A DNA stretch of 64,000 nucleotides, from sequence record MK268344.1; one strand, written 5' to 3'. The notes below the pieces were generated by a model. It saw only the letters and a program-made list of their open reading frames with translations. It did no database searches and was not told the origin of the DNA. Numbering within the stretch: the first letter of the stretch is position 1; every line of letters begins with the position of its first letter. Made by a program: the position numbers and the translations under genes. Of this stretch, positions 1-64,000 are shown in pieces.

Positions 1-41
1 TACTGAAGTAGGAAGACAAACTTAATTGGAGACTTATATTA

Positions 42-1787
42 ATGAGTTGGAGAAGACAGATGACAACTGCGAGGTCGAAAGTATCTACCTCCAGTATAGA
101 ACAAAATAAAGCCAGTACTGCTAAAAGTACTGGTTCTAAATCTAACTATGCTTCGTACTTACCAGTTGTTTATACTGGTTTGTCAAACCGCACAGATAGA
201 TATCGTCAATATGAACAAATGGATCAAGACCCTGAAATAAGAACATCACTAGATATTATTGCAGACTTTTGTACTCAAAGTACTGAAGATTTTGGTCTAC
301 CATTTAAAATTAGATATAAAGATAAAATAGGTGATTCAGAAGTAACAACTTTAGAAGATCGTTTGGAATCGTGGGCTGAACAAAACGATTTTAAAACCAG
401 AATTTATGAAATTGTTCGTGGTCTACTAAAATACGGAGATCAGTTCTTTGTACGTGACCCAGAAACAATGGAATGGATTTGGGTAAACCCTGCAAACGTT
501 GAAGGTGTTTTTGTTAACGAAGAAACAGGTAAAAATCCAGTAGCTTATTTTATCCGGGATATTTCTTTTAATATGCGTGATAAAGTAATGTCAAACTTGC
601 AAATTGGTTTTGATAAAATGGCATATCCGGGATCATTACCTAATGCATTGAGTGGTTCTGCTAGTCAATTCGGTGGAATGGGTGGTGGTTATGCTAATGC
701 TGGTAATGCACAAAGTGCTGATCCGTTTAGTATGGCTGCTGGTCGTAAAGATGTTCTTCCTGTAGCGGCAGAACACGTAGTTCACCTAACACTAAATACA
801 GGACAAGATCCAGTGTGGCCTTTTGGTACTAGTATTCTTGAATATGTCTTTAAAGTTTATAAACAAAAAGAACTTCTAGAAGATAGTATCATCATCTATC
901 GTGTACAACGTGCTCCAGAACGCCGTGTATTTAAAATTGATGTTGGTGAAATGCAAACTCACCAAGCAATGGCATATGTTGAAAGATTTAAAAATGAAAT
1001 CCACCAGCGTCGTATACCTTCTAATAAAGGTGGTAGTACTTCATTGATGGATGCAGCTTATAACCCATTAAGTATTTTAGAAGACTATTTCTTCCCTCAA
1101 TCTTCGGAAGGTCGTGGTAGTTCAGTCGAAACTCTACCGGGTGGTGATAACTTGGGTCAAATTGATGACTTGCGTTATTTTAACAATAAATTGATTCGTG
1201 GTTTACAAATTCCAGCTTCATATCTACCACAGGGGCCAGATGATGGCGGGGTGGCTTTATTTGGAGATGGTGCAACCCAAGCAATGACCAGTGAATTGCG
1301 TTTTAACAACCAATGTATGCGTTATCAGCGTTTAATCGCCAAAGTTTTCGATATGGAATTTAAACGTTATATGGTTAAGAATGGTTATAGTATTAGTGCT
1401 TCATCTTTTGAAGTAATCTTTAACCCACCAATTAACTTCGCTTCATATCGTAAAGCAGAATTGGATGCAAAACTAATTAGTACTTACATGTCGCTAGACG
1501 GACTTCCATATATTGCTAAACAAACAATTCTCAAGAAAATGGGCTTTGAACAAAGTGATATTGTTGAGAACGAACAAAACTGGCTCATGGAAAATCCTGA
1601 TGCATTATCATCAGCACAGAGTGGTGAACAGGCAGGATTGAAATCGGTCGGAATCGATGCTCCTAATGATCCGGGAATGGATTTAGGTATGGATGAAGAA
1701 GGTAATATGGAAAGTGCTGATAAAGAATTCCAAGATATGGTTCAAAACGATGATTTTAACCCTAATAATTTAGGCAATTCTTTCTAA
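42..1787 (+). CDS. gp20: Portal protein (T4 gp20-like)
   Basis: 581 aa; motifs EDSIIIYRVQRAPERRVFKIDVG, EDYFFPQ..GRGSSVETLPGG, DLRYFNNKL; first gene of the head module. Confidence 0.95.
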   Translation: MSWRRQMTTARSKVSTSSIEQNKASTAKSTGSKSNYASYLPVVYTGLSNRTDRYRQYEQMDQDPEIRTSLDIIADFCTQSTEDFGLPFKIRYKDKIGDSEVTTLEDRLESWAEQNDFKTRIYEIVRGLLKYGDQFFVRDPETMEWIWVNPANVEGVFVNEETGKNPVAYFIRDISFNMRDKVMSNLQIGFDKMAYPGSLPNALSGSASQFGGMGGGYANAGNAQSADPFSMAAGRKDVLPVAAEHVVHLTLNTGQDPVWPFGTSILEYVFKVYKQKELLEDSIIIYRVQRAPERRVFKIDVGEMQTHQAMAYVERFKNEIHQRRIPSNKGGSTSLMDAAYNPLSILEDYFFPQSSEGRGSSVETLPGGDNLGQIDDLRYFNNKLIRGLQIPASYLPQGPDDGGVALFGDGATQAMTSELRFNNQCMRYQRLIAKVFDMEFKRYMVKNGYSISASSFEVIFNPPINFASYRKAELDAKLISTYMSLDGLPYIAKQTILKKMGFEQSDIVENEQNWLMENPDALSSAQSGEQAGLKSVGIDAPNDPGMDLGMDEEGNMESADKEFQDMVQNDDFNPNNLGNSF

Positions 1788-1840
1788 GACTAAATAACAA
1801 TGATGAGTTCACTTCGACTAAGAAGTGAACACATTAGGAG

Positions 1841-2083
1841 ATGTATATGTTAAATGAACTTTTTGAATCTAGAAATGATTCAATGTACGATCCAGAAGAT
1901 GATCAAACTGTGTATAAGCTAACTGATACACGTAAACCAAAATTAACTTTAAAAGTACTAAACAATTTACGAAAGTATCGTGAATTTAAAGCTAATGAAG
2001 AAGAGAAACGTGCTCAGGTTGTAGCAGTAGTATATGCACCTGCACCTTCTGATGACGGCGGCGATATGGGCGGCTTAATGTAA
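1841..2083 (+). CDS. Small head-assembly (prohead core-like) protein
   Basis: 80 aa between portal and protease; late box ACTAAATA at 1789-1796; LNELFE motif; function inferred from position. Confidence 0.55.
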   Translation: MYMLNELFESRNDSMYDPEDDQTVYKLTDTRKPKLTLKVLNNLRKYREFKANEEEKRAQVVAVVYAPAPSDDGGDMGGLM

Positions 2084-2121
2084 AAAATCCGTTTTTAAAG
2101 CTCTTTTTGAAAACGGATTTT
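2084..2121 (+). terminator. Putative terminator hairpin
   Basis: AAAATCCGTTTT / AAAACGGATTTT. Confidence 0.55.
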
Positions 2122-2128
2122 TAGTACG

Positions 2129-2136
2129 TATAAATA
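2129..2136 (+). promoter_or_regulatory. T4-type late promoter
   Basis: TATAAATA; further NNTAAATA boxes before late genes at 1789, 3051, 7607, 7944, 21613, 36617, 38534, 40846, 41483, 51076, 57815. Confidence 0.8.
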
Positions 2137-2182
2137 ATGACATACTTAATTTAAAAAATTTGTATATCTATTGGAGGATATA

Positions 2183-3049
2183 ATGGCAAATAAAAAACTA
2201 TTGCAAGAAGCAATTCAGGCTTTTGCTAACAACGAACAAGACCTAGCTGCTAAGAAAATGCGTAAGTATTTCCTCGAAGCCGCACAGGAAATTAATAAAA
2301 AACTAGAAGAAGAAATGGAAGAAGAATGCGATCTAAATGAAGCAGACGAAACCGAAGAAGAATGTGAAGAAGTTATCGAAGAAGATATCGACGGAAACAT
2401 GGATTCTGGTCTAACTTCCGAAGTTCAATATCAACTAGGTGAAGAAGATGAATCTGATGAAGAAGAAGTTGACGTTCAAGACCACGATGGTGAAGAAGAA
2501 GTTGATTTTGATTCCGAAGAAGAAGTTGGCGGCGAAGATGTAAATCTATCCGGCGACGAATGGGAATCCATCAAAGATGCATTTGCTGACCTAGAAGCTA
2601 TGTTTGACCGTATTGAAGACGGCGGTGATTTCGAAGTTGATGCTGAAGGTGACGAAATGGGCGATGCTGAAGCAGAAGTTGATTTTGATGCAGATGCTGA
2701 TGGTGAAGATGAATTTGCTGACATTAGTTTCGGTGACGAAAAAGTTGGCGAAGGTTACAAAATGAAACCAGTTAGCAAACCAGCTAATGATGCAGCTAAA
2801 TCCAAATCTCCTGTTGCTCCAAACGCAAAATCTCCAGTAGATGGCGTTGCACCAGTTAAGATCAAAGACGGTACTGTAGTAACTAATGATGGCGAATTGC
2901 TAAAAAATAAAGATGCTGAAACTGCTAAAGTTGAAGACATGAACAACGTAATGGACAGTGCTAAAGGCATGATGAAAGACGCGAAGAAACCAAAAAATAC
3001 TGCGGAAAAATCTCGTTCTCCACTACCTAAATCACAACCAAAATTTTAA
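2183..3049 (+). CDS. Acidic prohead core/scaffold-like protein
   Basis: Very E/D-rich; ATG 2183 follows GGAGG at 2173-2177 (track start 2171 is a TTG); directly upstream of the protease. Confidence 0.65.
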   Translation: MANKKLLQEAIQAFANNEQDLAAKKMRKYFLEAAQEINKKLEEEMEEECDLNEADETEEECEEVIEEDIDGNMDSGLTSEVQYQLGEEDESDEEEVDVQDHDGEEEVDFDSEEEVGGEDVNLSGDEWESIKDAFADLEAMFDRIEDGGDFEVDAEGDEMGDAEAEVDFDADADGEDEFADISFGDEKVGEGYKMKPVSKPANDAAKSKSPVAPNAKSPVDGVAPVKIKDGTVVTNDGELLKNKDAETAKVEDMNNVMDSAKGMMKDAKKPKNTAEKSRSPLPKSQPKF

Positions 3050-3082
3050 TCATAAATAAAAGAAAGAAGGAGATCATACACT

Positions 3083-3706
3083 ATGAGCATGATTAGAGAA
3101 TGGTCTTCATTCAATGATTCTAAAATTGTACTAGAACACCGTGATAACCAATTTGGCGGCAAGGATTGTTACCTACGTGGTATTTCAATCCAAGCCGACC
3201 AACGAAATAAAAACGAACGTATCTATCCTTATGCTGAAATAGCTAAGGCAGTTGAAAATATGGCACAACGTTTACGGAGCGGTGAAAGCATTCTTTGTGA
3301 ATGTGATCACCCCGAAACCCTTACTATTAACCTAGACCGTGTAGCAGCAATGATTACTAAAGTCTGGATGGAAGGTAACAACGGTATGGCTGAAATTAAA
3401 CTTCTTCCTACAGCACAAGGTGAAAATATTCGCAAGATGTTAGAATGCGGTGTTAAATTAGGCGTTAGTTCTCGTGGTTCAGGAAACGTTGATCATAATG
3501 GTATTGTTTCAGATTTTGAAATCGTAACTATTGACATTGTAGCACAACCGAGTGCTCCAGAAGCGTATCCAACTGCGGTGTTTGAATCTCTAATGAGTAA
3601 GTATGGTTCACCTGTTAATGGAAGCAAAAAAGCAATAGTGGAATCTAAATCAGAAAATTGTTTAGAAAACGAAATTCACGCTTTTTTTAAGAAATTAAAA
3701 GGGTAA
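3083..3706 (+). CDS. gp21: Prohead protease (T4 gp21-like)
   Basis: NKNERIYP, ECDHPE, KLGVSSRGSG, DIVAQPSAPEA motifs. Confidence 0.95.
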   Translation: MSMIREWSSFNDSKIVLEHRDNQFGGKDCYLRGISIQADQRNKNERIYPYAEIAKAVENMAQRLRSGESILCECDHPETLTINLDRVAAMITKVWMEGNNGMAEIKLLPTAQGENIRKMLECGVKLGVSSRGSGNVDHNGIVSDFEIVTIDIVAQPSAPEAYPTAVFESLMSKYGSPVNGSKKAIVESKSENCLENEIHAFFKKLKG

Positions 3707-3717
3707 CAAAATAAATT

Positions 3718-3725
3718 TATAAATA
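3718..3725 (+). promoter_or_regulatory. T4-type late promoter (scaffold)
   Basis: TATAAATA. Confidence 0.8.
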
Positions 3726-3772
3726 TTTGTACATCAAAAGTACGAATGTTAAGTACTTTACAGGAGATTATA

Positions 3773-4891
3773 ATGTCTAAATTAGATAAGTTTCTAAAAG
3801 AATCATCTCTTTCTGATGAAGCGAAACAGCTAATTCAGGAAGCATGGAATGAAGAAAAACAAGCAGTCGCCGCAGAAATGCGTGAAGAAATGAAAGGACG
3901 TTATCAAGAAGATCTAGCTCGTCTAACCGAAGGTCTAGATAAAATGGTAACTGGTCTAATCGCTGAAGAAATGGGTGCAGTTTACGACGAAAAAGCAAAA
4001 CTCGTTGAAGACCGTGTAACACTACGTAAAACCCTAGCAAACTTCGGTAGCTTCGCAAACGGTGTACTCGCTGAAGAAGTTAAACAAATGCGTAACGAGA
4101 CTAAACTCGTTAAAGAAAGTCTAGATAAATTCGCAGGATTCAGTAATCGTATCCTAGCAGAAGAACTAAAAGACTTCCACCATGAGAAACGTCAGTTGGT
4201 TGAAACTCGTGTTAAACTAATTGCTGAAGGTTCACAAAAAATTAATGAAGCTCGTCAGAGTGTAATTAAACGTATTACTGAAACTTCCGCTCAATATATT
4301 GCTGAGACTACTCACAATAACCTAAAAGAGCTAAAAACAGAACTACGTGAAGCACGTCAGAATATGTTTGGTCGTAAAATTTTCGAAGCATTTGCTAACG
4401 AATTCTATAGCAACCAATACAAAGAAAATTCAATTCTACGTTCTCTAAACGAATCTATTAAACAGAAAGAAAAAGAAGTTATCGAATTTAAAGAAAAACT
4501 TCAAGAATCTCAAGCTCAAGCAGAAGCTGCTCAAAAGAAAATGCGTATCATGGAAGATACTCATGCTCGTTCAGCTATCATCTCAGAGCTAGTGAAACCT
4601 CTTACTGTTCAACAGAAACAAATTATGGAATCACTACTTCAAGCTACTCCTACCGAGAAACTTAAAGACGATTTCATGAAGTACCATAAGTCTGTACTAA
4701 AAGGTACTATCAATGAATCTGCTGCTAAAACCAGCCGCCCAGCAGTTAATACAAAGGCTAAAAGTACTCTCACTGAAGGTATCGTCGTAACTGGCAACCG
4801 TGAAGGTATCATTAAAGAAAGTGAACTTGATTCCGACGATCTAGATTTCCTAAAATCTCTAGAACGTAATGCAGGAATCCACAAAAAATAA
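3773..4891 (+). CDS. gp22: Prohead scaffold protein (T4 gp22-like)
   Basis: Coiled-coil, E/K-rich protein between protease and capsid genes; ATG 3773 after AGGAG. Confidence 0.85.
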   Translation: MSKLDKFLKESSLSDEAKQLIQEAWNEEKQAVAAEMREEMKGRYQEDLARLTEGLDKMVTGLIAEEMGAVYDEKAKLVEDRVTLRKTLANFGSFANGVLAEEVKQMRNETKLVKESLDKFAGFSNRILAEELKDFHHEKRQLVETRVKLIAEGSQKINEARQSVIKRITETSAQYIAETTHNNLKELKTELREARQNMFGRKIFEAFANEFYSNQYKENSILRSLNESIKQKEKEVIEFKEKLQESQAQAEAAQKKMRIMEDTHARSAIISELVKPLTVQQKQIMESLLQATPTEKLKDDFMKYHKSVLKGTINESAAKTSRPAVNTKAKSTLTEGIVVTGNREGIIKESELDSDDLDFLKSLERNAGIHKK

Positions 4892-4919
4892 ACATTTTTA
4901 ATAAGCTATTTTTTTCAGG

Positions 4920-4927
4920 CATAAATA
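4920..4927 (+). promoter_or_regulatory. T4-type late promoter (capsid)
   Basis: CATAAATA. Confidence 0.75.
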
Positions 4928-4972
4928 ATAACATACTGAAAAACGAAAAAACATCTTTTAAGGAGATATATA

Positions 4973-6148
4973 ATGTCACAACTATTAACTGAATCCAAAT
5001 GGGCAGCAGTAAAAGAAAAACTAACTGAAGGTCTAAAAGATAACCGTAAAACCGTTATGGAAGCTGTTCTAGAAAACCACCGTAAAGTAATGCTACGTGA
5101 AAGTGCTTCTCAAGGTGCAACTTCTGCTGGTAACATCGCAACACTAAACAAAGTAATTCTACCAATTATGCGTCGTGTTATGCCTACCGTTATCGCTAAC
5201 GAAATTATCGGTGTTCAACCTATGACTGGCCCTGTTGGTCAAATCCACACCCTACGTGTTCAATATGCTGACAACGCACCGGGCGTTATCGCTGGTGAAG
5301 AAGCACTATCCCCATACAAAATCGCTAAGTCCTATACTGGTGATGTTAATGGCGATAACGAAAATCCACGTGCTGCTCCTACTAGCCAACTAGAAGGTAC
5401 TATGGGTCGTCGCGTCAACATCCGTATCCTACGTGAAACCGTTGAAGCGAAATCTCGTCGTCTATCTGCTCGCTGGACTGTTGAATCTGCACAAGATGCT
5501 CAATCTCAACACGGTATCGACGTAGAAGCTGAACTAATGGCTGCTATCGCTCAAGAAGTTACCACTGAAATCGACCAAGAGCTACTACACAAACTACGTG
5601 CTCTACCGGGTGCCGCTGCTGTAACTTATGACCAATCTAAAGTTACTGGTGTTGCTACCTTTGTTGGTGACGAACACGCTGCTCTAGCTACTCTAATTAA
5701 CCGTCAAGCAAACGAAGTTGCTCGTCGTACTAAGCGTGGTGCTGCGAATTGGGCTGTTGTTTCTCCAACTGCACTAACTATTCTACAATCTGCTACCACT
5801 TCTAGCTTCGCTCGTACCACTGAAGGTACATTCGATGCTCCAACTAACGTTAAGTTTGTTGGTGTACTTAACAGTACTATGAAGATCTACGTTGATACCT
5901 ATGCTGATGATAGTACCGATGTATTGATTGGTTATAAAGGTAATGCAGAAACTGATGCTGGTGTATTCTATTGCCCGTACATCCCACTAATGGCATCTGG
6001 TACTGTAATGGATCCAAATACCGGGGAACTCGTAACGACATTTCTTACAAGATATGGCTACGTTCAGCTTACTGACAGTACTTCATCTCTCGGTAACGCT
6101 GCTGACTACTTCAGCAAAATTGCAATCCGCAACGTAACCTTCATGTAA
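4973..6148 (+). CDS. gp23: Major capsid protein (T4 gp23-like)
   Basis: IIGVQPMTGPVGQIHTLR, VEAKSRRLSARWT, AQEVTTEIDQE, FYCPYIPL, TRYG motifs; strong codon bias; late box at 4920. Confidence 0.97.
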   Translation: MSQLLTESKWAAVKEKLTEGLKDNRKTVMEAVLENHRKVMLRESASQGATSAGNIATLNKVILPIMRRVMPTVIANEIIGVQPMTGPVGQIHTLRVQYADNAPGVIAGEEALSPYKIAKSYTGDVNGDNENPRAAPTSQLEGTMGRRVNIRILRETVEAKSRRLSARWTVESAQDAQSQHGIDVEAELMAAIAQEVTTEIDQELLHKLRALPGAAAVTYDQSKVTGVATFVGDEHAALATLINRQANEVARRTKRGAANWAVVSPTALTILQSATTSSFARTTEGTFDAPTNVKFVGVLNSTMKIYVDTYADDSTDVLIGYKGNAETDAGVFYCPYIPLMASGTVMDPNTGELVTTFLTRYGYVQLTDSTSSLGNAADYFSKIAIRNVTFM

Positions 6149-6194
6149 TTAAAGTAGAAGTAATTTGATTCAAAAATTAATATAAAAACATTAA

Positions 6195-6226
6195 AAAAGG
6201 GACTCTTGACGAGTCCCTTTTCTTTT
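6195..6226 (+). terminator. Intrinsic terminator after the capsid gene
   Basis: AAAAGGGACTC-ttgac-GAGTCCCTTTT plus T-tract. Confidence 0.85.
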
Positions 6227-6234
6227 GCTATAAT
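6206..6234 (+). promoter_or_regulatory. Canonical sigma70 promoter of the endonuclease
   Basis: TTGACG-17-TATAAT with TG extension. Confidence 0.8.
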
Positions 6235-6248
6235 TCTTTATATTTTTT

Positions 6249-7178
6249 ATGGAGAGAATAATCTTGAATAAGAATGCACAACATTTTATCAATAGGGTTA
6301 ATGAAAAGTACGGAAAAGGTGTATACACCTTTGATAAACTTGATTATATCAACGCACACACAAAAGTTAAACTCTTTTGTGTAAGTGGACAGCATTACTT
6401 TACTATTGCTCCTATGCATATGGTATCTAAAAGCTCAAAGGGATGCAATAAGTGTCAAAAAAACACTGCATACACAACCGAAGAGTTTGTCGAGAAAATT
6501 TCTAAACTATACCCAACTCTTACCTTTGAGAAAACTGTGTATAAAACACAACGTAGCGGTAATGTTATTGTTACTTGTCATGCCGATCCAACTGATGTTC
6601 ATGATTGGGAAGTTGCGGCACATACTTTAATAAAAGGTAAAACTCAATGTGGTATTTGTTCTGGGAAAAGTGGTCGCACACCTGAACAATTTGTTAAAGA
6701 AGCCAGAAAAGTACATGGGGATAAGTATAATTATCCACACCCATATAAAAATAGTATGAAAAATATTGATATTGAATGTCCAATTGATGGTCATGGAATC
6801 TTTTCACAAAGCCCCAAAGCACACCTCGCTGGTCGTGGATGCCCCAAATGTGGAAAATATGGATATCAACCCTCACAACCCGGATATTTTTATGTTCAAA
6901 AGTTAGAATCTGATGATAAAGTACTGTACAAGTACGGAATTACCGGTGATATGGATCGTAGGATTACCGAACAGTCAAGAAATTCAGTTTTCAACCACAC
7001 AATTTTAGTAGAAAGGTACTTTGAAGATGGCAAAAAACCTTTAGTACTGGAAAAGTTCTTAAAAACTTACATCGAAAGCGGTGTTGCTACTCCAGATGAG
7101 CTACAATCTGGTTTTACTGAGACATTTGATGCCAAATACTTAGAAGTAGTTTTAGAAATTGTAAATAATTTCAAATAG
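6249..7178 (+). CDS. Free-standing putative homing endonuclease (three Cys/His zinc repeats plus C-terminal GIY-YIG-like domain)
   Basis: Three C..H...CxxC repeats (GCNKC, QCGIC, GCPKC) then YFYVQKL..LYKYGIT; own sigma70 promoter; TAG stop; sits right after the capsid gene. Confidence 0.75.
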   Translation: MERIILNKNAQHFINRVNEKYGKGVYTFDKLDYINAHTKVKLFCVSGQHYFTIAPMHMVSKSSKGCNKCQKNTAYTTEEFVEKISKLYPTLTFEKTVYKTQRSGNVIVTCHADPTDVHDWEVAAHTLIKGKTQCGICSGKSGRTPEQFVKEARKVHGDKYNYPHPYKNSMKNIDIECPIDGHGIFSQSPKAHLAGRGCPKCGKYGYQPSQPGYFYVQKLESDDKVLYKYGITGDMDRRITEQSRNSVFNHTILVERYFEDGKKPLVLEKFLKTYIESGVATPDELQSGFTETFDAKYLEVVLEIVNNFK

Positions 7179-7203
7179 CCCCTATAAAGAGGATAAAAAG
7201 AAT

Positions 7204-7608
7204 ATGAGAGTCAAGGATGACATGATAGTAACGGTATACAAGTTTCCGAATCAGGGATTCTACCCTAATATTGAGGGTGGATTTGACATGTATATAGATA
7301 TGTACACTGAAGTTGCTTTTTGTGAGGCATTACAGCAGTTGTACGTTAGTATAGAAGCGGTAAAGTACTTAAAATCTCAATACGTAGCTGACATTCTCAA
7401 AGTTGAGAGTGAAGAAATGCTTTACAAGGATTACGTACAGATGTATAAAGACAAGTTGAATGCGAAGTTCCCGGATGCACCCGTACTAGCTACAATAGAG
7501 TTAGATGCTGCTGGTAGGCCGAAGCCTGAGCTACCGGATCATTTAAAGCCCACGGATAATTTTGCAAAATTGCGAACAGCGGGGTTAAATTTCACAATTC
7601 AGAGATAA
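7204..7608 (+). CDS. Hypothetical protein
   Basis: 134-aa ORF with AGAGGA RBS. Confidence 0.7.
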   Translation: MRVKDDMIVTVYKFPNQGFYPNIEGGFDMYIDMYTEVAFCEALQQLYVSIEAVKYLKSQYVADILKVESEEMLYKDYVQMYKDKLNAKFPDAPVLATIELDAAGRPKPELPDHLKPTDNFAKLRTAGLNFTIQR

Positions 7609-7636
7609 TAAATACTTCCAATGATACGGAGGTAAT

Positions 7637-7945
7637 ATGTCTCAAATTTGTTATGTAATCACGAATCCTGCATGGCCTGAATGGGTAAAAATTGGATTCA
7701 CATCTAAATCGGAAATGAAAACACGTTTAAGTACTTATCAAACTGGAACACCTTTCCGGGATTTTGAAGTATATCATGAAGTACACTTTGATGATGCTAA
7801 GGAAGCGGAGAAAGAGGTACATAAGCGTTTAAAGCAAATGAACGCTACAAGGAGTCCCGGTACGGAATGGTTTAAGATGCCGAAGAAATTAGCTGCTAAC
7901 ATGATAGATGGAGTAGCAGACGACTTAGAGAATGGACTTCTATAA
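7637..7945 (+). CDS. T5orf172-type GIY-YIG domain protein
   Basis: CYVITNPAWPEWVKIGFT..RLSTYQTGTP..EAEKEVHKRL; RBS GGAGG. Confidence 0.8.
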   Translation: MSQICYVITNPAWPEWVKIGFTSKSEMKTRLSTYQTGTPFRDFEVYHEVHFDDAKEAEKEVHKRLKQMNATRSPGTEWFKMPKKLAANMIDGVADDLENGLL

Positions 7946-7984
7946 TAAATATCATTATAGTAATAAACATAAAAGGATTTATAA

Positions 7985-9580
7985 ATGAGTATTAGTTTTA
8001 ATCATCCTAAGAATACGGTGACTAGTACTGGATCATTGAATTTAATTGTAACTACAGGTAACCCTACTTCACCACAACCAATTAGATTTAATGCCACATC
8101 AGTAATTATGCCAGTACGTGCATTGCCATCAGGTGAAGCAGGTGCTATGGTGTTTGATACTGGTACTAAAACCATGAAATATCATAATGGCTTGAGTTGG
8201 GTAGAAATGCTCGGTCAAGATACGATTTTACAACCGATTTATACAGAAATCAACAATATTAATCAAAAGTTAGGTACTAAAGTAGATAGTGTAACCTATA
8301 ACTCAGGATCAGTTCCACAAGCATCTATTAGTGGTACACAATTAAGTATCACATTCCCTATTTCTAGTGGCGGTAGTACTGGCAGTAATGGTTTGTTTTC
8401 TTTATCTAAACAAAGCAGTATTCAAATGTACGCATTGTCTGATGGTATGTCTGCTGCTACTATACGTGAACAGATGAGTGGTAAGAGTGGTGGACAAAAT
8501 GGAAGAAACGGTTCACAAAGTTCACCATTCATTTCTAATGATGGTTGGTGTTTTGCTGATGGAATGTGGTGGACATGGGAAGGTGAAAGTGGTACAGTAA
8601 CTCAACGAGTACCAAATTTGAATCAACAAGCATACCTTAAACCAATGTCAGTTAGTGGTACGATACAAATTGGTTCTGTTATTGCATCATCTGCTGCAAT
8701 CGGAGGAACTTCGTTAACAATCGCACAGTTACCACCTCACAGCTTTAATGTTAGTGGACAAACTGATGCTGCTGGTGATCACGTTCATACTTTCCCACTA
8801 TCAAACCAAAGATCAGGTACTGGTTGGGCTGATGGTGCGACACCAAACAGATATGATGGTGATGGTAGAACTAATAATGGTGGGATTCACATACACACAT
8901 TCCAAGGAACTACTAATACTTTAGGTTCTGGTCAGCCTCATAGTCACACCATTAGTAACTTGGATGTAAACCACTTTAATGTAGCTATAATTTATAATAT
9001 TGCAACTCCTAGTTTTGCATTGAATGAATCTGCTGCTAATGGAAAATATGTATTAAAAACAGGTGATACCATGACAGGTTCATTAACTATTGCAACTGCT
9101 GCAACCATAAAAGGTAACGATTCGAATCTTACAATGTCATGGCGTAATAGTTCTAATGCTGAACGTGCTATGATTTATCATAGTTCGACAAACAATACAC
9201 TTCGTTTCCGTTCCAATGGCGGTACTGAAATGACATTAACACAGAGTGGTGTATTATCTATTAATAGTTTAACATCTAATACGTTAAACGTATCTGCAAA
9301 TAACGCTGTTGTTGCGGGTAAAAATATTGCACGATCTATTAATGGTGTTGGTGCTGATGCTAATGGTAATATTTCTTTACCATCAGGAAATAATATTACA
9401 GATATGAAATTGGGTAAAAGATTCACTGATGGTGTAGCTGAGAATATAGTTAGAAATGGTCATGTAATGACTGGATGGGCAAATGGTAACAAGAAAGAAT
9501 TACGTGGTGCCTCGTATTGGGTGGCCCCACTATATTACTATAGCAATGGACAGTGGAACCTTATTTCAAATGACCCATAA
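7985..9580 (+). CDS. Tail fibre-like structural protein
   Basis: G/S/T-rich; LTIAQLPPHSF, HxH repeats (HVH, HIH, HSH), YVLKTGDTMTG; followed by a fibre chaperone; late box at 7944. Confidence 0.75.
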   Translation: MSISFNHPKNTVTSTGSLNLIVTTGNPTSPQPIRFNATSVIMPVRALPSGEAGAMVFDTGTKTMKYHNGLSWVEMLGQDTILQPIYTEINNINQKLGTKVDSVTYNSGSVPQASISGTQLSITFPISSGGSTGSNGLFSLSKQSSIQMYALSDGMSAATIREQMSGKSGGQNGRNGSQSSPFISNDGWCFADGMWWTWEGESGTVTQRVPNLNQQAYLKPMSVSGTIQIGSVIASSAAIGGTSLTIAQLPPHSFNVSGQTDAAGDHVHTFPLSNQRSGTGWADGATPNRYDGDGRTNNGGIHIHTFQGTTNTLGSGQPHSHTISNLDVNHFNVAIIYNIATPSFALNESAANGKYVLKTGDTMTGSLTIATAATIKGNDSNLTMSWRNSSNAERAMIYHSSTNNTLRFRSNGGTEMTLTQSGVLSINSLTSNTLNVSANNAVVAGKNIARSINGVGADANGNISLPSGNNITDMKLGKRFTDGVAENIVRNGHVMTGWANGNKKELRGASYWVAPLYYYSNGQWNLISNDP

Positions 9581-9589
9581 GGATAAAAT

Positions 9590-10126
9590 ATGAAAATATA
9601 TAAAGGATGGGAAGAATACAAACCTATCAAAAATGAAAAAAATGCTAGTAGAATTGAATCTGGTTCAGTATTTTTACAGGATGAAAATGGTGTAGATTGG
9701 TACGATTTAAGTGATGAGCTTCTTTTACAACAAGATAATTACTATATTTTAGTAAATTCAAGTAGTAATATGGTTTTATGTTATTCCAAAGGATTTGAAC
9801 CTTGGTATTTTGCACCCATAGGTATGCTTTTTTGTATAACAGATAAAATACCAGATGACTTTGAAGAAAACTATCGGGATTATCGTTTAGATAAAAATAA
9901 ATTCGTTCCTGATAATTCATTAAAAATTCAAGGTCTTAAAGATTACATTGATGATGAAATTGTTTGGTCTTCTTCGCAAATAAGTGCATTAATGGATATC
10001 GAAGAATTTGGTACACCGTCTGAAGAAGAAAAAGCACGTTTGCTTGCATTACGTAAGTACCGCTTTACTCTAACTCGTGTAGTACCGGAAGATAACCCAG
10101 ATATTGACCTTCCAGATCGTCCTTAA
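9590..10126 (+). CDS. Tail fibre assembly chaperone (Tfa-like)
   Basis: FLQDENGVDWY and C-terminal LLALRKYRFTLTRV..LPDRP. Confidence 0.8.
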   Translation: MKIYKGWEEYKPIKNEKNASRIESGSVFLQDENGVDWYDLSDELLLQQDNYYILVNSSSNMVLCYSKGFEPWYFAPIGMLFCITDKIPDDFEENYRDYRLDKNKFVPDNSLKIQGLKDYIDDEIVWSSSQISALMDIEEFGTPSEEEKARLLALRKYRFTLTRVVPEDNPDIDLPDRP

Positions 10127-10131
10127 AAATC

Positions 10132-10162
10132 TTGGGACAAAAAAAGAATCATGTGATATAAT
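10132..10162 (+). promoter_or_regulatory. GGGA-class promoter (dsbA/pol)
   Basis: TTGGGACA-17-TATAAT with TGTGA before the -10. Confidence 0.85.
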
Positions 10163-10218
10163 AGAAGCACGATGAGCAATGACGCTCACGTGCTTTTTTT
10201 ATAAATGGAGAAAACAAC

Positions 10219-10515
10219 ATGGCTAAGAAAACTGAAAACAAAGTAGAAATCAAAGATCTAAACGACGAACAACGTAAGCGTCTTGGTGCTGGCCTAAACA
10301 ATGCTGTAGTCCAACTAACCTATATGGAAGATACTAAAGCTGCTTATTCTGATTTCATCGATTCACTAGCTGATGAACTTGGTCTAGATGCATCAACCAT
10401 CAAACAAGCGGCAACCCGTATGCATAAAGGTGATTTCTTCGATAAAGTCCGTAAACAAGATGAAATCGAAACTATCCTTCAAATTACTGGTAACCTACCA
10501 GAAGATGACGAGTAA
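10219..10515 (+). CDS. T4 DsbA-like dsDNA-binding protein
   Basis: 98 aa; ADELGLDASTIKQAATRMHKGDF resembles T4 DsbA as recalled. Confidence 0.6.
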   Translation: MAKKTENKVEIKDLNDEQRKRLGAGLNNAVVQLTYMEDTKAAYSDFIDSLADELGLDASTIKQAATRMHKGDFFDKVRKQDEIETILQITGNLPEDDE

Positions 10516-10525
10516 TATGTCATAC

Positions 10526-10549
10526 AGCCTCCTAGTATGGAGGCTTTTT
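10526..10549 (+). terminator. Intrinsic terminator after dsbA-like gene
   Basis: AGCCTCC-tagtat-GGAGGCT-TTTT. Confidence 0.8.
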
Positions 10550-10580
10550 AATTGAAGTATGTTTATTATAAGGAAATAAG

Positions 10581-13500
10581 ATGTATATAGATGGATTTAT
10601 GGAACGTAAACGAACTGGTGATATTCTACATGTAGCAGAACGTATTAACGGTCGTCGTGTACTTCGTCAACTAGACCCTGTATATGAATACTATGTTGAA
10701 TCACCAACGGGAACATTTAAAACCATTCACGGTACAATGGCTGAGAAATTAACCTTTGCTAACCAACGTGATATGCGTAGTTCCCTTGAACTACATCAAG
10801 GTCGTCGAACCTACGAATCTGACTGTAACGTTACCTTTAAAACTCTTGCACAAGAGTACATGGGTAAAGGTTCACCAGATTTGAATATGGTATTCTTCGA
10901 TATTGAAACCGACTTCCATAAGAAGCTCGGATATGCACCACCAAGTAACCCATTTAACCGTGTTACTGCAATTTCCCTTTATCAGAACTGGACAGGTAAA
11001 GATTATGTACTAACCTTACCACCTGATGATATGGAATTAGTTGAAGCACAGGATATCGTTAACCGATTGAATGAAGAAACTAATGATCCCAACAGTGTAG
11101 TACTTCTTTACACCGAAGAAACTGAAATGTTCAATGACTTCTTTGATTTGATTGATGATGCTGATGTACTTTCTGGATGGAACAGTGAGTTCTTCGATAT
11201 TCCATACATGGTTAACCGTACTGCAAAAATCTTCAATGCTGCAACTACGGCTCGTTGGTGTTTGTGGAATAAAAAACCTGTATCTCGTGAAGCAGATATG
11301 TTTGGTAAAACAATTGTCACTTATGACTTAATCGGTCGTGTTCACCTAGATTATCTAGCGTTGTATAAGAAACACGCAGGTCAAGTTGAGCAATCGTACA
11401 AACTAGACTTCATCGCAGAAAAAGTTACAAAAGAAAATAAAGTAGCGTATGAAGGTTCTCTTGACAAATTGTACCGAGAGGATTATATTACATTCCTACG
11501 TTATTCCAAACAGGATAGCATTCTTCTTAAAAAGATTGATGAGAAGTTAGACTACATCAACCTACACAACCGACTAGCACACAAAGAATGTGTACTAATC
11601 AGTACTACAATGGGTTCTGTAGCACTAATTGACACAGCAATCATAAACCTTGCACATTCAAGAGGTGAAGTGGTATTTGATAAGAAGCCACAAGAAGATG
11701 ATGTTACTGAACAAGATGATCGTTATGATTACCTCATTGAAGATGAGGATGATGGTTCAGATAATGAACCAGTATCGGCAAAAGCTGCTGGTGCATGGGT
11801 ACAAGATCCAGTACTAGGACTTGTAGACTACTTAGGATGTACTGACTTTAACTCACTATATCCAACAGTACTACGTACATTAGGTATGAGTACTGAATGT
11901 ATTCTTGGACAAATTCGCCAAGATTATACAGATGCACATCTTGCAAAACGTGTAGAAGAACAACGTATGCGTTCTAAGTCTAAGAAGTTCGAACCGAACT
12001 GGACAGAAGCATGGCACGGTCTATTTGCAAGTGTTGAGTTCACGATGGTTCGTGAGCGTTCAGAGCAAACACTAATTGTTGATTTGGAAGATGGCACCAG
12101 TTTCAACGTGACAGGTGCAGAGCTTCATGATATCATTTATGCTGAAGACAGTACTATTGTACTTTCTGCTAATGGTACGTTGTTCGATAAAACTAAATCT
12201 GGGGTCATTCCAGAGATTCTAACTCAATGGTATTCTGAGCGTAAGTCTCAACAGAAGATGGTAATCGACTTCAAACACATTTATACTGATGGTTGGGAAA
12301 TGCCAGAGGACGCTATCGATAAGATAGAGGCTGCTATGGCTCGCTACAAGCGTTCTGAGACGATGTATAGAACGAACCTACACGAAGACGATCCAGTTTA
12401 TTTGATTCGTCAGGCGTTGGTACAGAGCGATTATGAGCAGGTTGGAAAGCTAATCACAGAGAATGGTCTTCTACTAGAAGATGGTCGTATCAAATGTACT
12501 AAAGAAGAGAAAAATTATTGTAAAACGCAATCTGCGTTCTGGAAGCAGAACCAACAGATTCGTAAGATTCTTCTCAACTCACTTTATGGTGCATTGCTCA
12601 ACAAAGGTTCTAGATTCTTTGATAAACGTTTAGGTCAATCTGTAACCTTAACTGGTCGCAGTATGACTAAACATATGGCATCCCGTATCAACGAAATTTG
12701 TACTGGTGAATACAATCACCAAGGCGGCGTTGTAATTTACGGCGACACCGACTCCGTTTACTTTAGTGTAGCTCACTACATGAAAGAACAGGGTCTACCA
12801 TTTGATTTAACAAAAGAAGAAGTTGTTGATCTATATGTGAAAATTGGTGATGAAGTTGGTGCATCTTTCCCTTCCTTTATGGATGAATATTTCAATACTG
12901 GTATCGAGAAAGGTAAAATCGTAGGTGCAGATTTGGAAATGGTAGGCTCTCGTGGTCTATTCTTGAAGAAAAAGCGTTATGCGATCCTCAAATATTGGGA
13001 AGATGGATTCCGTAAAGACGAAGATGGATCACCGGGTGAAATCAAGGCTATGGGATTAGAAATCAAACGTTCTGATACACCAAAGTATATCCAAGATTTC
13101 CTACAAGAAACTCTTATCGCATTGCTAGTTGGCGAAGGAGAAGAAGAACTACGTAATAGAGTTCGTGCATTCAAAACTATTTTCCGTGATAAGCCTATTC
13201 AGCAGAAAGGGCAACCACGTACAGTTAAAAACTATTCGAATCTAGAAGAAGAATATAAGAAAACTGGTAAATTATCAGTATCGCATGTTCTAGCTGCGAT
13301 TCAATGGAACAAACTACGTGATATATATGAAGATCAATCAGTTCCAGAAGCAACTGACGGAACTAAAGTTATCGTTTGTAAGTTAAAGCCAAACCCAATG
13401 GGAATAAAAGCTGTCGGCTACCCAATTGATTGTGCTGAATACTTACCAGAATGGTTCTTGGAGCTACCTTTTGATGAAGATGAGATGGAAAAAGCCGTTT

Positions 13501-13601
13501 TGACTAAGAAACTAGGTAATATTTTCGGTATTCTAAACATGGATATCGCAATCAACGAGAAGAGTACACTAGTAATGGATAGTGGATTCTTCGAATGGTA
13601 A
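10581..13601 (+). CDS. gp43: Family B DNA polymerase (gp43-like)
   Basis: Exonuclease motifs DIET, WNSEFFDIPY; polymerase motifs DFNSLYP, KILLNSLYG, YGDTDS, KKRYA. Confidence 0.97.
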   Translation: MYIDGFMERKRTGDILHVAERINGRRVLRQLDPVYEYYVESPTGTFKTIHGTMAEKLTFANQRDMRSSLELHQGRRTYESDCNVTFKTLAQEYMGKGSPDLNMVFFDIETDFHKKLGYAPPSNPFNRVTAISLYQNWTGKDYVLTLPPDDMELVEAQDIVNRLNEETNDPNSVVLLYTEETEMFNDFFDLIDDADVLSGWNSEFFDIPYMVNRTAKIFNAATTARWCLWNKKPVSREADMFGKTIVTYDLIGRVHLDYLALYKKHAGQVEQSYKLDFIAEKVTKENKVAYEGSLDKLYREDYITFLRYSKQDSILLKKIDEKLDYINLHNRLAHKECVLISTTMGSVALIDTAIINLAHSRGEVVFDKKPQEDDVTEQDDRYDYLIEDEDDGSDNEPVSAKAAGAWVQDPVLGLVDYLGCTDFNSLYPTVLRTLGMSTECILGQIRQDYTDAHLAKRVEEQRMRSKSKKFEPNWTEAWHGLFASVEFTMVRERSEQTLIVDLEDGTSFNVTGAELHDIIYAEDSTIVLSANGTLFDKTKSGVIPEILTQWYSERKSQQKMVIDFKHIYTDGWEMPEDAIDKIEAAMARYKRSETMYRTNLHEDDPVYLIRQALVQSDYEQVGKLITENGLLLEDGRIKCTKEEKNYCKTQSAFWKQNQQIRKILLNSLYGALLNKGSRFFDKRLGQSVTLTGRSMTKHMASRINEICTGEYNHQGGVVIYGDTDSVYFSVAHYMKEQGLPFDLTKEEVVDLYVKIGDEVGASFPSFMDEYFNTGIEKGKIVGADLEMVGSRGLFLKKKRYAILKYWEDGFRKDEDGSPGEIKAMGLEIKRSDTPKYIQDFLQETLIALLVGEGEEELRNRVRAFKTIFRDKPIQQKGQPRTVKNYSNLEEEYKKTGKLSVSHVLAAIQWNKLRDIYEDQSVPEATDGTKVIVCKLKPNPMGIKAVGYPIDCAEYLPEWFLELPFDEDEMEKAVLTKKLGNIFGILNMDIAINEKSTLVMDSGFFEW

Positions 13602-13612
13602 TAGGAACAATA

Positions 13613-14185
13613 ATGTCAGGAATTTTTCAACGCATTGGGGAGGCAATTGCCTCCCAAGGTAAAATCACACTAGTTGCAGCACTAAATGATGAAGAAGCAA
13701 ACATTCTCATGGGTGCTGGGTTCAAAAAAGCTGGTACAATGGATCTAAATGGTTCTTTAGTTGACCTTTACGAAGTAAAAGTACAACAAATAATCAACAC
13801 TACTCAACCATATCAAATTGCACGTGATATTTTTGATAAGCCTCGGAAATATGAACAACAATGGCCTGAAAACTATCGCATGTACTCTATCGGCACTGGT
13901 ACTGGTCAAGCTGCTCATTTAAATTTCAAAGGAAACACCACTTCTTTGATGGATGCTGCATATGATCCACTAAGTATTTTAGAAGATTATTTCTTCCCAA
14001 GAAAAGAGGAAGAAACTCATAGAGAATTCAAAATTGAAGTTGATGATATGGATGAAGAATCCAAAAATGATTTCATTCCAAAAGTTAAAGATGAATTCCA
14101 TAAATCAGGTCGCACATATTGCGATGATAGCTGGACTTCTTATAATGTAAATTACAGTGGCAACACTGACCACCGTAACTGGTAA
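13613..14185 (+). CDS. Hypothetical protein carrying two permuted portal-clip segments
   Basis: ATG 13613 after AGGA; aa 110-129 are 19/20 identical to portal 333-352; aa 137-163 align without gaps to portal 295-321. Confidence 0.8.
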   Translation: MSGIFQRIGEAIASQGKITLVAALNDEEANILMGAGFKKAGTMDLNGSLVDLYEVKVQQIINTTQPYQIARDIFDKPRKYEQQWPENYRMYSIGTGTGQAAHLNFKGNTTSLMDAAYDPLSILEDYFFPRKEEETHREFKIEVDDMDEESKNDFIPKVKDEFHKSGRTYCDDSWTSYNVNYSGNTDHRNW

Positions 14186-14201
14186 TAAAAATAAAAAAAA
14201 G

Positions 14202-14232
14202 TTGGGACGTACCGAGATTTATGTGATATAAT
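14202..14232 (+). promoter_or_regulatory. GGGA-class promoter (clamp operon)
   Basis: TTGGGACG-17-TATAAT. Confidence 0.85.
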
Positions 14233-14291
14233 AGGTACGTCACAACGTTAAAAATAAGAAACGTTAACAAAATGGAATTGGAGATTTAAAA

Positions 14292-15023
14292 ATGGATTTA
14301 CGCAACGTTCTACGCGACCTAGTTAGCACTACTACTGGTATGGATTTCTCTTGTATCGCAGTTTCACGAGAAGACCGTGGCGAAGGTAATCGTGTTTACA
14401 TGGAAGCATATACAGATGATAAGACTCTAATCATGAGAGCCGAAACTAAAGAAGACGTACCAGAAGTTGAAGGTCGTTTTGGTCTAGGTAACCTCGGAAT
14501 GCTTCAAGGTCTTATGAATCTAAAAACCTACAACTCCGAATCTGCTAAGATCGCAGTCAATGCAGCAAACGGTGTTGTTAAAAGTCTAGCATTTACATCT
14601 GATGATGCAAGTACTAACTTTATTGTTCAATCGGAAAAATTTATTCCTAACCAACCACGCTTTACTCCACAACCATATGATGTACAGGTTACACCTAGTG
14701 CTGCAAAGGTTGGCGAACTAAAGTCTTTCTCTAGTGTATTCAAATCTTTTTCTGCTTTAGTTACTCCTTATACTGAAGGTGATACACTATATTTCCACGT
14801 TGGTGAGAAGAATAAATCAAACCACTCAGGTGCATTAGCTTTCACCAAAACTGATGGTGAACTAAAACTAGGATATGGTTATGCGATTGATCGTCTTCTT
14901 CAAGCACTAAATCGTGTGTCTAATGCTGAAGAAATTACCCTTGGTATTACAAAAACTGGTATGCTAAACGTTACTGTTGACACTGGCATTACTGTGTTTA
15001 AATTCTTCATCCAAGGTAACTAA
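14292..15023 (+). CDS. Sliding clamp (gp45-like)
   Basis: 243 aa, beta-rich, FGLGNLGMLQGL segment; size and context typical of the clamp in this phage group. Confidence 0.65.
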   Translation: MDLRNVLRDLVSTTTGMDFSCIAVSREDRGEGNRVYMEAYTDDKTLIMRAETKEDVPEVEGRFGLGNLGMLQGLMNLKTYNSESAKIAVNAANGVVKSLAFTSDDASTNFIVQSEKFIPNQPRFTPQPYDVQVTPSAAKVGELKSFSSVFKSFSALVTPYTEGDTLYFHVGEKNKSNHSGALAFTKTDGELKLGYGYAIDRLLQALNRVSNAEEITLGITKTGMLNVTVDTGITVFKFFIQGN

Positions 15024-15030
15024 TAAATCA

Positions 15031-15054
15031 AGGGGAACTATGTTCCCCTATTTT
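15031..15054 (+). terminator. Intrinsic terminator after clamp
   Basis: AGGGGAAC-tat-GTTCCCCT-ATTTT. Confidence 0.7.
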
Positions 15055-15071
15055 CGATGGAGATGTAACAA

Positions 15072-15695
15072 ATGAGTACTCCACGCTTTATTGCTGATAC
15101 CCACTTGGGTCACCGCAATATCTATAAGTACAGAAAAGTGTTCGATAGTACTAAACATAATGACTTGTACTTTATTCGTATTCTGCAAGAAACTTGCAAA
15201 AAAAGAGATACTATGTTTTTCTTGGGTGATATTTGTTTTGACAAACAATATCTAGAAATTATAAAAGAACTTCCGGGACAAAAAATTCTTATTCCGGGAA
15301 ATCACTGTACTGAATATATTCCAATGAAAGAACTAGTAGATGTTTATGATGAAGTACATGCACTACTAAAATATAAAGAATTCTGGCTTTCTCATGCACC
15401 AATTGCTGATGTTGAATTACGTGGTAAAAGAAATATTCATGGACATGTTCATGCACAGTCTGTTCCTGATATTAAATATCTAAACACTTCTGTTGATAGT
15501 GAATTTATGAGATTTCTACCTAGAACACTTCATGAAGTTCGTCAAGCATTTGAAACAATGGAACAACTCGGTTCACATTATGGTGGATTAGAAGACCGCG
15601 ATGATGCATTAGAAGTTATCATGTCAAATCCTATTTCAAAAGCAGCTTACGAGTGGTCTAAGAAAGAAGCAGAAAAGATTATGGTTTTTCAATAA
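15072..15695 (+). CDS. Calcineurin-like metallophosphoesterase
   Basis: DTHLGH, LGD, GNH, SHAP, HGHVH motifs. Confidence 0.9.
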   Translation: MSTPRFIADTHLGHRNIYKYRKVFDSTKHNDLYFIRILQETCKKRDTMFFLGDICFDKQYLEIIKELPGQKILIPGNHCTEYIPMKELVDVYDEVHALLKYKEFWLSHAPIADVELRGKRNIHGHVHAQSVPDIKYLNTSVDSEFMRFLPRTLHEVRQAFETMEQLGSHYGGLEDRDDALEVIMSNPISKAAYEWSKKEAEKIMVFQ

Positions 15696-15705
15696 GGATA
15701 TTAAA

Positions 15706-15909
15706 ATGCCATTATATACATACAAATGTCAAAATGAAGAATGTGATCATTCTGAAGATAAAATTGTCAAAATTTCAAATCGTGACGATGAGCGGAAATG
15801 TCCATCATGTGAAGATGGATTACTAAAGCGTGAAGAATTCACTGCTGGTGATAAAGGTGCATCATTCCGTTTCAAAGGAAACTGGTTCAATACTACAGGG
15901 AGATACTAA
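15706..15909 (+). CDS. FmdB-family zinc-ribbon protein
   Basis: MPLYTYKC..C...CPSC..FRFKGNWF. Confidence 0.85.
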   Translation: MPLYTYKCQNEECDHSEDKIVKISNRDDERKCPSCEDGLLKREEFTAGDKGASFRFKGNWFNTTGRY

Positions 15910-16199
15910 TGAGTACTTTAAAAATGATTAATGACTATGTTCTAGTGGAACTAGTTGAAAACCACACCACCAGTACTGGTGGTATTATTCTAACCAACGT
16001 TGAGCCACCTTGCATTGGTCGTGTTGTTTCAGTTGGCCCCGGACGTATCCTAAATAACGGTGAAAGGGCTGAACACAACATTGAAGTTGGCGAAGAAATT
16101 GTATTTGGTAAATCTTCCTTGAATCAGCCTCTAGAACACGAAAAAGTAACATATTATGTTATGAAAATTGATGAGGTATTTGGTAAAAGAAATGGCTAA
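15909..16199 (+). CDS. groES: GroES-like co-chaperonin
   Basis: TSTGGIIL, GRVVSVGPGRILNNGER, VGEEIVF. Confidence 0.9.
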   Translation: MSTLKMINDYVLVELVENHTTSTGGIILTNVEPPCIGRVVSVGPGRILNNGERAEHNIEVGEEIVFGKSSLNQPLEHEKVTYYVMKIDEVFGKRNG

Positions 16200-16893
16200 G
16201 AAGTTACCATTCTGGATGATCCCCGCTCATTGGGGATTATCTGGTAAAGCAAAAGAAATTGCTAAGATTAACTACTTTTATGAAGGGTATGAAGCTGATG
16301 TACGATGTGCACCACTTGTGTACTTAACTGAGTATGAAGTTGATAAAGCAATTGTTGATATTGAAAAAAAATACAACAAACTTTCTGAATTAGAATATGA
16401 TTTGAAGATGCTCGACATTGAGTTGAAGCATAAACGTATTACTGAACATGAACGTGATGAACAAGCACTCGACAAGCGTTTCCAACATAATGCAATTCGC
16501 GAAAAGGAGTATGATGCTGCTAAAGTTGAATTAATGGAAGACGGTGATGAGAAGCGTTTAGCTGCAATTGAATACGCATTTAAATATCATGAGATTACTG
16601 AACGAGAGTACAGTAAAGAACTCTTTACCATGCGTAAAGAACCTTGGATGGATTTTGATGTAGAATTCAATCAAGAAACTAATAAGGTTGAATTCATATT
16701 TGATTACAATGAATACTTTTGGAAGAAATTAAAGGCCGAAGGTCATCCGGGTAATGATGAATATGAAATCATTGAAAACTTTATTAAAGATTGGGGAAGG
16801 AAGTTAGACGATGAAGAGTACACTGATGATGAAGATGTGAACTTAACACGTATGACTGATGAATTACCTGATAATATCAAATTTTACAAATAA
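16192..16893 (+). CDS. Hypothetical helical protein
   Basis: Open frame, probable ATG 16192 overlapping groES; ends at a bidirectional terminator. Confidence 0.7.
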   Translation: MAKKLPFWMIPAHWGLSGKAKEIAKINYFYEGYEADVRCAPLVYLTEYEVDKAIVDIEKKYNKLSELEYDLKMLDIELKHKRITEHERDEQALDKRFQHNAIREKEYDAAKVELMEDGDEKRLAAIEYAFKYHEITEREYSKELFTMRKEPWMDFDVEFNQETNKVEFIFDYNEYFWKKLKAEGHPGNDEYEIIENFIKDWGRKLDDEEYTDDEDVNLTRMTDELPDNIKFYK

Positions 16894-16926
16894 AAAAAAA
16901 AGGAGAACGAAAGTTCTCCTTTTTTA
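16892..16926. terminator. Bidirectional terminator
   Basis: A-tract AGGAGAAC-gaaa-GTTCTCCT T-tract between convergent genes. Confidence 0.9.
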
Positions 16927-16937
16927 TTAAGTTTTTA

Positions 16938-17591
16938 TTAACCAAGTAGTGCTGGGATAGATTTGTAAATCTTGATAGCAAAGTTACCAGCGGCAGCAGC
17001 AGCGGAACCTTTAAGAATTACTTCTTTACCAGTTTTATCCATTAGTGGAACACCAGCTAGATCATCTAGAAGTAGACGACCTTCGTCAATTGCAGTAGAT
17101 GGAACACCTTGGAAAGAAATTGAATCACGGTCAAACACATCTGCACGTTCAACTAGGAAAGTGATAACATCAGCAGAAGCGATGTTAGCAGCAGCATCAA
17201 CACCATCAACTACGTTTTTGAGACCATTAGCAGCAACGCCTTTAGCGATATCAGAAGTAGCGATGATAACTGCACGTTGCTGAACAACATCAACGATGCG
17301 TTTAACGTTAGTTTGAGCAGCATATGCTTCAGTGTAGTCTTCTTCAACGGTTGCTTCAACGAATTCAGAGCCGTCAACACGGACAACACCTTTGTCATTT
17401 AGGAACTCAACGATTTCGTCTTTGTTCTGGGTGTTTAGAAAATGTTGTAGACCAACATAAGAACATACTGCACCAGTTACTACTAGAGCAATGTCACCAG
17501 TAGTATCGATTGCAATAGTTGCTAGTGCGTTTTTACCTTGGAAATAACCAAGTACGCTATCTTGGGAGAAACCATTAATACGTTCTAACAT
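16938..17591 (-). CDS. Putative virion structural protein (paralog of 17605-18168)
   Basis: ATG 17591 after AGGAG; highly biased codons; late operon on the minus strand. Confidence 0.65.
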   Translation of the reverse strand: MLERINGFSQDSVLGYFQGKNALATIAIDTTGDIALVVTGAVCSYVGLQHFLNTQNKDEIVEFLNDKGVVRVDGSEFVEATVEEDYTEAYAAQTNVKRIVDVVQQRAVIIATSDIAKGVAANGLKNVVDGVDAAANIASADVITFLVERADVFDRDSISFQGVPSTAIDEGRLLLDDLAGVPLMDKTGKEVILKGSAAAAAGNFAIKIYKSIPALLG

Positions 17592-17604
17592 ATCATTCTC
17601 CTTA

Positions 17605-18168
17605 TTATAGTAGTACTGGAAGTGCAGCAAATACTTTAATAGCTACTGGTAGTGCATCAGCAGGAGTACCATCTTTCTTACGGAAAGCACCAGCTTGACC
17701 TAGAGCAGCAGATAGTTCAGCACATGGCTCAACAGGAACTGGATAGTTAGAACCCGGACGAACTGCTTGTGCAGTTAGAACATCTTGACGTTCGATCATG
17801 AAAGTAATACCGAAAGAATCAGCAGTTAGGGTTCCAGATTTACCGAAAGCAATTACGTTACCTTCAATTTTCTCGAAGTCAGCAGCGGTAGGATCAACAC
17901 TTCCTTTAGCTAGCATAGAAGTAGCAACTTCAACAGAACGTTGTGCTAGAATTTGTGCAATCATAAATTGGTTGTACTCAGCAGCAGATAGTGCAGTTTG
18001 TGCAGCATTATCACCAATTTCAGTACCATCAGGTAGTACCGCAGTTTCGCCAATTTCTACATCAGCAGGTAGAGAAACAACAACAGTAACGAAACCGTTA
18101 TTACCACCCCAATATTCGCGACTGTTAGCTGACATGCCATAGTTGCGATCAAAAGAATTAAGACTCAT
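17605..18168 (-). CDS. Putative virion structural protein (paralog of 16938-17591)
   Basis: ATG 18168 after AAGGAG; late box GATAAATA on the minus strand at 18216-18223. Confidence 0.65.
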   Translation of the reverse strand: MSLNSFDRNYGMSANSREYWGGNNGFVTVVVSLPADVEIGETAVLPDGTEIGDNAAQTALSAAEYNQFMIAQILAQRSVEVATSMLAKGSVDPTAADFEKIEGNVIAFGKSGTLTADSFGITFMIERQDVLTAQAVRPGSNYPVPVEPCAELSAALGQAGAFRKKDGTPADALPVAIKVFAALPVLL

Positions 18169-18215
18169 AAAAATCTCCTTGTCTAATTTGTTGCAGGATT
18201 GTCCCTGCTTAAAGT

Positions 18216-18223
18216 TATTTATC
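18216..18223 (-). promoter_or_regulatory. T4-type late promoter (minus-strand structural pair)
   Basis: GATAAATA on the minus strand. Confidence 0.7.
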
Positions 18224-18292
18224 AATTCTGAACATTCATCTTTCGATAAATGGATAAAATTGATTTGTTTCTGTGATATTATTTATCAAATC

Positions 18293-18322
18293 TTGGGACA
18301 AACCAGAAAAATGTGCTATAAT
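18293..18322 (+). promoter_or_regulatory. GGGA-class promoter (rnh)
   Basis: TTGGGACA-16-TATAAT. Confidence 0.8.
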
Positions 18323-18335
18323 AGAGGGGAAATAA

Positions 18336-19342
<1,007 letters not shown>

Positions 19343-19343
<1 letters not shown>

Positions 19344-19852
19344 TGGCAGTACTAAACAAATTAACAGATTATTCTTTTATCTTAGAAACTGATGCAGGTG
19401 AACAACTAGGTATTATCGTTGATTACAGTGCAGGAACAACCGAACGTACTGGACTTGAGCTTTTTAATAATGATGGGGTATATCCTTTTAATTCTTTAAC
19501 TGAACTTGAAGAAATGATTGGTGAACCATTCAAAGTTAAAGAGAAAGAACAGACTGACATTACTACCAGTACTAAAGAAATTGATGGTTATCCGGTAAAC
19601 GACACTGATACTATTATTGGTGTAACGGTTAACGAAGAAACAGGCTATCCAGTGTTTAGAAAAAGTGAACGTTCTAAGAAACTATTCTATCCGGGCTGGT
19701 GGGTTGTACAAACTGCTGAAGGTGATCATCTAGCACGTTTAACTCTAAGTGTTGACATTTACAATGAGCGTAAAGATACTGGTAAGATTTTCGGGCCATT
19801 TAAAACGTATATGGAATGTAACTATCAACTAAAATCGCTATCACAAAAATAA
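19343..19852 (+). CDS. Hypothetical protein
   Basis: 169-aa ORF translationally coupled to rnh. Confidence 0.7.
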
Positions 19853-19874
19853 GGATGCCCCGGCGTCCTTTTTT
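19851..19874 (+). terminator. Intrinsic terminator before terL
   Basis: AAGGATGC-cccg-GCGTCCTT-TTTT; second IR AATAGTTGC/GCAACTATT follows. Confidence 0.75.
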
Positions 19875-19931
19875 AGTTTCATATGTAATAGTTGCAAATG
19901 CAACTATTTTTAAGTACAAAGAATAATCTTT

Positions 19932-19939
19932 TATAAATA
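19932..19939 (+). promoter_or_regulatory. T4-type late promoter (terL)
   Basis: TATAAATA. Confidence 0.8.
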
Positions 19940-19973
19940 AAAGTAAGCTAAAAGCTAAAGATTTTTATTTTAA

Positions 19974-21617
<1,644 letters not shown>

Positions 21618-21629
21618 ATAGATTTATAA

Positions 21630-22990
<1,361 letters not shown>

Positions 22991-23038
22991 TTACGAAAGT
23001 ATGACAACAAGAAGTCATTAAAAAATCTTGAAAATTAT

Positions 23039-23069
23039 TTGGGACATTTTGAGAAAAATGTGATATAAT
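23039..23069 (+). promoter_or_regulatory. GGGA-class promoter (ssb, proximal)
   Basis: TTGGGACA-17-TATAAT. Confidence 0.85.
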
Positions 23070-23186
23070 AATTATACCGGGACACATTGATGTAGAACGG
23101 TAATCTACGGAAGACAATGAATGTCTAACGTTAACAAAGAAGCAAATTAAAATCGAAACAAAGAAACAAACGTAAAGGAATACAAT

Positions 23187-24239
23187 ATGAAAACTCTAGC
23201 TGAAATTCGTGCTCAACTAAAAGCAGACGCAGAACGCTCCGAAGCAATCAAGAATGGTACTTTCACAGGTAATCGTCAACCAGACGCATTCTTAGCTTTT
23301 TGGAACATTCCAGAGAACACACCACTAAACCTACGCTTCCTACCAGATGCAGATGAAAACAACCCATTCTTCTGGCGTGAGCGTGACATGATTACCCTTG
23401 AGTTCAACGGCGTTGTTGGTATGCATACTGATAAAGTTCGTGTTCAAGTACCATGTAATGAAATGTGGGTTCCAAAGTCTTGCCCTGTACTAAACGAACT
23501 ACGTAAGTGGTACGAAAGTGCAAAAGAAACTGGCAACGATGAACTAAAACAACTAGCTAGTAAATACTGGAAGAAAAAATCTTATCTACTACAGTGCTTC
23601 ATTGCACCAGATTCAGTAGCAGTTAAAGATGATATGGCTCCAGAGAATCCAATTCGTCGCGTACTAGTCAATAAGGAAATTTTTGATAAAATCAAATCTA
23701 TCCTAATGAATCCCGGTATCAAAGAACTACCTACTCATTACGAAGAAGGTCGTGATTTTGGTGTCGTTAAGACTCGTAACGGCGGTGGTTTCAACAAATA
23801 TGACATGTCTCAATTCTCCATGTCCGAACGTCCACTAAATGCCGAAGAACGTGCTGCTATTGAAAAATACGGCCTATTCGACCTAGGTGAATTCATGCCT
23901 AAGCAACCAACACCAGAAGAGTTGCAAGCAATCGCTGAAATGTTCGAAGCATCAGTTGATGGCAAACCATATGACCCTGCACGTTGGGCTTTCGCTTACC
24001 GTCCAGCAGGTGTTCAAAAACCAAACGGTAACACTCCAGCTACCACCGCAGCAGTAACCCAAACTGTTACTACAGCTACGCTAACTCAGCCTCTAGTTGA
24101 AGCACAACAAGCACCTGTTACTCCAGCGGCACAACCAACCCAAACTGCTCCAGTAGTTAACACTACTCCAGCAGCAGCAACTAAACCAGCGGTATCTGCT
24201 TCTGATCTAGTAGCTCGTCTAAAAGGTGGCAACAAGTAA
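23187..24239 (+). CDS. gp32: Single-stranded DNA-binding protein (gp32-like)
   Basis: LRFLPDADENN, CPVL, YWKKKSY, EGRDF..KT..GGFNKYDMS; upstream of uvsX. Confidence 0.9.
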   Translation: MKTLAEIRAQLKADAERSEAIKNGTFTGNRQPDAFLAFWNIPENTPLNLRFLPDADENNPFFWRERDMITLEFNGVVGMHTDKVRVQVPCNEMWVPKSCPVLNELRKWYESAKETGNDELKQLASKYWKKKSYLLQCFIAPDSVAVKDDMAPENPIRRVLVNKEIFDKIKSILMNPGIKELPTHYEEGRDFGVVKTRNGGGFNKYDMSQFSMSERPLNAEERAAIEKYGLFDLGEFMPKQPTPEELQAIAEMFEASVDGKPYDPARWAFAYRPAGVQKPNGNTPATTAAVTQTVTTATLTQPLVEAQQAPVTPAAQPTQTAPVVNTTPAAATKPAVSASDLVARLKGGNK

Positions 24240-24288
24240 TTTTCATAGGGGCTAAGGATTGGCCCCATTTTATTTCAAGGAGTGAAAT

Positions 24289-25410
24289 ATGAAACTATCG
24301 TCTGGTTTTTCTAATATTCTAAAAAATAGTACTGCATCAGTTAAGAAGAATTCTGGTGTCAGCGTTGGATTCCATGATCCTGATACATGGGTAAGTACTG
24401 GTAACTTTGCATTGAACTATCGCATTAGCGGTGATTTCAACAAGGGTATTCCTCTTGGTAAAGTAACTATGTTTGCTGGTGAATCTGGCAGTGGTAAATC
24501 ATTCATCGTAAGTGGTAATATTGCACGTGAAGCACAACAACAAGGTATCTTTGTTGTACTAATCGATTCTGAGAACGCTCTAGATTCTGATTGGCTACAT
24601 GCTCTAGGTGTAGATACTTCTGAAGACAAACTTCTAAAAATGAACATGGGTATGATTGGTGATGTTGCTAAATTTACTTATGAGTTCATTGAAGGTTATC
24701 GTAAGGAATATGAAAACGTACCACGTGAAGAACGTATGAAAGTACTATTCATCATCGACTCAATCGGTATGCTTAATACTGAAATCGCAAATGACCAGAT
24801 GAAAGCTGGTACAATGAAAGGCGATATGGGTCACAAACCAAAACAACTTAAAGCGTATATTACAAACTGCGTAAACTCTCTAGGCTCACTAAACATTGGT
24901 ATGGTTTGTGTAAACCACAGTTATGAGTCACAAGATATGTTTAACCCTGATCCAAAAATCAGTGGTGGTAGTGGTCTTGTTTATGCTTCATCTATCGTAG
25001 TAGCTATGGGTAAACTAAAGCTAAAAGAAGACGAAGACGGCAACAAAACTTCTGACGTAAGCGGTATTCGTTCTAAGTGTAAAGTAATGAAAACTCGTTA
25101 TAACAAACCTTTCGAAGATGTAGAGATTAAAATCCCTTATGAAAGAGGTATGAACCCACGTAGCGGTCTACTTGATATGTTTGAAAAATATGGGTTAGTT
25201 ACTAAATCTGGTAACCGTCTACTATATGTAGATATTGATACTGGCGAGCAAATTCTTCAATATGCAAAAGCATGGCGAGCTAATGAAAACAGTTGTTTAG
25301 ATCTAGTCATGAATCAGTTTAATCGTCACCCTCTAATCAGCCCACTAACTGAAGAAGAAAAAGGTGATGAAGAATTCGGTACTGATATCGAAGGAACTGA
25401 AGGAGAATAA
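24289..25410 (+). CDS. uvsX: RecA-like recombinase UvsX
   Basis: GESGSGKS Walker A, IDSENALD, IIDSIG, SGGSG. Confidence 0.95.
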   Translation: MKLSSGFSNILKNSTASVKKNSGVSVGFHDPDTWVSTGNFALNYRISGDFNKGIPLGKVTMFAGESGSGKSFIVSGNIAREAQQQGIFVVLIDSENALDSDWLHALGVDTSEDKLLKMNMGMIGDVAKFTYEFIEGYRKEYENVPREERMKVLFIIDSIGMLNTEIANDQMKAGTMKGDMGHKPKQLKAYITNCVNSLGSLNIGMVCVNHSYESQDMFNPDPKISGGSGLVYASSIVVAMGKLKLKEDEDGNKTSDVSGIRSKCKVMKTRYNKPFEDVEIKIPYERGMNPRSGLLDMFEKYGLVTKSGNRLLYVDIDTGEQILQYAKAWRANENSCLDLVMNQFNRHPLISPLTEEEKGDEEFGTDIEGTEGE

Positions 25411-25412
25411 TA

Positions 25413-25874
25413 ATGCGGCCTTGGCATTGGGTTATCAAAGATGATAAAACCAAGATTGTTGATATGATTGAGTACTATGATGGTGAGCTTGAAGAGGCTC
25501 GCCGTGAAGTAAAACAAATCGGTGTTATTGAGAAGTTAGCCCAGCAATTACCAGCTTGGCACGAAACCCGATTCAGTCAGTTACAACAACTAGAAGCTGT
25601 ACTTGAAGTATTGGAAATTGAAATGAAACAGTTGGAAGGTGAAAAGTTCAAGCATTTTCTTGAACATTATAAACGCCAATTATCTAGCTCAGACTGTAAA
25701 CGCTATGTTGAAGGTGACAAAGAAGTTGCAGAATTAGCAGAGCTTATTAACGAAGTAGCATATATTCGTAACCAGTACACAAGTATTGTAAAGTCATTAG
25801 AAATGAAAGCATTCCAGTTAAACAATATTGTTAAACTAAGAACTGCTGGCATTGAAGATGCAAGATTAGACTAA
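25413..25874 (+). CDS. uvsY: Recombination mediator UvsY
   Basis: Helical 153-aa protein after uvsX; KRYVEGD, KAFQLNNIVKLRTAG. Confidence 0.85.
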   Translation: MRPWHWVIKDDKTKIVDMIEYYDGELEEARREVKQIGVIEKLAQQLPAWHETRFSQLQQLEAVLEVLEIEMKQLEGEKFKHFLEHYKRQLSSSDCKRYVEGDKEVAELAELINEVAYIRNQYTSIVKSLEMKAFQLNNIVKLRTAGIEDARLD

Positions 25875-25880
25875 TTTAAT

Positions 25881-25904
25881 AAGGACGCATTGAGCGTCCT
25901 TTTC
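25881..25904 (+). terminator. Intrinsic terminator after uvsY
   Basis: AAGGACGC-attga-GCGTCCTT-TT. Confidence 0.8.
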
Positions 25905-25919
25905 TTTTGAGAATATATT

Positions 25920-26738
25920 ATGAATAAGATGGAAGAATTTCTACAGAAAGTGGTTGTAAACGATACGGAGACTACTGGTGTGGATGAGGATGATGATATT
26001 ATTGAATTCAGTGCTTCGTTTCCAATGTCAGCACAGGATGGGATTGATGATATTATTAACTACACAAATCGTTATAAACCACTAAAACCAGTACCAGCAA
26101 TTGCATCTTCAGTACATTTCATTACTGACGACGATCTTGTAGATTGTGGTAGTTACAAAGATGATATTGAAAATATCGACGCACTCTTTACTTCACGTGA
26201 ATTCTATGTGGGTCACAACGTTGATTTTGACCGTGATATGTATATTCAGAATCACCGTAAAAGTACTGGTATCGTACCAGAATATATGATCGACAATACT
26301 AAGTGGATTTGCACCTTACGTTTAGCAAAAAAACTTTTTGCCGAAGATATGGAATATGAAAACTTTAAACTAAGTTATCTATGGTTCAAGTATGGATTGA
26401 ATAAAACAGTTGATCGACCAATCAATGCTCACGCAGCAAAGGATGACGTGTACATGTGCTTCAAAGTACTCGTCAAGCTAGTTGAGATCTGTATTGAACG
26501 TGGTGTAATTGATCCAAACCAAGATATCGGTGAACAAATTATTGCATTCTGCAATAAACCTTATCGTTATCAGATTATGCCTATTGGTAAACACAAAGGC
26601 GAAAAAATGAAAGATGTTCCCTTGAACTACTTGAACTGGATGATAACTAATAGTGACATTCTAAATGCTGATTTGCCGAACTACGATGTAGACTTGGCTT
26701 ACACTATCGAATGTGAGTATTCAGAAAGAACCAATTGA
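25920..26738 (+). CDS. DEDDh 3'-5' exonuclease (ExoX-like) with C-terminal MPxGKHKG domain
   Basis: DTETTG, GHNVDFD, HAAKDD, MPIGKHKGEKMKDVPLNYLNW. Confidence 0.9.
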   Translation: MNKMEEFLQKVVVNDTETTGVDEDDDIIEFSASFPMSAQDGIDDIINYTNRYKPLKPVPAIASSVHFITDDDLVDCGSYKDDIENIDALFTSREFYVGHNVDFDRDMYIQNHRKSTGIVPEYMIDNTKWICTLRLAKKLFAEDMEYENFKLSYLWFKYGLNKTVDRPINAHAAKDDVYMCFKVLVKLVEICIERGVIDPNQDIGEQIIAFCNKPYRYQIMPIGKHKGEKMKDVPLNYLNWMITNSDILNADLPNYDVDLAYTIECEYSERTN

Positions 26739-26755
26739 TTTAAAAGGACTCAAGG

Positions 26756-28240
26756 ATGAGTGGAGTTTGTAGACTTATACTTCAGGATGAAGTAAACTGT
26801 AAATTCGAGGGGCTTGACCCCTCAATTAGAAACAAAATGATTAGTGAAGTTTCTTATGTACTTCCTTACGCTCGATATACTCCTGCTGGACGAATGGGCC
26901 GCTGGGACGGTAAAGTAAACTTCATGAATATGGGCGGTAGTACTTATTATCATATGTTAGATAAATTACTACCCATCTTGGATAAACATAATGTGTTGAT
27001 TGATGTTATTGATGAACGCATTACATATGATTTTGATTTTGACCCAATCGATGAAAATCTTTTCGATTATGTTGAATTTCCAGTGGGACACCACATGGAA
27101 GGTAAAAAAATCATTCTACGTGAGCACCAAGTAAATGCGGTTAATGCATGTTTGAAAAACCAACATGGATTACTACTTGCAAGTACGAGTTCAGGTAAAA
27201 CTCTAATCACTGCCGCACTATCTAAATGTGTAGAGAAATATGGTCGTAGTATTATCATCGTTCCAAGTACTGATCTAGTACAGCAAACATATAATGACTA
27301 CGCTATGGTTGGATTAGATGCTGGTGTATTTTATGGTGATAAAAAAGAACTAGGACATACCCATACTATCACGACTTGGCAATCCTTAAACTCTTTGTGG
27401 AAAAAAACAAAGAAAGATGAGATTCCAATGACTGAGCAGGACATTCACGACTTCATTGATGGTGTGGTGTGTGTTATGGTGGATGAGGCCCATACAAGTG
27501 CTGCTGATGCACTACAGGCTGTTTTAGGACAGGTAATGTGTCGTATTCCATTACGTTGGGGTTTAACTGGTACAATCCCAAAAGATCCAGTTCTAGCAGC
27601 AAAAATCAAGTGCAATGTCGGTGACATAATATATACGATCACTGCGAAAGAATTACAAGATAAGAATATTTTGAGTACTTGTAATGTGAACTGTATCAAA
27701 TTGAAAAGTTCATTGAAGTTTGCAACCTATCCAGAAGAAATGAAGTTCTTAGTAACTGACCGGGATAGGATGAAGTACATTGCCACATTGATTGCAGCTA
27801 TTGCAGAGAGTGGAAATACATTAGTGTTAGTTGACAGGTTGGAAGCTGGTGAATTACTTTGTGAGTATTTAGGAATTCCCAAATCTGAATTTGTTCGTGG
27901 TAATACGAAGAAGAAAGACCGTGAAGCCTCTTATGGTGAAATCCGTTGGGCTGATAACAAAATTCTAATTGCTACATACGGTGTTGCAAGTACTGGTATT
28001 AGTATCAGTCGCTTATATAACGTTGTATTGATTGAACCGGGTAAATCATTCGTTCGTACAATTCAGAGTATTGGGCGTGGACTACGCCGAGCAGAAGACA
28101 AAGATCACGTTGAAATCTATGATATTTCGGGTTCAAACAAATATTCAGCAAAACACTCAAGGGAGAGAATCGCATACTACAAAGAGGTGGAATATCCTTA
28201 TAATCAGGTAGTTGTTGAAGATTGGCAAAACTTGGGATGA
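26756..28240 (+). CDS. uvsW: UvsW-like SF2 helicase
   Basis: LREHQ, STSSGKT, VDEAH, GLTGT, QSIGRGLR. Confidence 0.92.
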   Translation: MSGVCRLILQDEVNCKFEGLDPSIRNKMISEVSYVLPYARYTPAGRMGRWDGKVNFMNMGGSTYYHMLDKLLPILDKHNVLIDVIDERITYDFDFDPIDENLFDYVEFPVGHHMEGKKIILREHQVNAVNACLKNQHGLLLASTSSGKTLITAALSKCVEKYGRSIIIVPSTDLVQQTYNDYAMVGLDAGVFYGDKKELGHTHTITTWQSLNSLWKKTKKDEIPMTEQDIHDFIDGVVCVMVDEAHTSAADALQAVLGQVMCRIPLRWGLTGTIPKDPVLAAKIKCNVGDIIYTITAKELQDKNILSTCNVNCIKLKSSLKFATYPEEMKFLVTDRDRMKYIATLIAAIAESGNTLVLVDRLEAGELLCEYLGIPKSEFVRGNTKKKDREASYGEIRWADNKILIATYGVASTGISISRLYNVVLIEPGKSFVRTIQSIGRGLRRAEDKDHVEIYDISGSNKYSAKHSRERIAYYKEVEYPYNQVVVEDWQNLG

Positions 28241-28262
28241 AACCGAAAAAATGTGATATAAT
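28232..28262 (+). promoter_or_regulatory. GGGA-class promoter (overlaps the uvsW stop)
   Basis: TTGGGATG-17-TATAAT. Confidence 0.8.
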
Positions 28263-28294
28263 ATAACTGTAACTAACAAAAGGAATAAAGAAAA

Positions 28295-28729
28295 ATGGAA
28301 CTTCGATCTTGTATCGCTTTTATTGGTGATCATGCAACGCTTGAAAAGATCGATTCCTTGATTAACGAGGAATCTTTGATTGACGACATGGTATTTTCTG
28401 TAGATTTTATTTCAGAGCTTGAAACTAACGATACCTATGTTTACCGTTGCTATTCTGATAGCGATTCATGGATTAATATCTATGAAATCCAAAATAGATT
28501 TACTGAAATTCTTGGTAAATCAAAATATGACATAATTTATGCTAGTACTGATTCTAAGACATTTGTAGACGTAGTGAGTATTTCTGGAAATTTTGATGCT
28601 TACATTGACACAGACACCGATAAGATTCAGGAAGTATGTGATACGTATGGGTTGGAGTTCTTTGGGTCTGATGAGGAAGATGATTATCAGATTGACGATT
28701 ACTACAACGACGACGATGATTACTACTAA
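28295..28729 (+). CDS. Hypothetical acidic protein
   Basis: 144 aa behind a GGGA-class promoter; D/Y-rich tail. Confidence 0.7.
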   Translation: MELRSCIAFIGDHATLEKIDSLINEESLIDDMVFSVDFISELETNDTYVYRCYSDSDSWINIYEIQNRFTEILGKSKYDIIYASTDSKTFVDVVSISGNFDAYIDTDTDKIQEVCDTYGLEFFGSDEEDDYQIDDYYNDDDDYY

Positions 28730-28739
28730 GGAGGGAATC

Positions 28740-29237
28740 ATGCAAATTTTAACTCCAGAAAACTATGCATATGAAATGGATTTGGTGTCCGATGAGATAC
28801 CAGAAGAAATGTATTGTGTACTAGATTTGAGTGATCACGGTGATTCTGATTTTTATTTCAGACCAATCAACCATACAGTATCATTCAATAGTTTGAGTGC
28901 TGATTTACAAATTGGTGATAAAGTTATTCAAGTACCCCTAGGTTGGCAAATACTTCTAGGTGATGAGGATACTGGAATGGCTGAGATGTGTACTATTGAA
29001 AATCTTTTGAATATGAAAGAACCACAAGCATATGTATACAATCCAATACGTTCTATGTATCCTAGATATGAAGACGTAAAAGTACTAAGAGTATTCACAC
29101 TAACTACTAAGTGGCAGATGCCGATGGTTCAACGTAAGAATTTACTTGCAGTACCATTGACAAAAGGGTATAATCCCAAATGCGTCTTTTTTGCCGACGA
29201 AAACGAAAAAATACCTGATTTATATTTGGGAGCTTGA
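28740..29237 (+). CDS. Conserved hypothetical protein
   Basis: ATG 28740 after GGAGGG (track start 28593 is too long). Confidence 0.7.
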   Translation: MQILTPENYAYEMDLVSDEIPEEMYCVLDLSDHGDSDFYFRPINHTVSFNSLSADLQIGDKVIQVPLGWQILLGDEDTGMAEMCTIENLLNMKEPQAYVYNPIRSMYPRYEDVKVLRVFTLTTKWQMPMVQRKNLLAVPLTKGYNPKCVFFADENEKIPDLYLGA

Positions 29238-29239
29238 TA

Positions 29240-30085
29240 ATGTTTGATTTCAGTAATACAAAAGAATCTACTCCAGTAGAAGAGTATGAGGTTGAAAAGA
29301 AAGTAGATCTTGATATGAACCTTCTACTTGAGAAGATTGACACTGCACAGTACGAGTATTTTGAAACACTAAGTGATAATGAAAAGAAAAGTTTTCAACC
29401 TTATGTGATTCAGCGTTGGATTAGTTCACTTGATGATTCTATGCAAGTAACATACTCAGCTAAAAGTGTTGAAGCTATATTTGGTAAATGGGCTAAAGGT
29501 GGCAAAGATGCACTAAATGAATTACGTACTGAATTTATCAATAACGGTATTGAATGTATCGGTGTTGCAAAATATCAACACGCACAATATGACTGGCGTA
29601 TAAAATTTGCAGTGAAGAACAAAGCAGCAGCCGAGAAACTTATTCAGGCTATGCAAGAGTTCAGTATTACTGGATATGAAATTGTATCATTGGTTGACAG
29701 TACTACTTACAAACATCTTCTAATTATGTTGAATGACATGGTTAACGAAGGTATGTGGGAAATGCAGAATACACCAGATTTAGTTTACCAACTTCTATGT
29801 TCTGTATCTTCTATTGTAGGTGGACGCAAACAAGCACACACTTGGTTGCCTTTCCCTAAAGGCTTAAAGAATGTAAATAAAAACTTATTTGGACTCATCA
29901 AGAAAACACAGCCAATGTTAACGGCAGCACAACTTTCCGAAGTTGAGTACAAAATTCTTTTATTGGGTTATGATAAGAAATCATTTGAGGCACTTCTTGA
30001 GGACTTTGGTTTTCAAGATAGTGATAAGAAAGACTATCTAAAACAATTCAAGGCAGAGTGTGAGAAATATGGCAAAACTAGCTAA
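29240..30085 (+). CDS. Clamp-loader small subunit-like protein (gp62-like) with insertion
   Basis: YFETLSDNEKKSFQPYVIQRWISS ... LNDMVN ... HTWLP pattern; ATG 29240 after GGAG. Confidence 0.5.
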   Translation: MFDFSNTKESTPVEEYEVEKKVDLDMNLLLEKIDTAQYEYFETLSDNEKKSFQPYVIQRWISSLDDSMQVTYSAKSVEAIFGKWAKGGKDALNELRTEFINNGIECIGVAKYQHAQYDWRIKFAVKNKAAAEKLIQAMQEFSITGYEIVSLVDSTTYKHLLIMLNDMVNEGMWEMQNTPDLVYQLLCSVSSIVGGRKQAHTWLPFPKGLKNVNKNLFGLIKKTQPMLTAAQLSEVEYKILLLGYDKKSFEALLEDFGFQDSDKKDYLKQFKAECEKYGKTS

Positions 30086-30779
30086 AAAAGCACCCACATA
30101 TAAATGTGGGTTTTGCAATAAAGAGTTTAAAAGAGAAGAAACAGTTTTAACACATAAATGTGAAAAACGTGAAAGATATAATAATCGTGACTCCCGCCAG
30201 ATGCGGGAGGCATTTCGTATCTATATGCTGTTCATGAGCAAACATAAACTAAGTATGGGTAAGAATGAAGAACCATTAATGCACTTTATTAAATCAAAGT
30301 ACTTTAATGATTTTTATAAATTTGCTGATTATATACTATCTAATGATATTTTGAACAAAGAGCAATTTGTTGAAACTATTATGACTAGTGGTAAACCAGT
30401 ATATGAATGGATGACTCATAAAACATTAGAAGAATGGGTTATTAAATGCATTCGTGAAGAACATCCACGTAGAGCAATAGAGAGATCTATTCCAGCATTA
30501 GTTGAATGGGCTGAAATTGTTGATAGTGATTGGACTAACTTCTTCCGTGAAGTAAGTTCAGTACGTGCTATTCAATGGTTTGAATGTGGTAAAATATCAC
30601 CGTGGCTCATCTACATTGCCCCCACTGCATCCGGTAATGCCCTCTTCTCCAGATTATCGACTTCTGAATTAGAATATCTAATTCGGTTCATCGATCCTAC
30701 TTTTTATCAAATGAAACAAATAAAATACAAAGAAGATTGTGATTATATTAGGCAACTTCTTATTGAGGCTGGATTATGA
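30069..30779 (+). CDS. Protein with N-terminal C2H2-like zinc finger
   Basis: YKCGFCNKEFKREETVLTHKC; GKISPW. Confidence 0.7.
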   Translation: MAKLAKKAPTYKCGFCNKEFKREETVLTHKCEKRERYNNRDSRQMREAFRIYMLFMSKHKLSMGKNEEPLMHFIKSKYFNDFYKFADYILSNDILNKEQFVETIMTSGKPVYEWMTHKTLEEWVIKCIREEHPRRAIERSIPALVEWAEIVDSDWTNFFREVSSVRAIQWFECGKISPWLIYIAPTASGNALFSRLSTSELEYLIRFIDPTFYQMKQIKYKEDCDYIRQLLIEAGL

Positions 30780-31132
30780 GTAATATATATAAAGGGCAGG
30801 ATAACCCTAAACCTACAATCTATAACACAAAAGTAAATGAAACAGAAAGTCCAAAGAAAAGTACAACATCGCCGCAGATTAAACTTCTTCGCGAAGCACA
30901 CGTTACCGAAATCACACTTGGAGACCAAACACTCAGAGTAATGGATGCTGGTCATATTCAGGGTGTTATTAATATGATTGAGAAACATCATAGTAGTATT
31001 GAGCAATTAAACAAAACTGTTAATAACTTGAATAGGACTATCCGCACGTTGAATGGTCAAATACAAGACATGAATCGTGAAATTGATCAACTAAAAGGGA
31101 TATTGAAAATAAATGGAAACAACTACTTATAA
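30776..31132 (+). CDS. Hypothetical coiled-coil protein
   Basis: Heptad pattern in the C-terminal half. Confidence 0.65.
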   Translation: MSNIYKGQDNPKPTIYNTKVNETESPKKSTTSPQIKLLREAHVTEITLGDQTLRVMDAGHIQGVINMIEKHHSSIEQLNKTVNNLNRTIRTLNGQIQDMNREIDQLKGILKINGNNYL

Positions 31133-31745
31133 GAAAGCTAGAACTGACGTTGATATAGACGTTCGCAATTCCAAAGAAGTAATTGAACAATTACCATGTG
31201 TGAGAAGTGTTGAAATCATTAATGAAGATGGTTTTCTAGTACATAAGAGTGGGATTCATTTTGATAACATACCAGTAGACCCTATTACCGGATATGCGAG
31301 CATACCATATAAAGAAGCCGAAAGATTAGGATATCAAAAGGTTGATATACTGTCTCAATCGGCTTATATGTATGTTCGTGATCGTGAACATTTAAAAGAA
31401 TTAATGGCACGTGAGCCAGATTGGTCATTATTATTAGTTCCAGAAATTGTTGAACAATTATCTCAGATTAAAAAACATATTTCATTATTACAAATATGGA
31501 AACCAAGTTCTGTTGACGAATTAGCTATGTTTATTGCTATGATTCGTCCGGGCAAACGCCAATGTCAGAGCATGAATAGTTGGGATGAAGTTAGGGCTAC
31601 GATTTGGGATTATAGTACAATAGGGCTTGACGGGGAAGGTAAGAAACAACGTTATTTCAAAAAACCACATGCTTATGCATACAGTCTAATGATTGTTGTG
31701 CAATTAAATGCTTTAGTTGAGCATCTTATGTCTTCCTCTTCTTGA
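31113..31745 (+). CDS. Minimal DNA polymerase III alpha (DnaE)-like catalytic core
   Basis: TDVDID, HKSG, KVDILS, AMIRPG, FKKPHAYAY match DnaE PDxDxD, HAAG, KxDFLG, ALxRPG, FNKSHxxAY. Confidence 0.8.
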   Translation: METTTYKKARTDVDIDVRNSKEVIEQLPCVRSVEIINEDGFLVHKSGIHFDNIPVDPITGYASIPYKEAERLGYQKVDILSQSAYMYVRDREHLKELMAREPDWSLLLVPEIVEQLSQIKKHISLLQIWKPSSVDELAMFIAMIRPGKRQCQSMNSWDEVRATIWDYSTIGLDGEGKKQRYFKKPHAYAYSLMIVVQLNALVEHLMSSSS

Positions 31746-32079
31746 GGGTAATATTTCTTCGTTTGATTCGTTTAGTTGGCAAATCACTAAGTGATATTGC
31801 CGGGCCTGATATAAAGGTGACACTATCGGTATTAAAACGTTGAGTATAATTTTCGTAAGTCTCCATCTCTTCTTGCATAAAGAGGCAGATGGGGATTGAC
31901 CGATTGCTTTGCCACCACCAAGTATCAGCTAGATCTAGCAGATCTTTTTGATGGGATTCTTCCATTAGATGGAAACAGTATAAAGTTGTATATTGTTTAC
32001 TCTTAATCTTTATAATCCCATAATAGATATTCCCGTCATGTTCCAGTACAGTAACATACGGTGGGTAAGTTTTACACAT
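31726..32079 (-). CDS. Hypothetical late protein
   Basis: ATG 32079 with GGAG 8 nt upstream; minus-strand TATAAATA at 32123-32130. Confidence 0.6.
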   Translation of the reverse strand: MCKTYPPYVTVLEHDGNIYYGIIKIKSKQYTTLYCFHLMEESHQKDLLDLADTWWWQSNRSIPICLFMQEEMETYENYTQRFNTDSVTFISGPAISLSDLPTKRIKRRNITLKKRKT

Positions 32080-32091
32080 TAATAGGACTCC

Positions 32092-32130
32092 CATAAATAT
32101 TATATAGTTTAAAAGTACATAGTATTTATA
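32092..32130. promoter_or_regulatory. Face-to-face late promoter pair
   Basis: CATAAATA (+, 32092-32099) and TATAAATA (-, 32123-32130). Confidence 0.7.
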
Positions 32131-32141
32131 GAGGTAAACTA

Positions 32142-33113
32142 ATGGCACATTACGGCGTTTATACGTACCCGACTAATAATGAAGTAGCACTTGGCAACTT
32201 CAACTTACCTTTCAATCAAGAAAAGGTTGTAATTTATCGTGGTGCAAACAATTCATTATCCTTTTCAGTACATAACGCTGATGGTAAGTATACCTTACTA
32301 CGAGACGATGAATATTTAATTTTTGCAATTTTTGATGCTCGAAACAATACAAAGATTTATGATGTATTGCTAGAGAAAATATTACCCTCATGGGTATCTG
32401 AAGCTGGTCAAGCAAGACCAACATTAAGTAATAAGAAAAAAGTGTATTACGGTTGCGTAGTCCCTGCTGGAGTTATTCAAGATTTAAGCCCCGGTTCGAA
32501 GTATCGTTGGACAATTCACAAAGTTCGTCTAAATGGTGATCTTGTCGAACCAACAGAATTTCTGTATACTGGATTAGGTTTTGAAGCTAGTGCAGAATTG
32601 ATTATTAGTGATCAAGCTGCACCGGTATTTGTTGCATCCCAAGAGATTAGTGCGGAGAAGAATTCTTCATGGCTACCGATTGCACACAAATCAGAGCAAC
32701 CCATTGCAAATGGGGTAAAAGGGGATTACGAAGTATTACACTCTTCAGCTATACGTGCTGGTTGCCAGTACGGTTTGGTTGAGGGCTTAAGTACTATCGC
32801 ATTCTATTTTCAAAACTTTATCGGTCGAATTCAACTTCAAGGATGTTTGGCTAATAATTCTCCAAATGATAACGAGGAATACAAGTGGTTCATCATTAAG
32901 CTAGATGGAAAAGAGTACATCGAAAGTGGCTGGGATGAACATGGTGCACCAAAATCTATTGATGGAATCCAAGCCTTTAACTTCAAGGGGAATTATATGT
33001 GGGTACGTGCGGTTTGCTGCATCCCGCCGCTAGTACGACACTATGAACCAAACGAGGTGGTCAAGTATTACGAACCGTTGAAGACTGTCCCTAAAATTTT
33101 AATCAGACGATAA
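32142..33113 (+). CDS. Putative virion structural protein (beta-rich)
   Basis: Late box CATAAATA at 32092; YRGANNSLSFSV; FNFKGNYMWVR. Confidence 0.6.
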   Translation: MAHYGVYTYPTNNEVALGNFNLPFNQEKVVIYRGANNSLSFSVHNADGKYTLLRDDEYLIFAIFDARNNTKIYDVLLEKILPSWVSEAGQARPTLSNKKKVYYGCVVPAGVIQDLSPGSKYRWTIHKVRLNGDLVEPTEFLYTGLGFEASAELIISDQAAPVFVASQEISAEKNSSWLPIAHKSEQPIANGVKGDYEVLHSSAIRAGCQYGLVEGLSTIAFYFQNFIGRIQLQGCLANNSPNDNEEYKWFIIKLDGKEYIESGWDEHGAPKSIDGIQAFNFKGNYMWVRAVCCIPPLVRHYEPNEVVKYYEPLKTVPKILIRR

Positions 33114-33115
33114 AG

Positions 33116-33146
33116 TTGGGATGAACCTGAAAAAATGTGATATAAT
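33116..33146 (+). promoter_or_regulatory. GGGA-class promoter (primase/helicase)
   Basis: TTGGGATG-17-TATAAT. Confidence 0.8.
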
Positions 33147-33170
33147 CAACCTATATGCGAGGATGAAATT

Positions 33171-34229
33171 ATGAATCAGGTTCAAATTATTGTGGCAAAC
33201 TTGATGCAAGATCCTGTACCAGCAATGGGAGCATGGAAGCATCATAATTGCCCTGCATGTGTATTCAAAGGTCAACCACGCCCTGATACACGTGGACGTG
33301 GGAACCACGTCTTTAATAATGATGGTGGAATAGGTTATAACTGTTTCAACTGTGGTATTAAAGTAAACTGGCAACCCGGAAGGTATATGAGCAACGATAT
33401 GGAAACGTTGCTCATTTCGTATGGTGCGTCAGATAAAGATATTGCCTTTATTAAACTTTTCATTGATGAAATGGTTAAGAGTGGCGAATACGAGGTTGAG
33501 GAATCAGCCTCGAATAAGTTATTCCAGCGAATAACAAAACGCGAGTTACCACCTGATGCAAAGAGTTTTGCAGAGTGGGCGAGTACTCCAGATATTGAAC
33601 GCTTACAGCCTAAGTTCATTAGTGTTCTAGAAGCTGTTAATATGCGTAATCCATATCTACTGGACTTAGATATCTACTGGAGTCCATCAAAAGAACATCG
33701 TATGTATGATAGGTTTATTATACCTTATTATATGCACGGTGAAGTAATAGGTTACACGGCTAGACACAAAGATATGGATAGTGATTATCGCTATGTCAAT
33801 CAAGTAAGTACTAGCCTTCTTTATAACTTTGATTTGCTCAATGATGAAAGAATTAAAGTTATATTTGTGGCAGAAGGCCCGATTGATGCTGCCTTAATGT
33901 GCGGTGTATCTGCCAATAACTATTACCTCACAACTGCTCAAATAGAACTATTGAAAGCAGCACAACAAAGAGGTAAAAAAATAGTTATAGTACCAGACCG
34001 TGACAAAGATGGTTTGAAAGCGATTGACCAAGCAAAGGAACATGGATTTGCAGTATCGTTCCCTGATTATGGTACAGTCAGACAACCTGACGGAAGGGGA
34101 ATCCGTCACATAAAAGATTTAGATGAAGCATGTGCTAAGTATGGTAGGTTATTCTGTGTGCAGTTAATACACGCTAGCATAGTAGAAGACCCATTTTACA
34201 TTGAAGTACAAAAGGGCAAATGGATTTGA
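33171..34229 (+). CDS. gp61: DNA primase (gp61/DnaG-like)
   Basis: Zn motif CPAC...CFNC; TOPRIM EGPID and PDRDKDG. Confidence 0.9.
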   Translation: MNQVQIIVANLMQDPVPAMGAWKHHNCPACVFKGQPRPDTRGRGNHVFNNDGGIGYNCFNCGIKVNWQPGRYMSNDMETLLISYGASDKDIAFIKLFIDEMVKSGEYEVEESASNKLFQRITKRELPPDAKSFAEWASTPDIERLQPKFISVLEAVNMRNPYLLDLDIYWSPSKEHRMYDRFIIPYYMHGEVIGYTARHKDMDSDYRYVNQVSTSLLYNFDLLNDERIKVIFVAEGPIDAALMCGVSANNYYLTTAQIELLKAAQQRGKKIVIVPDRDKDGLKAIDQAKEHGFAVSFPDYGTVRQPDGRGIRHIKDLDEACAKYGRLFCVQLIHASIVEDPFYIEVQKGKWI

Positions 34230-34240
34230 GGAAAGAATAA

Positions 34241-35785
34241 ATGGCTTTAGTAAACACGGACGTTAAACAATATGGAATTAACTATCAAGAGTATCTACTT
34301 TCACAGGTTCTAAGCAATCCAGACATTTTTGTACGTTGTAAGGGTATTCTTAAACCTGATTATTTTGATAAGGAATTTCATAGCAGTATTACTTTTGTGC
34401 ATGAGCACTCACAAAAATATAATACCACTCCTACCTTAGATGATATTGAGTTTAAAGGTGGTTATCGTTATCGACATACACCTGTAGATGCATTAGGTGA
34501 GCAAGCAGTACTGGATGATATTGGTCAGTTCTGTCGTCACAAAGCACTAGCTCTAGCAATTCAACAAGGTATGGAATTAGTAAATCAGAAGAAGTATGGT
34601 GGAATTGAAGAACTTATTCGTGAAGCAATGCTAGTAAGTGTTCAAAACGAATTAGGTCTAGACATTTATGAAAACCCAGAAGAAGTAATCCGTTCATTGA
34701 ATATGAATCAAGGTTCATTCAAGACTGGTTGGGAAACATTAGATTTTAAACTATACGGTGGATTCGGTCGTCAAGAACTAGAAATCTTCGCAGCGGCATC
34801 AGGTGGTGGTAAATCTGTAGTACTACAAAACTTAGCAGTTAACTTCTCCAAACAAGGTAAAGTTGGTGCTTATATATCACTAGAGCTAGCAGAAGAACTT
34901 GTTGCAGTTCGTATCTATTCAATGATGGTGAACAAAGATAACAAGTCTATTAAATCTTCACCCGAAAATGCAAGTATTCAGATTAAACTAGAAGAGAAGA
35001 CAAATGGTTCTTTACGTATTCATCGTATGCCAGAATCGGTTACTACCGTAAATGATATTGAAAGTTATCTTCGTGAACTACAAATTAAAACTGGTCTAAA
35101 GTTAGATTATGTTTGCGTGGACTATCTTGATCTATTAACATCAGACCGTTGTGGCCCAAATGATAAATCTAATGCGTTCGTTAAAGATAAGTTTGTATCA
35201 GAAGAACTACGTGCACTTGCTATGAAAATGGATATCACAGTCGTTACTGCTTGTCAGTTTAACCGTAGTGGTATTAGTGAAGAGAAGAAAAGCCAATCAC
35301 AAATCGCTGGTGGTATTTCTAAAATCTACACAGCAGATAACGTAATCTATATTGAGGCTCGTCGCGAAACTGGTGAAATGTGGTTCGACTTCCAGAAAAC
35401 TCGTAACAGTGGTGCAGTAGGTTCTCGTCTACGTATGTCATATAATACTGACAGTCTACGTGTACTTGACCATAGCATTACAGTACAGCAAATGGAAATC
35501 GATGGTTCTGGTTTCAAACACTCAGATGGTTCTAACCCAGCGAAAGTAGGTGGTGGAAACGTCACTGGAGCACCCGGAGTGCCACTACAGCAATCTCCAA
35601 TGCAGATGCTACATAGTCACTTCCAAAGCTGCCAAGCAGCTTCTACGGCGGTTCCAGATGCCCCTGTACCCCAATCTCCCGGTATTCAAGATACTTCTAA
35701 ATCATCTAGTATAAATACTACAAATGACGCTAGCATTAACAATGAAAACATGTTAGCCATCAGGAGTTTATTGAATAGGAAATAA
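34241..35785 (+). CDS. gp41: Replicative DnaB-like helicase (gp41-like)
   Basis: AASGGGKS, SLEL, VDYLDL, TACQFNR, KTRNS. Confidence 0.95.
   Translation: MALVNTDVKQYGINYQEYLLSQVLSNPDIFVRCKGILKPDYFDKEFHSSITFVHEHSQKYNTTPTLDDIEFKGGYRYRHTPVDALGEQAVLDDIGQFCRHKALALAIQQGMELVNQKKYGGIEELIREAMLVSVQNELGLDIYENPEEVIRSLNMNQGSFKTGWETLDFKLYGGFGRQELEIFAAASGGGKSVVLQNLAVNFSKQGKVGAYISLELAEELVAVRIYSMMVNKDNKSIKSSPENASIQIKLEEKTNGSLRIHRMPESVTTVNDIESYLRELQIKTGLKLDYVCVDYLDLLTSDRCGPNDKSNAFVKDKFVSEELRALAMKMDITVVTACQFNRSGISEEKKSQSQIAGGISKIYTADNVIYIEARRETGEMWFDFQKTRNSGAVGSRLRMSYNTDSLRVLDHSITVQQMEIDGSGFKHSDGSNPAKVGGGNVTGAPGVPLQQSPMQMLHSHFQSCQAASTAVPDAPVPQSPGIQDTSKSSSINTTNDASINNENMLAIRSLLNRK
35710..35717 (+). promoter_or_regulatory. 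Late promoter inside the helicase coding sequence
   Basis: TATAAATA about 70 nt before the 35789 start. Confidence 0.7.
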
Positions 35786-35788
35786 TAC

Positions 35789-36070
35789 ATGTCGAGTGAT
35801 AAGAAAACACTTCTTGATAGTATCTTTAACTATACGCCAGAAAAAAGTAAATTACAGAATTTTAGTACTAAAGCAGATCATGCGATTAATTCTGTAATTA
35901 ATTTGCTTGAGTATATTGATACTGAATTTGGACAAGACGATGCAGACGATCTTAAAAAGCGATTGTTTCTAAGTATTAAAAACAGGGATTATAAAAAATT
36001 CCAACGTGGATTAGATAACATAGCTCTTGATGAAAAACGACAATCCAAGGGAGGACGATTAGATGAGTAA
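35789..36070 (+). CDS. Hypothetical late protein
   Basis: 93 aa; first gene after TATAAATA at 35710. Confidence 0.65.
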   Translation: MSSDKKTLLDSIFNYTPEKSKLQNFSTKADHAINSVINLLEYIDTEFGQDDADDLKKRLFLSIKNRDYKKFQRGLDNIALDEKRQSKGGRLDE

Positions 36071-36227
36071 GAAACTCAAAGAAAATGCTTCTTCTGGTGC
36101 GACGAGTGCAGGGAGTATTGCATCTGTTAGTACTGGATTACATTTTCCACTAATGAAACGTTTACCGAAGACAATACTCTTTGGTGGCTATACTGAAGTG
36201 AATATGGAGAAAAAAGATAAGAAATGA
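36063..36227 (+). CDS. 54-aa protein resembling the capsid-protein cleavage site and N-terminus (absent from ORF track)
   Basis: MSKKLKENASSGATSAGSIASV...KDKK; GGAGG upstream; overlaps both neighbours; 12/16 identity to MCP LRESASQGATSAGNIA. Confidence 0.75.
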   Translation: MSKKLKENASSGATSAGSIASVSTGLHFPLMKRLPKTILFGGYTEVNMEKKDKK

Positions 36228-36625
36228 AACCATACACATTCTACACGATAAACACGATTGTAGATATTGGTGATGGTAGTACTCCCGCAATTATTGATGG
36301 AAAGTTTACTGGTGCAATGAATCTAACACGGATTGTACAATCTGTGATGGAATATGACTATCCAATGATGGTCAGCATAGTAAGGAATGAAGTTGATTTG
36401 TCAAAGGGTAACAATTCTGATTTCTACGCATTACCTGCATCATGGGGTAAATGTATTGTTAGTACTTTAAAATTTGCATTACCTGTTGATGTGCATATAC
36501 AATTGACTGGAATACCATTAGTACTCCCCACTGTAGTTAATAAAACGAGAATCACAAGATTTAATCTAGCATCAAGTACTCGTAATACAAGCATAACTAA
36601 ACAAACTTTTTCTATGAGTAAATAA
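36224..36625 (+). CDS. Putative virion protein
   Basis: 133 aa in the late cluster; weak resemblance (NLTRIVQSV) to the 16938/17605 pair. Confidence 0.55.
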   Translation: MKPYTFYTINTIVDIGDGSTPAIIDGKFTGAMNLTRIVQSVMEYDYPMMVSIVRNEVDLSKGNNSDFYALPASWGKCIVSTLKFALPVDVHIQLTGIPLVLPTVVNKTRITRFNLASSTRNTSITKQTFSMSK

Positions 36626-36652
36626 CGGAAAGGTTTTCTTTTTGGAGATACA

Positions 36653-37588
36653 ATGGATATTCAACAAACCGCAACGGAATTGCAAAAGTTCGCAGATGCG
36701 AATGGTTTGCAGATGGATGTATCTACAGTTTTAGATAGTATGGATGCAGGGGATTTTGTTGCCCTAAACCAAGCTATGGATAATTCTGATAATCATTCCA
36801 TTCTTAAAATTTTACAAAAATATAAATCTCGTACATTTGAGAGTTATCAATATTTTAGTGGTATGTTACTAACTGAAGATGAAAGTATAAATTTAGTTAA
36901 TGACATGACACCAGATGAATTGATTGAACATTACCGTACTATGGAAGGTATGATTCATGAAGTTGATCACTTAACTTTACAAGAAATTCGCACTTTAGTT
37001 TATGAAGATTTAACTACACAGTTACGTGCTAATCAGATTGTTGGTCGTAATACTACTACACAGCAACAGCAAGTAAATCCTCAAACACAAGCTAAAGTTA
37101 AACAAGCTAATATTCAGCGTAATGCGAATAATAGTTCGTTTAAAGTTTCAGTACCGGGTAACCAACAAGGTACGCAGGAAATTGAGCCAGTGGTCGGTAT
37201 TGATCCGGGGCCAACTCCACAGCAAACATTGGTTGTAACCAAAGATCAAAATAAACCTAATGAACTAAGTGTTTATGGTTTAGATGATGTTGAAACTGTA
37301 CAAAATCAAGGTACTACCACAATCAGTGAAGAATTATCACCCCAAGAAGCCAATGATGAAGTAATGGGGCCACCATCTGGTAGAGATAATATTGGTGGAG
37401 GCCCAACAACCTTTACTAATACTGCTGCTGGTATGGGAGCAATTCGACAAGCGATTGACGATGCTGTATCATCTGAAGTTGAAAATACTGATGGTGAACA
37501 AAGTCCATTGGGTAATGATGCTACCGAAGCTGGTAATGATATGATTGACCAGATTATTGACTTCTGCACGAGAATGAGAGGTAGATAA
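36653..37588 (+). CDS. Putative head-associated protein with Q/T-rich disordered region
   Basis: Late box AGTAAATA at 36617; several L/I-x-E motifs. Confidence 0.6.
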   Translation: MDIQQTATELQKFADANGLQMDVSTVLDSMDAGDFVALNQAMDNSDNHSILKILQKYKSRTFESYQYFSGMLLTEDESINLVNDMTPDELIEHYRTMEGMIHEVDHLTLQEIRTLVYEDLTTQLRANQIVGRNTTTQQQQVNPQTQAKVKQANIQRNANNSSFKVSVPGNQQGTQEIEPVVGIDPGPTPQQTLVVTKDQNKPNELSVYGLDDVETVQNQGTTTISEELSPQEANDEVMGPPSGRDNIGGGPTTFTNTAAGMGAIRQAIDDAVSSEVENTDGEQSPLGNDATEAGNDMIDQIIDFCTRMRGR

Positions 37589-37809
37589 TGAGAATAGCCA
37601 AAAGTGAATTTGGCGTTTCGGTAATGGTATCTAATGAAGAATATCGTGTTATTCGTAAAATAAAATCATTGGGCCGTGTCAATCGTGACATGGTTCCTGA
37701 TTACTATCAGGAAATTGCTGATAAATTAGTATCTCGTGGAGTTCTAAATAGAATAGAAATTGGCGAGAAAGAATACTATGAACCAGTGAGGATAAAGAAA
37801 AATGATTGA
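37588..37809 (+). CDS. Hypothetical protein
   Basis: 73 aa, translationally coupled. Confidence 0.6.
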   Translation: MRIAKSEFGVSVMVSNEEYRVIRKIKSLGRVNRDMVPDYYQEIADKLVSRGVLNRIEIGEKEYYEPVRIKKND

Positions 37810-38542
37810 TAGAAACGAAGTTAACAACATTATGGATATGCTTGGTTCTCTAGATGAAATCGAAGCAGGAACTAATGCACCCGTAGCGTCACAAGAATCT
37901 TTTAATGCAACTCGTGATCTTCTAAGTGGACTAAATGATATTGGTCTAGCGTATGGTAACTTATTAACACCAGAAAATGCAGTACCAGATCAAATAAGTG
38001 AATCTCAATTATATGAGAACTATGACGATTTCGAAGCACAAGAAAGATTAAACCAAATTTATGGACAAGACCCTAATGGCGTTATTAATTACGATCAGGG
38101 TAAACCACAAACTAAATCAGTACAACAAACTTTTAAACCAAGTATTGGTTCACCTAAAACTGCATGGTCATTGGTGGAAGAAGTTGCTCCCGGAACAAAG
38201 AGTACTAAAGTCTATAGTATTCAATCCAACCATAGTGGACAAAAGATTATGGATGGTATCATGATGTACGAAGCAGCCTTGACTCTAACTAATCTTCTAA
38301 ATGAAGGTCGTAAGATTAATGATACTAAGATGCTAGGCATTATTAGTTCAGGATTGCAGTACACTAATGTTGTAAACGAAGGCATTAAAGCCGCTCGCGA
38401 ACGTCAGAAAGTACTTAAAGAATCTCGTTATGATGATGCGAAAGACCTTGATATTATTATTGCAGAAAAGAAAGCGGAAGCGTACAAGTTAAAAGAACGA
38501 GTACTTACCTTTTTGCAAAAAGAAGGTTACATTAGTAAATAA
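37802..38542 (+). CDS. Putative head-associated protein
   Basis: 246 aa in the late cluster; LYE/LKE motifs. Confidence 0.55.
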   Translation: MIDRNEVNNIMDMLGSLDEIEAGTNAPVASQESFNATRDLLSGLNDIGLAYGNLLTPENAVPDQISESQLYENYDDFEAQERLNQIYGQDPNGVINYDQGKPQTKSVQQTFKPSIGSPKTAWSLVEEVAPGTKSTKVYSIQSNHSGQKIMDGIMMYEAALTLTNLLNEGRKINDTKMLGIISSGLQYTNVVNEGIKAARERQKVLKESRYDDAKDLDIIIAEKKAEAYKLKERVLTFLQKEGYISK

Positions 38543-38573
38543 ATTAGAATTTAATCTTATAAGGAAATAAGGA

Positions 38574-39206
38574 ATGTCTAAACAATTCAAAAAAATGATG
38601 GAAGCCGAGTCGAAAGCAGAAGCTCTAACTCTTGTTAAACTAACCGAATCTAACATTGAGAAAGCAGAAATTGTACTCGCAGTTAAAGGTGAAATCGTGG
38701 ATAAACTTCAACGCCAAGCTGAAGTAATTAACAACATGGGTGTTGACGTACTAGGCCCACTACTTGATCGTATTAAAGCAGAACATGGTATTGAGAGTGC
38801 TGATGCATTTCGCAATAATATCAGTGGACTTCTTGAACAAGCCGTTAAAACTCTAATGGATGTTAAAGACAAGATCAGTACTGAAACTCTAAAACTAACT
38901 GGTGATATTACTAATGCACCAGACGTTTCTGATATTGGCGGTGATATGGGTGGTGAAGATGTATCTCTAGATATTGATACCCCTGATTTTGATTTCGAAG
39001 GTGATGCTGAATTCAGCGATGATCTAGTAGAACCAGTTCCAGCAGAACGTGAAATGCGTGAAAGTGTTAAACCACGTATTGGGTTAAAACTTGAAAGCAA
39101 CAAAGGCACTATCGGTACTAAATTCTTCGAATCTAAGACTGAAGCTAAAAAGTGGCTAACTGAAAACCAAAATAAAGTAAAACGTGTAATTGGTTTCACC
39201 AAATAA
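38574..39206 (+). CDS. Putative prohead-associated protein
   Basis: Late box AGTAAATA at 38534; helical N-half, acidic linker. Confidence 0.55.
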   Translation: MSKQFKKMMEAESKAEALTLVKLTESNIEKAEIVLAVKGEIVDKLQRQAEVINNMGVDVLGPLLDRIKAEHGIESADAFRNNISGLLEQAVKTLMDVKDKISTETLKLTGDITNAPDVSDIGGDMGGEDVSLDIDTPDFDFEGDAEFSDDLVEPVPAEREMRESVKPRIGLKLESNKGTIGTKFFESKTEAKKWLTENQNKVKRVIGFTK

Positions 39207-39218
39207 GAGAGGTGCTAA

Positions 39219-39548
39219 ATGAGATTCAGTGATTTAACTGAAGAAGCACCCGCAAAAGATATTCGCAACATGATTACCAGTGTTGCGTTATCTCTAGTAG
39301 CTAGTGGGCGTGAAAATGTTAGTGTGCAATCTCTAATTGCAGAAATTAAAAAACGTACTAACATTGATGTTCCTTATAATGTTATGATGGATATCTTAAA
39401 CTCTTTGCCATTTGTACAGGATGCCAATTCTGATATGGTACAATTTGCTGGTGCTGATGAAAGCAGTAGTGAAGAGGGTGAAAGCTCAGAAGACATTGTA
39501 AGCGATATGGCTACAAAAGCTGCAACCAGCAGCATGAACCAAAAATAA
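39219..39548 (+). CDS. Hypothetical late protein
   Basis: 109 aa starting MRFSDLTEE. Confidence 0.6.
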   Translation: MRFSDLTEEAPAKDIRNMITSVALSLVASGRENVSVQSLIAEIKKRTNIDVPYNVMMDILNSLPFVQDANSDMVQFAGADESSSEEGESSEDIVSDMATKAATSSMNQK

Positions 39549-39579
39549 TTGAGACAAAACAGAATAAATGTGCTATAAT
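39549..39579 (+). promoter_or_regulatory. GGGA-class promoter variant (nuclease)
   Basis: TTGAGACA-17-TATAAT. Confidence 0.8.
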
Positions 39580-39592
39580 AGGAGTACAACGG

Positions 39593-40300
39593 ATGTACAC
39601 ACCACCTATGATTGAACGGTACACTTATCTCGGTTATGATCGTATCGAAGGCGGCCCCGAAGGTCGCCTTTATGCTACCCCTACCGGGAATCTACCGTCA
39701 GTTACTACCATCTTGAGTGCTACCTCAGATGATGAAGGACTAAAACAGTGGCGAGCATTCGTCGGTGAACAAAAAGCAAATGAAATAACATTGGAAGCAA
39801 CAACTATCGGTACGTTCATGCATGAGAATTTAGAACGCCGTTTGATTGGAGAAGAAGATCATTTGGGCGGTATGCCAATTCGAGTGTTAGCTCGTAACAT
39901 GGCAGACGTTATTCAGCGTGAAGCATGGCCTAAAATCAATGAAGTATGGGGGCAAGAAGTTCCTTTATTTTATGAAGGTCTTTGGGCTGGAACTACTGAC
40001 TTAGTAGGAATGCACGATGGTATACCAACGATAATGGATTACAAAAACTCTCGTAAACCTAAGAAATGGGATAAGATTGAGAACTACAGATTACAGACCG
40101 CAGCATATGCATTAGCACATAATCAAATGTTCGGTACTGATATACAACGTGGAGTAATCTTTATCTGTGTTCGAGAAGACCCAAACAATCTTCAGTACCA
40201 AGAATTCGTAATTGAAGGACAGGACTTTGAAGATGCGAAAAAAGGTTGGATTGAAAGAGTCGAGCAATACTATATTATGAGAGGCGATATTACAAAATGA
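39593..40300 (+). CDS. PD-(D/E)XK nuclease
   Basis: LPSVTTIL, GTFMHE, AGTTDLV, MDYKNS, QTAAYA. Confidence 0.88.
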   Translation: MYTPPMIERYTYLGYDRIEGGPEGRLYATPTGNLPSVTTILSATSDDEGLKQWRAFVGEQKANEITLEATTIGTFMHENLERRLIGEEDHLGGMPIRVLARNMADVIQREAWPKINEVWGQEVPLFYEGLWAGTTDLVGMHDGIPTIMDYKNSRKPKKWDKIENYRLQTAAYALAHNQMFGTDIQRGVIFICVREDPNNLQYQEFVIEGQDFEDAKKGWIERVEQYYIMRGDITK

Positions 40301-40854
40301 ACAGAGCTATGAAAGAAGATATTTTTACAATTAAAGCAATCGAAAGTAAAGGTTATAAAATGGAAGAACTAATTGTTCTATCCGATGAAGAACTTGATGA
40401 ATTACCAATTTCTCAACGTCTAATCGATGGCATTAAAACTGTTAAAGCACGTGGAGGAAAAACGGCTGATCAAATCGCAGAAGAGATTGCCGATTTAATG
40501 ACGAAAGACGTCACTAGTACTGAAGAAGTTGATGTTCCTGAAGTCGTTGAAGTTTACGAAACTCTATCTCCAGAACACATTGCTATTCAAGAAGAAATCA
40601 TTGAAGAAGCTCTTGAAGAAGAAATTGCTGAAGATGAAGTTCAAATTGTTCGTGTTGAATCTGCACCAGAAGATATTAAAACTGTAGAAGAAGTTCTAGA
40701 GACTAAATCTTATAAATCATTCCAACCATACATCAAACTACTACAATCTGAAGTTCCTAAAGTTATTTTGGATGCAGTTGATAGTACTCTAATTTCAGAA
40801 CTAATTGAAAAGCGTATCACTGCTGTTAAACAAGCAGCGAAAAAAACTAAATAA
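40297..40854 (+). CDS. Hypothetical acidic protein
   Basis: 185 aa, E-rich, coupled to the nuclease. Confidence 0.7.
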   Translation: MNRAMKEDIFTIKAIESKGYKMEELIVLSDEELDELPISQRLIDGIKTVKARGGKTADQIAEEIADLMTKDVTSTEEVDVPEVVEVYETLSPEHIAIQEEIIEEALEEEIAEDEVQIVRVESAPEDIKTVEEVLETKSYKSFQPYIKLLQSEVPKVILDAVDSTLISELIEKRITAVKQAAKKTK

Positions 40855-40882
40855 TCCTATACTATATTAGGAGAATTTAGGT

Positions 40883-41455
40883 ATGGCACAAAAACAAATT
40901 GCCTTACAACAAGTACGTTCGGGTAAACAACGTGATTTACCCGATGCTCTTGCGAAAGGCCAGATTGGATTCAGTACTGACGTGGGTCGTTTATTCATTG
41001 GGCTACCGAGTAGTTCAGAACCAGCATCATTAGTTGCTGGGCGTAACTGGACTAATGCACCAAACAGCGGGAAAGAAAACGTAGAAATCATTACTGAATT
41101 TACACCTTGGGAAATTATTAACAGTGTGGTTAATAAACCTAATGTATTAACACTTCCAGCTAACCAAAAAACTACTACAACTATTCGTACATCGTCTCGT
41201 GTATTCCTTGAGTATGTTGCATACGATAATGATAAATTGTTAGAAACTGGTTCAGTTCAATTGGTAGCAGTTGATACAACGAATGTATTAATCTCTCAAC
41301 AAAACAACACTAACAAATCTGATGGTATCGTTGCGATAGATTTTGAACAACCATCATATGACGTAGGTACTAAACGTTTAACTATTACTATTAACAATCG
41401 AAGTAGTACCGCAATAACACTTGAATTTATTATAAGAGGGTGGGATAAGCAATAA
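40883..41455 (+). CDS. Putative virion structural protein
   Basis: QVRSG..LAKGQIGFSTDVGRLFIG resembles N-terminal anchor domains of fibre proteins; late box ACTAAATA at 40846. Confidence 0.6.
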   Translation: MAQKQIALQQVRSGKQRDLPDALAKGQIGFSTDVGRLFIGLPSSSEPASLVAGRNWTNAPNSGKENVEIITEFTPWEIINSVVNKPNVLTLPANQKTTTTIRTSSRVFLEYVAYDNDKLLETGSVQLVAVDTTNVLISQQNNTNKSDGIVAIDFEQPSYDVGTKRLTITINNRSSTAITLEFIIRGWDKQ

Positions 41456-41473
41456 AGGCGAATCCCGCCTTTT
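41454..41473 (+). terminator. Intrinsic terminator before nrdA
   Basis: AAAGGCG-aatcc-CGCCTTTT. Confidence 0.75.
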
Positions 41474-41522
41474 ATTTCCCCTTATAAATATAAAACTGAA
41501 ATAATTAACACAAGGAAGTCAA

Positions 41523-43868
41523 ATGATCAACGTTACGAAACGTAATGGTGCTAAGGAAGCACTTAATCTTGAAAAAATTCACCAAATTCTATTTTTCGCT
41601 TGCGAAGGACTAACTGGAGTGTCCGTATCAGAAATTGAGGTTCGAGCACAGTTACAGTTCTATGAAGGTATCGAAACTAATGCAATTCATGATATTCTAA
41701 TTAAAGCTGCTTCTGAACTAATTACAGTTGATACCCCTAACTATCAATATGTAGCAGGTCGTCTAATTAACTATTCACTACGTAAGAAAGTGTATGGTAA
41801 TTATGAACCACCAAAATTCGCTGCACATGTTCAAGATCTAATCGATCGTGATGTATATGACAAAGAAATTCTTGAAAAATATACACTAACTGAAATCGAA
41901 GAACTAGGTAAGTACATCAAACATAAACGTGATGATAGATTCACTTTCGTTGCAATGAAGCAATGGGAAGGGAAATATCTTTGTAAGCACCGTGTTACTA
42001 AGCAAATTTACGAAACCCCACAAATGGCTTACATGATGATTGCAGCAATCGTCTTTATGGAGTACAATCGTGATGTTCGTATGAGCTATGTAAAACGTTT
42101 CTATGATGCAATCAGTAATTTTGATATTAGTCTTCCAACACCAATCATGGCTGGTCTTCGTACTAATACACGACAGTTTAGTTCATGTGTGGTTCTAAAC
42201 GTGGGTGATAGCCTCGATAGTATCGGTGCTTCCAACCATGCTATTTTACGTTATATCTCACGTAAAGCTGGTCTAGGAATTAACTACGGTCGTGTTCGTG
42301 CAATCGATTCAGAAATCCGTGGTGGTGATGCGGTACATACAGGTTTAATTCCTTTCATTACTGCAAGTACTAAAACTGTTAAATCATGCTCTCAAGGCGG
42401 TGTACGTGGTGGTGCAGCAACTATTCACTTCCCACTTTGGCATCTAGAATTTGAAAATCTTGTAGTACTTAAGAACAACAAAGGAACCGAGTTTAACCGT
42501 GTTCGTCAAAGTGACTACTGCTTCCAAATCAACAAAACTTTATACGAGCGTCTAACCAAAAAAGGTGATATTACTTTCTTCTCACCTAGTGACGTACCCG
42601 GTCTATATGATGCATTCTGCTCAGACCAAAAAGAATTCGCACGTTTGTATAAGAAGTATGAAGCAGACCCTACTATTCGTAAGAAAGTACTACCAGCGAT
42701 TGACGTATTCACTGTTCTAATGCAACAACGTGCAGAGACAGGGCGTATCTATGTTCAGAACATTGATTTGACTAACGAACACTCACCATTCGATCCTAAA
42801 GTGGCACCAGTTGAGCAAAGTAATCTTTGCCAAGAAATTGCATTACCTTCAGTTCCATTTGATGATGTAAACAGTGGTGAAGATGGTCTAATCAGCCTTT
42901 GCACACTAAGTGCAATTAATTGGGGCAACTTTGACAAACCTGAAGATATGGAAAATGCTTGCGATCTAGCTGTTCGTGCGTTAGACTCTCTACTTGATTA
43001 TCAGGACTACCCTGTAATCCACGCAGAACGAGCTACACGAGCTTATCGACCACTAGGTGTGGGTATCATCAACTTGGCATATTTCCTTGCTAAACGTGGC
43101 CTACGTTACGATGATGGTGCATTGGAAACCGTAAACACATGGGCTGAAGCATGGTCTTATTACCTACTTAAATCTTCCGTTCAACTAGCGAAAGAAAAAG
43201 GTAAATGTGAATGGTTTGATAACCTAAAATATGCACAAGGTATTCTACCAATTGACACTTATAAAAAATCCGTCGATGAACTAGTAGGTACTGAACTAAA
43301 AATGGATTGGGATTCCCTACGTGCTGATATTGCACAATACGGTATTCGTAATGCTACTACTATGGCTCTAATGCCAGCAGAAACTAGTGCTCAAATTAGT
43401 AACAGTACTAATGGTATTGAACCACCACGTAGTCTAGTATCCGTTAAAGCATCTAAAGATGGTATTCTAAAACAAGTTGTTCCTGAAATTGGTAAATTGA
43501 AGAACAAATACACCCTACTATGGGATCAAAAGAACAACGAAGGTTATATTAAAATTTGTGGTGTACTACAAAAATATATTGACCAAAGTATCAGTGCAAA
43601 TACTAGTTATAACCCAGAACACTTCCCAGATAAGAAACTATCAATGAAAGTACTTCTAGGTGAACTACTAATGTGCTACAAGTATGGACTTAAAAACCTA
43701 TACTATATGAACACCAACGATGGTAGTGGTGAAATTGATATTGAACTACTAGAGAAGTCTCAGTCAGAACAAAAGGCTGAAGCGGAAGAACTAGTACCAA
43801 CAGGTGGATTCATTCTACCAAACCTATCAATGCTACCAGATGATGATTGCGATAGTTGCAAAATCTAA
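41523..43868 (+). CDS. nrdA: Ribonucleotide reductase class Ia alpha subunit
   Basis: ATP-cone VTKRNG, PTPIM, SSC, QSNLCQEI, MPAETS, C-terminal CDSCKI. Confidence 0.97.
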   Translation: MINVTKRNGAKEALNLEKIHQILFFACEGLTGVSVSEIEVRAQLQFYEGIETNAIHDILIKAASELITVDTPNYQYVAGRLINYSLRKKVYGNYEPPKFAAHVQDLIDRDVYDKEILEKYTLTEIEELGKYIKHKRDDRFTFVAMKQWEGKYLCKHRVTKQIYETPQMAYMMIAAIVFMEYNRDVRMSYVKRFYDAISNFDISLPTPIMAGLRTNTRQFSSCVVLNVGDSLDSIGASNHAILRYISRKAGLGINYGRVRAIDSEIRGGDAVHTGLIPFITASTKTVKSCSQGGVRGGAATIHFPLWHLEFENLVVLKNNKGTEFNRVRQSDYCFQINKTLYERLTKKGDITFFSPSDVPGLYDAFCSDQKEFARLYKKYEADPTIRKKVLPAIDVFTVLMQQRAETGRIYVQNIDLTNEHSPFDPKVAPVEQSNLCQEIALPSVPFDDVNSGEDGLISLCTLSAINWGNFDKPEDMENACDLAVRALDSLLDYQDYPVIHAERATRAYRPLGVGIINLAYFLAKRGLRYDDGALETVNTWAEAWSYYLLKSSVQLAKEKGKCEWFDNLKYAQGILPIDTYKKSVDELVGTELKMDWDSLRADIAQYGIRNATTMALMPAETSAQISNSTNGIEPPRSLVSVKASKDGILKQVVPEIGKLKNKYTLLWDQKNNEGYIKICGVLQKYIDQSISANTSYNPEHFPDKKLSMKVLLGELLMCYKYGLKNLYYMNTNDGSGEIDIELLEKSQSEQKAEAEELVPTGGFILPNLSMLPDDDCDSCKI

Positions 43869-43876
43869 TTAAAAAG

Positions 43877-43900
43877 AGTCCCACATGAAGTGGGACTTTT
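43877..43900 (+). terminator. Terminator between nrdA and nrdB
   Basis: AGTCCCAC-atgaa-GTGGGACT-TTT. Confidence 0.75.
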
Positions 43901-43931
43901 CTTTCACAGAAATAAACAAAAGGAATTGTAA

Positions 43932-45056
43932 ATGTCAGTATTTAAAATTAACGAGAAATCACACTTAGAAAAGCATATGTTTTTTGACGAGTCTGTTGAT
44001 ATTCAACGTTTTGAATCCGTAAAGTATCCAGCATTGGAAAAATTAACAGAACAGCAAAAGAGTTTCTTCTGGACACCAGAAGAAGTAGATGTGACTCGTG
44101 ATAAAATTGACTTCTCCGGTTTGAGTGATAATGAGAAACATATCTTCACATCGAACCTTAAACGTCAAATCCTTCTAGATTCAGTACAAGGACGTGGCCC
44201 GAACTTAATGCTACTACCTTATGCATCCCTACCTGAACTAGAAAACTTTATTGAAACTTGGGCTTTCTTTGAAGGTGCTATCCATAGTCGTTCATATACG
44301 CATATTATTCGTAACGTATATCCAAACCCATCCGAAGTGTTTGATACTATGCTCGACATTCCTGAGATTACTTCTTGTGCTGCTGATATTGCAAAGTACT
44401 ATGATGATCTTGATGTAGCTGGCACTTACTATAAGATGCTAGGACTCGGTACTCATATTATCAATGGTGAAACTGTTGAAGTTAGCGAGTATGAACTCAA
44501 GAAGAAACTATGGCTATGCTTGAACAGCATTAACGTACTAGAAGGTATTCGCTTCTATGTATCCTTTGCATGTTCATGGGCTTTTGCAGAAAACAAACTA
44601 ATGGAAGGGAATGCTAAAATCATCCGTCTAATTTGTCGTGATGAGAACCTTCATTTAGCAGCTACCCAAATGATTCTTCGCCTACTCAAGAAAGAAGATC
44701 CAGACTTCGCTAAAATTGCAGAAGAATGCCATGAAGAAGTACAAACAATGTTCATGGATGCAATTCGTCAAGAAGAAGAATGGGCTGACTATCTATTCAA
44801 AGATGGTTCTATTATTGGATTGAACGCTCAAATTCTAAAAGATTATATTCGTTGGATTGGTTCTAAACGTATGATTGCAGTTGGCGTTAAATGTCCATTC
44901 AGTGTATCCAAAAACAATCCACTACCTTGGACTGTAGAATGGATCAGTAGTGCTGATGTACAAGTGGCACCACAAGAAACTGAAATAAGTTCTTATATTA
45001 TTGGTGGTATCACTAATGATATTGAAGAAAATGATTTTTCAGATTACGATTTATAA
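43932..45056 (+). CDS. nrdB: Ribonucleotide reductase class Ia beta subunit
   Basis: FFWTPEE, LLDSVQGR, EGAIHSRSY, DENLH, VAPQETE. Confidence 0.97.
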   Translation: MSVFKINEKSHLEKHMFFDESVDIQRFESVKYPALEKLTEQQKSFFWTPEEVDVTRDKIDFSGLSDNEKHIFTSNLKRQILLDSVQGRGPNLMLLPYASLPELENFIETWAFFEGAIHSRSYTHIIRNVYPNPSEVFDTMLDIPEITSCAADIAKYYDDLDVAGTYYKMLGLGTHIINGETVEVSEYELKKKLWLCLNSINVLEGIRFYVSFACSWAFAENKLMEGNAKIIRLICRDENLHLAATQMILRLLKKEDPDFAKIAEECHEEVQTMFMDAIRQEEEWADYLFKDGSIIGLNAQILKDYIRWIGSKRMIAVGVKCPFSVSKNNPLPWTVEWISSADVQVAPQETEISSYIIGGITNDIEENDFSDYDL

Positions 45057-45061
45057 TACTT

Positions 45062-45084
45062 AGGGACACATTGTGTCCCTTTTT
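45062..45084 (+). terminator. Terminator after nrdB
   Basis: AGGGACAC-att-GTGTCCCT-TTTT. Confidence 0.8.
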
Positions 45085-45098
45085 CATTGGAGTTATAT

Positions 45099-45281
45099 AT
45101 GAGCGACGTTTTTTCTTTTATGAGAGATGTTGAGTACGTAATAGTACTAGAAGGTTCTATTCAATTAACAGGTATGGTTGAAGAAACTTATGATAACGGT
45201 ATTCAGTTACATGATGGAACCTGCATTCCACAGGATAAAATTTTATTTTTCAAAGCAAATCTTGGGACAAATCCCGAATAA
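45099..45281 (+). CDS. Small protein, possible Sm/Hfq-like fold
   Basis: ATG 45099 after GGAG; IVLEGSIQLTGMVE..GIQL pattern. Confidence 0.45.
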   Translation: MSDVFSFMRDVEYVIVLEGSIQLTGMVEETYDNGIQLHDGTCIPQDKILFFKANLGTNPE

Positions 45282-45292
45282 TGTGATATAAT
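45262..45292 (+). promoter_or_regulatory. GGGA-class promoter (YggL/MazG operon)
   Basis: TTGGGACA-17-TATAAT. Confidence 0.85.
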
Positions 45293-45320
45293 AAACACAT
45301 CAATAACACAGGAGAAAAAA

Positions 45321-45554
45321 ATGGATAAAAACGCACTAAACGAAATGGTAGAAGAAAGCATTGAAACCGCTGGTGAAGAAGTTGGATACACTCTAAGCGA
45401 AGAAGAACTAGAATATTCTAAAAAAATCATTGCTCAACTATCTGGCTATTACGCTCGTAAAGATGCTAAGAAAGTAGAATATCGTAAAATCAAACAGCGT
45501 CGTCGTGCGGCAAACAAAACTGCAAAAGCATCTCGTCGTAAGAACCGCAAATAA
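45321..45554 (+). CDS. Small protein, acidic N-half and Arg/Lys-rich tail
   Basis: Ends KQRRRAANKTAKASRRKNRK. Confidence 0.7.
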   Translation: MDKNALNEMVEESIETAGEEVGYTLSEEELEYSKKIIAQLSGYYARKDAKKVEYRKIKQRRRAANKTAKASRRKNRK

Positions 45555-45563
45555 GAGGTATTG

Positions 45564-45956
45564 ATGAATTTCACTTTTGAACAAATTCAAGAGACTTTTC
45601 CTAAACACGCCAACCGCTCTAAGCGGTTGCGTAAGAAGTTACATGTAGATGACTTCGCGGAAATTATGTTTTCGTTTACATTAAAAATTCCAGTATTTGA
45701 TTTATCACCCAAGCTACAGGATGCTTGTTTGGATATCATGTGTGAACATGATGCTGGATGTTTTATCTTTTCTGATAGTTCATCTGCATCATTCAGTGTA
45801 TTGTCTGGATTATTAAAGAAAAGTGTAAAAAATCAAGAAGAAATTATTTCGTACATTACGAATTTGATTTCAAAACTTTCAGAAGTAGAAAAAGAATTTA
45901 GGAATATTGACGCAGTACATGTAACATATGGTGATGCGTATTATGGAGAATGGTAA
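45564..45956 (+). CDS. YggL-like (DUF469) putative ribosome-binding protein
   Basis: NRSKRLRKKLHVDDF versus E. coli YggL NRSRRLRKKMHIDEF (recalled). Confidence 0.7.
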   Translation: MNFTFEQIQETFPKHANRSKRLRKKLHVDDFAEIMFSFTLKIPVFDLSPKLQDACLDIMCEHDAGCFIFSDSSSASFSVLSGLLKKSVKNQEEIISYITNLISKLSEVEKEFRNIDAVHVTYGDAYYGEW

Positions 45957-46648
45957 TGAATGTACAAACCCAAATTGCACAAGTAGCTAATTTTATGAAA
46001 GCTGCTGGTCAAGAAATCAATATTACACCAACAGCAGTAAGTCTAGGTGTTGCAAATCTACGTTATAATCTAATCATTGAAGAGATCGCAGGTAGGAATG
46101 AATTTCAATACTGTTCCGAACGTGATGACCTTGTTGGTATGCTAGATGGTCTATGTGATATTCTTTATGTTGTATATGGTGCAGCACTAACCTTTGGTGT
46201 TAAAATTAAAAGTACTGAAGTAGCTCATGGCATCGCGGCTGGTAAATTAGCTCCTGCACATATTTCAATTGACGCAGCTAAGAATATGATTTTCGATAGT
46301 GATCAATTTGTAGTAGGATACAAAACAGGAAATCTACATCTAGTAGAACAATCATTAACGAACATTGTTAATGTTGTTTATGAGTATGCTCGCGTGATTA
46401 ATGTTGATTTATCTGGTGCATTCAATGAAGTTCATCAATCTAACATGAGCAAGTTCAGCCCTACTAAAGAACATGCAGAAGAAAGTGCAGCGACTCGTCT
46501 AATTAAAGGTGATGAGAAATATCGCAATATTTATGTTGACAGTGTAACTATTGATGGTGAAACATTGTGGATGATCAAACGCACTGAAGATAACAAGATT
46601 CTAAAAAGTCTTAATTTCTTTGAGCCTGATCTAAAAAAATATGTATAA
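45956..46648 (+). CDS. MazG-like NTP pyrophosphohydrolase
   Basis: LIIEE, DGLCDILYVVYG, AFNEVHQSNMSK, KILKS..FFEPDL. Confidence 0.85.
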   Translation: MNVQTQIAQVANFMKAAGQEINITPTAVSLGVANLRYNLIIEEIAGRNEFQYCSERDDLVGMLDGLCDILYVVYGAALTFGVKIKSTEVAHGIAAGKLAPAHISIDAAKNMIFDSDQFVVGYKTGNLHLVEQSLTNIVNVVYEYARVINVDLSGAFNEVHQSNMSKFSPTKEHAEESAATRLIKGDEKYRNIYVDSVTIDGETLWMIKRTEDNKILKSLNFFEPDLKKYV

Positions 46649-46652
46649 AGAA

Positions 46653-46674
46653 AAAGGAGGCTTTTGCCTCCTTT
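46653..46674. terminator. Bidirectional terminator
   Basis: AAAGGAGGC-tttt-GCCTCCTTT between convergent genes. Confidence 0.85.
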
Positions 46675-46681
46675 AATTATG

Positions 46682-48085
<1,404 letters not shown>

Positions 48086-48132
48086 TTATTTTGTTTTTGT
48101 TATGTAACTATTTAGCAACAAAATATGATTTT

Positions 48133-48163
48133 TTGGGACAAATCGGAAATGATGTGATATAAT
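48133..48163 (+). promoter_or_regulatory. GGGA-class promoter (DHFR/RNase HI/Dda operon)
   Basis: TTGGGACA-17-TATAAT. Confidence 0.85.
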
Positions 48164-48193
48164 ATAAAAACATACAACTAACGAGGAACATAT

Positions 48194-48607
48194 ATGTTGG
48201 ATATTGTTGTAAATCTTATAGGTATAATATTCTTTACAATATTAGCGGCTTCTGGCTTTACACTAACTGCACAAATATTTTTGTGGGTGAGTGTCTTTGT
48301 TTTTTCTGTTCTAACATTCATCGCATGGATTACGGTAGAACATAACAAAAATCTTTATAAAAGTGGGAAAAGATTATCAAAAGATTTTATTCAAATGATA
48401 CCACTTTTAGCAAATACAGATTTTGATACAAAATGTGCACACATTTTCTGTGCAAGTATTATTATTGCAATCATTGCATTTTACTTACTACATGTTGTAT
48501 TTCTATCAATTGCAGTTATAGCAGTAATGATTTTACGCATTGTAGTACTACAGAATATAAAGGAGTTTATTCGTAATGTCGAAAATGATCCTAGCCACGA
48601 ACAGTAA
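48194..48607 (+). CDS. Hypothetical membrane protein
   Basis: Several hydrophobic segments. Confidence 0.7.
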   Translation: MLDIVVNLIGIIFFTILAASGFTLTAQIFLWVSVFVFSVLTFIAWITVEHNKNLYKSGKRLSKDFIQMIPLLANTDFDTKCAHIFCASIIIAIIAFYLLHVVFLSIAVIAVMILRIVVLQNIKEFIRNVENDPSHEQ

Positions 48608-49079
48608 TGGTGGAATTGGTATAAACAATACGATTCCTTGGCATAGTTCAGCAGATTTTAAACACTTCAAAGAAGAGACTATGGATAAAATCGTTATTAT
48701 GGGTTTTAACACTTGGAAGTCTCTACCTAAACGCCCACTACCCGGACGATTAAACATCGTCCTTCTTTCTCGCGAGTACAGTAAAGAGAACCGCGATGAT
48801 GTTGATAAAGACACTTCAGTACTCTTTCTTGATATCGAAAACTTAGAAAGTATTATTGCTAATAACCCCGATTGTGTTGTCATCGGTGGAGCTAAAATTT
48901 ATGAAGAAGCAATAAAGTATGTTGATACAATTGTACTAAGTATAATTGAGGGGGAGCATGAGTGTGATACCTTTTTTAATATTCACACCCATGCAAGGGA
49001 AGAGAACGTTCATTTAGAATTGGGTTTGGTTAAAATGTTAGATGATGGAACTATGGTAGAATATTGGAATACTATATAA
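48576..49079 (+). CDS. frd: Dihydrofolate reductase
   Basis: GGIGINNTIPW, DFKHFK, MGFNTWKSLP.RPLPGRLN, IGGAKIY, CDTFF. Confidence 0.95.
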   Translation: MSKMILATNSNGGIGINNTIPWHSSADFKHFKEETMDKIVIMGFNTWKSLPKRPLPGRLNIVLLSREYSKENRDDVDKDTSVLFLDIENLESIIANNPDCVVIGGAKIYEEAIKYVDTIVLSIIEGEHECDTFFNIHTHAREENVHLELGLVKMLDDGTMVEYWNTI

Positions 49080-49093
49080 TTGGGGTATAAAGG

Positions 49094-49528
49094 ATGTATA
49101 CGATTTACACTGATGGATCATGTTTAGGCAATCCGGGGCCGGGTGGTGTTGGGATTGTAGTACTTAAAGATGGAGAGGAAATTGGTCGCTTCTCTTTTGG
49201 TGAGAAGCACACCACAAACAACCGAATGGAACTACTTGCAGCCATGAGTGGAATTGCATACGTTAAAGAAACTTTTGGTTATGATAGTAAGATAAAGGTA
49301 ATAACTGATTCTCAATATGTCGTGAACGGAATGACACAATGGAGACATGGTTGGAAGAAAACAAATTGGAAAGGTTGTAAAAAGAATCTAGATTTGTGGA
49401 AAGAGATTGATGTTTTGGGGGATGATTGTGAATTTGGATGGGTTCGCGGTCATAACAAAGACCATTACAATGAAATAGCTGATGACTTAGCACAAGCAGC
49501 AGCACATGAGGCGAAGGAGACGCAATGA
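49094..49528 (+). CDS. rnhA: Ribonuclease HI
   Basis: YTDGSCLGNPGPGG, TNNRMEL, TDSQY, WVRGH, NEIADDLA. Confidence 0.96.
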   Translation: MYTIYTDGSCLGNPGPGGVGIVVLKDGEEIGRFSFGEKHTTNNRMELLAAMSGIAYVKETFGYDSKIKVITDSQYVVNGMTQWRHGWKKTNWKGCKKNLDLWKEIDVLGDDCEFGWVRGHNKDHYNEIADDLAQAAAHEAKETQ

Positions 49529-50871
49529 GTAATATCACGCTTACGGACAAGCAACAAGAAGTATATGATGATTTCATAGACCGAGTACACAACTTTCCGG
49601 GTCGTTCCGAATGTGTTCTAGTTGGTTATGCTGGTACTGGTAAAACAACACTAGTAGCTGAAATTGTCGAAAGTTTATATAGAGGCTATAATATAGCTGT
49701 AACATCACCAACACATAAAGCAAACTCGGTCATCCGAAAAATGCTTACACAAAATGTTGGCCTAAGTGCACAAGATGCACAAGTAAGTACTATACATTCT
49801 TTTTTAGGATTGAAACTAGTTTATGAAAAGAATCGTCAAGTACTAAAGCATGATCCACAATCTAAAAATAGTACATCTATGGTTGATGTTCTTATCGTTG
49901 ATGAATGTTCTATGATTTCTGAGGAATTGTATCAGCATATCGTTGACCAGATGTATCGTGTTCGACGTGCTATTTTGTTCGTGGGAGATTCCTGTCAGTT
50001 ACCACCCGTTGAAGCGGAAGGTACTATTGGTGAATCTAAACTAAGTCCGACCTTTAATGTACCAGTAAAATATGAACTTACTGAAGTACTTCGTCAAGCG
50101 TTGGATAATCCAATTATTAGTATCGCAACTGCGATTCGTGAGTGTATCGGAACTAATGGTGATCCATTGGCAATCCTTGATACTACTTACGGACTTGATA
50201 CCATCATCCCAATCGACGATGAACAAGTATTCTTGGATGTATATAAAGAAATGATTCTTGAGCATAAGGGTTCTTCTAAGAAAATCTTTGATTTTGTTCA
50301 AGAAAACAAGATTATTGCGTACACAAACTATCGTGTTAGCCTTTCTAATATTTATATCCGAAGCGAATTATTTGATAAACATCAAGACGTTGAATTCATA
50401 AAAGGTGAACCAATTGTCTTTGATACTGTTACTGAGAACTGCCCCTATGCGAATCAGGAAATTATTCAATGTCCTGAAGTACGCAAAGAGAGTTTCTTGG
50501 GGATTGATTGTTGGCAATTCAAACTACCTAATGGAAACTATATTCTAGGTGTTGGGCCAGAGTCCAAACAAGGTCTCGACGACTATCTAGATGATTTGGT
50601 GAAGAAGATTGAAAAGAAAGATATGAATCCTCTAACCAAACGTGCATATCAATGGCAAGACTATTACATTATCAAAAACAAAATCAACATCATTAACTAT
50701 CCATATGCTACGACAGCACATAAATCTCAGGGTAGTACTTTTGATAATATTTGGTTTGATACTGATTTCATCGAACGCATTCGTAATAATGATACCAAAT
50801 GTCGTATCATTTATACTGCGATGACTCGCCCACGATACAATGTTATGTTCCGTAAAAATGGAATGTTCTAA
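49525..50871 (+). CDS. dda: Dda-like SF1 helicase
   Basis: GYAGTGKT, VDECSM, GDSCQLPPV, RQA, YATTAHKSQGST. Confidence 0.92.
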   Translation: MSNITLTDKQQEVYDDFIDRVHNFPGRSECVLVGYAGTGKTTLVAEIVESLYRGYNIAVTSPTHKANSVIRKMLTQNVGLSAQDAQVSTIHSFLGLKLVYEKNRQVLKHDPQSKNSTSMVDVLIVDECSMISEELYQHIVDQMYRVRRAILFVGDSCQLPPVEAEGTIGESKLSPTFNVPVKYELTEVLRQALDNPIISIATAIRECIGTNGDPLAILDTTYGLDTIIPIDDEQVFLDVYKEMILEHKGSSKKIFDFVQENKIIAYTNYRVSLSNIYIRSELFDKHQDVEFIKGEPIVFDTVTENCPYANQEIIQCPEVRKESFLGIDCWQFKLPNGNYILGVGPESKQGLDDYLDDLVKKIEKKDMNPLTKRAYQWQDYYIIKNKINIINYPYATTAHKSQGSTFDNIWFDTDFIERIRNNDTKCRIIYTAMTRPRYNVMFRKNGMF

Positions 50872-51074
50872 TGAAAGATAAAGAAGAATATGAATATCAA
50901 GCTCATAAATTCGTGTTCAGTAAAACCGTTGGTAAACAGTACTGCGTATATTGTGGTTTAGTGAATACCAATAATGATTTCACGAAATGGGCGGTAGGAA
51001 AAGGGTGTTTGAATGCTTTACACCCTTCATATAAAAGTGTTAAACGGAAATACACTAATCGTTTTGATTTTTAA
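50871..51074 (+). CDS. Small Cys-containing hypothetical protein
   Basis: 67 aa, CVYC motif. Confidence 0.65.
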   Translation: MKDKEEYEYQAHKFVFSKTVGKQYCVYCGLVNTNNDFTKWAVGKGCLNALHPSYKSVKRKYTNRFDF

Positions 51075-51112
51075 AAATAAATAAGAAAAAGTGTTCTTTA
51101 TGGAGAAATAAG

Positions 51113-51652
51113 ATGAACAATTTATTCAAAGCATTTACAATCAAGGTTCCCGGTCAAGATCTAGATGATAAGCGTTTCTTCGAGTATGAAGATTTCGATT
51201 CATCCGATATGACCACACCAACTGACGAACAAGTGCTAGCGAAAGCTATCGCTTATACTCGTATGCAACAAATCAAACGTAAGCTATCAGAACTAACTGT
51301 ACCAATTTATTGCACTGTTGAATTTGCAACAGAAGGTACAGCAAGTACTGTTCCATCAGATGCTACTATTACTGTTGGTTACATTAGCTACGAGCCATTT
51401 GTTAGTACTGCTAACCCGATTCCAGATGAAGAATCTGCACAAATTACTGCTGCTGAAGAGGCAATCAAGAAAATCATTGATGATGCAATGGGTAGTGAAC
51501 TAGTTCAAGAAATGGCTGCTGTACAGAAAATCACATCACGTACTATTACGCCTCTACTAACTAAGGAAGAAAGTTATCGTGATGTATATATGGATTACAT
51601 TGATGTACCTTCAGTCACGGTATCCAGTACTGTAGCATTCGTTAAACTATAA
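51113..51652 (+). CDS. Putative virion structural protein
   Basis: Late box AATAAATA at 51076; GGAG RBS. Confidence 0.55.
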   Translation: MNNLFKAFTIKVPGQDLDDKRFFEYEDFDSSDMTTPTDEQVLAKAIAYTRMQQIKRKLSELTVPIYCTVEFATEGTASTVPSDATITVGYISYEPFVSTANPIPDEESAQITAAEEAIKKIIDDAMGSELVQEMAAVQKITSRTITPLLTKEESYRDVYMDYIDVPSVTVSSTVAFVKL

Positions 51653-51677
51653 TATTTTTAGCATGGAGTCTATTGAC

Positions 51678-51875
51678 ATGGAACAGAAAGCCTTTTATAA
51701 TCGTATGTATGAAAACCGTGAAGCATTTGAAAAAGTGATTTACGAGTTGGAACAAATGATTGACCAAGCACCTAATGCTCGCACACGCACCCAAGCTGAG
51801 TTGGCTAAGAACCAACTTATTCAGGTACAAATGATTGCTGATGCATTTCGTGAATATAGTAACAAAAAGGGTTGA
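51678..51875 (+). CDS. Small helical hypothetical protein
   Basis: ATG 51678 after GGAG. Confidence 0.6.
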   Translation: MEQKAFYNRMYENREAFEKVIYELEQMIDQAPNARTRTQAELAKNQLIQVQMIADAFREYSNKKG

Positions 51876-51886
51876 CAGCCCTTTTT
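51864..51886 (+). terminator. Terminator with a -35 box in its loop
   Basis: AAAAAGGG-ttgacag-CCCTTTTT. Confidence 0.7.
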
Positions 51887-51900
51887 AAATGACATATAAT
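51872..51900 (+). promoter_or_regulatory. Consensus sigma70 promoter of IF3-ClpS
   Basis: TTGACA-17-TATAAT. Confidence 0.88.
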
Positions 51901-51934
51901 ATACATAACTTAATACGACTGGAGTCTATAATAC

Positions 51935-52441
51935 ATGAAAGAAATTATTGCCAATAAAGAAATCAAAGCTAAAACTGTTCGTCTAGTCACTGGCAGTGGT
52001 AGTGATGTAGTGGCAATTTCAGAAGCACTTAACCGTGCTGACGCATTGGGTCTTGACCTCATTCAAGTGAATGATGGTGATGTGCCTGTGGTTAAAATTG
52101 TGGATTTGAACAAACACAAGTTCGAACTCAAACAAGCAGAAAAAGAAGCACAACGTAAGCAGCGTCAGAACGTAACGCAAGTTAAAGAAGTTCAGTTCTC
52201 GTTCAAAACACAAGAGAATGATCTTAAAGTAAAAGCGAAATCTGCTTCCAAATTCCTTTCAGAAGGAAAACATGTTCGTGTCGTAATGGCAGTTGAAGGG
52301 CGTATCGCTGGTAACCAAGCACTACTAGAACAGAATACATCCTTCTTGAAACAATTCGTAAATCGTCTCGGTGATGTAGAATTTGTTCAAAATGTTGAAG
52401 TACAGGGCAAAAAAGCCACGTGTGTAATCAAGAACAAATAA
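51935..52441 (+). CDS. infC: Translation initiation factor IF3 homolog
   Basis: NKEIKAKTVRLV, EAL..A...GLDLIQV, PVVKIVD, VKEVQF, KFLSEG, GR. Confidence 0.9.
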   Translation: MKEIIANKEIKAKTVRLVTGSGSDVVAISEALNRADALGLDLIQVNDGDVPVVKIVDLNKHKFELKQAEKEAQRKQRQNVTQVKEVQFSFKTQENDLKVKAKSASKFLSEGKHVRVVMAVEGRIAGNQALLEQNTSFLKQFVNRLGDVEFVQNVEVQGKKATCVIKNK

Positions 52442-52453
52442 CGAGGTATTAAT

Positions 52454-53005
52454 ATGAAACAACTTGAAGTACAGGAAGTATTCTCCCTAGATTCATATAG
52501 TGTTATCAAAGCATCTTATGGGGAATCTAATTATTACATCGCTGGTAAACATGACATTACTGACTACGTTAATGCAGTAGCACGTGGTTCACAAGAGCGT
52601 AATGTCAATAAGAATGTACTTGAAGAAGGTTTACGTTTATTCTTCAGGCATAATCCCGAAAAAGATGTACTTAATGTACCCACATTCGACCTAGTACTGT
52701 ATGATGACCCAAACACTTCTGCTGAATATGTTATGGAAATGTGCATGGATCTATTTCATTACAATGAGGAACAGGCAGAAGCAGTTGTTAAAGCTCTAAA
52801 CGGTAAAGAACATTGCTATGCAGTTGGCTCTTTCACTGAAGAAATGTGTATTACTTATGCATCAATGTTCATGAATGGAAATCAGCAGCTAAATCAAAAT
52901 CTTGGGGTTGACTATATCCCCAATCCAATTAAGCCTCAAAGCTATGAAGCAGCGATGGCAACGTTAGAAAACTTAATCCGTCGCGATTATCCTAACGATA
53001 TCTAA
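52454..53005 (+). CDS. clpS: ClpS-like adaptor with N-terminal extension
   Basis: LVLYDDPNTSAEYV..LFHYNEEQAE..VGSFTEE aligns to the ClpS core. Confidence 0.75.
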   Translation: MKQLEVQEVFSLDSYSVIKASYGESNYYIAGKHDITDYVNAVARGSQERNVNKNVLEEGLRLFFRHNPEKDVLNVPTFDLVLYDDPNTSAEYVMEMCMDLFHYNEEQAEAVVKALNGKEHCYAVGSFTEEMCITYASMFMNGNQQLNQNLGVDYIPNPIKPQSYEAAMATLENLIRRDYPNDI

Positions 53006-53011
53006 TCAAAT

Positions 53012-55167
<2,156 letters not shown>

Positions 55168-57804
55168 ATGCCTAGTAAATCAAAAGCACAAGCAAGATTC
55201 TTCGCGGCAGCAGCACACAACCCTGACTTTGCTAAAAAGGCAGGGATTTCATCTAGTGCAGCCAAAGAATGGAATCAGGCAGATAAAAAAGCAGGAACTC
55301 TCAAGAAAGGTTCCAAAAAACCAGAACGTGTTAAAGAAGAAATCCTCGACGAAGAAATTCTAGATGAAGCGAGTGGTGTTGGTAATTTTCCAGTACCACC
55401 ATCTTCAATGAAGTTAATTAGAAAATATGCTTCATCTATTCTTTTAACATATGCATATAAATCCTATCAGAAATATGCTAACAGTACTGATGATGATGAA
55501 TTGGATAAGCTAGCAGCTAAGAAGATTTTACCATTCTTACAGCGTTTCCAGAAGAAATTCGATGCTTCAGTACTAAATGATGCAAGTATGAAGCGTTATG
55601 TTAACCAAAGTATTAGTGTACCATTAGATCACGAAGCTGTGTTTAATGAGTTGCCTAAATCTTTGCAAACAGAAAAAGTTCATGCTATTATTAATAAAAT
55701 GCGTCTATTCATTACATTCGATGCACGATATGGCAGTAGGGCTGGTGGTCATGCTAGACAGATCAATGCAAACACAACAGAAATTGTATTGGCACTACAT
55801 CCAAGTTATTATGAATTTAGCGTTGCTGGCGGTACTGATAGTCTAGAAAATACTATGCACCAACTACAATATTTCATGAGTGGTATTGACCATGAAGTAC
55901 AACATGCTTTTCAACAGATTGTGACTGCTCAAGTAAGTTCTGAAAATGATAAGAATAGAGAACAGAAACAAGGTTATGGTAGTATGGACGATGCATATTT
56001 TGCAAGTGGTGTTGAATTTGGCCCACAAACACAAGATATGATTAACATTGCCAATCACTGGCTTGAAATTCAAAATGATGAAGGGAAACTATCCGGTAAG
56101 CCAAATGTGGACATTTCAAACGCGATTAAGTACGTTATGAATCGCATGAAAACAACACAGGGTCGTATCTATAAAGCATTAATGAATTATAAAGAAGATG
56201 GTAGAGCCAAAAAACACTTAGCATTAATTTATAAAGGTATTGCTAAAGAGTACGAAAATATTTTAAATCAAGAAGAACACGGTGATTTAGATTTAGAACC
56301 AAAAGAAGTTGATGGTGGTGATGCAGAAAATCGCGTATACCATTCAAATACAAATGGCCCAGATGATGAAGCTGATCCAAATAATCCGATGGTTAAGATT
56401 TATCGCAAGTTAGAACGCTACGGCATGTTGCCATATAGTATAGAAGAGAAACGTGAACATGGTAAAAGAGTTGATATAACTCAAAACCCATATAACGACC
56501 CATCTAATATGGTTTATGCAACAACTGATGGTGGCATTGTGCGTTTCTGGCATCGCAATAACGTAATTGAAATTCAAGCGTGGTCTGATGGTAAAAACCC
56601 TTCAGATGGAAATATGGTTTCAGTTAATATTCCTGAAGATAAAGTATCTATTGTCATTGATAATTCAAATATGTTTGATAATTTTAAATCCATTGAGAAC
56701 TTCACAAAAACTGCGGAACAAGATATGAATGCAGTTACTATGTCTATCGATGAAATAGCAGATCAATTCCAATCATGGTACGATAATGCGGCTTTCTGGT
56801 ATGATGATACTGAAGGTAAAGGTTTAAACTTTGAATTAGATGAAGGAACGGTGTTCTTTAATTTAAAAGGAACACGTTATTCAATGTATATTCAAGAAGC
56901 ATTAAAAGATGCAGCAGTACTTTACAATACTACAACAGAAGAAGAAATTGGATACATTAAGTACTCAGATCTTGAAGAGGTAATGACTTCTATTTTCTCT
57001 TTATATTTCCAAGGAACAGAACGCCAATTCAACAGGCTAATTAAAAATCTAGGAACAAGCTCAGGATATATTGATATGAAATCTTTAGATGAAACATGGA
57101 AATATGTTGTTGATAGTTCCAAGAAACCAGTAGAAGAATCTTCTATGCGTGGTTTCATGGATTTAGTACAAGATGCGGAAATTGCAGATAGTATTGATCA
57201 AGCTGATAAAATGACACTTTCAAATCTAGAGCGTCGTAAAGCTAAAAAAAGTAATGATAATATCAATCAATTAGGAGAAGAAGAACAATTAGATGAAATG
57301 CCACAGCGTTTTGATTCATTCCAAGGTCAAAATCCTGATGAATTTGTTGATAAAACTGCTGAACTAACTGGTAAGAGTAATTTAGTTCCTTTTTCCGAGC
57401 ATCCAAACTTTACCGTAATGCGTAATAAGAACTATACTGGTTTTATTGCATTTGATAAAGAAGGTAAACAAATTGCTGTAGTTAGTGGTCATCTATCACA
57501 AGATGCAGTACTAGGTGTTAAGAATGTATTTGAAGTAGCTGCGACCGCATCTAAGACTTCAGTCAAAGGTGTTATGTATCAAATCTTCATGGATATGATT
57601 AACGCTGGTATTTCAGTACTAAGCGACACTTTACATTCTGATAGTGCTATTAAATTCTGGACTCGCTTAATCAGTTCACATAATGTATATGTTGTGGGTG
57701 ATGGTGAAGTTCTAGCAAAAGCAACACCAGAAAAAGTACACAAGTACTGGAGTGATGATGAGAACAGCCCAAGTGCTGAACTTCAACTTCTCTTAACGAA
57801 GTGA
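55168..57804 (+). CDS. Multidomain protein: MPSKS N-terminal module, zincin-like HExxH domain, C-terminal GNAT-like domain
   Basis: IDHEVQH, SGVEF; VLSDTLHSDSAIKFWTRL; ILDEEILDE near the N-terminus. Confidence 0.7.
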   Translation: MPSKSKAQARFFAAAAHNPDFAKKAGISSSAAKEWNQADKKAGTLKKGSKKPERVKEEILDEEILDEASGVGNFPVPPSSMKLIRKYASSILLTYAYKSYQKYANSTDDDELDKLAAKKILPFLQRFQKKFDASVLNDASMKRYVNQSISVPLDHEAVFNELPKSLQTEKVHAIINKMRLFITFDARYGSRAGGHARQINANTTEIVLALHPSYYEFSVAGGTDSLENTMHQLQYFMSGIDHEVQHAFQQIVTAQVSSENDKNREQKQGYGSMDDAYFASGVEFGPQTQDMINIANHWLEIQNDEGKLSGKPNVDISNAIKYVMNRMKTTQGRIYKALMNYKEDGRAKKHLALIYKGIAKEYENILNQEEHGDLDLEPKEVDGGDAENRVYHSNTNGPDDEADPNNPMVKIYRKLERYGMLPYSIEEKREHGKRVDITQNPYNDPSNMVYATTDGGIVRFWHRNNVIEIQAWSDGKNPSDGNMVSVNIPEDKVSIVIDNSNMFDNFKSIENFTKTAEQDMNAVTMSIDEIADQFQSWYDNAAFWYDDTEGKGLNFELDEGTVFFNLKGTRYSMYIQEALKDAAVLYNTTTEEEIGYIKYSDLEEVMTSIFSLYFQGTERQFNRLIKNLGTSSGYIDMKSLDETWKYVVDSSKKPVEESSMRGFMDLVQDAEIADSIDQADKMTLSNLERRKAKKSNDNINQLGEEEQLDEMPQRFDSFQGQNPDEFVDKTAELTGKSNLVPFSEHPNFTVMRNKNYTGFIAFDKEGKQIAVVSGHLSQDAVLGVKNVFEVAATASKTSVKGVMYQIFMDMINAGISVLSDTLHSDSAIKFWTRLISSHNVYVVGDGEVLAKATPEKVHKYWSDDENSPSAELQLLLTK

Positions 57805-57858
57805 AAATCTGAAAGATAAATAAAATCGGAAGCATCCTGTGATGTTTCCGATATTTTT

Positions 57859-57889
57859 TTGAGACAAAGAAGCAAAAATGTGATATAAT
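57859..57889 (+). promoter_or_regulatory. GGGA-class promoter variant (topoisomerase)
   Basis: TTGAGACA-17-TATAAT. Confidence 0.8.
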
Positions 57890-57926
57890 ATTAGAGCTAA
57901 GAAACAAAGAGACAAGGACAGCAAAA

Positions 57927-59900
57927 ATGGCAAAAGAAAAGAAATCCTCATCCGTGCTTTCTGAACATGACGTTCAGCGACTTAACGATTATCAACATGC
58001 TCGCATTCGTACTGAAATGTACTTAGGTTCACGTTCTGTTCACGAACACCAAGTGGTACTTTTCAGCGAAGAAGGCTATAACGTCCAGAACCTAGAATGG
58101 GTTCCAGCACTTGTTACAGCATTTCGTGAGATTATTGATAACTCTTTAGATGAGTTCAAAAAGGCTGGTACAAAAGATCCAGTACTTAAAATTCAATACA
58201 ATGAAGAAGACCTATCATTTGAAATCAGTGATAATGGTCGTGGAATTCCAATTGACTATGTACCAGAGTTTGATGTACATCTATGTACAATGGTACTAAC
58301 CGAGACTAAAACAGGTCGTAACTTCGATGACTCAAAACGTGAAGGTACTATCGGTCAAAACGGTCTAGGGGGTTCAATTACGATGTGTGTGAGTTCTAAA
58401 GCAGAAATCGAAATCCATCGTAAAGGTCGCCCATACAAAACTGTTTCATCCAATGACGGTTATGATGGCGTATATAAGTTCAACCAGAAGTTCAAAGAAG
58501 GTACTCTACTATTCCCTGAACTAGATATTCAAGAACCTACTATTCGCAAAGTACAAGCAGATAAAACAGGTACTTCTATTAGCTTTACGCTAAGTCCTGA
58601 AGTATTCAAGAATCGTAAACTTCCTATGGAACTTGTTTACAGTATTCTAAAAGAAATTGCTTCTGCTAACCCATCATATAAAATCATTCTTAATGGTAAG
58701 AAGATTGCCACTAAGACTAGCCCAGAGAAAACACTCTTCGGTGTAAACAAAATGATGAATCTACATGTCGTAGATGAAAGCATTGGCTTTGACAGTACTT
58801 TCTACATTGTTCCAAATGCTGTTACTGGTATGAATACAAACTTCCATATGCAAGGTATTGTAAACAATGCTCCAGCATTTGATGGTGGTACTCACCTCGA
58901 AACGTTCAAGAAACATTTTGCACTAGGTGTAAGTACTGCACTAGAAAAAGAATCTAAAAAGCGTAAGATGAATCCTAACCGGGCAGATATCGAAGAAGGT
59001 TTGATGATTTATAATGTGACAACAATGAATGCTCCTTCATTCAACTCACAAATTAAATCCAAACTAACGAACGAAAACGTAGTACGTCCAGTACAGAAAG
59101 CGATGACACCAGAGTTCTTTGAAGAACTAGTTAAGAAGAATCGTGATTGGGTGGAAGAGATTTTCGAACGTACCGCTGCTCGTACAAACAAAAAAGACGC
59201 AGAAGAAGATCGTCGTTTAGCCAAGAAACTACTAAAGGCTAAAGTTGCAAAACTTCTCGATGCTACTGGTACTGATCGCAGTTCCTGTATCCTTCTAATT
59301 GCAGAAGGTGATTCCGCAGTAAGTAACATGTCTGCTGCTCGTGATTCAAAAGTACATGGCATTCTACCGTTACGTGGTAAAATTAAAAACGTAAACGGTA
59401 CTGAGAAAACTAAAGACCTAATGGACAGTGATGCACTAAAAGATATTATGGCTTCACTAAACCTTGTACCCGGACAGAAAGCAATACGTTCAGAATTGAA
59501 CTACGGTAAACTTTATATCTGTGCCGACGAAGATGAGGATGGTAAAAACATTGGTGCATTAGTTTGTAACTTCCTATTTAAATTCTGGCCTGAACTATTC
59601 GAAGATCCAGAAAATCCATTTGTTTATATCTTTAAAACTCCATTTATTATTTTGGAGAAAGGTAAAGAAAGTCGTTATTACTACGGTCACAACGTAGATG
59701 AATACGTACCAGAAGAATGGAAAGGATGGAAAGCAACACGTGCTAAAGGTTTGGGTACTCTAGAAAAGAGTAACTTCCGTGATGCTTTAACTAACGGCGT
59801 AGCAATCGCGATTATTGACGATGGCAATCTAGGTACAACCCTAGACCTAATCTTTAACAAAGAACGTGCTGATGACCGTAAAGAATGGATGAAAGACTAA
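57927..59900 (+). CDS. gp39: Type IIA topoisomerase ATPase/TOPRIM subunit (gp39+gp60 equivalent, one ORF)
   Basis: EIIDNS, DNGRGIP, GQNGLG, AEGDSA, PLRGK, DEDEDG, KGLG. Confidence 0.95.
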   Translation: MAKEKKSSSVLSEHDVQRLNDYQHARIRTEMYLGSRSVHEHQVVLFSEEGYNVQNLEWVPALVTAFREIIDNSLDEFKKAGTKDPVLKIQYNEEDLSFEISDNGRGIPIDYVPEFDVHLCTMVLTETKTGRNFDDSKREGTIGQNGLGGSITMCVSSKAEIEIHRKGRPYKTVSSNDGYDGVYKFNQKFKEGTLLFPELDIQEPTIRKVQADKTGTSISFTLSPEVFKNRKLPMELVYSILKEIASANPSYKIILNGKKIATKTSPEKTLFGVNKMMNLHVVDESIGFDSTFYIVPNAVTGMNTNFHMQGIVNNAPAFDGGTHLETFKKHFALGVSTALEKESKKRKMNPNRADIEEGLMIYNVTTMNAPSFNSQIKSKLTNENVVRPVQKAMTPEFFEELVKKNRDWVEEIFERTAARTNKKDAEEDRRLAKKLLKAKVAKLLDATGTDRSSCILLIAEGDSAVSNMSAARDSKVHGILPLRGKIKNVNGTEKTKDLMDSDALKDIMASLNLVPGQKAIRSELNYGKLYICADEDEDGKNIGALVCNFLFKFWPELFEDPENPFVYIFKTPFIILEKGKESRYYYGHNVDEYVPEEWKGWKATRAKGLGTLEKSNFRDALTNGVAIAIIDDGNLGTTLDLIFNKERADDRKEWMKD

Positions 59901-59952
59901 GATAAGAAAAGGGGTACTTGGATGTACCCCGAAATAACAAAGAGGCAAAGGA

Positions 59953-61371
59953 ATGGCTAAATCTACAAAGAAACAATCGTCTAATGCAATTGAAAATGCA
60001 ACACTAACACTACTAAAATATAATAGTTCTGACTACATCAACCAATCGTCATTGGAATATGCTGTCAGTACTCTTGATCGGGGTATTCCCGGAATTGATG
60101 GTTTGAAAAGCTCTCAACGTAAAGCGATTTTTACGCTCAGTAAAATCTCAGGTGAGATTAAAACCGTATCAGCAGCAGGTCGCATGATTAGTGACGGTAT
60201 CTACCTTCACGGTGATGCATCAGCATCCGGTACGCTACAAAACCTCGCAAGTCCTGTAGCAAACAACTATCCACTAATCGGCAAACGTGGTGGTTTCGGT
60301 ACACAAGTCAATACCACTCCAGCTAGTGCTCGTTACACTTACGTTAAACGTACAGCAGTAACTGAAGCGTTAGTTTTACGTGATATGGATATTGTACCAA
60401 TGCAGGAAAACTACGATGGTACAACAATGGAACCAACTCACTTCCTACCAATTATACCATTATCTTTATTCGGAAACGATAGTATGTCGGTTGGTTATAA
60501 GAGTTTGATTCTACCTTACAAGATTGAAGAAATTATTGATAATTGCATTCGTGTTATCAATAAGAAAGAACTAAAAGAAATGACTCCATGCTTTACCTAC
60601 CTAGGTGCAAGCGACATAGTTGGAAAACTCGATGAGAATAAGTATGAGTTTTATGGACGTGCAGAAGTAATTGATGCAAGTACTGTAAAAATTCTAGGTC
60701 TACCACCTCGTGTAAAAATCGAAGCATTCATTGAAAAACTCATCGCAATGCAAGACAGTGGTGAGATTCGTGACTACGATAATGACAGTACTGATACTAT
60801 CGACATTACAATTAAACTACCACGTGGTACATGTTCCAAGTGGGCGGAAAAGGATGTTATAAAGTACTTTGGACTTTCTAGTAAGCTAACACAATCTCTA
60901 GTTGTGTTAGGAGAAAACGGTTTAGTTAAAGTGTATAGTAGTACATCTGACTTAATTCGTGATTTCGTAAATTTCCGTTTCAAATATTACGTGAAGCGTT
61001 ATGAGAATCTATTAGCGAAAGCAGAAGCAGAAGTACGTTATAAAGCACTAGTAGCTAAATGCTTTGAGAACGAAATGGTTACGAAGATTAAAGATTTTCA
61101 AAACCGCCAAGAACTAGTTGAGTTTGTTACATCATTAAATGATGACATTGGTGCAACCGATGAGAATATTCAAAACATCGTAAACTACGCATCATATCGT
61201 TGGACACAAGAGAACTATGATAAGACACTAGAAGAAATTCAAGCAGCTTTAGCCTTGATGAGTCAATATCAAGAACTACTTGATGACAAAGAACAAATTT
61301 GGCAAATTTATGCATCCGAACTTCGTGAACTACGTAAGATGGATTGCACACCAAAAGCTGAAAAAGACTAA
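59953..61371 (+). CDS. gp52: Type IIA topoisomerase DNA-cleavage subunit (gp52-like)
   Basis: DGLKSSQRK, YLHGD, ASARYT. Confidence 0.95.
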   Translation: MAKSTKKQSSNAIENATLTLLKYNSSDYINQSSLEYAVSTLDRGIPGIDGLKSSQRKAIFTLSKISGEIKTVSAAGRMISDGIYLHGDASASGTLQNLASPVANNYPLIGKRGGFGTQVNTTPASARYTYVKRTAVTEALVLRDMDIVPMQENYDGTTMEPTHFLPIIPLSLFGNDSMSVGYKSLILPYKIEEIIDNCIRVINKKELKEMTPCFTYLGASDIVGKLDENKYEFYGRAEVIDASTVKILGLPPRVKIEAFIEKLIAMQDSGEIRDYDNDSTDTIDITIKLPRGTCSKWAEKDVIKYFGLSSKLTQSLVVLGENGLVKVYSSTSDLIRDFVNFRFKYYVKRYENLLAKAEAEVRYKALVAKCFENEMVTKIKDFQNRQELVEFVTSLNDDIGATDENIQNIVNYASYRWTQENYDKTLEEIQAALALMSQYQELLDDKEQIWQIYASELRELRKMDCTPKAEKD

Positions 61372-61376
61372 TTATT

Positions 61377-61399
61377 AAAGGATGCCTAGTGCATCCTTT
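61377..61399 (+). terminator. Terminator after topoisomerase genes
   Basis: AAAGGATGC-ctagt-GCATCCTTT. Confidence 0.75.
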
Positions 61400-61404
61400 A
61401 CTAT

Positions 61405-61412
61405 TATAAATA
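61405..61412 (+). promoter_or_regulatory. T4-type late promoter
   Basis: TATAAATA. Confidence 0.8.
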
Positions 61413-61444
61413 CGTTAGCTTTTAAATATTTTGGAGAATTAAAT

Positions 61445-63829
61445 ATGGCAAATTTTCAGCCTCGCTGGGACTTGAAAGCTGATACAACTGTGATTTCGGA
61501 AGGTGAGCAAACTTATGTTCGCATTCAATTAAGAAAAAATGATGACGGTACTAGCCTTGAGTATAAATTAAAAGATGAACAGTACTTAGAATTAACTTAT
61601 ACTATTTCTGGAAGCGGAGAAACATTAGACGAACGTGATTTTGAACTTTATGTTGGTGAAGATATAAGTAAGCTAGTTAATATTAAAGATGGTACAACGG
61701 GCATTAGAACAATCTTTGGTCAGCATGTAGTTAAATTGTCTAAAAAACAATTCAATCTTGCTAGTAATACTCAAATAATTGATGTATACTATATGAAGTT
61801 AGTTTGTGTTGATGACGGTATTTGGGATGGCCCTGAAAAACTTCAATTCACATTAAACACAATGGATGAGGTAACATTAACAGATGACCAAATTTCAAAC
61901 CAAGAATCAGCAGGTACTATTGGTAATAATCGAGTTGAAATAAATTATAATGACAGTAATGAAATATGGGTTACACCAAGTGTGATTGCACGTGGAGAAA
62001 AGTACACGATTGGTGCGTTAGGATATGGTTCAGATAGTCGTTTATTCGTTGATTCATTTGGACGTACTCGTATTTTTGATGATGAAATTGATATCAATGA
62101 ATATCCTAATGATAGTTCGAATCGAGTATTTTATCCTACATATAAAATTGAAAGAATTTCAATGAATAGTATACCTACTGAACATATAACAGGTAGCGGT
62201 ACTATTTTAGTTCCACAAACTTCAGATTTAATTGAAGAAACTGACATTGTTATTATGGATACATTGGGTAATTTTGTTAGTACTGGATTGAAGTTTAATG
62301 CAAATGGTCAAATATTACAAACGATGATATATGAATCAGACCCAATTGATGCTTATTTCAGGGCGACGATTGTACCATTAACTTCCTACTATAAATCACC
62401 ATCTGATGCATTTTATGTTGGTAAAAGATTCAAAGCATATCAAATGTGGGTTTGTCCAGATGATCACACATACATTAAGGGTAACGTACAACCGGGACAT
62501 TTGTACCAATTAAAAGATAACGTTATCTATCCGTATGTTATTAAATCAGAATATATCAATGGTGTAGAATATGCATTATTTGAAGAAGAAATGTGGAATG
62601 ATTTAGGTGTATATTCGGTTAAACTTGGTGGTGATATTATTAATCAAACACGCCTATTCCGTATATTAGTAAATGCTAGTACAGGTGGTGGTATCGATTT
62701 TGAAACTGATGCCAACTTAGGTAGAATTCACGTTGGTGAGTACTTTGGTCATACAGTTTATCCTGTCATCAAAGCAAGTGGTACTTTTGTTACTTACCGA
62801 GTAGACTATGATTCATCGCCTGATGACATTAGAAAGTACGGTATTGATTTAACGGCTGATGGATTTATGGTCGGTACTGCATATGCTAGAAGTAAGGATT
62901 TCTCAGCTAACGATGATATTAAACTTGAATTTGATGTTATAGCAAACGAAAAGAGTGGTGCAACTGTTACTAAACGATTCAACATTACAATTATTCGTGG
63001 TTTTGGACAGAACTTCCTAACTGCACACATTGCACCAAGTAAGACTTTCGAACGTGCATGGTTTTCTAGCATTGCAACATCAAACTATTATTTAAACAAA
63101 ACTTACTACCGGGAAAGTGATGATAGATATGGTATACAAAAGATCCCACGTCTGCTATTGAAAGAAAACTTTGTCTCCCAGAACTTTAATTTTGTTTCCA
63201 TTAAAGAAACTAAAAAGTTGTTATCAAAGACTATTGTTGACCCAGATTTTGGTGCTCCAGTACCGAATGGTGTCTTCTCATTAGTAATGGGTAATTATAA
63301 GATAACATCTGCACTTGACAATCTCGGAAATGTGGTGTATGATTTACTCTACCGTGAACTTCATCCATCAGGTACACGTGTTGATGTGAGCATGAATCCT
63401 CATGTTTATACGACAACGAACAATGATGTGTTTGCTGAAATATTTGGTTTGCGTCAGAATGTATTCAAGGCGGTTGGGGAAGATGTAACAAACCTATACA
63501 CTGACCCTGATGACTTCCGTGATCGTGCATTGGTAGTTCCTCCAATAGCTGGATTATCAGATGAAATGACTGATACAGTCCCACGTTTCATGAATCACCC
63601 GTATGAAGAATATGGTTTAAAACCACAATTCATGCCTATACTACCTGTTGCGTATTTCAAACCCGGTCAAGCAGAAGCATTCTTTACTAAACTTGTGCAA
63701 AGTAATGAGCACAGTACTTTAGTAAATACCGAGTTCGAAGTACATGGTGTAGAATTTACTTTCCACACTTCTGAATATGAATTATATGTGAAAGATAAAT
63801 TTATTATTCCATTAGTAGGTAAGCAATAA
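61445..63829 (+). CDS. Large virion structural protein (Ig-like repeats; baseplate/tail candidate)
   Basis: ATG 61445 after GGAG; TATAAATA at 61405; beta-rich. Confidence 0.6.
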   Translation: MANFQPRWDLKADTTVISEGEQTYVRIQLRKNDDGTSLEYKLKDEQYLELTYTISGSGETLDERDFELYVGEDISKLVNIKDGTTGIRTIFGQHVVKLSKKQFNLASNTQIIDVYYMKLVCVDDGIWDGPEKLQFTLNTMDEVTLTDDQISNQESAGTIGNNRVEINYNDSNEIWVTPSVIARGEKYTIGALGYGSDSRLFVDSFGRTRIFDDEIDINEYPNDSSNRVFYPTYKIERISMNSIPTEHITGSGTILVPQTSDLIEETDIVIMDTLGNFVSTGLKFNANGQILQTMIYESDPIDAYFRATIVPLTSYYKSPSDAFYVGKRFKAYQMWVCPDDHTYIKGNVQPGHLYQLKDNVIYPYVIKSEYINGVEYALFEEEMWNDLGVYSVKLGGDIINQTRLFRILVNASTGGGIDFETDANLGRIHVGEYFGHTVYPVIKASGTFVTYRVDYDSSPDDIRKYGIDLTADGFMVGTAYARSKDFSANDDIKLEFDVIANEKSGATVTKRFNITIIRGFGQNFLTAHIAPSKTFERAWFSSIATSNYYLNKTYYRESDDRYGIQKIPRLLLKENFVSQNFNFVSIKETKKLLSKTIVDPDFGAPVPNGVFSLVMGNYKITSALDNLGNVVYDLLYRELHPSGTRVDVSMNPHVYTTTNNDVFAEIFGLRQNVFKAVGEDVTNLYTDPDDFRDRALVVPPIAGLSDEMTDTVPRFMNHPYEEYGLKPQFMPILPVAYFKPGQAEAFFTKLVQSNEHSTLVNTEFEVHGVEFTFHTSEYELYVKDKFIIPLVGKQ

Positions 63830-63838
63830 GGAGATTGT

Positions 63839-64000
63839 ATGTTTGATCCATTTTTTGACCCATCGGGTATGACTGATAAGGAATTACAACAAAAAATCTT
63901 TGATATGAGTAATCGTATAACACAAGCACGTAATGCTGGAATGCCATCAGACATGATAGTACGTATGTACCTTGTTATTGATGCATGTGATGAAGAAATG
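63839..64000 (+). CDS. Hypothetical protein, truncated by the window end
   Basis: AAGGAG RBS; MFDPFFDPSGMTDKELQQK... open to the end of the window. Confidence 0.65.
   Translation, partial: MFDPFFDPSGMTDKELQQKIFDMSNRITQARNAGMPSDMIVRMYLVIDACDEEM

Follow-up and report, generated by a model that had tools for sequence, protein, structure and literature searches.

A rearranged copy of the portal clip in a gene behind the DNA polymerase of Salmonella phage Munch and its relatives in Rak2-like jumbo phages

Why should a phage carry a rearranged piece of its own portal protein in a small gene behind its DNA polymerase? The question is raised by an ORF in the 64,000-nt stretch of DNA analysed here (the window), which derives from the genome of Salmonella phage Munch, a jumbo phage (MK268344). 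It touches on matters that are unsettled in the field, namely, the docking of a five-fold terminase and a twelve-fold neck with the portal clip and the means by which mistimed portal rings are prevented. The original prediction, made from this sequence, described the ORF as holding a permuted copy of the clip and placed it at 13613-14185 and the portal gene at 42-1787, coordinates which we confirm. The features that enter the comparison are the following.

42..1787, + strand: portal gene, from which the copied segments stem (Pfam Portal_T4, E 1.9e-115; aligned to T4 gp20, 3JA7)
nt 912-1160 (about aa 291-373), + strand: portal clip, with boundaries after PMC4493910
nt 924-1004 (aa 295-321), + strand: portal segment A
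nt 1026-1097 (aa 329-352), + strand: portal segment B
13613..14185, + strand: the ORF, CPT_Munch_291, 190 aa plus stop, consisting of an N-domain, a linker and the rearranged portal clip
13928..13999 (aa 106-129), + strand: ORF segment B, clip hairpin and strand beta2, corresponding to portal aa 329-352 and T4 gp20 about 314-337
14021..14101 (aa 137-163), + strand: ORF segment A, clip strand beta1, tip and helix alpha6, corresponding to portal aa 295-321

As originally claimed, ORF aa 110-129 (TSLMDAAYDPLSILEDYFFP) and portal aa 333-352 are identical at 19 of 20 positions, and BLASTP widens this match of segment B to the phage's own portal to 22/28 (E 4e-12). The underlying 60 nt contain eight differences in seven codons, essentially the count given before: in six of these codons there is one synonymous change, and the seventh, GAT/AAC (D/N), has two changes. 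Segment A aligns to portal aa 295-321 without gaps and with 9 of 27 residues identical, again as described; on its own the match is weak (pairwise E 0.003), and an HMM of the portal segment recovers it in Munch with E 8e-4, the values for relatives being as low as 1e-11. The methionine of the clip tip is retained (T4 M292, portal M304, ORF M146). The swapped order of the segments (A then B in the portal, B then A in the ORF), together with the homology to the clip, is borne out by hhalign comparison of the family profile with the portal profile (E 5.3e-14 for segment B and 5.1e-7 for segment A), and the relative P0006 yields two HSPs in swapped order against the Munch portal (E 1e-14 and 2e-9). 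Searching the window by tblastn with the ORF and five relatives returned the portal as the sole match.

The Munch ORF has no Pfam match at E<=0.1, and relatives match PF07230 only at profile positions about 202-280, not along the whole profile (about 430 positions covering wing, stem, clip and crown); 15 of the 41 members match this profile unaided, P0006 above the gathering threshold. The clip pieces in relatives comprise the hairpin and beta2, in some cases with beta3, followed by beta1 and alpha6. These relatives show that the copy concerns the whole clip domain and more than two peptides, which extends the original claim. Compared with the T4-type portal clip (T4 gp20 279-358; PF07230; 3JA7), the ORF family is homologous for beta1, tip, alpha6, hairpin and beta2, and in some relatives for beta3, whereas wing, stem and crown are lacking (190 aa against 581 aa), the elements in the Munch ORF are re-ordered and fused via a long linker to an unrelated N-domain, and the gene is encoded in the polymerase operon, away from the head genes, with relatives that bear no virion annotation.

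The genomic context of the ORF is defined by three further features.

10581..13601, + strand: family B DNA polymerase, the upstream member of the transcription unit of the ORF
13603..13606, + strand: ribosome-binding site AGGA, annotated in MK268344 and visible in the sequence, between the polymerase stop and the ATG
14292..15023, + strand: 243-aa gene, next after the ORF in every synteny case; a clamp role is only a candidate

The ORF indeed lies directly behind the polymerase stop, with its ATG 11 nt past the stop and AGGA in between. The order polymerase-ORF-243-aa gene is kept in nine Rak2-like phages, and terminator-like hairpins at 10526-10545 and 15031-15049 bound the polymerase-ORF unit, the + strand between them being free of such hairpins, which supports the assignment of the ORF to the polymerase transcription unit. 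The reported absence of a late box upstream of the ORF is likewise correct, TATAAATA being missing from 3725 to 19932; this box is not enriched in the window, with eight occurrences found and 8.1 expected by chance. Position in the operon alone suggests early expression. Searches of Pfam, NCBIfam and PDB sequences gave no match for the 243-aa neighbour (mean column identity 86%), and its identification as a sliding clamp found no support in these collections or by profile search.

CPT_Munch_291 is at least 99.5% identical across five independently sequenced phage genomes, and about 70 further relatives were found in isolates and metagenomes; the alignment with relatives starts at MSGIFQRIGEA. 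These data rule out a misassembly at the clip segments, an outcome that the original prediction had allowed for. More broadly, the notion of an artefact, be it portal sequence imported by misassembly or a non-coding ORF, has nothing in its favour and can be given virtually no credence, considering that dozens of metagenomic contigs show the same synteny, that DNA identity to the portal gene is only 87% for segment B and 59% for segment A, that conservation is at the amino-acid level and that a ribosome-binding site is present. The ORF is a real, expressed-looking gene of the polymerase operon, and its family, hitherto undescribed, is confined to Rak2-like jumbo phages.

The age of the copy and the selection acting on it can be read from the codons. 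In 10 phages, codons are shared with the cognate portal at chance level (p 0.05-0.78), and at the DNA level the B core has diverged from the portal gene to the extent that codon usage permits. In the protein, this core (AAY[DN]PLSILEDY) is the most conserved stretch, its mean pairwise identity being 79%, compared with 55% in the N-domain and 35% in the linker. Chance-level codon sharing combined with a conserved core indicates that the copies are old and that the peptide is under purifying selection, in agreement with the earlier proposal of selection on the peptide rather than a fresh DNA duplication; recent gene conversion with the portal gene is ruled out by the same data. At least 62 isolate genomes agree in the portal B segment at all of 21 residues (100% identity), and the segment is invariant across genera. 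This leaves no variation that the ORF could follow, so that co-variation of segment B with the cognate portal, proposed earlier as a test, is powerless.

Outside the clip segments, the protein consists of three parts.

13613..13774 (aa 1-54), + strand: N-terminal alpha/beta domain (helix-strand-helix-strand-strand), which defines the family
13775..13927 (aa 55-105), + strand: variable linker rich in P/W/Y/G, predicted to be flexible
14102..14182, + strand: clade-specific C-terminal tail (..DDSWTSYNVNYSGNTDHRNW), present in the Munch clade with 69% mean pairwise identity

When the structure of the ORF protein alone was predicted, the N-domain was modelled with confidence, block-mean AlphaFold2 pLDDT values being 60-80 in Munch and 77-86 in P0006, whereas the clip part came out with low confidence in two runs (block means: strands 42-57, alpha6 helix 67-75). 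The helix is predicted at Munch ORF aa 148-164 (block-mean pLDDT about 73-75), and 10-residue blocks of the linker average 42-54 in both models. Given the low confidence for the clip part, the idea that a monomer displays a composite clip surface is not supported; the low values may mean that this part requires a partner, that the alignment is shallow or that the region is truly disordered. Foldseek against the PDB gave no match at E<=0.001 (best E 0.2), and a BFVD fold search returned family members only. The view of the ORF as a mosaic of several virion-protein mimics was also rejected: the portal is the only source found in the window by tblastn, the C-terminal halves of clip-less members match one another and no other phage protein at the loci at hand, and the Munch C-terminal tail has no second copy in all phage records.

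The N-domain carries invariant or nearly invariant residues (R7, I8, G9, S14, G16, F37 and G41), and its search against 1.84 billion representatives retrieved about 33 small proteins. Thirteen of the 41 members match, via the N-domain, the RNase J C-terminal dimerisation domain (PF17770), with two helices and three strands predicted and residues 11-66 of the scanned members matching profile positions 7-60. The best scores among the matches listed, 21.5-22.9 bits, with one member at 13.1, do not reach the gathering threshold of 23.8; the detailed matches come from close relatives of one clade, and the Munch protein has none. A YhbY-like RNA-binding domain was matched by one member at E 0.0095, far below the cut-off.

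Within the family, many members have no clip piece at all, Mimasvirus members keep beta2 only, and decay of the clip is visible in 121Q and Serratia BF. An N-domain tree, albeit poorly resolved, implies loss or decay of the clip module on at least about 20 occasions, which argues for an accessory rather than essential role. Taken together with the many members devoid of a clip, the repeated loss also implies that the conserved function of the family may reside in the N-domain and be unrelated to the portal. A rival explanation is that the clip is evolutionary baggage, either a relic of an old partial duplication, now decaying, or a generic hydrophobic peptide, for instance, a clamp-binding one, attached to an N-domain that does the family's job as, for example, a replisome-associated or an RNA-binding or dimerising module. 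Besides the clip-less and decaying members, this account can draw on the constant location of the ORF between the polymerase and the conserved 243-aa gene, on the polymerase end ...LVMDSGFFEW set beside LEDYFF within the B core, and on the sub-threshold N-domain matches to RNase_J_C and YhbY-like domains. Nevertheless, we consider it distinctly unlikely: in members that have it, the B core is better conserved than any other part of the protein despite saturated synonymous sites, and it follows the conservation pattern of the portal over about 20 residues, far beyond what a generic motif would need. The neighbour, moreover, shows no detectable similarity to sliding clamps.

What a detached clip might do is suggested by the biology of the packaging vertex. 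In T4 gp20, the clip is a three-stranded sheet common to two subunits, which is the sole site of main-chain hydrogen bonds between neighbours, and it is the docking site of gp17 and gp13 (PMC4493910); TerL docks on the clip in HK97 as well (PMC10359639). The C-terminal arm of gp13 inserts between adjacent alpha6 helices and rests on a clip beta-strand (PMC12929587), and gp13 is also touched by the gp20 hairpin 311-325 (PMC12929629), the counterpart of the first half of segment B. The T4 portal, the structural basis on which these contacts are read, is only about 30% identical in the clip region. The short strand motif of the B core recurs in the Munch terminase.

21579..21608, + strand: TerL, extreme C-terminal tail, with a short motif akin to the B core; TR and the stop come after it

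Among 110 ORFs of the window, the B-core pattern occurs only in the ORF, the portal and this tail, and in all Rak2-like phages TerL has the motif at its very C-terminus, irrespective of the presence of a clip in the ORF. The Mimasvirus TerL tail (YQPLSILVSYNR followed by the stop) is identical to the portal strand YNPLSILEDY at 7 of 10 positions, a level of at least 7/10 being reached in 2 of 200 shuffles; for the Munch tail, the identity is just 5/10. The end of the T4 gp13 arm, DPPFGILVG, resembles the motif, and T4 gp17 ends with HGMSMV, to be compared with HNMSMT at the homologous position of the T4 portal. Strict co-variation of TerL tail and portal strand among T4 relatives was considered and found weak, since the tails vary (GLSFV, GMSFV) while the portal strand is constant (NMSMT); L147 provides one parallel change.

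With the docking tails (T4 gp13 arm residues 301-309 and TerL tails), the ORF has in common a short hydrophobic strand motif and a flexible tether; it carries a motif of the docking-tail type, P-h-[SG]-I-L (DPLSILEDY in the ORF, QPLSILVSY or QPLGYLMSY in TerL and PPFGILVG in T4 gp13). In contrast to these tails, the motif of the Munch ORF is internal, 64 residues before the end, with more portal-derived sequence around it, and represents the portal version (19/20) rather than the tail version. Only in CBB-type members does the motif come close to the end; in CBB, it is 9 residues away from the C-terminus.

A terminase trap was the first idea of the original prediction: a free clip would bind TerL through its C-terminal tail or nuclease domain and either keep it away from replicating DNA as long as proheads are lacking or recruit it there. 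In favour of a trap, the clip is where TerL docks in both T4 and HK97 (PMC4493910; PMC10359639); TerL bears a like-for-like version of the best-conserved strand of the ORF, which is compatible with homotypic strand pairing, its gene resides in the same replication-rich block, and the clip-tip methionine is retained in the Munch ORF (M146). However, the proposed T4 gp17-contact residues map to the tip and start of alpha6, the least conserved stretch in the ORF family (25% identity) and one absent from Mimasvirus-type members; the two-helix cleft cannot be formed by a single clip; and the TerL-tail motif is independent of the presence of a clip in the ORF. Furthermore, a TATAAATA box precedes the TerL start by 54 nt, and TerL may be expressed late, like the portal. 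On balance, terminase trapping seems unlikely.

We favour, with a probability of roughly 40%, an accessory protein acting by strand mimicry on the docking and zipper interface of the portal clip. The protein, produced along with the replication genes, would serve as a soluble stand-in for the clip, with its strand pairing with a strand of the real packaging-vertex interface. The preferred target would be the portal protein itself, either as unassembled subunits or at the clip cleft, so that portal ring formation and docking of terminase and neck would be capped or timed; the N-domain may dimerise and thereby add avidity. A small phage protein acting on the portal ahead of head assembly is known in T4, namely, gp40 (PMC4493910; PMC7824862). 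The likeness of the ORF to this portal chaperone is a functional analogy only: no sequence relation was found, the scans of Pfam, PHROGs and NCBIfam having returned nothing beyond two families of unknown function, phrog_25089 and phrog_36847, and phrog_213, the portal, and the ORF differs from gp40 in having no visible long hydrophobic stretch. T4 gene 40 lies among replication and recombination genes, and we know of no portal-derived sequence in gp40.

Regardless of the exact target, the ORF family represents a natural free-standing clip module, which might be employed as a probe of, or a competitor for, the docking interface, and the short motif that the portal clip strand has in common with TerL tails and with the adaptor arm of T4 leads to a concrete docking hypothesis. 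Tentatively, the soluble clip surrogate of the Rak2 group could be a packaging-vertex checkpoint, and the strand code embodied in portal beta2, the TerL tail and the adaptor arm could be a general docking language of T4-type packaging machines; in a variant of this possible scheme, the surrogate would blind portal sensors.

Sensing of the portal brings in host immunity. The copy might be an immune decoy or shield that occupies or confuses sensors of portal monomers (Avs4, Avs11) or the portal-ring sensor RAZR, or else masks the clip of newly made portal. Portal is sensed by several defence families (PMC12642450; PMC13581612; PMC13017515); these papers describe sensing of the portal only, and recognition of the clip by Avs4, as put forward in the original prediction, is putative. 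The ORF is small and probably early, it varies in its C-terminal half, and gain or loss of the gene is frequent among close relatives, a pattern typical of accessory counter-defence genes. Nevertheless, a faithful mimic might set the sensor off rather than block it, and a general mimicry cassette is not seen, with clip-less C-terminal halves at the loci at hand resembling no other phage protein. An immune decoy is, in our estimate, decidedly improbable. If true, the phage would be using a copied part of one of its virion proteins against portal-sensing immunity, a strategy of which, to our knowledge, no example has been described.

Whatever the function, one gene family here shows a domain in native, duplicated, permuted and decaying states. 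The order B then A is found in 23 members, whereas three metagenomic relatives (P0043, P0044 and P0046) have the native order, A then B, at the same locus; P0046 and the portal of the same phage align collinearly and ungapped along 66 residues (45% identity, E 2e-18). In P0037, one clip half is duplicated. Circularly permuted domains that originate by tandem duplication and loss of the ends present a similar picture, and the ORF family likewise has swapped halves, both significantly similar to the parent, native-order relatives and one duplicated half, so that by sequence criteria it would qualify as a permutation of this kind. Right behind the N-domain, a degenerate beta1-like strand (KVQQIINT / KEVVKIVEV) can be seen by eye; it is missing from the suboptimal hits of hhalign and hints, without statistical support, at 1.5 tandem copies rather than at a clean permutation.

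CPT_Munch_291 (hereafter the ORF), an annotated hypothetical protein, shares two segments with the portal of the same phage, Salmonella phage Munch, a jumbo myovirus with a 350-kb genome that belongs to the Rak2/121Q/GAP32 group. In a BLASTP comparison, ORF residues 106-133 (counted from the ATG at 13613) aligned with portal residues 329-356 (22/28 identical, E 4e-12), and the original prediction of 19 identical residues in the 20-residue core of this segment, B, was borne out. At the DNA level the core shows 8 differences over 60 positions, essentially as had been stated; these fall in seven codons, six of them synonymous and one (GAT/AAC) changing D to N. The second segment, A, aligns ORF residues 137-163 without gaps to portal residues 295-321 (9/27 identical, as predicted), a similarity that is weak taken alone (E 0.003). 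The proposed B-then-A order was recovered when the family profile was compared with the portal profile, yielding two matches with the portal order reversed (E 5.3e-14 and 5.1e-7); the relative P0006 likewise gave two swapped-order HSPs with the Munch portal (E 1e-14 and 2e-9). A misassembly is excluded, because the ORF is present in the genomes of five independent isolates, with identities of at least 99.5%.

For structural mapping, the Munch portal was aligned to the T4 portal gp20 and the published T4 domain limits were applied. The gp20 clip spans residues 279-358 and consists of three strands and helix alpha6 (PMC4493910), with a helix at 295-309 and a hairpin at 311-325 (PMC12929629). Segment B corresponds to the exposed hairpin and strand beta2, to which some relatives add the inner clip loop and beta3, and segment A to strand beta1, the tip and helix alpha6. 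On this map, the ORF therefore holds an essentially complete clip domain in rearranged order. Having the clip only, its product is not a portal; neither is it a homologue of T4 gp40. No named family in Pfam, PHROGs or NCBIfam includes it, and we found no description of a stand-alone or permuted portal clip in the literature; we therefore regard it as a known domain in a new architecture, with a possibly new function.

The ORF and the features relevant to its expression are listed below (window position = position in MK268344 minus 186000).

Features of the Munch locus
42-1787, + strand: portal, clearly of T4 type (Pfam Portal_T4, E 1.9e-115)
10526-10545: terminator-like hairpin just 5' of the polymerase
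10581-13601, + strand: family B DNA polymerase, directly 5' of the ORF
13613-14185, + strand: the ORF, 190 aa
14292-15023, + strand: conserved 243-aa gene downstream of the ORF
15031-15049: terminator-like hairpin just 3' of the 243-aa gene

As had been noted, the ORF directly follows the polymerase, its ATG lying 11 nt past the polymerase stop with an AGGA ribosome-binding site in the gap. Further terminator-like hairpins are absent from the + strand between 10526-10545 and 15031-15049, so the polymerase, the ORF and the 243-aa gene look like a single, co-transcribed unit. The reported lack of a late box also holds: no T4-type late-promoter box (TATAAATA) precedes the polymerase operon, with the proviso that the box is found 8 times in the window against 8.1 expected, not above chance. 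Such boxes occur at 19932-19939 (54 nt 5' of the start of TerL, the large terminase), 2129-2136 and 3718-3725 (the latter two 5' of head-region genes). The 243-aa gene, invariably 3' of a family member, shows 86% mean column identity across genera and had zero matches in Pfam, NCBIfam and PDB sequences; 'sliding clamp', suggested by its size and position, is an unverified label. Read by eye, an 8-bp inverted repeat (GACGTACC ... GGTACGTC; 14206-14241, 20-nt loop) lies 21 nt past the ORF stop, its loop holding TGATATAAT, which resembles a -10 box and precedes the 243-aa gene. Just 5' of the polymerase, a 98-aa gene (10219-10515) flanked by terminator-like hairpins (10173-10188 and 10526-10545) matches PHROG 639, a transcriptional regulator (E 5.7e-8).

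Word-based and profile searches recovered ~45 relatives of 105-210 aa. In several of them (P0003, P0006, P0007, P0009 and P0012) the C-terminal half is YRGSTTSLVDAAYNPLSILEDYFFPEASDRGNSVET-RTFKIDVGDLPKGKELEYVEKFKKEIHKTG, that is, portal residues 330-364 fused straight to residues 295-323. Three metagenomic relatives (P0043, P0044 and P0046) carry the clip in native portal order right behind the N-domain; P0046, on a 76-kb contig with the polymerase on one side and the 243-aa gene on the other, shares with its own portal a gapless alignment of 66 residues (45% identity, E 2e-18). The short proteins of 121Q and BF17 (98-100 aa) align with these native-order relatives and retain just a degenerate beta1/alpha6. 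Clip forms were assigned by running HMMs built from portal segments on all family members.

Clip forms among family members
B then A: 23 members, Munch included
A then B: 3 members
B only: ~22 members (GAP32, XbC2, Kaldavass, CBB and Hallingskeid, the last with a sub-threshold segment A visible by eye)
B duplicated: 1 member (P0037, two B motifs in tandem)
No clip piece: ~25 members (including Serratia BF, Yersinia fHe-Yen9-04 and 121Q)

On the poorly resolved N-domain tree these states are interleaved, close relatives differ and at least about 20 changes are implied, so that the clip module is evolutionarily labile. Tandem duplication followed by end loss is a textbook route to permutation, and its intermediates still exist in the family; the simplest history would run from an ancestral N-domain with a native clip through tandem duplication to loss of the ends. 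A beta1-like strand right behind the N-domain (KVQQIINT in Munch, KEVVKIVEV in Mimasvirus), a likeness without statistical support, would fit 1.5 tandem copies. Frequent gain and loss also fits a decoy, whereby the clip copy would engage portal-sensing immunity; many portal sensors are now known (PMC12642450, PMC13017515, PMC13581612), but evidence for any sensor reading the clip was not found in the literature. The native-order relatives bear a 24-residue N-terminal extension (..ADYSAY.EYSKFMEN..) resembling the separate 49-aa gene 611 located just before the family member in 121Q (L007:3862-4011), which suggests gene fusion or fission. Many subfamilies (GAP32, XbC2, Serratia BF, P0055, P0061, Munch) end in ..[AV]RN[IVK] or ..RNW whatever precedes, a C-terminus that could represent another short terminal motif of the family.

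Across 41 members, mean pairwise identity is 79% in the B core (AAY[DN]PLSILEDY), 55% in the N-domain, 37% in beta1, 35% in the linker and 25% in alpha6. The N-domain could carry the core function of the family and the clip be an accessory to it, a reading that the high conservation of the B core speaks against. In ten phages for which both genes were available, ORF B and portal B share codons at the level expected from codon usage alone (p 0.05-0.78), indicating that the copies are old, without recent gene conversion, and that purifying selection maintains the peptide, in line with the selection originally proposed. Portal B shows no variation over 21 residues (100% identity) across at least 62 isolate genomes from several genera, so that the proposed test of ORF-portal co-variation cannot work; a second B copy occurs in only 12 isolate records (the Munch group, Mimasvirus, Hallingskeid and Kaldavass).

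AlphaFold2 models of two family members contain a confidently folded helix-strand-helix-strand-strand N-domain (block-mean pLDDT 77-86 in P0006 and 60-80 in Munch), low-confidence linker and clip strands, and a helix at alpha6. Foldseek returned no significant match in the PDB and, in BFVD, family members only, all uncharacterised and from Rak2-like phages including RaK2. An N-domain-only profile searched against 1.84 billion representative proteins gave 40 matches, of which ~33 were genuine small family members; the family is narrow. Matches to the Pfam dimerisation domain RNase_J_C in 13/41 members, the best listed just under threshold, provide a lead only.

A permissive tblastn search of the ORF against the window repeatedly returned the last TerL residues. 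In all Rak2-like phages the ~12 last TerL residues hold a strand motif close to portal clip beta2, YQPLSILVSYNR in one version against YNPLSILEDY in the portal (window 21579-21608; loci L002-L006, L040-L053). TerL ends in ...SHYQPLGYIMSYNR in Hallingskeid and ...GQLYQPLSILVSYNR in Mimasvirus; the Mimasvirus tail was identical to portal YNPLSILEDY at 7/10 positions, and identity of at least 7/10 arose in 2/200 trials when six-frame translations of the GAP32 locus were shuffled. Among 110 window ORFs, a loose pattern matched the ORF, the portal and the TerL tail only; a strict pattern, defined post hoc after the data had been seen, has 0.002 expected occurrences. More distant T4-like TerLs end with an acidic run and then P[ML]P[IVF][FYI]. 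T4 TerL, gp17, ends in HGMSMV, and the gp20 stretch homologous to NPLSIL is HNMSMT (L122:673-2505, 5208-6782); tails of T4 relatives (L124-L148) follow G-[LMIV]-S-[FM]-V, and L147 pairs portal NMALT with TerL tail GIASLV. The T4 neck adaptor gp13 (L123:1125-2054) ends in DPPFGILVG, and cryo-EM places its C-terminal arm between adjacent clip helices, on a clip strand (PMC12929587). Each likeness is short and just moderately significant alone; jointly, they place the best-conserved element of the ORF in the clip-cleft docking system. The TerL tails suggest docking of TerL in the portal clip in the manner of adaptor arms. The ORF product differs from a terminal docking tail, the motif being internal in Munch.

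The ORF thus belongs to a selected, narrow gene family that supplies, from a polymerase operon, a free portal clip copy flexibly tethered to a folded N-domain, in several arrangements. We infer that the protein works as a mimic of the portal clip in the contacts that proteins make at the packaging vertex. Its favoured target is the portal itself, where it may cap or time ring assembly or docking, because the hairpin and beta2, the sole universally retained piece, form in T4 part of the inter-subunit sheet and the adaptor-contact surface. A trap in which the free clip binds TerL is plausible, in that like-for-like strands can pair, but those residues of the tip and alpha6 that have been proposed to contact gp17 are the least conserved in the ORF and are missing in B-only members, which favours the portal instead. 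In Mimasvirus the TerL match extends over ~2300 nt versus ~1630 nt, and two adjacent ORFs are annotated as large terminase (L003:23200-25543, GAP32_268/269; L044, L046, L048-L050); the 5' end of the gene may be split, carry an insertion or be duplicated.

Follow-up and report, generated by a model that had tools for sequence, protein, structure and literature searches.

The small gene at positions 36063 to 36227 of a 64,000-nucleotide stretch of phage DNA (hereafter, the window) encodes a 54-amino-acid (aa) protein that, as judged by sequence comparison, copies the mobile N-terminal arm of the phage's major capsid protein and none of its ordered body. Every Rak2-like phage checked has this gene in conserved, syntenic form, its product is made and occurs in a particle fraction, and the same module is found in other phages at the C-termini of much larger proteins. 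We tentatively propose, with a confidence that stops somewhat short of even, that the product is a protease-trimmed, DNA-facing small head protein that would enter the prohead by contacts of the type made by the capsid arm.

The window belongs to Salmonella phage Munch (MK268344.1), window position 35000 being record position 221000. Between positions 35000 and 38000, it is 100% identical to Munch and 99.4 to 100% identical to phages PHA46, 7t3, and SE_PL and to Klebsiella phage fENko-Kae01; Munch and these near-identical phages are Rak2-like jumbo myophages of about 350 kb. A T4-type head module is present in the window. It comprises a portal gene (12 to 1784; Pfam Portal_T4, E = 2e-115), a prohead protease gene (Peptidase_S77; 3083 to 3706, plus strand; Pfam E = 6.6e-21), a scaffold gene (3746 to 4891, plus strand), and the gene for a major capsid protein of the T4 gp23 family (4973 to 6148, plus strand; Pfam Gp23, E = 8e-91), which aligns with T4 gp23* (PDB 8gmo/5vf3). 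T4-type prohead proteases are specific for L/I-x-E (PMC9026906), and the S77 enzyme is the expected cutter at such sites in Munch. The 381-aa scaffold protein contains 24 [L/I]-x-E sites, as would be expected if the specificity of this protease were of the T4 type. The protease gene (3083 to 3706) and the gene for the 54-aa protein, its putative substrate, are thus found in the same genome.

Elsewhere in the window, a 196-aa open reading frame (ORF; 13595 to 14185) lies directly after the DNA polymerase gene and contains a 28-residue stretch resembling the T4-type portal protein (79% identical to portal residues 339 to 366; E = 4e-10). A reading of the DNA made from its letters alone (the sequence-only reading) had noted a likeness to a head protein in "ORF 13613," and at the level of sequence that likeness is real. 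A homolog of the 196-aa ORF is also present in locus L147.

The 54-aa gene (CPT_Munch_319; AZU98263.1; plus strand) encodes a protein of 5.8 kDa with a pI of 10. A Shine-Dalgarno sequence, GGAGG (36050 to 36054, plus strand), stands 8 nucleotides (nt) before the ATG and is also annotated as a ribosome-binding site (RBS) in MK268344.1. The gene overlaps by 8 nt the upstream 93-aa gene (35789 to 36070, plus strand), whose stop codon is at 36068 to 36070, and it shares an ATGA overlap at 36224 with the downstream 133-aa gene. All that the sequence-only reading stated about this ORF, its RBS, and its two overlaps is accurate, except that the gene is not unlisted, since GenBank carries it as a hypothetical protein. 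The same annotation is found in PHA46, 7t3, 121Q, phAPEC6, Erwinia and Vibrio relatives, and fENko-Kae01. The RaK2 record alone has no gene call, and its 51-aa homologous ORF is intact and syntenic (L005:1501-1656; record positions 120706 to 120861).

The upstream 93-aa gene, a partner kept in all relatives, belongs to PHROG 11854, a "virion structural protein" family. Downstream lie tightly packed genes of 133, 311, 73, and 246 aa (36224 to 38539, plus strand); the first three fall into PHROG families labeled "virion structural protein," and the fourth matches PHROG 16179, of unknown function. The 54-aa protein itself matched no Pfam family, and its only PHROG match was PHROG 17311, also of unknown function, which it covers over nearly its full length (E = 2.1e-25; residues 3 to 53 against positions 4 to 53 of a 54-position profile). 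We also weighed a frameshift fusion with the upstream gene but discarded it, as 121Q has no overlap there.

The protein can be divided into four parts, all encoded on the plus strand. A seven-residue leader (36063 to 36083) ends in L-K-E (36075 to 36083), with a predicted prohead-protease site at E7/N8. The conserved motif that follows, N8 to V22 (36084 to 36128; A-S/T-x-G-A/S-T-S-A/S-G-x-I-A-S-V), corresponds to the start of the predicted mature capsid protein. Further on, P-L-M-K-R-L-P (36147 to 36167) matches P-I-M-R-R-V-M-P of the capsid protein, at the end of the N-arm (T4 gp23 residues ~93 to 104). The C-terminal part (36174 to 36224) consists of a hydrophobic-F-G-G segment and a lysine-rich end and is without a counterpart in the capsid protein.

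The sequence-only reading also placed the gene in an operon opened by a late promoter at 35710. The T4-late-promoter-like octamer TATAAATA does occur there (35710 to 35717, plus strand), inside the 3' end of the helicase gene, and its function as a late promoter is plausible because similar octamers lie 28 nt before the scaffold gene (3718 to 3725) and 22 nt before ORF 41505 (41483 to 41490). The latter two are the better late-promoter candidates. Enrichment and conservation both speak against the octamer at 35710: there are 8 copies in the window versus 8.1 expected, and at this position it is absent from 121Q, RaK2, and the Vibrio relative. A conserved late promoter is therefore unsupported.

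The counterpart of the 54-aa protein in the capsid protein is formed by residues 41 to 74 (5093 to 5194, plus strand), which consist of L-R-E, a predicted cut at E43/S44, and an N-arm segment like that of the small protein. Over the 16 residues in which the likeness was first noticed (nt 5093 to 5140), 12 are indeed identical, with different codons for 7 of the 12, and nucleotide identity amounts to 35 of 60 nt over 20 codons. The likeness extends to about 35 residues, the added part including P-x-M-K/R-R-x-P; BLASTP aligns ORF residues 5 to 39 with capsid residues 41 to 74 (16/35 identical, 28/35 positive; E = 1e-7). A search of the window's 1185 six-frame ORF segments gave a single match below an E value of 1, the capsid protein (8.6e-6; next best, 2.4). 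Moreover, a module-only hidden Markov model (HMM) recovers all of the clade's capsid proteins over profile positions 3 to 37 at an E value of about 1e-7. When applied to TH47, a relative with a complete genome of 352 kb (5271 six-frame ORF segments), the model matches two ORFs and no others, namely the small ORF and the capsid gene, and the motif is thus not a generic low-complexity string. This result contradicts the objection, foreseen in the sequence-only reading, that ASxGATSAG might be such a string.

Capsid proteins of the clade, both cultured and environmental (63 to 100% identical to that of Munch), all have L-x-E followed by S/N/A/T. Their consensus after the site is A-S/T-x-G-A/S-T-x-x-G-N-I/V-A-T/S, followed by an invariant L-P-V/I-I/M-R-R-V-M-P. 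Residue 48 of the Munch capsid protein aligns with residue 82 of T4 gp23*, for which the structure is solved; this places the common segment at T4 residues ~78 to 104, that is, the second half of the N-fist (66 to 91) plus the N-arm. In the unexpanded T4 prohead, the arm residues are disordered and inward pointing (the first ordered residue is L106), and the arm probably touches the scaffolding core; after expansion, it moves outward and locks capsomers together (PMC9546572, PMC7136217, PMC9958956). The 54-aa protein had no Pfam hit that would make it a member of the Gp23 family (PF07068), and its likeness to that family is limited to the arm, capsid residues 41 to 74.

The sequence-only reading had interpreted the likeness as "self-mimicry," in which the small protein copies the capsid protein of its own phage. 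This interpretation did not survive a comparison of the 18-residue site-plus-motif in eight genomes that have both genes: cognate module-capsid pairs share 10.25 identities over 18 positions and noncognate pairs 10.20 (permutation p = 0.63). Genome-specific covariation between module and capsid is rejected on the same numbers. An old consensus is kept by the module and the capsid protein alike, and the small protein does not track its own capsid.

The predicted protease site is the most constant feature of the module. In 20 of 20 aligned module sequences, [L/I/V]-x-E stands ahead of the motif with its Glu invariant, and it does so in all capsid proteins examined too, which bears out the claim that the two proteins share a predicted maturation site and N-arm. 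The 54-aa protein has this conserved site, expected of an S77 substrate, as L-K-E at residues 5 to 7. Among the matches listed from an environmental scan described below, 27 further variants leave the Glu before the motif unchanged. Taking all variants together, the third residue ahead of the cut is I, L, V, or M, with two exceptions. For the capsid protein, a cut after residue 43 gives a computed mass of 37.2 to 37.3 kDa (121Q, from 42.2 to 37.2 kDa). Hua et al. reported that the 121Q capsid protein, of 42.2 kDa, is ~37 kDa by SDS-PAGE (PMC5646251), and this mature size fits cleavage after residue 43.

The tBLASTn search in relatives that had been suggested as a check found homologs of the 54-aa ORF in 61 phage records, from phages of Escherichia, Klebsiella, Salmonella, Erwinia, and Cronobacter and from one Vibrio phage. 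In every locus fetched, the order is a DnaB-type helicase gene, a gene of ~90 aa, the small ORF, and a gene of ~130 aa; RaK2 has one additional gene inserted in this otherwise common order. Sixteen residues are invariant across 16 aligned sequences. The dN/dS ratio of the core is 0.18 to 0.29 in seven of eight computable pairs and 0.56 in the Munch-Vibrio pair, with synonymous sites near saturation, and the gene is under purifying selection.

Direct evidence for the protein comes from fENko-Kae01. Its ENKO_323 is identical to the Munch protein and carries the GenBank note "identified with LC-MS/MS analysis," which establishes that the gene is translated. The published data list this protein (CDS_323, 54 aa) with a probability of 1 and 12 spectral counts (PMC11218385, Supplementary Table S3); for comparison, the portal protein has 52 counts, the protease 19, and the capsid protein 106 (PMC11218385). 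The 311- and 73-aa neighbors passed the LC-MS/MS criteria as well, and the 246-aa one passed the lower threshold only (PMC11218385). As the preparation was ultrafiltered at 300 kDa only, these counts describe a particle fraction and do not prove virion membership, and the search, which used strict trypsin and lists no peptides, is silent on an N-terminal cut. The homolog gp188c is not listed among phAPEC6 virion proteins identified by gel-based mass spectrometry, in which proteins of 5 to 6 kDa are easily lost.

Beyond the cultured Rak2-like phages, the module is an old and widespread unit that is either free-standing or the C-terminal end of a larger protein. A profile search of 1.84 billion representative proteins matched 16 clusters, whose members are mostly 49- to 73-aa proteins of the same build as the Munch ORF. 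Four long proteins in these clusters (147, 294, 603, and 701 aa) carry the module as their last 50 to 60 residues, directly after L/V-x-E. The 603- and 701-aa proteins come from contigs that are pieces of jumbo phages (one measures 453 kb) and that are collinear, gene by gene, with the window from 28.5 to 40.3 kb, in the order primase, helicase, 81- to 93-aa gene, module, 73- to 76-aa and 215- to 246-aa genes, and further common genes. Based on this collinearity, the Munch ORF is the positional ortholog of the C-terminal module in the 603- to 701-aa proteins. The 701-aa protein has a LysM domain, and the 603-aa protein has long glycine-rich hydrophobic stretches. One lineage shows a split state, in which a 598-aa gene and a 65-aa module gene are joined by an ATGA overlap; in other lineages, the module is fused as the C-terminus of a 603- to 777-aa protein, and the two arrangements (L025:1199-3189; L018:10001-11812) point to gene fission or fusion.

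By helicase similarity, the nearest cultured relatives of the collinear contigs are Phosso, Atu_ph07, and PA5oct. Phosso, a Sinorhizobium phage of 469 kb, encodes a divergent 65-aa module (XYS97606.1; L250:5588-5785) in the syntenic place downstream of the helicase gene, with L-F-E, then H-A-S-G-G-G-T-G-A-G-S-V-A-T, and a basic end. No module was found within 8 to 9 kb downstream of the helicase gene in PA5oct and Atu_ph07. PA5oct gp281 (L127:27322-28818) is a very acidic 498-aa protein with the capsid-arm motif after V-E-E at residue 43. Its gene lies directly upstream of that for the large terminase, and the protein, which is restricted to PA5oct-like phages, is a virion protein by ESI-MS/MS.

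Scanning IMG/VR for DNA that encodes the 13-mer A-T-A-G-A-T-S-A-G-N-I-A-S/T yielded at least 120 loci, the matches listed being 86 capsid genes and 34 other ORFs. Among the matches listed, the noncapsid ORFs are of two kinds. Those of the first kind are free-standing and encode 60 to 90 aa, with a leader such as M-K-I-x-E-I-x-E followed by the motif, a Lys/Pro-rich linker, and a conserved end (N-A-L-D ... F-G-G-x-x-I-K-R). In the second kind, the module is the C-terminus of a 120- to 650-aa protein, often behind L-A-G-I/M-x-E. Most of these loci also encode a DNA polymerase matching that of Munch (E, ~1e-220), which assigns most of the module loci to Munch's broad clade, in a different gene context; the kinship of environmental capsids and modules is indirect, being based on identical 12-mers and on these DNA polymerases (E, ~1e-220). 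The predicted mature peptides have net charges from 0 to +11, and their tails are basic.

Other searches returned little. A tblastn search of cultured phages with one fused protein (P0029) and one module (P0027) found nothing, probably owing to low-complexity masking, and a search with an environmental small protein matched only RaK2-type capsid arms. The module profile gave chance matches only in the PDB (E values of 0.3 or worse), and the ESM Atlas yielded unnamed viral clusters only. A full-text literature search for the motif string found nothing relevant.

Two further elements were observed in the uncultured relatives. One, D/E-hydrophobic-x-K/R-L-A-G-I/V-x-E, recurs in many proteins, at N-termini and just before modules (L027:1333-1569, L043:843-1064, L222, L187, L202, and also PA5oct gp281) and may be another protease or targeting signal of the clade. 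The other is a conserved basic segment, E-N-F-A-D-G-K ... S-L-R-K ... H-W-x-A-N-M-K-A-G-R, in neighbors of environmental modules; it is C-terminal in L043:1061-2833 and mid-protein in L027:2231-2986. This segment may correspond to viral DUF3008 clusters, which the ESM Atlas gave as distant look-alikes.

We propose the following model for a small head protein. Residues 5 to 37 are an old paralog of the capsid maturation site and mobile N-terminal arm, and this arm-like segment would bring about coassembly into the prohead via the contacts used by the capsid arm. The S77 prohead protease would cut after L-K-E (E7), as it would cut the capsid protein after L-R-E (E43), and the 47-residue product would stay in the head with its lysine-rich tail toward the DNA. 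The modules that end large proteins in related phages, and that stand behind the same site, would serve as incorporation tags that can be cleaved off; the Munch gene would be the free-standing form without cargo.

Several lines of evidence fit this model. The module always comes directly after a head-protease-type site, and the invariance of that site points to passage through the prohead interior. The module is equivalent to a capsid segment that is inside the prohead before expansion. It is present at the ends of cargo-like proteins, it has a basic tail, and it was detected in a particle preparation. Also, the homology stops at the start of the ordered capsid body, the gene sits among virion structural genes, and T4 offers precedents in propeptides, at either terminus, that direct proteins into the core and are cut off at L/I-x-E (PMC9026906). 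Several points argue against it: the particle preparation was purified by ultrafiltration only and its strict-trypsin search gives no direct sign of cleavage, gp188c is not listed for phAPEC6 virions, the mature N-arm of T4 lies on the outer surface, which is a poor fit with an internal DNA-facing peptide, and the leader is only 5 to 10 residues long.

A broader version of this idea, which we regard as possible but doubtful, is that the major capsid protein gave rise to a portable incorporation tag, the capsid-arm module, which the protease can release and which is used clade-wide to load proteins into heads. If this were true, the candidate cargo would be the large LysM-bearing or glycine-rich proteins, which are possible ejection proteins, and the acidic 498-aa protein of PA5oct, while the free form would anchor DNA to the shell or the inner body.

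Rather than acting inside the head, the peptide could stand in for the N-arm or act as cement on the mature shell, filling arm-binding grooves that are empty after expansion because a neighboring capsomer is absent or differs, as in the surroundings of the portal or at pentons. The sequence-only reading had this idea foremost and also suggested protease timing and the decoying of defenses. The part copied is exactly the one through which the T4 arm makes intra- and intercapsomer contacts, T4 arms come to lie outside after expansion, and within a whole Rak2-like genome, the module is confined to the capsid protein and the small ORF. In addition, the N-fists beside the T4 portal are disordered and lack a partner (PMC7136217), and low-resolution maps of 121Q contain extra unassigned densities (PMC5646251). 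Nevertheless, we consider this role unlikely. The outer surface offers no obvious use for a strongly basic tail, the invariant protease site implies a route through the prohead interior, and the fused forms of 600 to 780 aa, with their LysM domains or glycine-rich hydrophobic segments, resemble packaged cargo, not cement. There is also no cognate covariation with the capsid protein.

Still less probable is a cytoplasmic decoy or regulator, in which the free arm would bind partners of the nascent capsid protein, such as EF-Tu (compare the Gol region of T4), a capsid-sensing defense protein, or the protease, and would blunt sensing or time cleavage. In T4, the most conserved part of gp23 is what EF-Tu binds and what sets off Lit (PMC3014915). 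The segment common to the two proteins borders on this part, but the likeness stops before the core of the conserved G-V-Q-P region. One source describes bacterial immunity that is triggered by capsid proteins (PMC9712102), yet the module is conserved evenly in phages of hosts ranging from Vibrio to Sinorhizobium, and nothing hints at an arms race. Moreover, the protein is present in the particle fraction, its gene is within a structural operon, and large proteins carry the module as their C-terminal end, after a head-protease site. The basic tail, the fused forms, and the detection in a particle preparation together favor a role in head assembly over a cytoplasmic decoy.

That the gene is a leftover propeptide without a role of its own, remaining after the loss of a large upstream cargo protein, is a marginally weaker proposal. 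Its positional orthology to the C-terminal module of 603- to 701-aa proteins and the existence of a split state are what such a history would leave behind, but a functionless remnant sits poorly with a dN/dS of about 0.2 and saturated synonymous sites across Rak2-like phages, universal retention (61 phage records), a strong RBS with translational coupling, and a protein that is made. Finally, a chance resemblance of two low-complexity Ala/Ser/Gly/Thr stretches is scarcely credible: the motif is rich in small residues, but the BLASTP E value of 1e-7 is composition corrected, the match is the sole one both within the window and across a whole genome, the profile search of 1.84 billion representatives yielded no more than 16 clusters, and the likeness includes P-x-M-K/R-R-x-P, which is not of low complexity.

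The small head protein that we propose has relatives in kind among known systems. The closest comparison in sequence is with the arm of T4 gp23* and of the Rak2-like capsid proteins, which share with it ~35 homologous residues, the L/I-x-E site ahead of them, and an R-R-x-x-P that closes the mobile arm. Unlike those proteins, it has no HK97-fold body, a short F-G-G segment and a lysine-rich tail standing in its place, and its gene is separate from the capsid gene, 31 kb away. T4 IPI to IPIII, with their capsid targeting sequence, and the C-terminal propeptides of Alt and gp21 are likewise small basic proteins or cleavable end-pieces; they are taken into the prohead core and cut at L/I-x-E (PMC9026906, PMC9958956). 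In contrast to the T4 internal proteins, the proposed targeting element of Munch stands after the cut, not before it, and would be derived from the capsid arm. The 54-aa protein is not a recognizable member of the T4 internal protein family, as it matched only PHROG 17311 and its leader, M-S-K-K-L-K-E, is unlike the T4 targeting sequence. Presumably, the M-K-I-x-E-I-x-E leaders of the uncultured module relatives do recall that sequence.

T4 gp67 and gp68 are acidic or scaffold-like, unlike the Munch protein, and we know of no reported likeness of either to gp23. They are similar to it, together with their internal peptides, in being small prohead components that are cut by gp21, with the pieces retained (PMC9958956). 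In phiKZ- and SPN3US-like giant phages, many head proteins are cut after Glu by the prohead protease, and some are DNA associated (PMC9026906). An inner body has been seen in 121Q and phAPEC6 (PMC5646251, PMC7247149). The phiKZ- and SPN3US-like phages differ in belonging to another lineage and in their S/A-x-E cleavage motif, and no capsid-arm module has been described for them. Adenovirus pre-mu and pVII are small, very basic, protease-matured peptides that are kept with the packaged DNA; both the virus and the sequences are unrelated, and the likeness is an analogy only.

What was already known, then, is the gene as a hypothetical protein in databases and, as kinds, protease-matured small head proteins and targeting propeptides. 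A module that is homologous to the capsid's own arm and occurs free or fused across a jumbo-phage clade seems to be undescribed. Head maturation in Rak2-like jumbo phages is almost unstudied, and several of these phages are therapy candidates. For them, the analysis sets a testable capsid cleavage site, after residue 43, and a conserved "hypothetical" protein that had been detected in a particle preparation is now identified. The module also links the capsid subunit to accessory proteins in both cultured and uncultured giant phages. If it is an incorporation tag, it would explain how extra proteins are loaded into heads and, like the T4 targeting sequence, would offer a handle for packaging chosen proteins into jumbo-phage capsids. 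In that case, capsid targeting would also have evolved a second time, independently of the T4 CTS, in a system that works by imitating the capsid subunit.
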